Translations under genes and position numbers: made by a program | Shown: positions 1 to 52,455 of the stretch, in pieces | How positions within the stretch are numbered: position 1 is the stretch's first letter | Layout: the number at the start of each line of letters is the position of its first letter | Assembly (NCBI GenBank): GCA_002269645.1 | Contig: NIVC01004265.1 | Location: 1-52,455 of the forward strand | Length of the DNA: 52,455 nt | From: Macrostomum lignano | Lineage: Eukaryota | Direction of reading: 5' to 3' | The notes under the pieces: model-generated | The model's input: the letters and a program-made list of their open reading frames with translations, nothing else | The model's database searches: none | What the model was told of the DNA's origin: nothing

Positions 1-2293
<2,293 letters not shown>

Positions 2294-2359
2294 TGCGTTT
2301 GGTTGGGTGTCTGGGAGTTGCTGGGACGGCGGCCTGCGATTCTTCCCATCACCCGCTCG

Positions 2360-2367
2360 TATTTATA
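2360..2367 (-). promoter_or_regulatory. Candidate TATA box (TATAAATA) of the Not gene
   Basis: Consensus TATA about 70 bp upstream of the ATG at 2293 on the gene strand. Confidence 0.45.
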
Positions 2368-2640
2368 TGGAAACGGGAACAAAGTCGCGAGACCCGACAA
2401 CGCCTGGCCAATGGCTACCTGGGATACTGGGAGTAATTACCAAAGCGCACAGGAAAATTGTCCTCAGATCAAAGCCATGGAAACCCCCCCCAAATCCCCA
2501 TTAGCTATTTTATCCTCTCAGAATCTTATCGTAGGCTGTATTACATGTACGAGTATTAACAGAAGCCTACGCACATTGTAAGCTCTTACTGAGCACTCAG
2601 AAAATCTGGTTTAGCAGTTGGCTACTCATATTTGCCATAG

Positions 2641-3545
2641 ACTGCAGACAGATTACTGAGGCTCATGGCCCTCAACCCTAACCCTAGGGTAAGTGCAAAC
2701 CATGCATTTAGATTACAGATAATTGAGGCTCATGGTCCTCAACCCTAACCCTAGGGTAAGTGCAAACCATGCATTTAGATTACAGATAATTGAGGCTCAT
2801 GGCCCTCAACCTTAACCCTAGGGTCAGTGTGGACCATAGACTGCAGATAATTGAGGTCATAGGCCCTCAACCCTAACTCTAGGGTCAGTGTGGACCATAG
2901 ACTGCAGATAATTGAGGCTCATGGCCCTCAACCCTAACCCTAGGGTCAGTGTGGACCATAGACTGCAGATAATTGAGGCTCATGGCCCTCAACCCTAACT
3001 CTAGGGTCAGTGTGGACCATAGACTGCAGATAATTGAGGCTCATGGCCCTCAACCCTAACCCTAGGGTCAGTGTGGACCATAGACTGCAGATAATTGAGG
3101 CTCATGGCCCTCAACCCTAACCCTAGGGTAAGTGTGGACCATGCATGTAGATTACAGATAATTGAGGCTCATGGCCCTCAACCCTAACCCTAGGGTCAGT
3201 GTGGATCATAGACTGCAGATAATTGAGGCTCATGGCCCTCAACCCTAACTCTAGGGTCAGTGTGGACCATAGACTGCAGATAATTGAGGCTCATGGCCCT
3301 CAACCCTAACCCTAGGGTCAGTGTGGACCATAGACTGCAGATAATTGAGGCTCATGGCCCTCAACCCTAACCCTAGGGTAAGTGTGGACCATGCATGTAG
3401 ATTACAGATAATTGAGGCTCATGGCCCTCAACCCTAACCCTAGGGTCAGTGTGGACCATAGACTGCAGATAATTGAGGTTCATAGCCCTCAACCCTAACC
3501 TTAGGGTAAGTGCGGACCATGCATTTAGATGATTAGATAATTGAG
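2641..3545. repeat. ~61-bp minisatellite upstream of Not, containing AGATAATTG, a TTGAGG..CCTCAA inverted repeat and CCCTAACCCTAGGG
   Basis: About 14 visible units. Confidence 0.95.
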
Positions 3546-4125
3546 GCTGCGCTTTGGGGCCGTACGGTCAGCTCTCTTCGCGCTGACGTCATGCCTCACG
3601 ACATCGAACCGATTCGGAAACTGGAAAACTGAAAGCACTTCGTACAGCTAAAACCGGAGTTCCTTTGCTGGGAGGGTGGCAGGTGCGGCGGTAGCACAAA
3701 AGCGCCACTCTGCAACCCAGGGAGCAACTGGATTCGTGTTAATAGTCTTCCAATAATTTTCGATCAAAGGCTTGCCTTGCAGGTAATTTCACCTACTGTA
3801 AGGCGGCGGGAACTGGGCAGAGCGGTGCTCGACTGAGGCTTCGTCACTCAGGCAGGTCAGCACACAAGCCAATCTTTGTCTGAATGCTCAAAATCGCCTC
3901 AGTAAACCGGAATGACAAAAATGGACGGCTGGAAATCCAGAAGAGACCATCTGCTTATTTAGTTACGTAAATGCAGCAGTTCGAAGGGCGTGAGCATTCA
4001 CTGTTTTATTTCTAGTGCAGCAAAGACTTACATGTACTTACAAGCATGTGTCTTCCTAATGCGACTTGAGCCGTTTTTTCGGCTCTCCTGACCACCATAA
4101 CTCGCCTGAACATCGATCATTGACT

Positions 4126-6152
4126 CTTGCGGCGCCCTCTCCAAGACAACCCAAAATCGGCATCCCTGTCTCTTGGTGGGCGCCCTCTCTAAGACAACCC
4201 ACAATCGGCAGCCCTGTCTCTTGGTGGGCGCCCTCTCCAAGACAACCCACAATCGGCATCCCTGTCTCTTGGTGGCGCCCTCTCCAAGACAACCCACAAT
4301 CGGCATCCCTGTCTCTTGGTGGGCGCCCTCTCCAAGACAACCCACAATCGGCATCCCTGTCTCTTGGTGGGCGCCCTCTCTAAGACAACCCACAATCGGC
4401 AGCCCTGTCTCTTGGTGGGCGCCCTCTCCAAGACAACCCACAATCGGCATCCCTGTCTCTTGGTGGGCGCCCTCTCCAAGACAACCCACAATCGGCATCC
4501 CTGTCTCTTGGTGGCGCCCTCTCCAAGACAACCCACAATCGGCATCCCTGTCTCTTGGTGGGCGCCCTCTCTAAGACAACCCACAATCGGCAGCCCTGTC
4601 TCTTTGGTGGGCGCCCTCTCTAAGACAACCCACAATCGGCAGCCCTGTCTCTTGGTGGGCGCCCTCTCCAAGACAACCCACAATCGGCATCCCTGTCTCT
4701 TTGGTGGGCGCCCTCTCTAAGACAACCCACAATCGGCAGCCCTGTCTCTTGGTGGGCGCCCTCTCTAAGACAACCCACAATCGGCAGCCCTGTCTCTTGG
4801 TGGGCGCCCTCTCCAAGACAACCCACAATCGGCATCCCTGTCTCTTGGTGGGCGCCCTCTCTAAGACAATCCACAATCGGCAGCCCTGTCTCTTGGTGGG
4901 CGCCCTCTCTAAGACAACCCACAATCGGCAGCCCTACATGTATCTCTTGCTTGGCGCCCTCTCCGAGACAACCCACAGGCATCCCTGTCTCTTGGTGGGC
5001 GCCCTCTCCAAGACAACCCACAATCGGCATCCCTGTCTCTTGGTGGGCGCCCTCTCCAAGACAAACACAATCGGCATCCCTGTCTCTTGGTGGGCGCCCT
5101 CTCCAAGACAACACACAATCGGCATCCCTGTCTCTTGGTGGGCGCCCTCTCCAAGACAACCCACAATCGGCATCCCTGTCTCTTGGTGGGCGCCCTCTCC
5201 AAGACAACCCACAATCGGCATCCCTGTCTCTTGGTGGGCGCCCTCTCTAAGACAACCCACAATCGGCAGCCCTACATGTATCTCTTGCTTGGCGCCCTCT
5301 CCGAGACAACCCACAATCGGCATCCCTGTCTCTTGGTGGGCGCCCTCTCCAAGACAACCCACAATCGGCATCCCTGTCTCTTGGTGGGCGCCCTCTTCAA
5401 GACAACACACAATCGGCATCCCTGTCTCTTGGTGGGCGCCCTCTCCAAGACAACACACAATCGGCATCCCTGTCTCTTTGGTGGGCGCCCTCTCCAAGAC
5501 AACACACAATCGGCATCCCTGTCTCTTGGTTGGCGCCCTCTCCGAGACAACCCACAATCGGCATCCCTGTCTCTTGGTTGGCGCCCTCTCCGAGACAACC
5601 CACAATCGGCATCCCTGTCTCTTGGTGGGCGCCATCTGCAAGACAACCCACAATCGGCATCCCTGTCTCTTGGTGGGGCTCTCTTCAAGACAACCCACAA
5701 TCGGCATCCCTGTCTCTTGGTGGGCGCCATCTGCAAGACAACCCACAATCGGCATCCCTGTCTCTTGGTGGGCGCCCTCTCCGAGACAACACAAAATCGG
5801 CATCCCTGTCTCTTGGTGGGCGCCCTCTCCAAGACAACCCACAATCGGCATCCCTGTCTCTTGGTTGGCGCCCTCTCCAAGACAACCCACAATCGGCATC
5901 CCTGTCTCTTGGTGGGCGCCTCTCCAAGACAACACAAAATCGGCATCCCTGTCTCTTGGTGGGCGCCATCTGCAAGACAACCCACAATCGACATCCCTGT
6001 CTCTTGGTGGGCGCCATCTGCAAGACAACCCACAATCGGCATCCCTGTCTCTTGGTGGGCGCCCTCTCTAAGACAACCCACAATCGGCATCCCTGTCTCT
6101 TGGTGGGCGCCCTCTCCAAGACAATCCACAATCGGCATCCCTGTCTCTTGGT
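4126..6152. repeat. 48-bp GC-rich minisatellite (GGTGGGCGCCCTCTCCAAGACAACCCACAATCGGCATCCCTGTCTCTT)n
   Basis: Tandem array; explains all 16-aa-periodic ORFs here. Confidence 0.97.
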
Positions 6153-6754
6153 GGAGGGTCACAGATTTTTTACTATAATATTGAGTTCCATGAATCTCTG
6201 CTGAAAAAAATTGGGACATTGTTTCTCTATGGTTTGTGCATCATTATATTGATGACGGTATTGCTTGTACAGTCACGCCCATAGACATTTGTGCTACAGT
6301 ATCGCTGCACTCCCAGCCGTGCTTTTAGTTCCGCATTTATTTATAGAACCAAACAACTTGGAGAGGTAGACCATTGAAGTAGGGTAATAGAAAACTTTAT
6401 TAAAAAGTTAAACATACGGGCATGCCCACTGCGCTACTGTCACAAGTAGCAACATTTGCTTGTGCTTCGTAAAAAATTAGTTCAAAAAATAAAGAACAGC
6501 TTAGATCAAAGCATACGCTTTAGATTCCGCGTCCAAGTGCTTAAAAGCTAATTTGGGAACTTCACACGTCGATGAAAAGTCGAATAACACGAAACCGTAA
6601 AAATTAAGAGACTGCATGTTTCCGCATCACTTATTTTACTGAGGTAACTTAAAGTCAAAACCTTTTCATGTTGCGATAGAAAATTGTAACAACGACTGAT
6701 GCAAATTGCAAAACTGTCTGATCATACAGGTAATTTTAAAATTGGAGTCGCCAT

Positions 6755-7270
6755 CATGAGTCACTGGTACAATTTGAGTCATGACCTGATCATGAGTCAC
6801 TGAAACAATTTGAGTCAAGACCTGATCATGAGTCACTGATACAATTTGAGTCATGACCTGATCATGAGTCACTGATACAATTTGAGTCATGACCTGATCA
6901 TGAGTCACTGAAACAATTTGAGTCAAGACCTGATCATGAGTCACTGATACAATTTGAGTCATGACCTGATCATGAGTCACTGGTACAATTTGAGTCAAGA
7001 CCTGATCATGAGTCACTGATACAATTTGAGTCATGACCTGATCATGAGTCACTGGTACAATTTGAGTCATGATCTGATCATGAGTCACTGAAACAATTTG
7101 AGTCAAGACCTGATCATGAGTCACTGATACAATTTGAGTCATGACCTGATCATGAGTCACTGGTACAATTTGAGTCATGATCTGATCATGAGTCACTGAA
7201 ACAATTTGAGTCAAGACCTGATCATGAGTCACTGAACAATTTGAGTCATGATCTGATCATGAGTCACTGC
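6755..7270. repeat. 36-bp minisatellite with two TGAGTCA heptamers per unit
   Basis: Unit TGATCATGAGTCACTGATACAATTTGAGTCATGACC. Confidence 0.95.
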
Positions 7271-8282
7271 AAGAATCAAAGATACGACCCGCAGCCTACA
7301 TGACTCACAATGGATTAATACCAACCTAAAACATTGGTGGGTGCAGTTTGTGAGGCAAGTACCAGCAAAAGTTAATCCTCAACGGAGGGCTGCACAAGAA
7401 AGCAATTATTGGCGTTACCGGGCACGCTGGCAGCTGTCACAGGAGGTAGAGCAGTACAAATAGACTAACTGAGCGCAATCGAAAGCCGAGTTCGGGTTAC
7501 GCCAGACGGACTAACAGATACAAAACGTAGTAAAAACGTATGAAAATACAGAAATGAAAGCGGACAAAAACTTTGCATGGCATTAAAATTGATCGGTTCA
7601 TAGCGGATTCAGTTTTGCACTCAGCTTTCACATGTGGCGCCCACACACAGGAATTGCACCAAATGCACCCGCGCATAGCGAAGTTCGTTCAACAAGCACG
7701 TATTTTATATCCTCTGGCTTATAAGGCTGACCTGTATGGGAGCTTCCTGGGGAGAAGAACGATTCTATTTTTAGAATATTTCACAAGGTAAGCAAATCCC
7801 CAAGAATAATCCGAGGGAGAAACAAAGAGGAAAACAAATTTGAAGAAGTTTAGAATATGTCAAACAAGAAGGAGACCGACTTAAAGTCGAATAAGTGAGG
7901 ACAGAGATTGCAGTTATGGCCATGGACGTCTATGGTAAAAACCCATTCAGCGCTACACTGTGCGTTCTCTAAAGAGCAAATAAAACGAAAGAGACAAATA
8001 TGCGTTCCCTACAGGCCGCCAGATGATTTCTTAGAAAATCGCTGTCATCTAAATTATGGAGACTTTAGCTTACAAATCAAAGCAGATTTCAAACCCTTAA
8101 TCTATTTAATTTGATATTTTCTAGTGGGTTTTCTTATGGTTTCTCCAAGAATAACTCTCTTCTAAATATGGTCTATGCCTGAACCCTATTTGATGCAATG
8201 TAACCAAAGTGGGTTTTTAAATTAATTTCCAAAAATTTAAACAAATAAAATTGCAATAGAAAACAAGGAAAGTCGGCAAATC

Positions 8283-9230
8283 TCAGGAAAGACAGCCGGT
8301 TTCGAATGCTGAGGCTGCGGCGGCGTCTCCAGCGGCGGCAACGGTGGCGGCGGCGGTGGCGCAGGCGGCCTCGAGGCGCCAGTCGTGCTCGCTGAGCAGC
8401 TCCCGGCAGGCGTCCCGGTCGGCCAGGCCTAGCCGGAACAGCTGCTCGACCTTCAGGTAGCGGATGGCCGCCTCCGAGTCCCAGCGGTGCAGGCTGAGCG
8501 CCGCGTGGCTCTCCTCCTCCGTGACGCCGAACACCTGCTCGGTGACGCTGCGGACCAAGTCCATGGGGGTCCGGCCGGGGCCGTAGGTCCTTTGCTCCGG
8601 CTTCAGCGGCGGCGTGGATTCCGCCCCGTCCACGGTGGACTCCGCCGGCGACGAGACCGACGGGAATAGCAGCAGCTGGCGTCGGCGCTTCGACCGGGGC
8701 GGTAGCACCCAGAAGAGGTCCTCGGAGATCTGGCGGCCGCCGCGCAGGATCGGGTGGATGCGCGGCCGACTGAGGGACGCGGCCTCTGCTGCGGATATTG
8801 GTGCTGACGTAGCTGGACTCATTGCTGCTGCTCTTCGCATTATCGGCGGCGGCGGCAGCGGCGGCGGAGATGGCGCCACCGGCGAGGTTGTCGGCGAAGA
8901 GGCTGCCGAGCGCAGCAGCGGCGAGTCGAACTCGGCTAGCGGGGCGCCAAACGCGGCCAAGGACGTGCCGAGGCTGGACAGGGAGGAGCCGAGGGAGAGG
9001 CGGCTGCTGCCGGCGCTGCGGGGCGACGCCGGCAATGACAGACAACGTGCACCTCCATCGCTGCCACCGCCGCCGCCGCCGCTAGCGTCGCTGCTGCCTC
9101 TGACTAGTAGACAAGGAGTAGGTGAAGACGGCAAGGCAGCAGACGTCCCCGGACAGCGGCCGGCTGCTGTGCCAGATGATGCGGCTGCTTCAGCATCCGG
9201 GCTGGTCGGCTGTGAATCCCGATTGCCCAT
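8283..9230 (-). CDS. TNK2: ACK1/TNK2-like C-terminal region (Pro/Ser-rich, Mig6-homology segment, C-terminal UBA); no kinase domain found
   Basis: The 315-aa ORF ends ...VTEQVFGVTEEESHAALSLHRWDSEAAIRYLKVEQLFRLGLADRDACRELLSEHDWRLEAA, recognisable as the ACK-family C-terminus. RIHPILRGGRQISEDLFWVLP resembles the ACK1/Mig6 segment [20 protein letters not shown]. The true 5' structure is uncertain (acceptors at 9249 and 9296). Confidence 0.8.
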   Translation of the reverse strand: MGNRDSQPTSPDAEAAASSGTAAGRCPGTSAALPSSPTPCLLVRGSSDASGGGGGGSDGGARCLSLPASPRSAGSSRLSLGSSLSSLGTSLAAFGAPLAEFDSPLLRSAASSPTTSPVAPSPPPLPPPPIMRRAAAMSPATSAPISAAEAASLSRPRIHPILRGGRQISEDLFWVLPPRSKRRRQLLLFPSVSSPAESTVDGAESTPPLKPEQRTYGPGRTPMDLVRSVTEQVFGVTEEESHAALSLHRWDSEAAIRYLKVEQLFRLGLADRDACRELLSEHDWRLEAACATAAATVAAAGDAAAASAFETGCLS

Positions 9231-9359
9231 GCCGCTGCCCGGCTGCCGCCTGAGGGAAGATGAGATACGGCACGATCAGTTCCGGGTTCAGGTATCCTAG
9301 AAGTTTGTCGCGTGTACTTGACTATCCCCGCCTCTGCTTATCATTTTTGTTAGATTTTG

Positions 9360-9607
9360 TTAGAAATGTTTGAGTCAGAGGTCCTTGAGTCGGAGCTGTT
9401 TGAGTCAGAGTTCCTTGAGTCAGAACTGCTTGAGTCGGAACTGCTGGAGTTGGAACTGCTTGAGTCGGAAATGTTTAAGTCAGAGTTCCTTGAGTCGGAG
9501 CTGTTTGAGTCAGAGTTCCTTGAGTCGGAGTTCCTTGAGTCGGAACTGTTTGAGTCGGAACTGATTGAGTCGGAACTGTTAGAGTCTGAAGTTTTTGAGT
9601 CGGAACT
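9360..9607. repeat. 15-bp minisatellite (GAGTCGGAACTGTTT)n
   Basis: Directly visible. Confidence 0.93.
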
Positions 9608-11179
9608 GTGTGCTTGCGGCCTTCAAACCAATTAGGACTAACACAGAATTTTATCGCACTCTGGTAATTCTTTAATTCACCATAAATATTGAGTGTGTCA
9701 ACTACACGTCAATGCTATTTAATTCTTAATTACAGTATTGAGAAGTTACTCACCTAACGCAGCAGTTATCTCCTGCGATAGGATCTTAATCGCTCTATAA
9801 CCTTTGTCAAAACAAATTTATTATCCCCATTTTGATGGGAATAAATCGCGAAGGCCGGCACATTTCAGAATGAAACGATCTAGGCTGTTTCAGGGAGAAT
9901 CCAAAATTTTAGTAGTAGTGGACTAGCACGCACGCCCCCCTTCGTCTGCCCTGTCTCCGTTTGACTTTGCTCCTTAGTCTGTCACGTTCTCCCTCTCTTT
10001 AAAATTAGGTGAATGCGACACAGAGGGGAGGGGCGGAGGGGGAGAGGGCGATCTGGACGGAAATCAGTTTAGACTGGATGAACTTTCCCGATGGTCACTC
10101 CCCCCTCAGTGTCTCTCAGCCAATGGCGGCCCCGGAGGGGTCCGTATGCTGTACAGTCCTTTTCTCTGAATGGGCAAAAGCTGTTCAGGCCGAGACAGTA
10201 GACGTTCGCGTGTTTTTTTGTTGAAAAAAATGCTTCTTAGATGTACACACACCCACGCCTCTCTCTCTCTCCGCCTCTGTCCCTCTCTCTAGCCTTTTTG
10301 CTACCTATTTTGCTCCGCCGTTTGGCTTGCCGCCATGTGACTCTACTCTCTGACTCGGCAGCAATGGGGTGGCAAACACACTATTAGCTATGTTTTGGAG
10401 TTTTTCTCTTGTCATAAATGGCCGTGCGAGAGAAGTGCGAAACAGTAAAACAAAACTGTCAACAACGAAAAGGTGAATGTTTTCACACACACACACACAC
10501 GCATGGGACAGATTTTGTTGATAAAACAGAGAAAAACAAGCTTTGTTTATCGCAAAAGCCCACTTTGACACTGATATTTATTGTAACTATAACTAAATGT
10601 ATATTGCTTACATAAGGAAGTGTACGGAAATTGCTAATCTGCATAATAATAAATGCTTTTTGTGGAAATAAAATAAGTACAATACCATATATAGAAGTCT
10701 ACAGACTAGATCCGGAGCCCATATGGTCCTAACAAAAACTTTGTGAGTGAGTACATTAACATATAATATTCAACTAAATCAGCTGTAAATAGCGGTGACT
10801 CACACAGAAATTTAGAGTCTATATGCTATAAGAACTAAGGCTTAGTCTAAAACCCTTTTTCCCTAACCGTACATCACAGAAACAGCAAGGGTCGGTTGCT
10901 GTCCCGCCTACGCACCCACGGGATGGACAGAAGGCGGCGGCCTAACAAGCAGTCTGTCCCCCATCTCGTCTCTGTAGCCTTGTCTGTCTTAGGCATGAAT
11001 CAACAATGCTAATGCTTTATCCGTGCTGTACGCCAGGTTTTGCGTGGGAAGTTTAGCATGGAAAGAAGAATTGAGGGATATCAAGTGAAGGGAGATGCGT
11101 CATAATGAGTATAGGATTGGTGATTCAGAGCTTTATAAATACCTGATAGTTGATTAGTTTTTATCTGCAAAATGAGATT

Positions 11180-12020
11180 TCCATTGTGTCTCTAGAGCGT
11201 CCGATGTGTCTCTAGGGCGCTGAAATGGGTCTCTAGGGCGTCCAATGTGTCTTTAATGCGTCTCTAGGGCGCCGATATGTCTTGGGCGCCGATATATGTC
11301 TCTAGGGCGTCGATATCGAAATGTGTATCTAGGGCGTCCAATATGTCTCTAATGTGTTTCTAGGCCGCCGATATGTGCCTCTAGGACGTCAAATATATCC
11401 CTAGGGCGCCGATATGTGTCTCTAGGGCGTCAAATATATCTCTGGGGCCCCAATATGTCTCTAAGGCGCCGATATGTGTCTTTTGTACGCCCAACTGTAG
11501 CTGGTCCCGTGTCCACTCTGTGGCTGGCGCCCCTCTGTTGCTGACACCCAACTGTTGTAATGTGTTTCTAGGGCATCCAATTGTGTCTCTAGGTCGTCAA
11601 ATATATATCTGGGGTGACAATATGAATCTACGGCGCCGAAATGTGTCTCTTGTACGTCCAATGTGTCTCTAGGGCGCCCAATGTGTCTCTAGGGCATCCA
11701 ATGTGTCTCTAAGGCGCCGAAATGTGTCTCTAGGGCGCCGATATATGTCTAGGGCGTCCAATGTATCTCTAGGGAGCCCAATGTGTCTCTAGAGCGCCGA
11801 TATGTAACTCTAGGGCGTTGATATGTACCTCTAGGGCGTCTAGTATGTCTCTTTGGCACCCAATGTGTCTCTATGGCGCATAATGTGTCTCTAGGGCGCA
11901 GATATGTGTCTCTAGGACGTCGAAATGTGTCTCTAGGGCGTCCAACGTATCTCTTGGGCGCCCAATGTGTCTCTAGGGCGCCGATATGTGTCTCTAGGGC
12001 GCCTAAATGTGTCTACAGGG
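11180..12020. repeat. Degenerate ~21-22-bp minisatellite (ATGTGTCTCTAGGGCGCCCA-like)
   Basis: Directly visible; interrupted by a short unique stretch near 11490-11560. Confidence 0.9.
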
Positions 12021-12589
12021 CACTTAATGTAATGACTAATGCGTCTCCATAGCGCTACACCCCAAAACGCCAATCTGCTCTTTAGTCGTTGTGCTAAGCT
12101 CATCAATCTCACCCTCTGCACAGCTATTTATAAATCCCATGTCACCTTGGAACTCAGCCAGAAATATTAGTCCCTCATTTTGATCCCAACTGGCGCAAAG
12201 TTTCCATCATTTTTGCATGCACAGATGCAGGAAACAGTGAATGAATGCTTGGCATGGCACCCCAAGCTCTCCCAAGCCCAGTTGGCGACCGGTTCATGCC
12301 CAATCCTGCATTCCTTTTGGCAAGCCTTCCCCTTACCCTCCCACTTAGTGGCCTCCAATGTACTTTAAACTGACACTGAAATGGTAGAGCGTAATCAGCC
12401 CCAGTCATCGGGGTTTATCCAGTTGTCTGAGTCACGTGGCTTCATTCAGCCATGATTAATAGATTTTCTGCTAAGCCATCGAAAACAGGAAAACAGACAA
12501 ATATGGCATTTGAATAACTGGGCTCTGAGTATAAATATTTGATTTATTGTCATTTATGTTTAGGGCAAAACAGTCCACGAATTTATAGC

Positions 12590-13030
12590 CTTCGGATCCC
12601 CAGATCTCAGATCCCCAGACCCATTAAGCCAGTCATGACCTTCCCAGATCCCCAGATCAAGCCAGTCATGACCTTCCCAGATCCCCAGATCAAGCCAGTC
12701 ATGACCTTCCCAGATCAGATCCCCAGATCAAGCCAGTCATGACCTTCCCAGATCCCCAGATCAAGCCAGTCATGACCTTCCCAGATCACCAGACTAAGTC
12801 AGTCATGACCTTCCCAGATCCCCAGATTAAGCCATTCATGACCTTCTCAGATCACCAGACTAAGCCAGTCATGACCTTCCCAGATCCCCAGATTAAGCCA
12901 GTCATGACCTTCCTAGATCACCAGACTAAGCCAGTCATGACCTTCCCAGATCCCCAGATTAAGCCAGTCATGACCTTCCCAGATCACCAGACTAAGCCAG
13001 TCATGACCTTCCCAGATCACCAATAAAAGA
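12590..13030. repeat. 33-bp minisatellite (CCCAGATCCCCAGATCAAGCCAGTCATGACCTT)n
   Basis: Directly visible. Confidence 0.94.
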
Positions 13031-13809
13031 TCACCAATAAAGGATCTTGCAATAAAAGCACATGTCATTTGTCAAAATGATAAAAAGTAAAGATTAATTA
13101 AAATTGATTATCAATTTAAAGTATATATATATATATTTAAATAATTTGCAGTCTCATCAGGAACTAATTACATATATTATATAATATATATATGTATATT
13201 AGTTAAAAAAGCAGCATTAGACTCCTTTGAAATAAAAAATATTTAAGCTTCAAAATATCAAGTGAGTGAGTAACAACACAGTAATTGTATTGCTTTTTAG
13301 TTTGATTGTGTGAACTACTATGAGTAGTGGCAGTGTCTTGAGTTTTACACGACAGTTTTACAGCAGACGAACAATAACAAAAAATATCTTTTAAGAGTCG
13401 TGGATTGCAAAAAACCTTTCAAATTCGATTCACAAAAAGGATTTAAAATTGTAGTCAAAGATATTTATAAATAATTAACATTTAAAATAATTAGTAATAA
13501 TAACCGAGACTGGCATTAGCTCGGGAAGAGTATATATAGTCACACACACTACTACGTCGTCAATAGGAAATAACAGTTGTGCACTTGTGCATTATTAAAA
13601 AGATAGATAGTAAGACACGACAGCCAAAACTAAATAAAAATGAGATATGTTAGCTTGATTTGATAAAACAGAACAGTTTGTTTAAACAAATAATAAGTAA
13701 TCGGCAGGAGCAGCTATGCTTTAGTTATTTAGCATAAACACCTCGTCACCTAAGTAGTCAGTCTTGCATGGCGCTACTAATTCCGAACACGACGCCGGCA
13801 AAGGCGCAA

Positions 13810-16800
13810 TTACTGCACTGAGCACACCTTGCTGCGGTTCTTCTTCAGCGACACCTGACTAGCCGTGAGCGTCGCCTCCGCGCCGTCGGTTGCTGCCGAC
13901 GCGCCATCCTGACGACGCGCCGAGGTGCGCCGCGGCTTTGAGGGTGGCTTCGCCGACGACAGCGCGGCCGCCTCCTCCTGGCCGATAAGCACGGAGGTCC
14001 GGCGGCGTTGAAGCCTTGCGCGACTGGCGGCGCCGCCTTCGACTCGATCCTTGGCCGTCTTGGCCGCCTTCTCCTGAGGAGTCAGATCCCGGTGTGAGAC
14101 TGTATGAGCTGAGATCCCGGTGTGAGATTGCATGAGCTGAGATCCCGGTGTGAGATTGCATGAGCTGAGATCCCGGTGTGAGATTGCATGAGCTGAGATC
14201 CCGGTGTGAGATTGCATGAGCTGAGATCCCGGTGTGAGATTGCATGAGCTGAGATCCCGGTGTGAGATTGCATGAGCTGAGATCCCGGTGTGAGATTGCA
14301 TGAGCTGAGATCCCGGTGTGAGACTGTATGAGCTGAGATCCCGGTGTGAGACTGTATGAGCTGAGATCCCGGTGTGAGATTGTATGAGCTGAGATCCCGG
14401 TGTAACGAGACAAACAACGAGATAATCACCTGCTCCTCCAAGTACTTCTTGTACTTTTCCAAATCGGCTTCCCGTTTCTGCTTGTTCGAAGTTGTCGACG
14501 ACGAGGCGATGACCCCGTCGAGAGCCTCTTTGAGCACCCGGTCGCCCTCGGTGACGACCTGTTGCAGCCGGACTCCGCCGGACTCGGCTGGCGGCAGCAC
14601 AGTCACCCGGCCGTTGCCTGAGCGCTGGTGCTCGGGGCAGAGCCACACCAGCTTGCCGCTGCCCAGCTGGCACTTTGCCAGACCCGACGCCTGCACCGAC
14701 TTGAGCCCTGCGGTTGCGGGTGATGGGGGGGACGGATTGTACCTAGGTGAGGTAGGAGAGTCTGTGAGAGGCTTGTGAGAGACTGTGAGGGGCCAGCGAG
14801 AGTCTGTGACGGGGCCAGCGAGAGTCTGTGAGGGGCCAGTGAGAGTCTGTGAGGGGCCAGGAAGTCTGCAGGGCGCCAGAAAGAGTGGAGAGATCAGTTG
14901 AGCCACAGAGAACGCGTGTTTGGACTTTAACTTGGAGAGTGACAGCTAAGCCAGTATGTACACGTATTCTCATTCATCCATAACGAATTCAGCTTAATAT
15001 TTTGTGCTCAAAATACAACTTTTAATATTCTAGCATTGTACGTTTCAGTCGGCATAAGTTTCAATAAAATTATTCCACAGCAGGGCTCAAAAACGAATTG
15101 GCCTCATTTGAAGGACATTAGGAAGTGCAAACTCCGTGTTTTATCCTTCCTAGTTTTTCCGCTGCTAAAAAGACGTCAAACGAGTGCAAAGTTGTAAGTG
15201 GCTTTTTCCGGGTTTGAAAAAAGAGCAGACCTCAGTGCACTGAATTCTGTTTATGGCCTATACTGGCCACTATTACATGTAGCAGGGGGATTTAGGGTCA
15301 TCAGTGAAGACACTGGGTCAGCAGTGAAGGCACTGGGTCAGCAGCGAAGGCACTGGGTCAGCAGTGAAGGCACTGGGTCAGCAGGAAAGACACTGGGTCA
15401 GCAGGAAAGACACTGGGTCAGCAGGAAAGACACTGGGTCAGCAGGAAAGACACTGGGTCAGCAGGAAAGAAACTGGGTCAGCAGGGAAGGCACTGAGTCA
15501 GCAGTGAAGGCACTGGGTCAGCAGTGAAGGCACTGAGTTAGTAGGAGAGACACTGAGTCAGCAGTGAGGACACTGAGTTAGTAGGAGAGACACTGAGTCA
15601 GCAGTGAAGGCACTGAGTTAGTAGGAGAGACACTGAGTCAGCAGTGAAGGCACTGAGTTAGTAGGAGAGACACTGAGTCAGCAGTGAAGGCACTGAGTTA
15701 GTAGGAGAGACACTGAGTCAGCAGTGAAGGCACTGAGTCAGCAGTGAAGGAACTGAGTTAGTAGGAGAGACACTGAGTCAGCAGTGAAGACACTGAGTCA
15801 GCAGTGAAAACACTGAGTTAGTAGGAGAGACACTGAGTCAGCAGTCAAGGCACTGAGTCAGCAGTGAAGACACTGAGTCAGCAGTGAAAACACTGAGTTA
15901 GTAGGAGAGACACTGAGTCAGCAGTCAAGGCACTGAGTCAGCAGTCAAGGCACTGAGTCAGCAGTGAAGGCACTGAGTTAGTAGGAGAGACACTGAGTCA
16001 GCAGTGAAGACACTGAGTCAGCAGTGAAGACACTGGGTCAGCAGTGAAGGCACTGAGTCAGCAGTGAAGGCACTGAGTTAGTAGGAGAGACACTGAGTCA
16101 GCAGTGAAGACACTGAGTCAGCAGTGAAGACACTGGGTCAGCAGTGAAGGCACTGAGTCAGCAGTGAAGGCACTGAGTCAGCAGTGAAGGCACTGAGTTA
16201 GTAAGGGAGACACTGAGTCAGCAGTGAAGGCACTGAGTCAGCAGTGAAGGCACTGAATTAGTAGGAGAGACACTGAGTCAGCAGTGAAGGCACTGAGTCA
16301 GCAGTGAAGACACTGGGTCAGCAGTGAAGGCACTGAGTTAGTAGGAGAGACACTGAGTCAGCAGTGAAGGCACTGAGTCAGCAGTGAAGACACTGAGTCA
16401 GCAGTGAAGGCACTGAGTCAGCAGTGAAGGCACTGAGTTAGTAGGAGAGACACTGAGTCAGCAGTGAAGGCACTGAGTCAGCAGTGAAGACACTGGGTCA
16501 GCAGTGAAGGCACTGAGTTAGTAGGAGAGACACTGAGTCAGCAGTGAAGACACTGAGTCAGCAGTGAAGACACTGAGTCAGCAGTGAAGACACTGAGTCA
16601 GCAGTGAAGGAACTGGGTCAGCTCACCTTCGTGCCGCAGGAAGAGGTTCTGCATGTTATGGTAGGCCTCAACGAACGACTGCGAGGTTGACGACGCCTCC
16701 GACCTGATCAGCTGCATGAAGTCGTCACTGTCGTCGGCAGCTGCGCCGCTTCCAGTGCCGCCTTCGCCGCCTGCAGCCGTTCCGCCGCTGCCACCGCTGC

Positions 16801-19800
16801 TACCGCCGCCTCCGCCGCTGCCAGTCGCCGCAGCTCCGCCACCTGCTGCTCCGCGCTGCTCGTCCAGACAGTTGAGCGGAATCCCGCTGGTCTGCAGCAG
16901 AGAGTAAATTCGCAACAGGTAGGCGGAGGTGGAGGACAGCATCAGGGCCCGCGACTCCGACGACATGCCGTGCAACTCGATGCCCGGACCGTGCACGTGC
17001 CAGCCCTGCGGAGCGGTTGTTTGGAATGTAAGCTATCAAAATGCTGTCTGCATGCTGTGAACTGTGTTGATGCGTCTACGTTGGTTATTGCTCACCTGCT
17101 CATTTTCGCATAGAACTTTCATCAGATCCTGGAGTGCGGTAATTTGTGAGGGGTAAAATAGGTGAGCAACTTACGGTGCTAGTTGCCTTTTTCATCAACC
17201 CTCAATGCCTTCCGAATCTACTTGCCTTGCCACTCACCCATCAAAGCTGAGTGTACCTGTCAATCATCCATCAAAGCTGAGTGTACCTGTCAATCACCCA
17301 TCAAAGCTAAGTGTACCTGTCAATCACCCATCAAAGCTACCTTCCCGTCAACCGTCAAAGCCTCACCAGCTGCCTGTCCGCACTGTCCTCGCCGGCCGAG
17401 CTCTCAGCAAAGGCGGCCACATCCGCAAAGTCCAGCACCAGCAGCCGCGGCATTTCGTGGTGCTGCTGGAACTGCTTTAAGAACCGGCGCTGCGCCAGCT
17501 CCGCCTCCTCGCGGAACAGGCCCCGCCTCGTGAGCGGGCCGGAACTCGTTGCCGTCGCAGCCGCGGCCGCTGACGCCTTGGACTTTGATCCGCGAGCCTC
17601 TTCCAATTCTTCCTTTTTCTTCTTTTTCTGCTCCTCTAGCAGCTTCTTCAACCGTTCGATCAGCCGCTCGAAGTGCGACTCCTTGACCTGCTGGCGAAAG
17701 TCGAACTCGTCCAGACCGATGCTCAGCATGCCGAGTTCCTGGTCTTGAAGTCCAACGACTCGCCAACGATTGCCATCACTACCGGCTTGCGCAGGTTGCG
17801 ACAGGCAAAGCGAAACTCCATCATGCAGTTGGCGCTGCGCTGGTACTCGTTGCTGGCGAATGCGAGCACCACCGAGCACTGGCGAAGACCGTCGCTGATG
17901 TCTTCGAATAGGCTGCGCTGCAAAGTGTGGTGGATTGGGAAAGAGTGCAGATGTTCTGAGTCGTTAGCTAGTGTCAAGCAATACCAACCAACACCATCCA
18001 ACACCATCCAACACCATCCAACACCACCCAACACCATCCAACACCATCCAACACCACCCAACACCATCCAACACCACCCAACACCATCCAACACCATCAA
18101 ACACCATCCAACACCACCCAACACCATCCAACACCACCCAATACCATCCAACACCATCCAACACCACCCAACACCATCCAACACCATCCAACACCATCCA
18201 ACACCACCCAACACCATCCAACACCACCCAACACCATCCAACACCACCCAACACCACCCAACACCACCCAACACCACCCAACACCATCCAACACCATCCA
18301 ACACCATCCAACACCATCCAACACCATCCAACACCATCCAACACCACCCAACACCATCCAACACCACCCAACACCATCCAACACCATCCAACACCATCCA
18401 ACACCATCCAACACCATCCAACACCACCCAACACCACCCAACACCACCCAACACCACCCAACACCATCCAACACCACCCAACACCACCCAACACCACCCA
18501 ACACCATCCAACACCATCCAACACCATCCAACACCACCCAACACCATCCAACACCACCCAACACCATCTAACACCATCCAACACCATCCAACACCATCCA
18601 ACACCATCCAACACCATCCAACACCATCCAACACCACCCAACACCATCCAACACCACCCAACACCATCCAACACCATCCAACACCATCCAACACCATCCA
18701 ACACCATCCAACACCACCCAACACCACCCAACACCACCCAACACCATCCAACACCATCCAACACCACCCAACACCACCCAACACCATCCAACACCATCCA
18801 ACACCATCCAACACCATCCAACACCATCCAACACCATCCAACACCACCCAACACCACCCAACACCATCCAACACCACCCAACACCATCCAACACCATCCA
18901 ACACCATCCAACACCATCCAACACCATCCAACACCACCCAACACCACCCAACACCACCTAACACCATCCAACACCATCCAACACCATCCAACACCATCCA
19001 ACACCATCCAACACCACCCAACACCATCTAACACCATCCAACACCAAAAAATTATCCAACACCATCCAACACCATCCAACACCATCCAACACCATCCAAC
19101 ACCATCTAACACCACCCAACACCATCCAACACCACCCAACACCACCCAACACCACCCAACACCACCCAACACCACCCAACACCAGCCAACACCAGCCAAC
19201 ACCACCCAACACCACCCAACACCACCCAACATCACCCAACACCATCCAACATCATCCAACACCAAACCAAAAACAGACGGGCACACAGACAGCTGTTCAG
19301 GTCTTACAGCGCCGATATCCTTGACGTCCAGCCAGCAGTGGATGCCCTTTTCCTGTAGGCGGGCGGCCACTTTCCGAGGATCGCTATCCGGGCAGCCCAA
19401 CACGCTGTTCCGCGTCCCCTTAGAGGCGGCATCGTGCGAGTTTGCCCAGCAGTAGGAGATGAAGACGTCCTTCCCAAGGAGGTCCGATTCTGGCTGGCGC
19501 GCGGTTGCCACTGCGGCCTTGGCGTCGCTGATCAACTCGGTGAACTTTGACGCCAGGACGTCTTTCTTGTTGGTAGTGAAGTCAATGTACTTGTCCGTAC
19601 CAACCAGGAAGGCCACTTCGTTGCTGTCACGCCAGGACTTGTCAGCGCCGACGCTGATAAAGATCATTCGCTTGCGAAGAATGTTCTTTGCGTTGGTGAA
19701 CATGCCGCGACAGGCCTCGTCATCGGCGAACGCCTTCGATAGGAACACCAGCAACACTTTGCAGTCCTTTATTTGCAGCATCCGGTCTTCCGGCATGTCC

Positions 19801-22800
19801 TGGTCGGTTGAATAGCTGCGGGAGGTAGCGAGCGGCACTTGGCTTGTGTCCGAGACTGGAGCACTGGTCTTATGCCTGAGACAGGGAAACTGGGCTTGTG
19901 TCCGAGACTGGAGCACTGGCCTTATGCCTGAGACAGGGAAACTGGGCTTGTGTCTGAGACTGGAGCACTGGTCTTATGCCTGAGACAGGGAAACTGAGCT
20001 TGTGTTCGAAACTCACCACGTCAGCCCCTCGGCCTCCATCTTCTGCACCACGATCTCGGGGTTGATTAGGCGGGCCATCTCGTCGGCGCTGCCGGGGTCA
20101 TCGGGATAGTCAGCCGACGAGAACAGCAGGCAAAGGTCGCGCGTCATCTCCAGACGCACGCGACGCAGCTGCAGCAGGCTCTGCTCCAGCTGGTGGTCGA
20201 AGTCGGCGGTGCTAACCGGGGGCACAGCCGCGAGCAGCTGGCTGAGATTGAGGATATGAAACTCCTGCGAGCACTGGAGGAAGGCCACTTGGCGTGAGCT
20301 GGCCTTGCGCACGGTTGCTACCCGGATAAGGCTGATCTCAGCCTCAGTGGCGCCTGGGGCGTTCAGGCACTCCGGACAGGGTAGAATCTCTTCGTAGTGG
20401 ACGCCCTGGAATGTCTCCTTGATGAGCCCGTCGATAACGTCGCGAATCATGAATAGCACGTTCTCAGGCTTGGGGCCGAACACGGAGATGCTCAGTCGCT
20501 GCTTGCTAAAGTTGAAAGAGTGGTGATTTATAGACTCGATTTTCGAATTAATCACCTTTGAAAATCCATAAAAAATATGCAGATAAAATTAGGCAAGACG
20601 CTCACTCGTCCATCACGATGACAGCCTCGTGGTTGTTCTTTCGCAGCAGCGAGCCCCTCTTCCACACCGTGGCGCTGTCTGTGAACTCGAACAGGCGCAC
20701 TTGGGCTCGGTTGAACAGTCCGGCTGGCAGGTACTCGAACTGGTAGATAAACCTGGCAAGGCTGCAGTTGCTGCCCTCAGCAGTTGGAGGCGGAAATACG
20801 TACTGAAATCGGGAGATTGAACCAATTAATTGTTTGAGTGCTGAGAAAAATGGAAATGTTATGCAGATTTGCATCCATGTTGTCATGGAGACTGCACACT
20901 CACACTTGGCGTCTCCTCCGGCAGCAGACAGGGCACCATGTTGCAGTCGTCCTGCATCGGATACGTCAAGTCGAAAGCTTCGGTCAGTTTCAACAGCCAG
21001 TCGTGCAGTGCCGGATCGAAGTTCGCCCACACGATTGGCACGTCCGACTTCTTGAGTTGGCCTTTCTGTAGATTCGAAAAAATGGGCGAACTGGTGTAAG
21101 CCATTGGGGCTTGGTTAGGGTGCGTGTACATTGGGGCTGAGAGCGACTGTTGATGATTGGTCAGGGTGCGTGTACATTGGGGCTGAGAGCGACTGTTGAT
21201 GATTGGTCAGGGTGCGTGTACATTGGGGCTGAGAGCGACTGTTGAGGATCGGTCAGGGTGCGTGTACATTGGGCCTGAGAGCGACTGTTGATGATTGGTC
21301 AGGGTGCGTGTACATTGGGGCTGAGAGCGACTGTTGAGGATCGGTCAGGGTGCGTGTACATTGGGCCTGAGAGCGACTGTTGATGATTGGTCAGGGTGCG
21401 TGTACATTGGGGCTGAGAGCGACTGTTGAGGATCGGTCAGGGTGCGTGTACATTGGGGCTGAGAGCGACTGTTGATGATTGGTCAGGGTGCGTGTACATT
21501 GGGGCTGAGAGCGACTGTTGATGATTGGTCAGGGTGCGTGTACATTGGGGCTGAGAGCGACTGTTGATGATTGGTCAGGGTGCGTGTACATTGGGGCTAA
21601 GAGCGACTGTTGATGATTGGTCAGGGTGCGTGTACACTGGGGCTGAGAGCGACTGTTGACGATTGGTCAGTGTGCGTGTACATTGGGGCTGAGAGCGACT
21701 GTTGATGATTGGTCAGTGTGCGTGTACACTGGGGCTGAGAGCGACTGTTGATGATTGGTCAGGGTGCGTGTACATTGGGGCTGAGAGTGACTGTTGATGA
21801 TTGGTCAGTGTGCGTGTACATTGGGGCTGAGAGCGACTGTTGATGATTGGTCAGGGTGCGTGTACATTGGGGCTGAGAGCGACTGTTGATGATTGGTCAG
21901 GGTGCGTGTACATTGGGGCTGAGAGCGACTGTTGATGATTGGTCAGGGTGCGTGTACACTGGGGCTGAGAGCGACTGTTGACGATTGGTCAGGGTGCGTG
22001 TACATTGGGGATGAGAGCGACTGTAGAGGCTTGGTAAGGGTGCATTGAGGTAAGTGGCTAGCGTTTTGGTTGGAGCGGTTTTCGCAAACACATTAAGACG
22101 ATACTTAAGACATTGTAAGACACATTAAGATGTTAATGCTAGGGGTACCTGAATATGCGAATTTTTCACGCTAACAACGCAGGCCATCACGTCAACAATC
22201 CATTTCGGATTGATGACCACCTTCTGGCGGAGGAACTCGGTGTCGAAGTACTGAATCGAGCCAATGTCGTTTAGAAAGTTCACCGCCTGTCGCACGTGCT
22301 TGTCTTCGTAGAGGCCCTGCGCCTGGGCGATGCCGCTGACGACGTCCCAGTCCAGTATGTTGAGCCGCTCCCTGGTTCGCTTCTCCATCAGTCGCTCCTC
22401 AAAGTCCAGAAACAGTCTGGGCACGCTTTCGTTCATGTAGGGCTGGCTGAGGGCCACCTTCACCAGCTCCTTGCGCAACTCGGAGATGCCAGCGCCCGTG
22501 TGCGATGACACCTGGTGGAAGTTGTATATCTGAGGGTAGCGCGCCTGAAAGGTGTCCTGCGGCAGATTGTCGCCCTTCTCCACCTGGTTGGGGTTCGGTT
22601 TTGAACGGTTCAATGCATTATTTGTTAGTATTATTAACCATACAGGATGGGTGCATGCTCGGATGTATGAGTTTTATATGGTAATTACTACTGTTCCCGT
22701 TAGAGTACATGTAGCGGATTGCTAAAGGTGGAGTAAGACGTTGATATGGTAGGTTAAGACGTTGATATGGTAGGTTAAGATGCTGATAGGGTAGGTTAAG

Positions 22801-25800
22801 ACGTTGATAGGGCCGATTAAGACGTCGATAGGACAGGTTAGGACGTCGATAGGGTCGATTAAGACGAGGTTAAGACGTTGATGGGGCCGATTAAGACGTC
22901 GATAGGGTCGATTAAGACGTCGATAGGGTCGATTAAGACGTCGATAGGGTCGATTAAGACGTTGATAGGGTAGGTTAGGACGTTGATCGAATGCAAGCAG
23001 TCGTAAATCAGGAGCAGCTCACCTGGTCTGAGTGCGTGCCAACAACAAGGATTGGCGCGTTTGGCGCGTGACTGCTGATCGAGCTGAGCCAGAAGTCCAA
23101 CCCAGCGTGCTCGTACCCTGTCCTGACCGTGTACAGCAGCAGGTAGACGGCCCGGTGCGTGAGGAAGAACTGGTGAGTGTTATAGTACACCTTCTGGCCG
23201 GCGAAATCCCAGGTGCTGAAGTTCAACGGCTGGCTACCGTCGCCAATATCGATGGTCCAGTCGCCGATGTCGATGCCGTCCGTGATCTCCTCACTGCCCA
23301 TGGCCGTGGTCTTGTTGTCCGGGTCACGGAGTGCGCGCAGCAGGCTGGTCTTGCCAACGCCGCCGAGTCCGACGAACATCAGCTTGGTGCGCTTGCACTC
23401 AACCTAGTTGGGGAGGGAGGGCGGCGCTGAGGGCTGCTTGCGGCCTGCTTGGGTTGTTGCATTGGGATTGTTGCATTGGGATTGTTGCATTGAGATTGTT
23501 GCATTGGGGTTGTTGCATTGGAGTTGTTGCATTAGGATTGTTGCATTGGGATTGTTGGATTGGGGTTGTTGGATCGGGTTGTTGGATTGGGGTTGTTGGA
23601 TCGGGTTGTTGGATTGGGGTTGTCTGATTGGGGTTGTTGCATTGGGGTTGTTGGATTGGGATTGTTGGATTGGGGTTGTTGGATTGGGGTTGTTGGATCG
23701 GGTTGTTGGATTGGGGTTGTTGCATTGGGGTTGTTGGATTGGGATTGTTGGATTGGGGTTGTTGGATCGGGTTGTTGCATTGGGGTTGTTGGATTGGGGT
23801 TGTTGGATCGGGTTGTTGGATTGGGGTTGTTGCATTGGGATTGTTGCATTGGGATTGTTGGATTGGGGTTGTTGGATCGGGTTGTTGGATTGGGGTTGTT
23901 GGATCGGGTTGTTGGATTGGGGTTGTTGGATTGGGGTTGTTGCATTGGGGTTGTTGGATTGGGATTATTGGATTGGGGTTGTTGGATCGGGTTGTTGCAT
24001 TGGGGTTGTTGGATTGGGGTTGTTGGATCGGGTTGTTGGATTGGGGTTGTTGCATTGGGATTGTTGCATTGGGATTGTTGGATTGGGGTTGTTGGATCGG
24101 GTTGTTGGATTGGGGTTGTTGGATCGGGTTGTTGGATTGGGGTTGTTGGATTGGGGTTGTTGCATTGGGGTTGTTGGATTGGGATTGTTGGATTGGGATT
24201 GTTGGATTGGGGTTGTTGGATCGGGTTGTTGGATTGGGGTTGTTGCATTGGGGTTGTTGGATTGGGATTGTTGGATTGGGGTTGTTGGATCGGGTTGTTG
24301 GATTGGGGTTGTTGGATTGGGGTTGTTGCATTGGGGTTGTTGGATTGGGATTGTTGGATTGGGGTTGTTGGATTGGGTTGTTGCATTGGGGTTGTTGGAT
24401 TGGGGTTGTTGGATTGGGTTGTTGCATTGGGTTGTTGGATTGGGTTGTTGGATTGGGTTGTTGGATTGGGTTGTTGGATTGGGGTTGTTGCATTGGGGTT
24501 GTTGGATTGGGATTGTTGCATTGGGGTTGTTGGATTGGGGCTGTTGCATTGGGGTTGTTGGATTGAAGTTGCTGGATTGGGGTTGTTGCATTGGGGTTGT
24601 TGCATTGGGGTTGTTGGATTGGGGTTGTTGGATTGGGGTTGTTGCATTGGGGTTGTTGGATCGAAGTTGCTGGATTGGGGTTTTTGAATTGGGGTTGTTG
24701 GATTGAAGTTGCTGGATTGGGGTTGTTGCATTGGGGTTGTTGGATTGAAGTTGCTGGATTGGGGTTGTTGCATTGGGGTTGTTGCATTGGGGTTGTTGGA
24801 TTGGGGTTGTTGGATTGGGGTTGTTGCATTGGGGTTTTTGGATCGAAGTTGCTAAATTGGGGTTTTTGAATTGGGGTTGTTGGATTGAAGTTGCTGGATT
24901 GGGGTTGTTGCATTGGGGTTGTTGGATTGAAGTTGCTGGATTGGGGTTTTGAATTGGGGTTGTTGGATTGAAGTTGCTGGATTGGGGTTGTTGCATTGGG
25001 GTTGTTGGATTGAAGTTGCTGGATTGGGGTTTTTGAATTGGGGTTGTTGGATTGAAGTTGCTGGATTGGGGTTGTTGCATTGGGGTTGTTGGATTGAAGT
25101 TGCTGGATTGGGGTTGTTGCATTGGGGTTGTTGGATTGAAGTTGCTGGATTGGGGCCGTTGGTTTGGGAATGTTTGAATGCGGTTGCTGGCTCCATCCGG
25201 GATTACAGTTTTTACCTGGTCGGATGCCAGGAATTTAAGGTAGCTGAGCAGTGCAGCGGAGCCTCTCTGCACCACCTCCAGCGGCGGGGTGCGCAGCGCT
25301 GGGCACCGCCCGACATCCACGTGATTGAGAGACGGCAGTTCGGCCAGACGAGGTGACAGGGACTCCAGCAGCGGGTTGCTGCTCAGCTGCAGAGACTGGA
25401 GCCGGCGCAGGCGCACAATGGCATCTGGGATGCGGCGGATGGCCTGGTAGTTCAGCTGCAGGGTCTTGAGGTTGGTCAGCTCAAACAGGCAGGGCGGCAA
25501 GCCTCCGAATTCGTCCTCGGCCGGAGCGTCGGCGCCAAGGCGCGGCACCTCCAGCACCAGGCGGGCCAGCGTGGCCGGCAGCGACTCGGACTGGGAGATG
25601 CTCGCCACCTGCGCGTCGGTGAGCAGCGCGCTGAAGTAGCGCTGCTGCTGCTCCTGCTGATCGGCTCCCGTTGCCATGGAAACGCCGCGCTGGGCGGTGA
25701 GAAACTTGTGCCCGTCTGTTACCTGCGAGTTCGGAAGGGATAAAAGCCCTGTAGGAACTCCATTATATGGGTAATCCCGATGGAAATCTCCGAAAGAAAT

Positions 25801-28800
25801 TCGATGGGAAATTCAAATGAAGGCACCATTGATAATCTCCAACAGAAACCTCGATGACAACCTCAGAAGGAAAAAACCCGATGTGAATCTCTCATAAGTA
25901 AGGCAAAACCCGATGTGAATCTCTCATAAGTAAGGCAAAACCCGATGTGAATCTCTCATAAGTAAGGCAAAACCCGATGTGAATCTCTGAGTTGCAACCC
26001 GAAAAAGCCGCATTGGAAATTTGTTTCAAAGTATTTGCATTTGAATATTTGGGAAAAAAACGTATAGTGTGCCCGAAAAGGGCCGTTTTTAATAGTTTCC
26101 AGACGTTTTCACCACGAGCCAATGCTTGATTTTGTAATCAAGGGAATTCAGCCGGAAAAACTTGGCTTACGTGACTGCCGCTGGTCAGGTTGTCCATCAA
26201 GCTGTCCGGCCAGGCGACGCCGTCAACTGCGAGCTCCTCCAACGTCTGCAGGCTGGCCAGTTCGGGTGGCAAAGTTCTGAGCGGCAGCTGCGACAGCCGC
26301 AGAGTCCGCAGGTGCCGCAGGCGGCCCAGGCTGGCCGGCAGGGCGGCCATGGGGCAGCAGTCGATGGTGAGGGTCTCCAACGGACTGTCCGGCTTCCACG
26401 AATCCGGCAGGGTGGCCAGCTTCGTGGCCGAAAAGCTGAGACTCTTCAAATTCGGACAGGCGGCCGCGGCGTCAGCGGATTCCAGGTCGCATTTGGTCAC
26501 CTGCAGATTTGATGCTTTTCTAAGTTAATAGATAACTTCTGCGAGTTTTATGCTGCTAAGCTACTTCCAACTAAGTAGTATTGCTTTTTGGGAAGATGTT
26601 TACAAACCATTTCTAATACTAAAACTACTGTTTAAGTGACCTAGGATAAATTATTTGACTATAATATCAAAAATCGCTTGAAGAAGACTGAACTTAGGCA
26701 GTAGAGCCGTTAGTTTAGCATTAGCTTTCATGCCCAAAAAAACTAATGCTAAACGCAGAAATTTCATTTTGAAGTTGCTAATGTTGTCTTGTGTCCGCAC
26801 GTCACTACTTATCACCACTTGCTGTGTAAGTAGTAAGTAATAACCGGTAAACTGGTTCGATTCCACGCGCGGCCACGTTAATTTGGGGCTTGTGCGGGGG
26901 TTGCCGTGCGATGCACACCCCATGAGGGCCAACCCCCAAGGCACAGAGAGTGTACATGCCTGACGGTTAGAAAGTCAGGGCCGCTGTACACCCTGTGTGA
27001 GCGTGTGTGTGAGTGCGTGCCTGCGTACAGTGTTGGCGCACTTGCATTTGCTCAGGAGTCAGCGGGATGGGCCGAACTCAGCCCTGGTCGCAGCCCTCCC
27101 TGTGAATATTTGTGAAGCTCAGGACCGGACCGAGAACCCGGGCTGCTCACCTGCAGGCTGCGCAGGCGGCCAGTGGGCAGCTGCCCGGCCGGACCGAGGC
27201 TCCTCAACCCGGGCAGGCGGATGAGCGCCAAGGTCTCCAGGCAGGTGAGCTCCGTCAGGCTGGCCGTGTCCGTCAGCCGCGTCGAGGCCATCAGGCGAGC
27301 CGAGCGAACGCATTCGGCGTATGGCCGCAGCGCGGCGGACACCCCGCCGGCCGGGTCGGCCTCCAGCGCCTCGTCTAGCAGGCCCTCGGTCAGGCACAGC
27401 AGGTGGGCCCGGCAGGCGGCCGGGGCCAACCGGCCGGCAGCGTACAGCTTGTCCGGCTGGGTGGCTGGCGGCGGGGTCACGTAGGCCGCCATCAGCTGCT
27501 GCACCAGCTGCCGCTGCTGACTGTCCACCTCCGGTTCGCTGGAGGATGCGGCGTCGGCAGCTGCGGCGGTGGCATCTCCGGCGGCGGGGGCAGCGGCAGC
27601 AGCGGCGTGGCCAACTGAGCTGACGGAGTGCCAATGGGCTGCCGAGTAGCCGCTGAGCAGGTGCTGACGGACCGCGGCCTCGATCCACAGACGGGACTGC
27701 AGCAGCTCCTGGCTGAGGGCCGATGCAGCCGCTTCGTCGGCGTCGCCTCCCGGAGCCAGCAGCTTGTGCGACGGAATCGCCAGCTGAGGATTGCGGAGTT
27801 TTGATGGTGATTTTCATAGGCATTAAAAGTCCTTATAAGCGCCATTGTTCAACTCCTGACTTACCCGATTCCGCAGCAGTTGGCGGATAGCCGGCTGAGC
27901 GCTCTGGTGGCACTCCAGCGCTGATGTCATTGAGTGCCCGATGCCGGCGGAGTCTATGAGGTGCACCTCGGTTGGGCCTGAGGAGTGCGGTGCAGTTTTG
28001 CTGGGGTTGTACACAACGACTATCCCATCAAGACACACAACAGCCGCACAATGTCTATCCCATCAAGACACACAACAGCCGCACAATGACTATCCCATCA
28101 AGACACACAACAGCCGCACAATGACTATCCTATCAAGACACACAACAGCCGCACAATGTCTATCCCATCAAGACACACAACAGCCGCACAAAGACTATCC
28201 CATCAAGACACACAACAGCCGCACAATGACTATCCCATCAAGACACACAACAGCCGCACAATGACTATCCCATCAAGACACACAACAGTCGAACAAAGAC
28301 TATCCCATCAAGACACACAACAGCCGCACAATGACTATCCCATCAAGACACACAACAGCCGCACAATGACTATCCCATCAAGACACACAACAGCCGCACA
28401 AAGACTATCCCATCAAGACACACAACAGCCGCACAAAGACTATCCCATCAAGACACACAACAGCCGCACAAAGACTATCCCATCAAGACACACAACAGTC
28501 GAACAAAGACTATCCCATCAAGACACACAACAGCCGCACAATGACTATCCCATCAAGACACACAACAGCCGCACAATGACTATCCAATCAAGACACACAA
28601 CAGCCGCACAAAGACTATCCCATCAAGACACACAACAGCCGCACAAAGACTATCCCATCAAGACACACAACAGCCGCACAAAGACTACCCAATCAAGACA
28701 CACAACAGCCGCACAAAGACTATCCCATCAAGACACACAACAGCCGCACAAAGACTATCCAATCAAGACACACAACAGCCGCACAATGACTATCCCATCA

Positions 28801-31800
28801 AGACACACAACAGCCGCACAATGTCTATCCCATCAAGACACACAACAGCCGCACAAAGACTATCCCATCAAGACACACAACAGCCGCACAATGACTATCC
28901 TATCAAGACACACAACAGCCGCACAATGACTAGCCCAACTATTCGCTACTCACCGCTGCAGCACATCAGGTGGGCCCGCAGCTGCTCCGGCCGACCCAGC
29001 TCGGCCAGTCCCAGCCGGTGCAGTCGGCCAGGCTGCGGCAGGAACACCCACAGGAGGCCGCCGCCAACGTTGGATCTGGTAGCTCCGGACAGCAGCGAGC
29101 TGACCGTGCTGAGGCCGAGTCCGGCCACTGTCCGGTGGCGGAAGAACTGGCAAGAGTGGCCGTACAGAAACGACTCGTTGCTAATAAATTTGTGCCGCGA
29201 TTTCCGGTTCCAGTTGCCAAGCGCGTTCGGACTGGGAAATCTGGGCAGCAGGACCTCGGGATTCGCCAGCGATGCAGCTGCGGAGAATCCAAATTATGGG
29301 GCGCTGGCTTTTTTGGAATTGGCAACAATATGGTAGATTGATAATATACTCATTTTTCTTAACTACAAAACTTAAAACAGCAATGATTAATCAATTTAAC
29401 TAGAAATTAATTGTCAAATGAACCGGTAGAATGTCTTCTGGGATAGGAAAAAAGCAGTCCAACAGAGGATCAAGGATGGGACAGAAAGCAGCCCAACAAA
29501 AGATCAAGGATGGAGCAGAAAGCAGCCCTACAAAATATCAAGGATGGGACAGGCAGCAGCCCAACAAAGGATCAAGGATGGGACAGGCAGCAGCCCAACA
29601 AAGGATCAAGGATGGGACAGAAACCAGCCCAACAAAGGATCAAGGATGGGACGGAAAGCAGCCCAGCAAAGGATCAAGGATGGGACAGAAACCAGCCCAA
29701 CAAAGGATCAAGGATGGGACAGACAGCGGCTCATCGTGTCGCACTCACCGCTCATGCTGACCAGATCAGCGAGCTGAGGAGACTCCAGATTAGCGGAGTC
29801 CAGCTTCACTTTGGTGGCGCTGGCATTCAGCACGCTCAGCGACTTGATGCTGACCTCCTTGTCGTCGACTTCGGTCACTCGGTACAGCGCCCGGTCTCCC
29901 GAGTTGCTGTTCTCAGTGTAGCGAAGCCAGTGACCCCGCTGCAGACTGCTTGAGAAGTTTAGCGCCTGATAATAAAACAAAATTATTTTGGTACAGCCAC
30001 ACATTACAGGTGAGACAGGTAGCCACACACTGGGATACAACAGGTGAGACAGGTAGCTATGCACTGGGATACAACAGGTGAGACAGGTAGCCACACACTG
30101 GGATTCAACAGGTGAGACAGGTAGCTATGCACTGGGATTCAACAGGTGAGACAGTTAGCCACACACTGGGATACAACAGGTGAGACAGGTAGCCACACAC
30201 TGGGATACAACAGTTGAGACAGGTAGCCACACACTGGGATTCAACAGGTGAGACAGGTAGCCACACACTGGGATACAACAGGTGTCTCTCACCGGAAAAT
30301 TCTCGGCCCTAACGTGCAGCGCCGCCATCGCCTTCCTGTTGAATACGAGCGACCAGCCGCGCCTCGGCACCAGCAGCCTGTTCAGCGGCACCCCGCTGTC
30401 CAGAACCTCCAGCAGGTCGCACGGGCCGCCAGCCTGCCTGGCATTCTCCTCCGTGAATGGCACCGCAAACAGCCGGCGCTGATGCTGGGAGCCGGCGGCC
30501 GCCAGCTCGCTGGGCGTCAGCAGGCGCAGCTGAACTTTGTGCCTTTGCTGCGACTCGCCGTAGCCGCTGACCACCACCTCCACCGTGTCGTGGCCCTTCA
30601 GACTCTTGTCCGCCTCCGCCATCTCAGACACCTGGCCGGAAGCGGCTGCCCGGGCAGCGGCCGCACCGTGCAGTGGCGCCAGCACCCGGATGCACACGAA
30701 GCGCTGGCCGTCTTTCCGGCTGGCGTTCACGACCAGCTCCCGCTCAGCTTTGTCGTCTTCATCCGCGTCGCTGTTCGCCTCGTCTTCCTGCTCTTTCTGT
30801 TCCCCTTTGCCGCCGCCGCCCTTCTTCTTGAATGTCAGGGCGGCCGCTTTGCCACCGCCGCCTTTGCCTTGAAACTGGGGCGCCCGCTTCTCCTCAATCG
30901 AGCCGAGCATCTCCAGCAGCGACTGCCAGGATGACTCGGACTCGCTCTGTGCCGATGCGGAATCTCCGCTGGCGGCCCTAGTAACCAGGTGGCAGCGCAC
31001 CGAGCCGCTGCTGATAACTCGAATCTGAGTCGGCTCCGAGGTGCGTAGCTCGATCATGAGCAGGCCGGAGAGCACGCCGGAGATGCCTCGGTTGCCGCCG
31101 CGGAGCCCAACCGACTGCACGTGGCAGGGCAGCTCGAGCTGCGGCCACACGCTGGCCAGCTGGTAGCGCACCGAGTCGAACGGCTCCCGCTCCTGGCCGC
31201 TGTCTTCGCTGCCGACGGCACCGGCCACAGCTGCCGAGGTCTCCGCCGCTGCGGGCCTCCAGGCGGCCGAGTCCACCAGCTGGACGATCTCCCCGGGCGA
31301 GTGCATCCCGACGCAGGCGAAGAAGCCTCCGGCGGGCGGTTCGACTGGCTCGCTGGACACCTCGACGAAATCGCCGACGCCGCGGCGATCAAGCGAGAAG
31401 ATGCAGCGCAGGCGGCCGGACACCGGCTTGAGTTGGCAGCGCACCTGACAGCCTGGCAGGGAGGACTCGGCTGAGAACGGCTCCAGCCTGCGGGTTGACT
31501 GGCCGCTGCTCAGGAAGAGGCTGCCAGGTTGAGCAAGGTAAAGAATTAGAATTCATAAAATTGAATGTCTCACTGAGTTGGAAAGTACGAATTGAGGCAG
31601 AAAATAAGGGAGAAAGACGCGACAACGGAGCAGGACGGCAAGGTGAAGTGGGTTTCGGGTGAGGGGTTTCGGGTGAGGCAGGACTGTGGTGGGTGTCAGG
31701 TGAGGCAGGATTGGAGTGGTTGTCAGGTGAGGCAGGATTGGGGTGGGTGTAAGGGTGAGGCAGGATTGGGGTGTGTGTAAGGGTGAGACAGGATTGGGGT

Positions 31801-34800
31801 GGGTGTCAGGTGAGACAGGATTAGGGTGGGTGTCAGGTGAGGCAGGATTGGAGTGGGTGTCAGGTGAGGCAGGATTGGGGTGGGTGTAAGGGTGAGGCAG
31901 GATTGGGGTGTGTGTAAGGGTGAGGCAGGATTGGGGTGTGTGTAAGGGTGAGGCAGGATTGGGGTGTGTGTAAGGGTGAGGCAGGATTGGGGTGTGTGTA
32001 AGGGTGAGGCAGGATTGGGGTGTGTGTAAGGGTGAGGCAGGATTGGAGTGGGTGTAAGGGTGAGGCAGGATTGGGGTGTGTGTAAGGGTGAGGCAGGATT
32101 GGGTGGTCAAGCCACACTGTTATCTTGTTCATTTGCTCAATAAAAACAGTATCTTTACTTTCTGTTTTTTTTCAGACAGAAAACGGATAAACGCTTAAAA
32201 AATGAAATTTAGTTGGACTAGCTGACTTACCCTCCATCGTCGCCATGGTAACCAATAGAACCAGCCCGCCAGCCCGGCTGCGAAGTTGTGTGATAGCCGA
32301 ATGGGACGAGGCCGATGCTGATTGTGCCCTCGGCTCCGCGGGATACGATTTCTGGTTTGTCATTTGTCAGTGTGTGTGTTGTTTTACTTAAGCAATCAAA
32401 ACAGCAGTAGACAAATTCTCATTTGAATGCTCACTGATAGTAAAGGTGTCGCTGCCTCCAGTAAGAGGACTCTGGCCAATCAGAAGGCCAACAGGCAACT
32501 GACTGCTTCTATCCCCCACGCAACTGTAGGCTAGTAGGCCCGCGTCCTGCCACAGGTAGCTGTTGGACTTGGCAGAGTAGTTGTAGCGGGGCATCTGCTC
32601 TGCTGATGACTGGGCGTCGGACAGTGATAAGTCTTCCGGCAGCTGGAAACCAATCGGGTGAGGCAGGATTGGGGTGGGTGTTGGGTGAGGTAGGATTGGG
32701 GTGGGTGTCGTGTGAGGCAGGATTGGGGTGGGTATTTGGAAAGGCAGGATTGGGGTGGGTTTTGGGTGAGGTAAGATTGGGGTGAGTGTCGGGAGAGGCA
32801 GGATTGGGGTGGATGTCGGGAGAGGCAGGATTGGGGTGGATGTCGGGAGAGGCAGGATCGGGGTGGGTGTCGTATGAGGCAGGATTGGGGTGGGTATTTG
32901 GAAAGGCAGGATTGGGGTGAGTATCGGGAGAGGCAGGATTGGGGTGGGTATTTGGAAAGGCAGGATTGGGGTGAGTGTCGGGTGAGGCAGGATTGGGGTG
33001 AGTGTCGGGAGAGGCAGGATTGGGTGGGTATTTGGAAAGGCAGGATTGGGGCGGGTGTCGGGTGAGGCAGGATTGGAGTGAGTGTCGGTCGAGGCAGGAT
33101 TGGAGTGGGTGTCAGGTGAGGCAGGATTGGGGTGGATGTCGGGAGAGGCAGGATTGGGGTGGATGTCGGGAGAGGCAGGATCAGGGTGGGTGTCGTGTGA
33201 GGCAGGATTGGGGTGGGTATTTGGAAAGGCAGGATTGGGGCGGGTGTCGTGTGAGGCAGGATTGGGGTGAGTGTCGGGTGAGGCAGGATTGGGGCGGGTG
33301 TCGTGTGAGGCAGGATTGGGGTGGGTATTTGGAAAGGCAGGATTGGGGTGGGTGTCGGGTGAGGCAGGATTGGAGTGAGTGTCGGTCGAGGCAGGATTGG
33401 GGTGAGCGTGGGGCCGTCAAGTAGAGGCAGCTGGGTCTTGCGTGGCTATGTAATAGTTGAATCTTGTACACCCAATCCGCTTACATTTGCCGGAGACAAT
33501 CTGAAGCTGATGTCAACAGAATAGTCAAGCGATTGTGGCTTCGACTTAAACTCGAGATCTATAAGTTTACAGCGATGTATTTCTATCAGTAGCAAGTAGA
33601 AATATTGTGAGCAAATTTCAAATCTGCAACCTACCCTTTTCTAGAACGTTAACTTCCGGATAGACTTGAATTAGGCCAGAAGTTGAGGTGCTGAAGACGA
33701 AAGTGGGGATAGACAAGTTTTGCATACAGCTCTGTTGCACCGATGTTTTCACTATTCGATCATAAACAAGGCCAAATTCTCACTCCTTCAGGCAGACGAT
33801 GAGCTCATCCTGAGCAATCAGCTGGTTCCGGCAGAAGGTGACCTCGGGCTTGGAAGCCGATTGCAGCGACAGCCGAGGACACAGCTCCACTGCCGGGCCC
33901 TGGAAATTATCAACTGGACAGTGTATTTTCATGGCGCAGTTTCGCTTTTCTAGCTTTCATCTTCTATGGATTTGATCTCAAAAAGCATTGGGTTTGGCCC
34001 TGAGCTTAGATATATAAATATGGAGGTCTGCGGGCACCCCGGCACAACAACAGTAGTAATAATAATGGGCAGATGTGCAACCGACAGCTCAGCCGCAGTA
34101 ATTGCGCGGCATCTGAAGGCTGCGTACGGCTGTTCAGTCCAAGGACTGGGGGTCGCCACACACCCTCAATTACCCCAGCTAATGCTGGCACCCATTTTAC
34201 AGCTGGGTGAACTGAAGCAATGCAGAGTTTAAGTGTTCCAACGTGGGTCGAGAATCGAACCCCCGACCTTACAGTCGTGAGTCCGACGCTCTGACCACTG
34301 GGCTACAACCCCCTCTTGGGCTCCATAAATTTGGAGAGTCAAATCCTCTTAAACGGCTAGCTGAGGCTGATTTTCTCCTACCTGATCGTCCAGTCGAAGC
34401 CGCCGCCTGCTCAAAGCCCGACGCAGGTCGCTGCCGCCGTCGCCGCCGGTGGACAAGTTGATGGAGCCGGGCAGCGCCCTGTTGGGGTGCACACAGGCGT
34501 GCAGCGCCCAGGCGGCGGCCACGCAGTCGGCGCAGACTCCGCAGGTGGCGCAGGCCCGCCGGACGGCCGGCTCGCACAGACAGCGGGCGACGCCGCCGAT
34601 GCCCGAGTCGATCCGATTGAAGCGGCAGGCCGGGCCGGCCCGGGCGCAGTTGCCGCACAGGACGCAGACGCTGGGGGCGTGGCCGGCCTCGGGCTGGCGG
34701 GGTCCCAGCTGTGCCGGCAGGTCAGCGACCGATTCTCTGAGATCCCGAAAAAATTGAGAGTTGGATTAAGTGGATTTTGAATAACAGAGGTTGATGGATT

Positions 34801-37800
34801 CAATGAGGCAGAGAAGCTGAGGGATTCAATGAGGCAGAGAAGCTGAGGAACTTGATGTGGCACCAGGTGAGGTCCTTGATGATCGAAGCACAAAAGCTTC
34901 TAGATTGGATGAGGCACAGAAGCTGAGGGATTCAATGAGGCAGAGAAGCTGAGGGACTTGATGTGGCACCAGGTGAGGTCCTTGATGATCGAAGCACAAA
35001 AGCTTCTGGATTGGATGAGGCACAGAAGCTGAGGGATTCAATGAGGCAGAGAAGCTGAGGGACTTGATGTGGCACCAGGTGAGGTCCTTGATGATCGAAG
35101 CACAAAAGCTTCTAGATTGGATGAGGCACAGAAGCTGAGGGATTCAATGAGGCAGAGAAGCTGAGGGACTTGATGTGGCACCAGGTGAGGTCCTTGATGA
35201 AGCACAAAAGCTTCTGGATTGGATGAGGCACAGAAGCTGAGGGATTCAATGAGGCAGAGAAGCTGAGGGACTTGATGTGGCACCAGGTGAGGTCCTTGAT
35301 GATCGAAGCACAAAAGCTTCTGGATTGGATGAGGCACAGAAGCTGAGGGATTCAATGAGGCAGAGAAGCTGAGGGACTTGATGTGGCACCAGGTGAGGTC
35401 CTTGATGAAGCACAAAAGCTTCTAGATTGGATGAGGCACAGAAGCTGAGGGATTCAATGAGGCAGAGAAGCTGAGGGACTTGATGTGGCACCAGGTGAGG
35501 TCCTTGATGAAGCACAAAAGCTTCTAGATTGGATGAGGCACAGAAGCTGAGGGATTCAATGAGGCAGAGAAGCTGAGGGACTTGATGTGGCACCAGGTGA
35601 GGTCCTTGATGAAGCACAAAAGCTTCTAGATTGGATGAGGCACAGAAGCTGAGGGATTCAATGAGCAGAGAAGCTGAGGGACTTGATGTGGCACCAGGTG
35701 AGGTCCTTGATGAAGCACAAAAGCTTCTAGATTGGATGAGGCACAGAAGCTGAGGGATTCAATGAGGCAGAGAAGCTGAGGGACTTGATGTGGCACCAGG
35801 TGAGGTCCTTGATGAAGCACAAAAGCTTCTGGATTGGATGAGGCACAGAAGCTGAGGGATTCAATGAGGCAGAGAAGCTGAGGGACTTGATGTGGCACCA
35901 GGTGAGGTCCTTGATGATCGAAGCACAAAAGCTTCTGGATTGGATGAGGCACAGAAGCTGAGGGATTCAATGAGGCAGAGAAGCTGAGGGACTTGATGTG
36001 GCACCAGGTGAGGTCCTTGATGAAGCACAAAAGCTTCTAGATTGGATGAGGCACAGAAGCTGAGGGATTCAATGAGGCAGAGAAGCTGAGGGACTTGATG
36101 TGGCACCAGGTGAGGTCCTTGATGAAGCACAAAAGCTTCTAGATTGGATGAGGCACAGAAGCTGAGGGATTCAATGAGGCAGAGAAGCTGAGGGACTTGA
36201 TGTGGCACCAGGTGAGGTCCTTGATGAAGCACAAAAGCTTCTAGATTGGATGAGGCACAGAAGCTGAGGGATTCAATGAGCAGAGAAGCTGAGGGACTTG
36301 ATGTGGCACCAGGTGAGGTCCTTGATGAAGCACAAAAGCTTCTAGATTGGATGAGGCACAGAAGCTGAGGGATTCAATGAGGCAGAGAAGCTGAGGGACT
36401 TGATGTGGCACCAGGTGAGGTCCTTGATGAAGCACAAAAGCTTCTAGATTGGATGAGGCACAGAAGCTGAGGGATTCAATGAGGCAGAGAAGCTGAGGGA
36501 CTTGATGTGGCACCAGGTGAGGTCCTTGATGATCGAAGCACAAAAGCTTCTAGATTGGATGAGGCACAGAAGCTGAGGGATTCAATGAGGCAGAGAAGCT
36601 GAGGGACTTGATGTGGCACCAGGTGAGGTCCTTGATGAAGCACAAAAGCTTCTGGATTGGATGAGGCACAGAAGCTGAGGGATTCAATGAGGCAGAGAAG
36701 CTGAGGGACTTGATGTGGCACCAGGTGAGGTCCTTGATGATCGAAGCACAAAAGCTTCTGGATTGGATGAGGCACAGAAGCTGAGGGATTCAATGAGGCA
36801 GAGAAGCTGAGGGACTTGATGTGGCACCAGGTGAGGTCCTTGATGAAGCACAAAAGCTTCTAGATTGGATGAGGCACAGAAGCTGAGGGATTCAATGAGG
36901 CAGAGAAGCTGAGGGACTTGATGTGGCACCAGGTGAGGTCCTTGATGAAGCACAAAAGCTTCTAGATTGGATGAGGCACAGAAGCTGAGGGATTCAATGA
37001 GGCAGAGAAGCTGAGGGACTTGATGTGGCACCAGGTGAGGTCCTTGATGAAGCACAAAAGCTTCTAGATTGGATGAGGCACAGAAGCTGAGGGATTCAAT
37101 GAGCAGAGAAGCTGAGGGACTTGATGTGGCACCAGGTGAGGTCCTTGATGAAGCACAAAAGCTTCTAGATTGGATGAGGCACAGAAGCTGAGGGATTCAA
37201 TGAGGCAGAGAAGCTGAGGGACTTGATGTGGCACCAGGTGAGGTCCTTGATGAAGCACAAAAGCTTCTAGATTGGATGAGGCACAGAAGCTGAGGGATTC
37301 AATGAGGCAGAGAAGCTGAGGGACTTGATGTGGCACCAGGTGAGGTCCTTGATGATCGAAGCACAAAAGCTTCTAGATTGGATGAGGCACAGAAGCTGAG
37401 GGATTCAATGAGGCAGAGAAGCTGAGGGACTTGATGTGGCACCAGGTGATGTTCTTGATGATCGAAGCACAAAAGCTTCTAGATTGGATGAGGCACAGAA
37501 GCTGAGGGATTCAATGAGGCAGAGAAGCTGAGGGACTTGATGTGGCACCAGGTGAGGTCCTTGATGAAGCACAAAAGCTTCTGGATTGGATGAGGCACAG
37601 AAGCTGAGGGATTCAATGAGGCAGAGAATCTGGGAGATTTATGGATTGGATGCGACAGAAGCTGGGTGATCCAATTAAGCAAACAAGCTAAAGGATTCAA
37701 TGAAGCAGTGAAGCTGGGGACTTGATGAGGCACGGGTGAGGTCTTTGATGAGACACAACAGCAACAACAACAACAGCAGCAAAAACAACAACAACAGCAA

Positions 37801-37915
37801 CAACCACAACAACAACAACAACAACAGCAACAACCACAACAACAACAACAGCAACAACAACAGCAACAACCACAACAGCAACAACAGCAACAACAACAGC
37901 AACAACAACAACAGC

Positions 37916-37952
<37 letters not shown>

Positions 37953-40900
37953 GCAACAACAACAGCAGCAACAACAACAACAGCAACAACAACAGCAACA
38001 ACCACAACAGCAACAACAGCAGCAGCAACAACAACAACAACAACAACAGCAACAACAACAGCAGCAACAACAACAACAGCAACAACCACAACAGCAACAA
38101 CAACAACAGCAACAACCACAACAACAGCAGCAACAACAACAACAGCAACAACAACAGCAACAACCACAACAGCAACAACAGCAGCAACAACAGCAGCAAC
38201 AACAACAACAACAACAACAACAACAGCAACAACAACAACAGCAACAACCACAACAGCAACAACAACAACAGCAACAACCACAACAGCAACAAGGCGACAG
38301 TACAGTTCAGAAAAGGCGGTGCCAGATCAGGCACAGAAGCTTATGGATTCAATATGGCACAGAAGATGAGGGACTCGATAAGGCAGAGAAGTTGAGAGAC
38401 TCAATTAGGTATTCAATAGATGAGATAAAGCATTTGGGAGGCCATAAAATGAAACACGCAGGCTAACCGGGTTCGCCGCTCTCCTCCTTCTCGCCATCCG
38501 CAGAGGACTGAACCTGGACACCGAGACAGCCCTGTCTCAGCAGCAGGGCGTCCAGCGCATCGGTGAACAGGTGCAGCGCCGACCACAGCAGCTGCCTGGT
38601 GGACGCCCGCTGCGCCGACGACATTTTGCCAGAGGCAGCGGCCACAGGCAGCCAAGCCGTGAGGTGCAGCTCTCCGTTCCTGCCGTCTGCGCCAGCTCCA
38701 TCCTCGCCGCCGCTTTTAGTCACGTGAGCAACGACAATCTCGACGCCCCAGAGGCTGCGAACAAAGCCGGAGGCTGAGCAGCGGCACAGCTGGCCGAGCC
38801 GGCTGGTCAGGCCGAACAGGGCGGGCAGGGCGCGCTCAACCGGCCGGACAATGCCTCGGTAGACTCGGTAGGCAGCTGGCTCGCTACCGGCTGGCAGCTG
38901 GGCGTGGGTGAACAGCGGCCAGTCCAGGGCTTTCCGGCGGCCGGCAGCGCAGTACAGATTCGTGTAGAACAGGCGCTCGTCTTCGGCGCTGCGACGCAGA
39001 GGCGCCAGAGGGACCAGGGCGCCGGAGTCGGCCAGGATGCGGCGCAGGTGAGGCTGGGATTGGGGATGAAGGGGGGGTCAGCGCTGAAGCCTTCAAATTA
39101 TTGTAAAGGTTACTGATTTTTGCTGATTGACTGTTTCAATAGCTCCTGACTCATTCTGTATCAGCTCCTGACTCATTGTGTATCAGCTCCTGACTCATTG
39201 TGTATCAGCTCCTGACTCATTGTGTATCAGCTCCTGACTCATTGTGTATCAGCTCCTGACTCATTGTGTATCAGCTCCTGACTCATTGTGTATCAGCTCC
39301 TGACTCATTGTGTATCAGCTCCAGACTCATTGTGTATCAGCTCCTGACTCATTGTGTATCAGCTCCAGACTCACTCTGTCACAGCCCCTGACTCATTGTG
39401 TATCAGCTCCTGACTCATTCTGTATCAGCTCCTGACTCACTCTGTCACAGCTCCTGACTCATTGTGTATCAGCTCCTGACTCATTGTGTATCAGCTCCAG
39501 ACTCACTCTGTCACAGCCCCTGACTCATTGTGTATCAGCTCCTGACTCATTCTGTATCAGCTCCTGACTCATTGTGTATCAGCTCCTGACTCATTGTGTC
39601 ACAGCTCCTGACTCACTCTGTATCAGCTCCTGACTCATTGTGTCACAGCTCCTGACTCATTCATTATCAGCTCCCGACTTATTCTGAAAAGTCATAATTT
39701 TTTTATTTCACCCGAGTGCTGGCTATGAATATATAGATATAGATATAACAAATCGCTCTATTTTAGATTACCGATATGTAGTGCATGTTCTATTATCAAG
39801 GTAAAATTTTAATTAGAATACGAATTGATTCGATAAAAAGATCGACCATTTTAAAGCAACATTCTCAACAAAATTGTCGATCCAAAACAGTTCAACGCTG
39901 ACCTCTTCGGCTGAGGTCACTCCAGCGGCTTTAAGTGCCTGGGCCAGGGTGGCTTCGCTCCACACACCAGCGTCCGGCTCGAGTCCGGGTAGCAACGACC
40001 CAGCAACCAGGGGCGGATCGAAGGGCAGCGATTCGAGCAGGTCGAAGAACCACGGCAGGTCGGTGACGATTAGGCTCAGGTGGCGGAGAAATATTAGCGA
40101 GCCCTGCGGAGTTCAGGTAGATGGGGGTGGCGGGGTAGATTTCGTACATAACAGCCACTGACACTATCACAGTCAGTGACTCATTTTTAAATGTCGCCTG
40201 ACTCACTCTATATCAGCTCCTGACTCACTCTGTCACAGCTCCTGACTCACTCTGTCACAGCTCCTGACTCACTTTGTAGCAGCTCCTGACTCACTCTGTA
40301 GCAGCTCCTGACTCACTCTGTCACAGCTCCTGACTCACTCTGTCACAGCTCCTGACTCACTTTGTAGCAGCTCCTGACTCACTCTGTAGCAGCTCCTGAC
40401 TCACTCTGTCACAGCTCCTGACTCACTCTGTCACAGCTCCTGACTCACTTTGTCACAGCTTCTGACTCACTCTGTCACAGCTCCTGACTCACTCTGTCAC
40501 AGCTCCTGACTCACTTTGTCACAGCTCCTGACTCATTCTGTCACAGCTCCTGACTCACTCTGTCACAGCTCCTGACTCACTCTGTCACAGCTCCTGACTT
40601 ATTCTGTCACAGCTCCTGACTCACTCTATCACAGCTCCTGACTCACTCTGTCACAGCTCCTGACTCACTCTGTCACAGCTCCTGACTCACTCTGTCACAG
40701 CTCCTGACTCATTCTGTCACAGCTCCTAACTCACTCTGTCACAGCTCCTGACTCATTCTGTCACAGCTCCTAACTCACTCTGTCACAGCTCCTGACTCAT
40801 TCTGTCACAGCTCCTAACTCACCCTCTCATGCAGCCACTGCAGCGCCTCCACCAGCTGCCGCCTGCCGAACTTCTCGTCCGCCTCTTTCAGGCAGTCCAA

Positions 40901-43900
40901 TGCGCAGATTCGGCCCCGCCCGCTGCCCTCAGTGGCCGCCTTCAGCGCCTCCTTGACGTGGCGAATTCGCCACAGCCGGTCGGGCAGCAGCGCCTCCACT
41001 GCCGCCTGCGACGTGGCCGCCAGAGCCACCCGGAGCTCGGGCAGCTGGTCGGTGCCAAACAGCTCGAGATCGTCGCCGATTCGCGTCTCCAGGTAGGCCT
41101 GGATGCGCTCGGCCGTGCCGGACAGCTCCGACCAGCGCAGCTGGCGCAGAAACTCGCCGCCGCCTCCGCCGCCGCTTTCAGCCAGTCGTTTCTCCTCGAC
41201 CTCCAGGCTGGCCGTCGCCTGATCGCGGACCCGCTTCAGCTCGGCCGCGACGCCTTCTCGAATGCGAGCCGCTGTCGAACTGGCGGCGGACGACGACGAT
41301 GACATTCGATGGCAGAGGACGCGGAACGGCGGCGTGTGCAGCGGCGTCCCGACAGACGGGTCGCTTTCAACAGCAGCAGAAGACGTCGCCTCGGCCCCGG
41401 CTGAGACCTTGGACTTCGCCAAGTCGGGCACCGGGGGCCGCCACCGACGCTGGAGTAGACGGGGCTGGCCGAATCCGGCAGCAGGTAGAAGCCCACGTCG
41501 TCCGCCTTGCCTTTGGCGCAGCTGGCGTAGCCGAACACGCCTTCGTGCACCGTCTGCGACACCTTGCCCTTCTTTTGGACTGAGCCGCCGCGGGACAGCG
41601 CCGAGGACTTCACGATGAACTGGTGCACCGTGGCCTTGTTTAGCACGATGTTCACCATGTTTGATTCGCCGCTGAGGGCGCCTTTGCGCACCTCGATTGA
41701 TACAACGAAGTTGTCCTTGTCAGAGACGAACGTGTCCGTCTTCCAGGTGGCCGGGATGGACATGACTCCGTCATCCTTGACGCAGCTCAGCTTGCTGGAG
41801 AAGTTTTCGGATGGCTTTGCAGATTTTTTATTTATTGTCAAGGCCAAACCGTATCGGGATGTCAGGTCGGCGCTGACAGATCGGGGTGTCAGATCTACTG
41901 GAGAATAGCGGCTGTCAGCACTGACAGATCGGGGTGTCAGATCCACTGGAGAATAGCGGCTGTCAGCACTGACAGATCGGGGTGTCAGGCCCGCTGAAGT
42001 TAGGGGTGTCAGGCCCGCTGAAGTTAGGGGTGTCAGGCCCGCTGAAGTTAGGGGTGTCAGGCCCGCTGAAGTTAGGGGTGTCAGGCCCGCTGAAGTTAGG
42101 GGTGTCAGTCCCGCTGAAGTTAGGGGTGTCAGGCCCGCTGAAGTTAGGGGTGTCAGTCCCGCTGAAGTTAGGGATGTCAGGCCCGCTGAAGTTAGGGGTG
42201 TCAGGCCCGCTGAAGTACCGGAGGCTCCGCACTCACAATTCTTTTCCAGAGTCGCTGAACTCCAATTTTACAATCGCTCGCTCGTAGAGGTCGGAGAAGC
42301 TGTGAAATTTCTGAGAAAACTCGAACCACTTCGGATCCATTCGAATCAGGCCGACCGTGCACTCTTTGCAGTCGGCAACAACCACTGAGAACACGGAGCT
42401 GGGCTTGCGGATGTCGAGCTCATTGTTGCTAACGAACATACTGTTGCACTCTTCCATTGGGAGGCTGCGGAGTTTTTTGAATAGAGTTTGTGATTGAATG
42501 CAGCTCTGAACCGTTGACCCACAGGACTTAGATCTTGACCCACTTGACCCACGGATCCTTGAGCTTGACCCACGGATCCTAGAGCCTGACCCAAGGATCC
42601 TTGAGCTTGACCCACGGATCCTTGAGCTGGACCCAGCTGACCCACGAATCCTTGAGCTTGACCCACGGATCCTAGAGCTTGACCCACGGATCTTAGAGCT
42701 TGACCCACAGATCCTAGAGCTTGACCCACGGATCCTAGAGCTTGACCCACTTGACCCACGGATCCTTGAGCTTGACCCACTTGACCCATGGATCCTTGAG
42801 CTTGACCCACGGATCCTAGAGCTTGACCCACGGATCCTTGAGCTTGACCCACTTGACCCATGGATCCTTGAGCTTGACCCACGGATCCTAGAGCTTGACC
42901 CACGGATCCTAGAGCTTGACCCACAGATCCTAGAGCTCGACCCACGGATCCTAGAGCTTGACCCACAGATCCTAGAGCTTGACCCACGGATCCTAAAGCA
43001 TGATCCATGGATCCTAGAGCTTGACCCACTTGACCCACGGATCCTAGAGCTTGACCCACGGATCCTAGAGCTTGACCCACTTGACCCACGGATCCTTGAG
43101 CCTGACCCACGGATCCTAATGTATGACCCATGGAGCTTAAAAAGTTAAGAAAAGAACTTGGAGCTTGACTTAAACAGTTAAAGTAGGTCTTTGATCCATT
43201 TGTCTACTCACATCCATTTTTCCACTTGCTTCACTCCGACATGATGATACTCGGGGCCCTTCACCATCTCGATCTTGTCGTCGGCCTCGACATCGGCGCC
43301 ACCTTTTCGGTCCACCTTTGGCTTGTCGGGAATGTTGGGAATGCTCGCGTCTGAAGCCGTGGCGAGCTTGCGTCTGGTTGCCGGGTCTGGCTGCTTCAGC
43401 ACAGGGTTCGCCTGGGGACAAGTTTGAGTTGGTGCTATCCATTTGCCTAGTAGTGCTCATGCCTAACTTGTCTACTCTCAGTCTACCCTACCTACTCTCA
43501 GTCTACCCTACCTACCCTCAGTCTACCCTACCTACTCTCAGTCTACCCTACCTACTCTCAGTCTTCCCTACCTACCCTCAGTCTACCCTATCTACTCTCA
43601 GTCTATCCTACCTACTCCCAGTCTATCTTATGTACTCTCAGTCTACCCTACCTACTCTCAGTCTACCCTACCTACTCTCAGTCTACCCTACCTACTCTCA
43701 GTGTACCCTACCTACTCTCAGTGTACCCTACCTACTCTCAGTCTACCCTACCTACTCTCAGTCTACCCTACCTACTCTCAGTCTACCCTACCTACTCTCA
43801 GTCTACCCTACCTACTCTCAGTCTACCCTACCTACTCTCAGTCTTCCCTACCTACCCTCAGTCTACCCTACCTACTCTCAGTCTATCCTACCTACTCCCA

Positions 43901-46489
43901 GTCTATCTTATGTACTCTCAGTCTACCCTACCTACTCTCAGTCTACCCTACCTACTCTCAGTCTACCCTACCTACTCTCAGTGTACCCTACCTACTCTCA
44001 GTCTACCCTACCTACTCTCAGTGCACCCTACCTACTCTCAGTCTACCCTACCTACTCTCAGTCTACCCTACCTACTCCCAGTCTATCTTATGTACTCTCA
44101 GTCTACCCTACCTACTCTCAGTCTACCCTACCTACTTTCAGTCTACCCTACCTACTCTCAGTGTACCCTACCTACTCTCAGTGTACCCTACCTACTCTCA
44201 GTCTACCCTACCTACTCTCAGTCTACCCTACCTACTCTCAGTCTACCCTACCTACTCTCAGTCTACCCTACCTACTCTCAGTCTACCCTACCTACTCTCA
44301 GTGCACCCTACCTACTCTCAGTCTGCACTTAAGTCCCAAACGCCTCACCTTAGACAGGTAGGTCACCAGCGTCTCGGCTATGTGCCCAACAGCTCTATCG
44401 AAGTCGTTGAGCACCACAATCACAACCTGGTCCGGCTGGCTTGGAAAGTACTGCAGGTTGTAGGCCTGTAGATAGATTGTGGCAATGGAGTTTTTGTCTT
44501 GATGAGTGGGGAAATGGGCAGCCCGGGCCATGAAGTGTTTATTGTTAGCGTCTATGGTTGAGTGTTTATGGCTTAGTGTTTATCATTTTGCGTTTATGAC
44601 TGAATGTTTATGGTTGAATATTTATGGTTGAATGTTTATGGTTGAATGTTTATGGTTGGATGTTTATAGTTGGATGTTTATGGTTGGATGTTTATGGTTG
44701 GATGTTTATGGTTGGATATTTATGGTTGAATGTTTATGGTTGGATGTTTATGGTTGAATGTTTATGGTTGAATGTTTATTGTTGGATGTTTACGGTTGAA
44801 TGTTTACGGTTGGATGTTTATGGTTGAATGTTTATGGTTGGATGTTTATGGTTGAATGTTTATGGTTGGATGTTTATGGTTGAATGTTTATGGTTGAATG
44901 TTTATGGTTGAATGTTTATGGTTGAATGTTTATGGTTGAATGTTTATGGTTGAATGTTTATGGTTGAATGTTTATGGTTGAATGTTTATGGTTGAATGTT
45001 TATGGTTGAATGTTTATGGTTGAATGTTTATGGTTGAATGTTTATGGTTGAATGTTTATGGTTGAATGTTTATGGTTGAATGTTTATGGTTGAATGTTTA
45101 TGGTTGAATGTTTATGGTTGAATGTTTATGGTTGAATGTTTATGGTTGAATGTTTATGGTTGAATGTTTATGGTTGAATGTTTATGGTTAGATATTTATC
45201 TTTTTGTGTTTATGGCAAAGTTTTCATGAATTAAAGCTTCAGTACAATGCTATTAACTGAGGGCTTATTGACAGCAGTCAATGATTGACTGTTTTTTTCA
45301 CATTTTTGCGCGAGTACTTATTGGTGCATTTTTGTCGTTTAGTGTTTACAGAAATGGTTTACTGAATGAAATCTCGCTTCTTTTGAAATATTTTAACAAT
45401 TGATTATATATCCATTCTGTCTAATTTACAGTTTACTTGCGTGTGTGCTGCTGAGCACTCATAGACAGAGCAATATAAAAGTCAAGAGAAACTCACGGAC
45501 AAGCACAGCTCGGTCGCCACCACGTGGGCGTCGCCAACCTTCATGAATTTGTCGTCCACCGCCGCGCCCCGACCGCCGGCCGCCTTCAGCTTGCCCTCCT
45601 TCACCGCAGACATCGCGCTGAACTGAACTTCCGGCAGCGACACGAACAGCAGGCTGCTGACCGCCAGCTCCTCGGCCAGCTCTGCGAGGATAAATAATTG
45701 ACCTTCTTTGTCACCTGCGTAAGGCCTAGCCAGGGTAGATAGATAGGGTAGATAGGGTAGATAGGATAGATAGGGTAGATAGGATAGATAGGGTAGATAG
45801 GGTAGTTAGGGTAGATTGGGTAGTTAGGGTAGATTGGATAGATAGGGTAGATAGGGTAAATAGGGCAGATAGTGTTGTTAAGGTAGATAGGAAAGATATT
45901 GTAGATAAGATAGATAAGGCATATAGGGTAGATAGCGTAGTAGACGATATAAATAGGATATACAGGGTAGATTGGATAGATAGGGTAGATACGGCAGTGA
46001 CAAGATAAGTAGAAATGGGAGGTAGATAGATTTGGAGGGCAAGAGAGTGGTAGATAGGCTAATTTTGCCCACCCACCTTTGTTCTTCTTCAAGTCATCAT
46101 CGTCCATTTTATCGGCAATGTCCGTCTTGACCACGGAAGCGCTGGAGAAAGTCCGGAACAGGTGCGCTATGGAATTCTTGGTGATGGCGGGGCAGTGCTG
46201 CAGGTCGATGTTCATCTGGACTTTCTGTTGGTGCAGTGAAGGTGTGTCGTTTTACTACACTCTTCTACTAATAGTAGCACCATATATAGACGGTATTTTT
46301 TAAACAGGATACAAACCTTAATCTTCTCCGGATCCTTTCTCTCTTTTTCAAAGGCTTCGCACAGCCAACGGATGCCCTGGTCGGTGATGTAGGCCTCGCC
46401 GCGAAATGACAGTTGGAAAAATTGCGCTGAATCCTTCTTGGCCTGGGTTCGGGTTAGAGCAGGGTGGTTAGCTAGTAGTAGTATTGACA

Positions 46490-46583
<94 letters not shown>

Positions 46584-46649
46584 TAGTAGTAGTAGTAGTA
46601 GCAGCAGCAGTAGTAGTAGTAGTAGTAGTAGTAGCAGTAGTAGTATCAA

Positions 46650-46705
<56 letters not shown>

Positions 46706-46736
46706 TCAATAGTAGTAGTAGCAGTAGTAGTATCAA

Positions 46737-46811
<75 letters not shown>

Positions 46812-46812
46812 C

Positions 46813-46852
<40 letters not shown>

Positions 46853-47448
46853 CATTCTACACTCACCAGCTCCTTGGCGAAGCTCTTCAACGTCATGTCC
46901 GTCCACAACGATGTCCACAGCGGCAGGGTGTTGTCGAATTCCCCCGGCCCATCCGAGCAGCAGAGAATCTGGCTGTCGGAGCGCTGCTTCAACAAACTGT
47001 CGAACTTGCCCTTTTGTGTTGATTAAAACTTGGATTATTATGCTTGACTGAAGCTTGAAATATCCCAACCCTTGGTAATTTTAACCGAAAAACTTAAACG
47101 GCAACATATACTACTCACATCGAGTGCGTTTCTCTCCAGTTGAAGGCGGCTGTAGGCATTTCGAATAGCCTGCGAATTTTTCGTGCTCAACTGGCTCTGC
47201 GGACCGGCGGCGACCTCGTCGCGACGTCGTCGATTAGGACGCACCAAGTTGTTGGAGAACAGATTCTTCTGCTGCTCCTCCTCATCCGAGTCCGGAGTCT
47301 CCGAGCCAGTTTCTGTCTCAGTTTTCTCTTCCTCTGAGAAGTGACTAGTGGTCTGCTGTTGCAGCATCTGCTCCTGCTGCACCTGCTGCTGAATGGGAAA
47401 AAGATTCGGCGGCGCGGCTTTCCTGGCTGTCTGCTTTGTTCGAGCCAT
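13810..47448 (-). CDS. Giant ROCO-family protein (~3,740 aa, 35 exons): H3-tail mimic, LRR, degenerate Roc-COR, Cys-rich motif, SPRY, LRRs, Roc GTPase, COR, two TIR, CaaX
   Basis: Hand-spliced exons, all GT-AG and phase-compatible: 47119-47448, 46867-47010, 46317-46442, 46077-46224, 45497-45681, 44349-44465, 43212-43411, 42237-42464, 40823-41794, 39903-40103, 38468-39053, 34382-34736, 33784-33899, 33635-33690, 33485-33582, 32435-32642, 32231-32351, 30293-31520, 29749-29965, 28954-29277, 27865-27977, 27151-27783, 26171-26500, 25216-25722, 23023-23403, 22149-22583, 20904-21065, 20606-20802, 20017-20505, 19308-19815, 17367-17917, 17096-17128, 16627-17005, 14430-14707, 13810-14073. Three 1-nt deletions must be corrected (~41435, ~34700, ~17741). 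A few acceptor choices (e.g. 44465, 41794) are best guesses. Confidence 0.85.
14082..14402. repeat. 28-bp intronic minisatellite (TGAGCTGAGATCCCGGTGTGAGATTGCA)n
   Basis: Fills almost the whole last intron of the ROCO gene. Confidence 0.95.
14755..14870. repeat. Short ~20-bp degenerate tandem repeat
   Basis: GAGAGTCTGTGAGGGGCCA-like units. Confidence 0.75.
15300..16620. repeat. 20-bp intronic minisatellite (CACTGAGTCAGCAGTGAAGG)n
   Basis: Directly visible; two interleaved variants. Confidence 0.97.
17235..17340. repeat. 30-bp tandem repeat, 3-4 copies
   Basis: CACCCATCAAAGCTGAGTGTACCTGTCAAT. Confidence 0.85.
17367..20120 (-). CDS. ROCO gene exons encoding two tandem TIR (TIR_2-like) domains plus a coiled/basic segment
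   Basis: KDVFISYCWANS..LQEKGIHCWLD..SLFEDISDGLRQCSVVLAFASNEYQRSANCMMEF, preceded by a more degenerate copy (DCKVLLVFLSKAFADDEACRGMF). Confidence 0.88.
17975..19265. repeat. 10-bp intronic minisatellite (CAACACCATC/CAACACCACC)n splitting the second TIR domain
   Basis: Directly visible. Confidence 0.97.
19850..20005. repeat. 52-bp tandem repeat, about 3 copies, filling an intron
   Basis: GAGACTGGAGCACTGGTCTTATGCCTGAGACAGGGAAACTGGGCTTGTGTCC. Confidence 0.9.
20017..22583 (-). CDS. ROCO gene exons encoding the Roc C-terminus and COR domain (4 exons)
   Basis: AVNFLNDIGSIQYF..KVVINPKWIVDVM; EAFDLTYP..VPCLLP; YQFEYLPAGLFNRAQVRL; IRDVIDGLIKETFQGV..CPEC. Confidence 0.93.
21110..22040. repeat. 46-bp intronic minisatellite
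   Basis: GGGTGCGTGTACATTGGGGCTGAGAGCGACTGTTGATGATTGGTCA. Confidence 0.96.
22735..22990. repeat. ~21-bp intronic minisatellite (TAAGACGTCGATAGGGTCGAT)n
   Basis: Directly visible. Confidence 0.9.
23023..23403 (-). CDS. ROCO gene exon encoding the intact Roc GTPase core
   Basis: G1 GLGGVGKTS, G2 ITDGID, G3 WDFAGQ, HQFFLTHRAVYLL, G4 VGTHSD: canonical Roc motifs. Confidence 0.96.
23450..25150. repeat. GT-rich 14/15-bp intronic minisatellite (GGATTGGGGTTGTT / GCATTGGGGTTGTT)n
   Basis: Directly visible; source of the QQPQSNNPN and GLLDWGCWI ORFs. Confidence 0.97.
25216..27300 (-). CDS. ROCO gene exons encoding the LRR array preceding Roc
   Basis: LxxLxL repeats, e.g. LRHLRTLRLSQLPLRTLP and LTNLKTLQLNYQAIRRIP, and the Roc-proximal LRTPPLEVVQRGSAALLSYL. 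Confidence 0.93.
25870..25985. repeat. 32-bp tandem repeat, about 3.5 copies
   Basis: AAAACCCGATGTGAATCTCTCATAAGTAAGGC. Confidence 0.85.
28015..28930. repeat. 35-bp intronic minisatellite
   Basis: GACTATCCCATCAAGACACACAACAGCCGCACAAT. Confidence 0.97.
29440..29725. repeat. 34-bp intronic minisatellite
   Basis: CAAAGGATCAAGGATGGGACAGAAACCAGCCCAA. Confidence 0.92.
30005..30285. repeat. 34-bp intronic minisatellite
   Basis: CAACAGGTGAGACAGGTAGCCACACACTGGGATA. Confidence 0.93.
31250..32642 (-). CDS. ROCO gene exons encoding a SPRY domain (SPRYD3/RanBP9-like)
   Basis: Spliced sequence VGLLIGQSPL..FTIKIVSRGAEGTISIGLVPFGYHTTSQPGWRAGSIGYHGDDGGLF..GFFACVGMHSPGEIVQL. Confidence 0.88.
31660..32105. 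repeat. G-rich ~27-bp intronic minisatellite (GTGAGGCAGGATTGGGGTGGGTGT..)
   Basis: Directly visible; same family as 32655-33410. Confidence 0.94.
32655..33410. repeat. G-rich ~27-bp intronic minisatellite, same family as 31660-32105
   Basis: Shared core GAGGCAGGATTGGGGTG. Confidence 0.94.
34045..34313 (-). mobile_element. tRNA-derived SINE with a CORE/Meta-like central domain and (ATT)n-type tail
   Basis: Minus strand: A box TAGCCCAGTGG, B box GGTTCGATTC, then CACTTAAACTC..TGCTTCAGTTCACCCAGCTGTAAAATGGG (resembles the CORE-SINE consensus), ending ATTATTATTACTACT. tRNA stems are imperfect and no TSD is evident. Confidence 0.62.
34790..37700. repeat. ~102/106-bp satellite built of four diverged ~26-bp monomers, with higher-order periodicity
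   Basis: About 28 units; identical variant patterns recur 823 bp apart. Confidence 0.96.
37755..38292. repeat. (CAA/CAG/CAC)n trinucleotide microsatellite
   Basis: Directly visible; intronic. Confidence 0.97.
39140..39680. repeat. 22-bp intronic minisatellite (CAGCTCCTGACTCATTGTGTAT)n
   Basis: Directly visible; same family as 40195-40815. Confidence 0.95.
40195..40815. repeat. 22-bp intronic minisatellite (CAGCTCCTGACTCACTCTGTCA)n
   Basis: Directly visible; contains GTGAGT on the gene strand. Confidence 0.96.
41865..42215. repeat. 24-bp intronic minisatellite (GGGGTGTCAGGCCCGCTGAAGTTA)n plus a related longer unit
   Basis: Directly visible. Confidence 0.93.
42520..43135. repeat. 21-bp intronic minisatellite (GAGCTTGACCCACGGATCCTA)n
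   Basis: Directly visible. Confidence 0.95.
43470..44330. repeat. 20-bp intronic minisatellite (CAGTCTACCCTACCTACTCT)n
   Basis: Directly visible. Confidence 0.97.
44560..45190. repeat. 14-bp intronic minisatellite (TTTATGGTTGAATG)n
   Basis: Directly visible. Confidence 0.96.
45735..46000. repeat. 9-bp degenerate repeat (GATAGGGTA)n
   Basis: Directly visible; intronic. Confidence 0.88.
46475..46852. repeat. (AGT)n microsatellite
   Basis: Directly visible; intronic. Confidence 0.97.
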
Positions 47449-49732
47449 GGCGCTGCTGCAGACGCTGGTACCGCTAGCTTTTTGTGCTTGTGCTCGCTTG
47501 TTTAGGTCAAAATCGTTTCTTTGCAAAGCATAAAATATGTGAGATGGGTTTTGTAAAACATCATGTAATATATGGATAATGTAATATATTCTATATGCAT
47601 TTATGTGTAGTGTCTCTAACATGGCAAATATTAGTCCAATATTTAACAAAAAGATAACTTGAGTTGTCATAAGCAAAAATATATATTTGAATTAATTTTT
47701 CTCATTATTATCTCTACATGTAAAAATCGAAATATGGATATATTAGAAATTTTTTTAACATTTCATATTTTGCCGTTTATAACTACTAAAAATTAACTTA
47801 CATGTAACTTATTAGCAATGTTTAAGTAAAACTTATAGTTGAATTAGAAAAACTAACAGTTGAAACGATAATACATGTATTAGTTGTGACTAAAGTCTAA
47901 TGCACATATAGTGCATACATTTGGTTATTGTGACCTAGTAACTTTCTAGTGACTATTTCTAAACAGTAAAATGTTCCTGTTTGAAATAAGTAGGCCTATT
48001 TATTATCATGCAGTCATGTTAGCTACCGAATGTATTACAAACGCAAAAAGTTTTGTAAAACCCTGAAATTGCTTCAATAGTTGCAGATTTAGTTATATAG
48101 AACAAAACGGAGGATATTCGTTCCATCGAACCGGCGTTATGCTTAATCAGAATCAGAGAAGTATTTAAGGATTGAATGATTTTAGAAACGGACAAAAATA
48201 TGGAGCTAATCGATTGGCAAACTGCTGGTCAAAGCAAACTGTAGAATAAAAAGCACAGTTTGAAGTCTTGTTATCACACAAAGCTCATTATGATATGCAG
48301 AAAACTAGCAGTCAGAATCCAGTATTTCCATTATATGATGTTTGCTGCTTGTTTTGCTTGAGTTTAAAAACGTGTGCACAGTAAACATCCCCATGTTAAA
48401 TGTATGTTAAATATACGTTGTGTTTATAGTAACTGGCTATTGAAATATTTTTAAAAAAGCTTAAGTAAATATATTTTACTTTTATGTGTTTTTATCAACT
48501 TAAATGATAAGTTCTACATTGGCTGTTAGCATATTTTAAATATTTTGTTGTACCTTTTGCCATTTACGAAATAAAATTTATCCGACGTATAGCTTTCTCC
48601 AGACTTCAAAAAATGTTTGGCTTATTTACGCTCTCTGAAAGACTTGTGTACGGCTTTTCGCTTTCATTTTAAAAATAAGTTTCAAGTGCTAATTCGCACT
48701 GTTGTACTTCATGTTGTTTAGCCTTTGAAGTCTTTCAATCGTAATTTTTTATTCACACCTATTAGTCACTGGAACGGATTTTATTTTTTAAAAATTCTCA
48801 TGGCTACGCCTTCAGGATGCCCAAATCAGATTTGTGACTATGACTTTTAACTAATATCAAATATTGTCTTGTTTTTTACTGCTTATGCGAGAGAATTTGG
48901 TACATTTATCTTGCGTGTAATAAATTCTGCATGTACAGTTATGTACTGTAACATTGTGGAGCATTAAATACATTCAGTAGCTGCTTCATGTGTATATGTT
49001 TAGTCGGGCCGTCTATAAGAAGCTGCCAAATCGATAAAATTAAATTATACGAATGCAACTACAAAATATCTACTACAATGAACTTTTATTTGATGCTCTG
49101 TATTACTGTATTTGTAGACAATAAGGAAAATGCACAATAACAAAAATGCATGTACATGTAATCTATAAAATATACTCAGTTCATGCATATGCTTTCCTTG
49201 AGTATGCATGAATATTTACCCGAAATCGAGTTGACCATCTGCGTAGTTTTTAAGTGCAAGCTTGCTTTCATTGTGGGCGAAGTGTCTACGAACACTGCAG
49301 TTGCAAAAAGTTATATAATTGTATTTTTTCGTCGATATTCTTAACTCGTAGCGCCCATCAGATTAATTTGAAAATCAGTTCATGCTTGCACATAAAATTA
49401 CCAAACATGGGTTGGCGAGCGTAGTTCTATAGAATTTCTATCTTCCTAATGCGTTTGTGCATTCGTACGACAAACTTGGGTACACCCGTGTCGTGCTGTT
49501 CAAATAAATTTTTACGCATACACCTCAATGCAAGGAATCAGCTACGACGAATGCCCGATTGGACCATGGTGCAGCTGTGTGTACTAAACTGATAATTTGT
49601 TGGAAGCGGGCGGTCGTGGCGGGAAGTCTCGTACACATGGAACCGCCAAGTAAAGCAAGATAAAAATGAGCTCGATAAAACCTGACTGGCTTCGAGCAGC
49701 CAGTTGAGCATACCGAATTCTGAGCAGGAAAG

Positions 49733-50078
49733 ATGGACAGCGCGTGCTCGGTAACGGACTGGCCGATCTACCGCTTCTTGGATGCCCACGGCGGCGGGCA
49801 ATTAGTGACAGCCTATGAGGCCGGCGGTGCGAGCGCGGCGCGTCGGCTGCTGCTCAACTCGGTTGCTCCAAAGTTTCTCTACAACGACGGTCGAGGGCGC
49901 CTGTTCAGCGGCCGCAGGTTGCTTGCTGGCGCTCGACACTATCTGGCACAGAGAGGAGCTGCAGGCGAAGCTGATGACACCTGCAGCCTACCGACTGCTC
50001 AGACAGTGTCGCCAGCTGCGCCAACTTCGGGTTCAGCATCCACCGTTGAAGTTGAGCTTTTCTACGACTCAAAAGTGA

Positions 50079-50110
<32 letters not shown>

Positions 50111-50113
50111 TAG

Positions 50114-50146
<33 letters not shown>

Positions 50147-50149
50147 TAG

Positions 50150-50194
<45 letters not shown>

Positions 50195-51862
50195 GACCAA
50201 AACCTACCCTCAAATCGTCTCCCAGCTAACCAGCCGCAGCACCAGCTGCTCAGCTGAACCAAAGTCAAAGGCTTTGCCGCCGATTCCGTCGCTCCCATCA
50301 CCGACGCCGATCCTGCTGAAGTTCGATCCTCGCCTCGGCCACGCAGCCTCAGTCTACACTGAATCAACGCGCCATCTCACCTGCTGGAGCATCGAACACC
50401 GAGGCGCATTCGGCGAGACGCTGCTCCACCTGTGCCTCGTCTGCGGCTCCTCTGAGACGCACCGAGCCCTGGCCAGGCTGATGCTGGACTGCTTCCCTTG
50501 CATGGCGTTCGACATCTTCATCGGCTTCGAGTACTTTGGTGAGGGAAGCTGCCCCGACAGCTCAATAAGTGGATGCAGACGCAGAAAGGCAGAAAAGATA
50601 GTGAAAATTCTTTATTTGAAGGTGAAAAGCAGTTTTCCACTAGTGCACTAAGTACTTTCTCATTTTAGCTTGCAGTTCTATTCAAGTTGTATACGAGCTG
50701 CCCCCACCGATATTCCCTTCCGGTTGCAGGCCAGTCTGCGCTGCACATGGCTGTCATTAACAGGGACTTAGAGCTCGCCCGCCTGCTGCTGCAGTGCGGC
50801 GTCAACATTCATCAGCGCGCGGTTGGGGACTTCTTCCTGCCGGAGGATCTGCGCTGCGATGACCGGGGAGCCGCGGATACAGCTGCTGAGAGGACCAACT
50901 ATTCCGGTGGGGATTTTACCCGATGTCCGAGATCATGACCGTATCTATGACTGAGATTATGACCTTATCTATGATTGAAATGATGACCTTATCTAAGACC
51001 GAGATTATGACCTTATCTATGACTGAGATTATATACCTTATCTATGACTGAGATCATGACCTTATCTATGACCGAGATCATGATCTAATCTATGACTGAG
51101 ATTATGACCTATCTATGACGGAGATTATTCACTTTATCTATGACTGAGATGACCTTGTCTATAACTGAGATTATCACCTTATCTATGACTGAGGTTATGA
51201 CTGTATCTAAGACTGAGATTATGACCTTTTTTAAGACCGAGATTATGACCTTATCTATGAGTGGCATCATGACCTTATCTATGACTGGATCATTACCTTA
51301 TCTATGACTTAGATCATGACTTATCTATGACTGAGATCATGAACTTATCTATTACTGAGGTTATGACCTTATCTAAGACCGAGATCATGACCTTATCTAT
51401 GAGTGGCATCATGACCTTATCTATGACTGAGATTATGACCTTATCAAGACTGAGATCATGACCATGTTCGTGACTAGACCATGTATTGAAGCCTATCAAT
51501 CAATGACTGAGCTAGTAAATTTATTCATCTTAAAGCAACCAACCTACTGACTATATTAATGACCACATTATGACCCAGCCCAAAAACTTATTTTTATCAA
51601 TGTTTGAAGTTATTTTGTACCGGCTTTATCGCCGACGGAGCCAAGGAGCTCATGAAAAAGATCTAACTGTCAATCTGTGCTCAAAGCAAGAACTCCCAAC
51701 TCTGCAGGCTACTCATACTATGGAGAATATCCTCTATCGTTCGCTGCCAGCACCGGAAACGCAGAACTGTACGAACTGCTGCAGACAGAGGCGCAGATCC
51801 CAATAGACAGGATCTGCTTGGCAATGCTGTGCTGCACATGCTGGTCATTCATAACAAAAACT
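49733..51862 (+). CDS. TRPV-family cation channel (osm-9/ocr/inactive/nanchung type), N-terminal ankyrin region. Exons 49733-50074, 50226-50538, 50730-50906, 51708-51862; the gene continues beyond the window.
   Basis: PIYRFLDAHGGGQLV..FLYNDGRG; RGAFGETLLHLCL; EYFGQSALHMAVIN; RAVGDFFLPED; TNYSGYSYYGEYPLSFAAS; GADPNRQDLLGNAVLHMLVIHN (after a 1-nt deletion at ~51790). Splice phases are compatible. Confidence 0.92.
50080..50195. repeat. (GTCT)n microsatellite in TRPV intron 1
   Basis: Directly visible. Confidence 0.96.
50935..51465. repeat. 24-bp degenerate minisatellite (GAGATTATGACCTTATCTATGACT)n in a TRPV intron
   Basis: Directly visible. Confidence 0.92.
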
Positions 51863-51932
51863 GTAAGCTTACGTATTCTTGCCGTTTTTAACTTTAGAAT
51901 TGCCTGACTGATGATTTACTGTCACAAAGGAG

Positions 51933-52002
51933 AACAGCTCAAAGGTTAATGCGTCCGACTGCCGCACGATAAAGACCCCGGGTTCGATTCCGCGCACGGG
52001 AA
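51933..52002 (+). mobile_element. tRNA-derived SINE-like head (A and B boxes)
   Basis: CAGCTCAAAGG...CCCGGGTTCGATTCC; no intact cloverleaf. Confidence 0.45.
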
Positions 52003-52455
52003 GGGGTAGCGGGTGCAGCAGGCCATAGATCGGAAGGGTGGCGGGTGCAGCAGGCCATAGATCGGCGCAGCAGCAGGCCATAGATCGGAAGGGGTGGCAG
52101 GTGCAGCAGGCCATAGATCGGAAGGGGTGGGGTGCAGCAGGCCATAGATCGGAAGGGGTGGAGCAGGAAGGGAGATGGAAGGGGTGAGGGTGCAGCAGGC
52201 TATAGATCGGAAGGGGTGGCGGGTGCAGCAGGCCATAGATCGGAAGGGGTGGCGGGTGCAGCAGGCCATAGATTGGAAGGGTGAGGGTGCAGCAGGCATA
52301 GATCGGAAGGGGTGCGGGTTGCAGCAGGCCATAGATTGGAAGGGGTGGCGGTGCAGCAGGCCATAGATCGGAAGGGGTGGCGGGTGCAGCAGGCCATAGA
52401 TCGAAGGGGTGGCGGTGCAGCAGGCCAATAGATTGGAAGGGTGAGGGTGCAGCAG
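52003..52455. repeat. 33-bp minisatellite (GGGTGCAGCAGGCCATAGATCGGAAGGGGTGGC)n
   Basis: Directly visible; runs off the window. Confidence 0.95.

What the first reader, a model, noticed from the sequence alone, without database searches (positions are those of the whole stretch)
38468..45681. Second, degenerate N-terminal Roc-COR unit: a tandem pseudo-ROCO/ROCO architecture
Seen after splicing: the N-terminal part mirrors the intact unit. LLFVSLPEVQFSAMSAV aligns with LMFVGLGGVGKTSLLRAL but lacks the P-loop GK. AYNLQYFPSQPDQVVIVVLN aligns with YNTHQFFLTHRAVYLLLY. LVEALQWLHERGSLIFLRHLSLIVTDLPWFFDLL aligns with VRQAVNFLNDIGSIQYF..VVINPKWIVDVM. LHLFTDALDALLLRQGCLGV aligns with FMIRDVIDGLIKETFQGV. 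It is preceded by RNI-like LRR motifs (YITDQGIRWL, LQHCPAITKNSI). Known: Roc-COR units work as dimers. Inference: an ancient LRR-Roc-COR duplication left a pseudo-GTPase that could pair intramolecularly with the active unit. I do not know of this architecture among described ROCO proteins.
Basis: partly seen in the sequence, partly recalled or inferred. Interest (0 to 1): 0.78.

Follow-up and report, generated by a model that had tools for sequence, protein, structure and literature searches.

The report
Extra dead COR module in flatworm ROCO
A giant flatworm (Macrostomum-type) gene that ends in a normal LRR-Roc-COR-TIR switch also carries, far upstream, a very diverged second COR-A domain with no GTP-binding motifs; the proposed dead Roc GTPase next to it cannot be shown.

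Summary
All quoted peptides exist on the minus strand as exons of a large gene. The only relatives found are Macrostomum lignano fragments, one unnamed sequencing-run contig and one metagenome contig.

The downstream unit is a textbook LRR-Roc-COR-A-COR-B-TIR by Pfam. The N-terminal region gets no Pfam, BLASTP or PDB-sequence hit.

The best is reached by 5.5% of shuffles.

A four-sequence family profile of the N-terminal region matches a 50-sequence Roc-COR profile. Over the whole stretch the probability is 92% (E=5e-7). For COR-A alone it is 95% (E=1.7e-8, 114 columns). The reverse HMM search agrees.

The Roc-like first half and the COR-B-like part score at chance on their own. No P-loop exists here or in the homologs, and about 400 unrelated residues separate the "Roc" half from COR-A.

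AlphaFold models were too poor to use (pLDDT 33 and 39).

A diverged homolog has COR-like, finger and SPRY in one reading frame, so a single long protein is likely.

Verdict: a second, P-loop-less COR-A module is real. A full pseudo-Roc-COR unit is plausible but unproven.

The parts
47119..47448 (-). Exon A: predicted start (MARTKQTARK...) and a low-complexity acidic/Gln stretch
   Evidence: ORF and splice scan. Part of it is in UniProt fragment P0001.
46867..47010 (-). Exon B (..PLWTSLWTDMTLKSFAKEL), conserved in homolog P0094
46317..46442 (-). Exon C: first Cys-containing-LRR-like motif (YITDQGIRWLCEAF)
   Evidence: No Pfam LRR hit.
46077..46224 (-). Exon D: second LRR-like motif (LQHCPAITKNSIAHLF)
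45497..45681 (-). Exon E: proposed pseudo-Roc strand 1 and 'P-loop' position (LLFVSLPEVQFS), with no GK[ST]
   Evidence: Sequence read directly. The homolog reads LLFLTPSEIQFS. hhalign against Roc gives E=0.33.
44349..44465 (-). Exon F: the most conserved block of the first half (AYNLQYFPSQPDQVVIVVLNDFDRAVGHIAETLVTYLSK); proposed switch II, strand 4 and helix 3 remnant
   Evidence: Conservation across paralogs. Similarity to Roc is not significant.
41437..43411 (-). Exons G (43411-43212), H (42464-42237) and I (41872-about 41437): lineage-specific linker and beta-rich insert of unknown fold
   Evidence: Comparison with the downstream SPRY gives E=0.8. No Pfam hit.
41430..41442 (-). Frame problem: coding sense moves from frame 0 to frame 2 at a C5 run. 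This is an assembly indel, a very short intron or a real frameshift.
   Evidence: Paralog P0101 is in frame across the equivalent stretch.
40823..41434 (-). Exon J: predicted long helices, then a weak Roc helix-5-like motif (ELFGTDQLPELRVAL), then the first part of COR-A up to LVEALQWLHER
   Evidence: hhalign. Piece 690-800 against the Roc C-terminus gives E=0.017.
39861..40103 (-). Exon K: COR-A winged-helix hairpin (GSLIFLRHLSLIVTDLPWFFDLL) and the following COR-A part
   Evidence: hhalign against COR-A: probability 95.4%, E=1.7e-8, 114 columns. Reverse hmmsearch hits the COR-A of many ROCO proteins. The intron position is conserved in L001.
38466..39053 (-). Exon L: end of COR-A and the COR-B-like segment (..YRVYRGIV..LTSRLGQL..LHLFTDALDALLLRQGCLGV)
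   Evidence: Colinear in the full hhalign alignment but adds no score of its own. AlphaFold of homolog P0095 has pLDDT 50-63 there, with strand-helix-strands-long helix. Foldseek puts the C. tepidum COR domain at rank 5, E=0.023, not significant.
38463..38468 (-). TAG stop (38465-38463) inside a possible donor G|GTTAGC. Splicing here removes the stop.
   Evidence: UniProt models P0002 and P0004 use this donor. Homolog L001 has no stop here.
34382..34736 (-). Linker and Cys-rich finger exon (..SVCVLCGNC..CLC..CATCGVCADC..HACVH). A 1-nt frame problem at a C run near 34690 can be avoided by the alternative acceptor at 34693.
   Evidence: No Pfam hit.
33784..33899 (-). Short exon before the SPRY domain (GPAVELCPRL..VCLK)
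   Evidence: Present in P0004. The equivalent follows the finger in P0095.
32231..32386 (-). SPRY domain, first half (..PGWRAGSIGYHGDDG), with a perfect donor GTAAGT
   Evidence: Pfam SPRY is sub-threshold: E=0.022 here and E=0.0011 in L001.
30293..31520 (-). Large exon: SPRY second half plus about 330 aa of unknown function
25216..27813 (-). Pre-LRR exon and leucine-rich-repeat exons of the intact unit
   Evidence: Pfam LRR_14, LRR_8 and LRR_4. Splice chain.
20016..23397 (-). Intact Roc (GLGGVGKTS, DFAGQ, THSD), COR-A and COR-B exons
   Evidence: Pfam Roc 74.6 bits, COR-A 86.9 bits, COR-B 95.9 bits, all above threshold. Orthologs.
17723..19875 (-). TIR domain exons (two TIR_2 matches)
   Evidence: Pfam TIR_2, E=7.5e-17 and 2e-9

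Best explanation
The window holds one very large multi-exon gene on the minus strand, of Macrostomum lignano type.

**Domain order**
1. A short LRR-like stretch.
2. A conserved segment of about 100 aa with no G motifs.
3. A lineage-specific insert of about 400 aa.
4. A highly diverged but genuine COR-A winged-helix domain.
5. A COR-B-like segment.
6. A Cys-rich finger.
7. A SPRY domain.
8. About 650 aa, of which the first 330 or so have no recognisable domain.
9. LRR.
10. An intact Roc GTPase.
11. COR-A and COR-B.
12. TIR.

**What the N-terminal module is**
I read it as the eroded remnant of a Roc-COR unit.
- COR-A is shown.
- Roc and COR-B ancestry are inferred from order, spacing and weak motifs.
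- It cannot bind GTP through a P-loop.

**How it most likely works (inferred)**
- The intact Roc-COR is the GTP-controlled switch.
- LRR and SPRY are the sensing or interaction surfaces.
- TIR is the output.
- The dead COR module is a non-catalytic scaffold. It offers a second COR surface, either to the active unit in cis or to partner molecules.
For: **COR-A homology**
- hhalign of the family alignment against the Roc-COR profile gave 82%, then 87%, then 92% probability as homologs were added.
- COR-A alone: 95.4%, E=1.7e-8.
- Shuffled and reversed controls were far lower.
- The reverse HMM hits the COR-A region of many ROCO proteins, E 1e-5 to 1e-4 in an 86-sequence database.

**Roc ancestry (weak)**
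- The hhalign alignment starts in Roc helix 5 with high per-column confidence. That piece alone gives E=0.017.
The score does not rise.

**COR-B (weak)**
- The AlphaFold model of homolog P0095 has a strand-helix-strands-long helix order, which I judge from memory to fit COR-B, at pLDDT 50-63.
- C. tepidum COR and RocCOR and LRRK2 appear at ranks 5, 46 and 44 of 350,542 chains. None is significant.

**Selection**
- Paralogs and homologs at 31-37% identity keep the same blocks.

**One gene**
- No ATG occurs between the finger exon and mid-SPRY.
- Canonical splice sites link every exon down to TIR.
- Homolog L001 encodes COR-like, finger and then SPRY with no stop.

**Intact unit**
- Confirmed by Pfam. 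Orthologs occur in molluscs, rotifers, an annelid and a nematode.
Against: - The Roc-like first half and the COR-B-like part score at chance on their own.
- No G1, G3 or G4 motif is present.
- About 400 residues interrupt the supposed G domain.
- Intron positions differ between the two units.
- Both AlphaFold models are low confidence (mean pLDDT 32.6 and 39.2). Foldseek gave no hit at E<=0.001.
- The window has an in-frame TAG after exon L, a frame problem near 41436 and another near 34690.
- The donor that removes the TAG is weak (GTTAGC).
- No transcript evidence for this locus was available.
- The family alignment is shallow (4 sequences, Neff about 1.5).
Confidence: 0.55

Rival explanations
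1. Only a COR-A-type winged-helix domain is present. The flanking segments are unrelated lineage-specific sequence, so there never was a second Roc or COR-B, and "pseudo-ROCO" is an over-reading.
For: - All the statistical signal sits in COR-A.
- The Roc first-half and COR-B pieces, and their reverse HMMs, are at chance.
- The single-peptide pairs are at chance.
- The 400-aa insert and the lack of any G motif fit this reading.
Against: - To my knowledge COR-A is only known directly after Roc.
- The alignment begins inside Roc helix 5.
- Colinear register is kept over Roc and COR-B once the insert is removed.
- COR structures appear among the top Foldseek ranks for the COR-B-like part.
- The NPVL and QVVIVV blocks are conserved at the expected spacing.
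Confidence: 0.3
2. There are two separate genes. The N-terminal product ends at the TAG after exon L (about 1,120 aa), and the finger-SPRY-LRR-Roc-COR-TIR protein is made from its own transcript, for example after trans-splicing at the 34736 acceptor.
For: - An in-frame TAG lies at 38465-38463.
- UniProt model P0001 ends there.
- The bypass donors are weak (GTTAGC, GTTCAG), and the intron would be 3.7 kb of satellite.
- From memory, M. lignano uses spliced-leader trans-splicing.
Against: - No in-frame ATG occurs from the finger exon to the middle of SPRY.
- Homolog L001 reads from the COR-B-like segment into the finger in one exon with no stop, and SPRY follows.
- Models P0002 and P0004 splice across the TAG.
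Confidence: 0.2
3. This copy is a decaying pseudogene or an assembly artefact, so no such protein is made from this locus.
For: - Frame problems at about 41436 and about 34690 and the TAG after exon L.
- The UniProt fragments of the same family are full of frame errors.
Against: - Both frame problems sit in homopolymer runs, and each has an alternative splice solution.
- Every other exon is open with canonical GT-AG sites.
- The exon peptides match the independent M. lignano models, apart from those models' frame-shifted stretches.
- The family is conserved at 31-37% identity in a paralog and in two homologs of unknown species.
Confidence: 0.12
4. All similarity to Roc-COR is chance, and the N-terminal region is an unrelated novel family.
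For: - No Pfam, BLASTP or PDB-sequence hit.
- The alignment is shallow.
Against: - hhalign gives E=1.7e-8 over 114 of 140 COR-A columns, against 14 other piece-by-piece comparisons with E of 0.012-0.66.
- Shuffled queries reach at most 26.5 against the real 52.
- The probability rose as homologs were added.
- The reverse search agrees.
Confidence: 0.05

Closest known systems
Spiralian LRR-Roc-COR-TIR proteins (annotated 'pats1/roco11-like' in Haliotis, Patella and Brachionus; also Capitella and Plectus)
   Same: The C-terminal half of this gene is an ortholog-grade match. It is 43-54% identical over Roc-COR, with the same LRR, Roc, COR-A, COR-B and TIR Pfam set.
   Different: No relative of the N-terminal module was found outside Macrostomum-like sequences. 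There were 8 hits among 1.84 billion representatives. The database fragments are under 1,000 aa, so their own N-termini could not be inspected.
Chlorobium tepidum Roco (PDB 3dpt, 3dpu) and human LRRK2, LRRK1 and MFHAS1
   Same: All are LRR-Roc-COR switches. COR mediates dimerisation and communicates with Roc (reviews PMC6337361, PMC6320773). The N-terminal module shares COR-A at profile level and gives weak Foldseek ranks.
   Different: These proteins have one Roc-COR per chain and pair between chains. Here a second, P-loop-less COR module sits in the same chain. There is no kinase, and the output is TIR.
Ectocarpus ROCO with a repeat array inserted in Roc between strand 5 and helix 4 (PMC3341825)
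   Same: It is a precedent for a large insertion at the point where the N-terminal module would be interrupted, after the NPVL block that aligns with strand 5.
   Different: The algal Roc keeps its G motifs. Here no G motif survives, and the insert is a 400-aa non-repetitive segment.
Pseudo-GTPase domains (for example p190RhoGAP pG1/pG2; from memory)
   Same: The concept is the same: a G-domain-derived fold that has lost nucleotide binding and serves as a scaffold.
   Different: In those cases the fold is shown by structure. Here it is not shown at all.
TRIM-type B-box plus SPRY sensors
   Same: A Cys-rich finger followed by SPRY lies between the two units.
   Different: The finger has no Pfam match and SPRY is sub-threshold. 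No RING or coiled coil in TRIM order was seen.

Membership tests
ROCO (Roc-COR tandem): N-terminal module | G1 P-loop GxxxxGK[ST] in Roc | tested here: not met
   The position reads LLFVSLPEVQFS. The homolog reads LLFLTPSEIQFS.
ROCO (Roc-COR tandem): N-terminal module | G3 DxxGQ and G4 [NT]KxD/THxD motifs | tested here: not met
   No such motifs were seen in residues 250-360 or 740-790 of the model (sequence). The aligned positions read CLSAYN and NPVLKQ.
ROCO (Roc-COR tandem): N-terminal module | Ras-like Roc domain detectable by profile or fold | tested here: inconclusive
   hhalign gives E=0.33 for the first half and E=0.017 for the helix-5 piece. Pfam finds nothing. AlphaFold pLDDT is below 40 there.
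ROCO (Roc-COR tandem): N-terminal module | COR-A domain | tested here: met
   hhalign gives 95.4%, E=1.7e-8, 114 of 140 columns. Controls and reverse HMM. Pfam COR-A itself does not hit.
ROCO (Roc-COR tandem): N-terminal module | COR-B domain directly after COR-A | tested here: inconclusive
   hhalign alone gives E=0.44. It is colinear in the full alignment. A low-confidence AlphaFold element order fits. Foldseek 3dpt_A is at rank 5, E=0.023.
ROCO (Roc-COR tandem): N-terminal module | Roc immediately followed by COR | tested here: not met
   About 400 residues (exons G to J) lie between the proposed Roc first half and COR-A.
ROCO (Roc-COR tandem): C-terminal unit of the same gene | Roc, COR-A and COR-B above Pfam thresholds, with G motifs intact | tested here: met
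   Roc 74.6 bits, COR-A 86.9 bits, COR-B 95.9 bits. GLGGVGKTS, DFAGQ and THSD were read directly.
Pseudo-GTPase | G-domain fold kept while nucleotide-binding motifs are lost | tested here: inconclusive
   The motifs are lost. The fold could not be assessed: pLDDT 32.6.
TIR-domain signalling proteins | TIR domain | tested here: met
   Pfam TIR_2, E=7.5e-17 and 2e-9, at 19.9-17.7 kb.
B30.2/SPRY | SPRY domain above the Pfam threshold | tested here: inconclusive
   15.3 bits here and 19.4 bits in L001, against a cut-off of 26.3. The PGW..GYHGDDG motif was read directly.
B-box / RING zinc fingers | Recognised Cys/His finger profile | tested here: not met
   No Pfam hit for the Cys-rich exon or for P0095. 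Only the Cys spacing is conserved.

The most novel reading that the evidence does not exclude
The N-terminal module is a complete dead Roc-COR whose G domain is split by an inserted domain. It docks in cis onto the live Roc-COR as an intramolecular pseudo-dimer. That pseudo-dimer replaces the usual homodimer and gates a TIR effector, making a single-chain version of the "GTPase activated by dimerisation" switch in an animal immune-type receptor.
Probability: 0.15. Interest if true: 0.75.

Novelty: new variant of a known kind. Interest (0 to 1): 0.45.

Why it matters
**Background.** ROCO proteins, including LRRK2, are thought to work through pairing of Roc-COR units between chains. How that pairing controls the output domain is still debated (PMC6337361, PMC5714945).

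**If the reading holds.** A natural protein with one live and one dead COR-containing unit in the same chain would be a ready-made asymmetric system for asking what the COR-COR contact does. It would also add ROCO to the families with pseudo-enzyme partners.

**At minimum.**
- It shows that COR-A can persist without a recognisable GTPase.
- It documents a very large LRR/SPRY/ROCO/TIR receptor-like gene in a regenerative flatworm model.

**Limits.** So far the module appears confined to Macrostomum-like taxa, and the Roc part is unproven.

Tried and rejected
**Searches that gave nothing for the N-terminal region**
- Pfam scans of the rough and refined N-terminal protein, of the UniProt fragments and of the homologs.
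- BLASTP against the intact unit.
- PDB sequence search with the family profile.

**Remote tools and their limits**
I used fragment alignments A3, A4 and A5 instead.
- MAFFT scattered the short exons in A2, so that alignment was dropped.
- The third word-indexed search found no new homologs.
- A contig look-up for P0001 found nothing.

**Structure**
- AlphaFold of P0001 with A4 gave mean pLDDT 32.6. I did not use it for a fold search.
- AlphaFold of P0095 with A5 gave mean pLDDT 39.2. Foldseek on it gave no significant hit.

**Ideas tested and dropped**
- That the beta-rich insert (residues 400-690) is a second SPRY: hhalign E=0.8.
- That removing the insert would raise the score if the Roc first half were homologous: the alignment extended but the score stayed at 52.6.
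- An L-INS-i alignment misplaced P0095. I replaced it with semi-global pairwise alignments.

**Evidence I decided not to use**
- The UniProt names ("COR domain-containing protein") are not used as evidence. Sibling fragments carry unrelated names such as SHR-BD, calpain, helicase and SWIB.

Full report
**What is in the window**

The window is eukaryotic, rich in minisatellites and carries a long multi-exon gene on the minus strand. A word-indexed search with the N-terminal region returned only four fragmentary Macrostomum lignano UniProt models, P0001 to P0004. Wherever they are in frame, they match the window's exon peptides. The window is therefore M. lignano or a very close relative.

**Check of the observation**

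I built an exon model from open frames and GT-AG sites:
- A: 47448-47119
- B: 47010-46867
- C: 46442-46317
- D: 46224-46077
- E: 45681-45497
- F: 44465-44349
- G: 43411-43212
- H: 42464-42237
- I/J: 41872-40823
- K: 40103-39861
- L: 39053-38466

A TAG follows at 38465-38463.

There is one frame problem. At a C5 run near 41436 the coding sense moves from frame 0 to frame 2. Paralog P0101 is in frame there.

**The intact unit**

Pfam confirms LRR, Roc (74.6 bits), COR-A (86.9 bits), COR-B (95.9 bits) and TIR_2 in the exons between 27.8 and 17.7 kb. Relatives with the same domain set occur in molluscs, rotifers, Capitella and the nematode Plectus, at 43-54% identity.

**Is the N-terminal region Roc-COR?**

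Direct methods say nothing.
- Pfam has no hit at E<=10.
- BLASTP against the intact unit gives a best E of 1.2.
- No PDB sequence hit was found.

An HMM of 50 Roc-COR relatives (alignment A1) finds one segment, LVEALQWLHERGSLIFL, at the COR-A motif position (E=0.0016 for one sequence). hhalign with the single sequence gives 13.5% probability.

An exhaustive profile search of 1.84 billion representatives found only eight proteins. Three of them are diverged homolog fragments at 31-37% identity:
- P0094, from a sequencing-run assembly.
- P0096 and its cluster-mate P0101, an M. lignano paralog.
- P0095, from an ENA metagenome contig.

With these in the query profile, hhalign against the Roc-COR profile rose to 82% (E=1e-5, 305 columns). 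It rose again to 92% (E=5e-7). Sixty column shuffles reached at most 26.5 against the real 52, and the reversed query scored 15.

Cut into pieces:
- Residues 790-935 match COR-A at 95.4%, E=1.7e-8, 114 of 140 columns.
- Residues 690-800 match the Roc C-terminus weakly (E=0.017).
- The COR-B-like piece (E=0.44) and the Roc-like first half (E=0.33) are at chance.

The reverse search agrees. The N-terminal COR-A HMM hits the COR-A of many ROCO proteins, while the other two HMMs hit nothing.

The score does not rise. This is consistent with a Roc remnant but is not evidence for one.

**Structure prediction**

The best part of the second model (pLDDT 50-63) is the COR-B-like segment. Its order is strand, helix, four strands, long helix. 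I judge this to fit COR-B from memory only.

Foldseek against the PDB gave no hit at E<=0.001. The C. tepidum COR domain (3dpt_A) was rank 5 of 350,542 chains. LRRK2 and the C. tepidum RocCOR were ranks 44 and 46. This is suggestive only.

**One gene or two?**

That is wrong in detail. The 31.5-kb exon begins with the second half of a SPRY domain. Its natural partner is the exon 32386-32231 (..PGWRAGSIGYHGDDG), which has a perfect GTAAGT donor. Upstream of that lie exon 33899-33784 and a Cys-rich finger exon, 34736-34382.

None of these exons has an in-frame ATG before mid-SPRY, so the ROCO part has no start of its own.

Exon L can reach the finger exon in two ways:
- Donor G|GTTAGC, which removes the TAG, joined to acceptor 34736. 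This route needs a 1-nt correction at a C run near 34690.
- Donor CAG|GTTCAG at 38514 joined to acceptor 34693, which is in frame as it stands.

The homolog contig L001 settles the order. There, the equivalents of exons K and L and the finger form one open exon with no stop, and SPRY follows. The intron position LHER|GS is conserved.

Canonical sites link all remaining exons down to TIR. A single protein of roughly 3,000 aa or more is therefore the most likely reading. No transcript data for this locus were available.

**Interpretation**

What is shown is a second, highly diverged COR-A domain that is conserved among paralogs. It lies upstream of an intact LRR-Roc-COR-TIR, and no GTP-binding motif is anywhere near it.

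What is inferred is that its flanks are eroded Roc and COR-B. That would make the module a dead Roc-COR whose G domain is split by an insert. An Ectocarpus ROCO has an insertion at the same place in Roc (PMC3341825).

The function as a non-catalytic COR scaffold that pairs with the live unit is speculation. It rests on the known role of COR in dimerisation (PMC6337361, PMC5714945).

**Novelty**

Three full-text searches found no description of two Roc-COR or COR units in one chain. The module itself is so far restricted to Macrostomum-like sequences. I rate it a new variant of a known kind, of moderate interest.

The COR part and the same-gene arrangement hold. The pseudo-GTPase, the LRR-inclusive duplication and the intramolecular pairing are not shown.

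Noticed in passing
window 47448-47419 (-): The predicted protein starts MARTKQTARK. After the Met, the first nine residues are identical to the histone H3 N-terminal tail (from memory). Homolog P0094 starts differently. This could be an H3-tail mimic or a captured H3 5' end.
   Followed up: no
window, introns of the minus-strand gene (e.g. 34803-37632, 43472-44324, 40197-40829, 39141-39683, 23451-25190, 21111-22043, 17979-19264): Almost every intron carries its own distinct minisatellite array, with periods of 10-102 nt and up to about 2.8 kb in length. Several of these arrays give long spurious ORFs on both strands.
   Followed up: partly
window 38463-38468 (-): The TAG that ends exon L lies inside a possible splice donor, G|GTTAGC. 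Intron retention would give a 1,120-aa short product and splicing the long one. In homolog L001 the same place is uninterrupted coding sequence, so the 3.7-kb satellite intron looks like a secondary insertion.
   Followed up: partly
window about 41436 and about 34690 (-): Two 1-nt frame problems lie in C homopolymer runs within otherwise open exons. They are either assembly indels or recent mutations. The UniProt fragments of the family show many more frame errors.
   Followed up: partly
window 34736-34382, 32386-32231 and 31520-about 31200 (-): A Cys-rich finger (conserved Cys spacing, no Pfam match) followed by a SPRY domain forms a TRIM-like pair between the COR-like module and the LRR-Roc-COR part.
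   Followed up: partly
L001 1-2869 (ENA ERZ27264358 k141_1561466): This metagenome contig from an unidentified organism (GC 47%) encodes a homolog about 31% identical, with COR-like, finger and SPRY in order. Its source organism was not determined.
   Followed up: partly
window 50274-51907 (+): A separate plus-strand gene has ankyrin repeats (Pfam Ank, E=5.6e-10; Ank_3, E=2.3e-11). The motif YYGEYPLSFAA looks TRPV-channel-like by eye.
   Followed up: partly
window 8283-9230 (-): An ORF starting MGNRDSQ has a C-terminal UBA-like domain (Pfam UBA_4, E=1.2e-6). Whether it is a separate gene or a downstream exon was not examined.
   Followed up: no
P0001-P0004, P0091, P0096, P0101 (UniProt M. lignano entries): Fragments of one protein family carry unrelated automatic names: COR, SHR-BD, calpain catalytic, helicase ATP-binding and SWIB domain-containing. 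The names cannot be trusted for this proteome.
   Followed up: no
window 19875-17723 (-): Pfam matches TIR_2 twice, one match in the 19.9-19.3 kb exon and one across the 10-nt-period satellite intron. This suggests two tandem TIR domains after COR-B.
   Followed up: partly

Follow-up and report, generated by a model that had tools for sequence, protein, structure and literature searches.

H3 N-terminal mimicry proteins (H3TMs), such as VRK1, BCL11B, HIVEP1 and PCLAF, carry the start iM-Z-R-X-K (Chen et al. 2021, PMC8166343), while copies of H3 motifs are also found within G9a (ARKT), influenza NS1 (ARSK) and PRMT6 (ARTK) as 4-residue, non-N-terminal motifs (PMC8166343). ROCO proteins (LRRK1/2, DAPK1, MFHAS1, Dictyostelium Roco/Pats1) share an LRR-Roc-COR core, and excerpts of three papers describe LRR-Roc-COR proteins as counter-invader or candidate immune receptors (PMC8195603, PMC11378527, PMC9334734). 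ROCO-TIR genes are reported from Aplysia, including the MBT-bearing LOC101848126 (our family member P0152), in an account whose excerpted text does not mention a histone tail (PMC9334734). Plant NLRs with integrated decoys, such as RRS1-WRKY with RPS4, combine an NTPase switch, LRR and TIR with a copy of a host target. The locus described here has features of each. It lies in a window (the whole stretch of DNA analysed) of 52,455 nucleotides, positions 1-52,455 of Macrostomum lignano contig NIVC01004265.1 in assembly GCA_002269645.1, and its 5′ end is laid out as follows.

13810..47528, minus strand: whole ROCO-TIR gene, about 35 coding exons, by the annotated sister copy BOX15_Mlig030627g3
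47529..47531, minus strand: spliced-leader trans-splice site
47449..47528, minus strand: 5′ UTR, with no further ATG
47419..47448, minus strand: copy of the H3 tip, M-ARTKQTARK, free of listed letter changes in 4/4 runs
47119..47418, minus strand: rest of exon 1, with AAPP, Q-rich, acidic and basic linker segments, then a predicted helix and a phase-0 GT donor
47011..47118, minus strand: intron 1, 108 nt, GT..AG
46867..47010, minus strand: exon 2
46317..46442, minus strand: exon 3, spliced to exon 2 in two of three probable RNA runs

The ATG at 47448 on the minus strand (context gcgccATGGCT) opens a product that starts MARTKQTARKAAPP, and alignment with PDB histone H3 chains (MARTKQTARKST) shows residues 1-9 of H3 to be identical and S10 to be replaced by A. 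From the protein's own composition, nine given residues at a fixed start have a chance of ~9e-12, and no second match to the tip of at least 6/9 occurs in the six frames of the window. The first-pass annotation had claimed an exact H3 tail without a histone fold, and both parts stand: no histone family is among the 14 Pfam families found at E ≤ 1 on the 3733-residue sister protein (P0121), and exon 1 as a whole has no match in the PDB at E ≤ 10. Likeness to histone H3 is thereby confined to tail residues 1-9. A single-sequence AlphaFold model of exon 1 places a coil tip before three separate helices, and is weak because its mean pLDDT is 65.6 and its pTM 0.23.

Contigs from three probable RNA runs, of three studies, and from one DNA run bear on how this exon is used. 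The 108 nt between 47011 and 47118 are skipped in 3/3 probable RNA runs and not in the DNA run, and in two of the three the 30 letters visible past exon 2 are those of exon 3, where the RNA letters end. The proposed splicing of exon 1 into the ROCO-TIR gene is thus upheld as far as exon 3. The mRNA is also spliced-leader trans-spliced, a point overlooked earlier. Loose contig ends at 47531 carry the spliced leader (sequence taken from PMC8629364) in X16 and X19, two of the three probable RNA studies, and where the window reads ATG at 47529..47531 the DNA run X2 reads AAG, an AG acceptor (A>T at 47530). Since the leader joins at 47531, the trans-spliced mRNA has no in-frame start ahead of ATG 47448, where translation had been supposed to begin; two in-frame ATGs further upstream, at 47670 and 47622, lie before the trans-splice site and were discounted as main starts. 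The AUG within the leader starts a uORF of 9 codons in another frame, and it stays out of frame in an allele with a 5-nt insertion in the 5′ UTR (X19, X2). One low-depth contig spans 47545-47710, upstream of the trans-splice site.

With M-A-R-T-K at the first in-frame AUG, the product falls within the H3TM definition, and as in H3TMs the iM-small-R-X-K start puts the predicted free A1, R2 and K4 in H3 register. Unlike the seven tested H3TMs, which resemble H3 loosely, the ROCO-TIR tip is exact over 8-9 residues (15/16 in Mercenaria). It also copies an H3 motif on a non-histone protein as the internal mimics do, but it is N-terminal and longer, and the ARKS motif is broken in 5/5 carriers.

The annotated sister protein runs from the H3 tail through LRR-Roc-COR-TIR-TIR to a CaaX end, and the window differs from it at 19 of 3705 compared residues. 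As assembled, the frame of the window copy is broken by three gaps, two of them upstream of Roc, which had also been overlooked. These are probably assembly errors; a true pseudogene was considered less likely, because the frame of P0124, a sequence that has the window's residue at 5/5 variable sites, continues across one of them, the gap at 34691. The gaps and domains are listed below.

17741..41437, minus strand: three 1-base gaps relative to the sister copy (near 41435, 34691 and 17741), all within C runs
46117..46911, minus strand: N-terminal LRR-like domain, residues 144-236, family-wide (profile E 3.8e-17)
38469..41150, minus strand: degenerate second COR-like region, approximate limits (HHalign probability 96%, E 2e-9)
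31412..32444, minus strand: SPRY-like domain, weak here (E 0.034) and clear in subfamily relatives
25306..27162, minus strand: second LRR block (Pfam on the sister copy)
23026..23385, minus strand: Roc GTPase, P-loop and DFAG motif intact (E 1e-19)
20232..22421, minus strand: COR-A and COR-B (E 6e-24 and 3e-29)
19500..20150, minus strand: first TIR fold, with Met where the second TIR has Glu (structure model)
17634..19478, minus strand: second TIR fold, with Glu3266 at 17816-17818 (Pfam, model)
13813..13842, minus strand: basic stretch and CaaX-type end (CSVQ)

Roc is followed by COR, and the P-loop, DFAG and a G4-like Asp are kept in the family and in the sister copy, so that the LRR-Roc-COR core with intact G motifs is that of ROCO proteins. 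Unlike LRRK/DAPK-type ROCO kinases, the sister protein has no kinase domain, database names notwithstanding (no protein kinase family among its 14 Pfam families), and unlike known ROCO proteins it combines the core with the H3 tip, a second and degenerate COR, TIR effector domains in tandem and a CaaX end. The second COR-like region was found by HHalign of a 14-row family alignment, including the sister copy, against the Roc-COR core. For the N-terminal LRR-like domain, FBXL-type LRR look-alikes at low TM serve as a lead only, and the ESM Atlas returned just low-TM LRR look-alikes and unnamed matches under 0.9. The first alignment used to fold the N-terminal half was set aside, as it had placed that half on the C-terminal Roc-COR.

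The TIR folds are better defined (model pLDDT 89.4; Z 14-17 against solved TIR domains). When the two-TIR model was searched with Foldseek, Rossmann-like folds diluted the results and TIR matches stood at E ~1e-4; this was resolved by VIA-align, which aligned the TIR fold with Hydra TRR-2 (Z 16.8, r.m.s.d. 1.9, 123 residues) and SARM1 (Z 14.4, r.m.s.d. 2.5, 129 residues), and the first TIR with RPS4/RRS1 (Z 14.5, r.m.s.d. 2.5, 137 residues); non-enzymatic adaptors such as MyD88 are also among the top structure matches. Glu3266 is present in 151/155 family rows, the other four being gaps, and has no counterpart in the first TIR. It may be catalytic, given this conservation and one weak alignment with a Glu of the Cat1 TIR (E 0.9).

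CaaX ends are prenylated. The Cys at position -4 from the C-terminus is present in 47/55 family genes and in 5/5 carriers of the tail, and the ROCO-TIR protein (~3700 residues) is probably prenylated and membrane-anchored. The first-pass annotation, which had missed the CaaX end, offered the tail as a sink for H3 enzymes; this end argues against a simple nuclear sink. It also sets the carrier, a ~400 kDa LRR-Roc-COR-TIR protein, apart from the H3TMs that are chromatin factors.

There is also an architectural parallel with the plant integrated decoys: an NTPase switch, LRR and TIR are joined to a host-target copy, and as in RRS1/RPS4 a TIR with Glu is paired with a TIR without it. Such decoys are gained and lost patchily in plants, and here too a switch and an effector carry a host-target copy with patchy distribution. 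Unlike plant NLRs, however, the switch is Roc-COR, with no NB-ARC/NACHT, so that the protein would work like the NLR class without being a member, and unlike plant NLR decoys the bait of this candidate decoy is a peptide of 8-9 residues rather than a domain, in an animal and on a single polypeptide.

The distribution of the tail was counted in 55 non-redundant, apparently complete family genes, after 75 of 155 family rows had been dropped for want of a Met start or an N-terminal LRR (none of the 75 has an H3 tail; best score 9). Exact H3(1-8) starts at residue 2 in five of the 55, in Macrostomum, Owenia (a segmented worm), Mercenaria and Mya (clams) and Ylistrum (a scallop), representing three phyla; setting the query's sister copy aside leaves 4/54, in two other phyla. 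These four more exact copies run counter to a freely decaying motif, the outcome that would have told against the original reading. The tail is all or nothing, because the carriers' N-termini score 38 and the next best 15; degenerate tails in Tubulanus and Capitella, at that score of 15, were left out of the carrier count. A long-protein search with a 40-residue tail query returned itself alone among 382 candidates, true tails scoring 4-11 bits, far below the cut-off, so that this blank carries no information. The core evidently works without the tail, since 50/55 complete genes lack it.

Core identity among carriers is 41-74%. Placing the carriers in one clade is rejected (AU p 3e-18), and their pattern on the tree needs five changes, at least three of them forced by strong branches; repeated gain or loss of an H3 tip inside one family is unlike H3TMs. 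An ancestral tail with many losses may also account for the pattern, since the five carriers sit in one 32-row branch (support 90). Accessory modules are swapped within the family: MBT, SPRY, an extra TIR in Mya and, in the Owenia model, a Rho-like GTPase directly behind the tail.

Alternatively, the 5′ end of histone H3 may have been captured repeatedly and have left the tails as neutral relics, or the tails may in part be annotation fusions with nearby H3 fragments. H3 genes are multicopy, the Mercenaria tail extends to residue 16 (15/16 residues equal to H3, K9 being the sole change), and the four tails outside Macrostomum are known from gene models, of which that of Mercenaria is ~600 residues shorter than its Mactra orthologue and that of Owenia has the odd Rho fusion. 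We nevertheless consider this improbable, because the Macrostomum tail sits in a spliced, trans-spliced mRNA, the orthologous Mercenaria and Mya genes both lead from the tail through a proline-rich linker into a shared LRR domain, and residues 1-8 are invariant but followed by a different sequence in each of the five carriers.

The same start also occurs on unrelated eukaryotic proteins. Among 120 metagenome matches, 19 are non-histone ORFs of at least 100 residues, including VWA/U-box, IBR and LRR proteins, none of which has Roc, COR or TIR, and the H3-type start may therefore be a generic module. It could then be a portable signal rather than part of a sensor, acting in nuclear import, in N-terminal processing or stability, or as a released fragment that competes in the nucleus. 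Lysine-rich N-termini in many tail-less family members and the basic RRRR stretch that exon 1 has besides the tip fit such a role, but to serve as a basic or import signal, five diverged proteins would not need to share eight residues exactly, and intermediate forms are absent; we regard it as hardly likely.

A third possibility is that host readers and writers of the H3 tip (PHD/Tudor, NuRD, WDR5, haspin/survivin) constitutively dock on the copied tip or modify it, tying ROCO-TIR to chromatin or cell-cycle signalling with no invader involved, possibly in trans with MBT-bearing paralogues. N-termini within the H3TM definition bind PHD/Tudor domains if methylated and NuRD if not (PMC8166343), an MBT domain, a reader of methyl-lysine, is present in a sister subfamily, and Mya has one tail-bearing and one MBT-bearing gene. 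However, chromatin proteins are over-represented among human H3TMs, whereas the protein described here ends in CaaX, and the tested H3TMs lack so close a resemblance to H3. An MBT reader in cis was sought and is absent in 5/5 carriers, nor did the retrieved M. lignano paralogues show one, and a housekeeping link poorly fits the scattered presence of the tail. Docking of this kind seems unlikely to us, if less so than the two preceding alternatives.

The reading we prefer, though we place it slightly short of an even chance, is that the tip faces the cytosol as a bait and turns on the Roc/TIR module once it is bound or modified. The initiator Met is removed before Ala, leaving the free A1-R2-T3-K4 end that PHD/Tudor-type readers need. 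Copied from histone H3 and held at the cytosol-facing membrane at the N-terminus of an anchored ROCO-TIR signalling protein, the bait would normally meet no reader or writer of the H3 tip. An H3-directed protein of a pathogen or transposon, or alternatively a host nuclear enzyme freed by envelope damage, would reach it; once the tip was bound or modified, autoinhibition would be relieved, Roc-COR would change state, and the TIR pair would assemble and signal, probably by NAD+ cleavage via Glu3266.

The K9-S10 pair constrains this bait model. It is broken in 5/5 carriers, and the conserved signal is therefore the tip and not K9. The loss of S10, seen earlier as removing a K9/S10 switch, holds for Macrostomum; the other four carriers keep S10 and change K9, residue 9 of the Mya gene differing even from that of its Mercenaria orthologue. 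A general function through K9 enzymes or readers, also suggested, is unsupported because K9 is kept in just 1/5 carriers. Breaking K9-S10 may spare the bait the K9 methylation that nascent H3 receives; ribosome-bound H3 has K9me1/2 and no K4 methylation (PMC4627087). We caution that an unconstrained K9 would likewise be expected to change, as it has in four carriers. A further suggestion had been that the tail senses H3-clipping proteases. Known clip sites lie around residues 20-22, outside the copied stretch, and so this idea fits poorly.

More tentatively still, and with distinct reservations, we propose that membrane-anchored ROCO-TIR immune receptors of invertebrates guard chromatin by proxy, having repeatedly taken up H3(1-8), and in other members an MBT reader or Rho GTPase, to serve as integrated bait, while the broken K9-S10 escapes a host cytoplasmic methyltransferase and the H3(1-8) start serves as a portable decoy module on E3 ligases and LRR proteins across eukaryotes.

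The H3(1-8) start predicted for ROCO-TIR family genes of three phyla is new here, our look-ups having turned up no H3 tail on a ROCO-TIR protein, and as far as sequence comparison can speak to it, it suggests that a membrane-anchored alarm protein may use a histone tail as its bait. If true, this would be integrated-decoy sensing in an animal, outside the NLRs and with a histone tail as bait, and would imply that marine invertebrates face invader proteins directed against the H3 tip. The five carriers define the part of the H3 tail selected outside chromatin as residues 1-8, not K9. In carrier animals, pan-H3-tail and H3K4 antibodies may pick up a non-histone protein of ~400 kDa. M. lignano is a laboratory model, so the eight-residue tip is open to sharp testing through its TIR output.

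The gcgccATG at 47448 on the minus strand opens a protein whose start reads MARTKQTARKAAPP, and alignment with the H3 chains in the PDB (MARTKQTARKST) gives identity over residues 1-9 with S10 replaced by Ala, just as the first-pass annotation had claimed. Its companion claim, that no histone fold follows, also held, since none was detected by Pfam, by PDB comparison of exon 1 or in the exon 1 model. From the protein's own composition, the chance of an H3(1-9) match at a fixed start is ~9e-12, and no further match to the tip at >=6/9 residues occurs elsewhere in the window. We conclude that the H3 tip on this ROCO-TIR protein is a real, expressed and recurrent feature. The Macrostomum lignano protein falls within the sequence definition of H3 N-terminal mimicry proteins (H3TM; PMC8166343) and is a ROCO member, but is not an LRRK-type kinase and belongs to neither the NLR nor the histone class.

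Expression was assessed by comparing four of 24 listed sequencing runs with 46860-48300, three of them (from three studies) probably RNA, a status that is guessed, and one DNA (X2). The segment 47011-47118 was absent from all three probable RNA runs and present in the DNA run, consistent with a spliced intron and confirming the proposed exon 1-exon 2 junction; exon 3 was joined in two of the three (30 letters). All three probable RNA runs end at 47529-47531, and in two of them a non-genomic end matches the spliced-leader sequence reported for M. lignano (PMC8629364). At these positions X2 reads AAG, that is, an AG acceptor, and the window reads ATG; because the window letter equals the spliced-leader end, RNA-based polishing may have altered the assembly, or the letter may be an allele. 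The leader brings its own AUG, which lies in another frame and starts a uORF of 9 codons; no other ATG was found between that AUG and 47448, making the predicted start the first one in frame. Two upstream in-frame ATGs were rejected as main starts, as both precede the trans-splice site. The RNA letters end at exon 3, short of Roc and TIR; the link from tail to Roc/TIR comes from an annotated sister copy (P0121) and from the LRR domain encoded by exons 2-4, which is N-terminal in 80 family rows. That the tip is a neutral capture or an annotation fusion, a reading on which these junctions bear, we consider improbable.

The top match of the Roc exon is M. lignano BOX15_Mlig030627g5, a 1999-aa model starting at an internal Met. 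P0121 (BOX15_Mlig030627g3, 3733 aa), of the same cluster on a different contig, begins MARTKQTARK; its exons all map onto the window from 47448 down to 13813, with 19 differences among 3705 residues compared. Set against P0121, the copy in the window shows 1-base gaps at three C runs, near 41435, 34691 and 17741, the latter two roughly flanking the short 1999-aa model. The gap near 34691 is likely an assembly error, because P0124, identical to the window at 5/5 variable residues, keeps a continuous frame across it. Tandem repeats, mostly intronic minisatellites, occupy ~24.6 kb of the 52.5-kb window. Features beyond the tip are as follows; the exons at 49724-50651 were read by eye and have no Pfam match at E 0.01.

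1336-1572, minus strand: homeodomain exon (Pfam E 1e-15); its homeobox gene lies at the window's left end
8286-9275, minus strand: final exon; its gene encodes a UBA-like domain and a region rich in Pro and Ser
13813-13842, minus strand: CaaX-type end with a basic stretch (C-terminal sequence)
~38469-41150, minus strand: degenerate second COR-like region (HHalign)
49724-50651, plus strand: coding exons in divergent orientation, ankyrin/TRPV-like

From its N-terminus the protein comprises the H3 tip, a low-complexity linker, LRR, the degenerate COR-like region, a cysteine cluster, a weak SPRY, LRR, Roc with an intact P-loop, COR, two TIR folds and a basic CaaX end, with no kinase domain. The COR-like region (HHalign probability 96%, E 2e-9) suggests that the LRR-Roc-COR unit was duplicated internally long ago in the family. 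The second TIR has Glu3266, which 151/155 family rows share; the first TIR lacks this residue. The model of the TIR pair (pLDDT 89.4) resembles Hydra TRR-2 (Z 16.8, rmsd 1.9, 123 aligned), MyD88 (Z 15.8, rmsd 2.3, 129 aligned), RPS4/RRS1 (Z 14.5, rmsd 2.5, 137 aligned) and SARM1 (Z 14.4, rmsd 2.5, 129 aligned). CaaX ends are prenylated, and the CaaX-type ends, with Cys at -4, of 47/55 complete ROCO-TIR genes, all five tail carriers among them, suggest a prenylated family; the portions of the literature covered hold no mention of a prenylated ROCO family. The closest M. lignano paralogue, P0328 (BOX15_Mlig008399g1, 2913 aa), shares the CaaX end, and its model begins inside the degenerate COR region.

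Among 84 long matches, the tail opens two proteins, P0135 of Mercenaria mercenaria and P0141 of Owenia fusiformis; additional searches added P0213 of Ylistrum balloti and P0333 of Mya arenaria. The 155 family rows reduce to 80 with a Met start and N-terminal LRR, and to 55 genes after collapsing, of which five gene models, four outside Macrostomum, have exact ARTKQTAR; none of the 75 dropped rows has the tail. N-terminal tail scores are bimodal (38 versus <=15), and the weakly H3-like N-termini of P0136 (Tubulanus) and P0177 (Capitella), scoring 15 of 38, might be decayed tails. Positions 9-10 read KA in Macrostomum, AS in Owenia, QS in Mercenaria, ES in Mya and RS in Ylistrum, so that none of the five keeps H3's KS; the Mercenaria start equals H3 at 15/16 residues. 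Carriers as a single clade were rejected (AU p 3e-18), and the tree of complete genes requires five changes, at least three forced by strong branches. Either repeated gain or an ancestral tail with many losses may explain this pattern, since all five carriers lie inside one 32-row branch (support 90); the Macrostomum branch is long. MBT occurs in a sister subfamily and in 0/5 carriers; the MBT-bearing ROCO-TIR subfamily (P0131, P0129, P0163, P0184 and others) ranges from Trichoplax to amphioxus, its MBT repeats having a conserved FDGW motif and its N-termini often being lysine-rich. In the Owenia gene model a Rho/Rac-like GTPase domain (aa 21-189) immediately follows the tip, possibly a second bait or a fusion artefact.

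The base rate of such starts was estimated from metagenomes with the pattern ATG, ARTKQTAR and a codon not starting with A, which excludes K9 by design. Of an estimated 390 loci 119 were obtained, and 118 were read, yielding 120 matches, 55 with an H3 fold downstream and 65 without (31 with <450 bases readable, 15 short frames and 19 non-histone frames >=100 aa). Above Pfam cut-offs, the 19 frames include three VWA proteins (two with a U-box), one IBR and one LRR, and none has Roc, COR or TIR. The VWA proteins are eukaryotic.

L050:69-2162 (plus), L051:913-2367 (minus), L073:54-1895 (plus): VWA proteins, two with a U-box; long H3-tail copies with R or Q at 9
L034:2195-3028, minus strand: IBR protein, start MARTKQTAR
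L015:2-1468, minus strand: LRR protein, start MARTKQTAR
L063:1070-1492, plus strand: weak Agenet/Tudor match, start MARTKQTAR
L017:2603-3028, minus strand: probable zinc-finger protein, start MARTKQTAR
L062:3001-4644, plus strand: K/E-rich 548-aa protein, start MARTKQTAR

Since these non-histone frames share the start, the exact H3(1-8) start is a recurring eukaryotic module that extends beyond the ROCO-TIR family. A generic targeting or processing signal is an unlikely role for the tip.

Initiator Met is removed before Ala, and PHD readers require free A1, R2 and K4 (PMC8166343); ribosome-bound H3 bears K9 methylation and lacks K4 methylation (PMC4627087). A docking site for host readers is a doubtful, if conceivable, account of the tip. 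Some TIRs have the catalytic glutamate and others lack it (PMC9153377). ROCO-TIR genes are recorded in Aplysia with no function given (PMC9334734). For LRR-Roc-COR proteins, a counter-invader role is discussed in bacteria (PMC8195603), and in brown algae they are discussed as candidate immune receptors (PMC11378527). A search of mainly open-access literature turned up no description of a ROCO or TIR protein with an H3 tail, though a mention may exist. Given the tip, start site, splicing, domains and recurrence, we tentatively favour, at slightly less than an even chance, a bait-sensor model in which the protein would sit at the membrane, an invader-borne or damage-borne ligand would be engaged, autoinhibition would be relieved and NAD+ would be cleaved.
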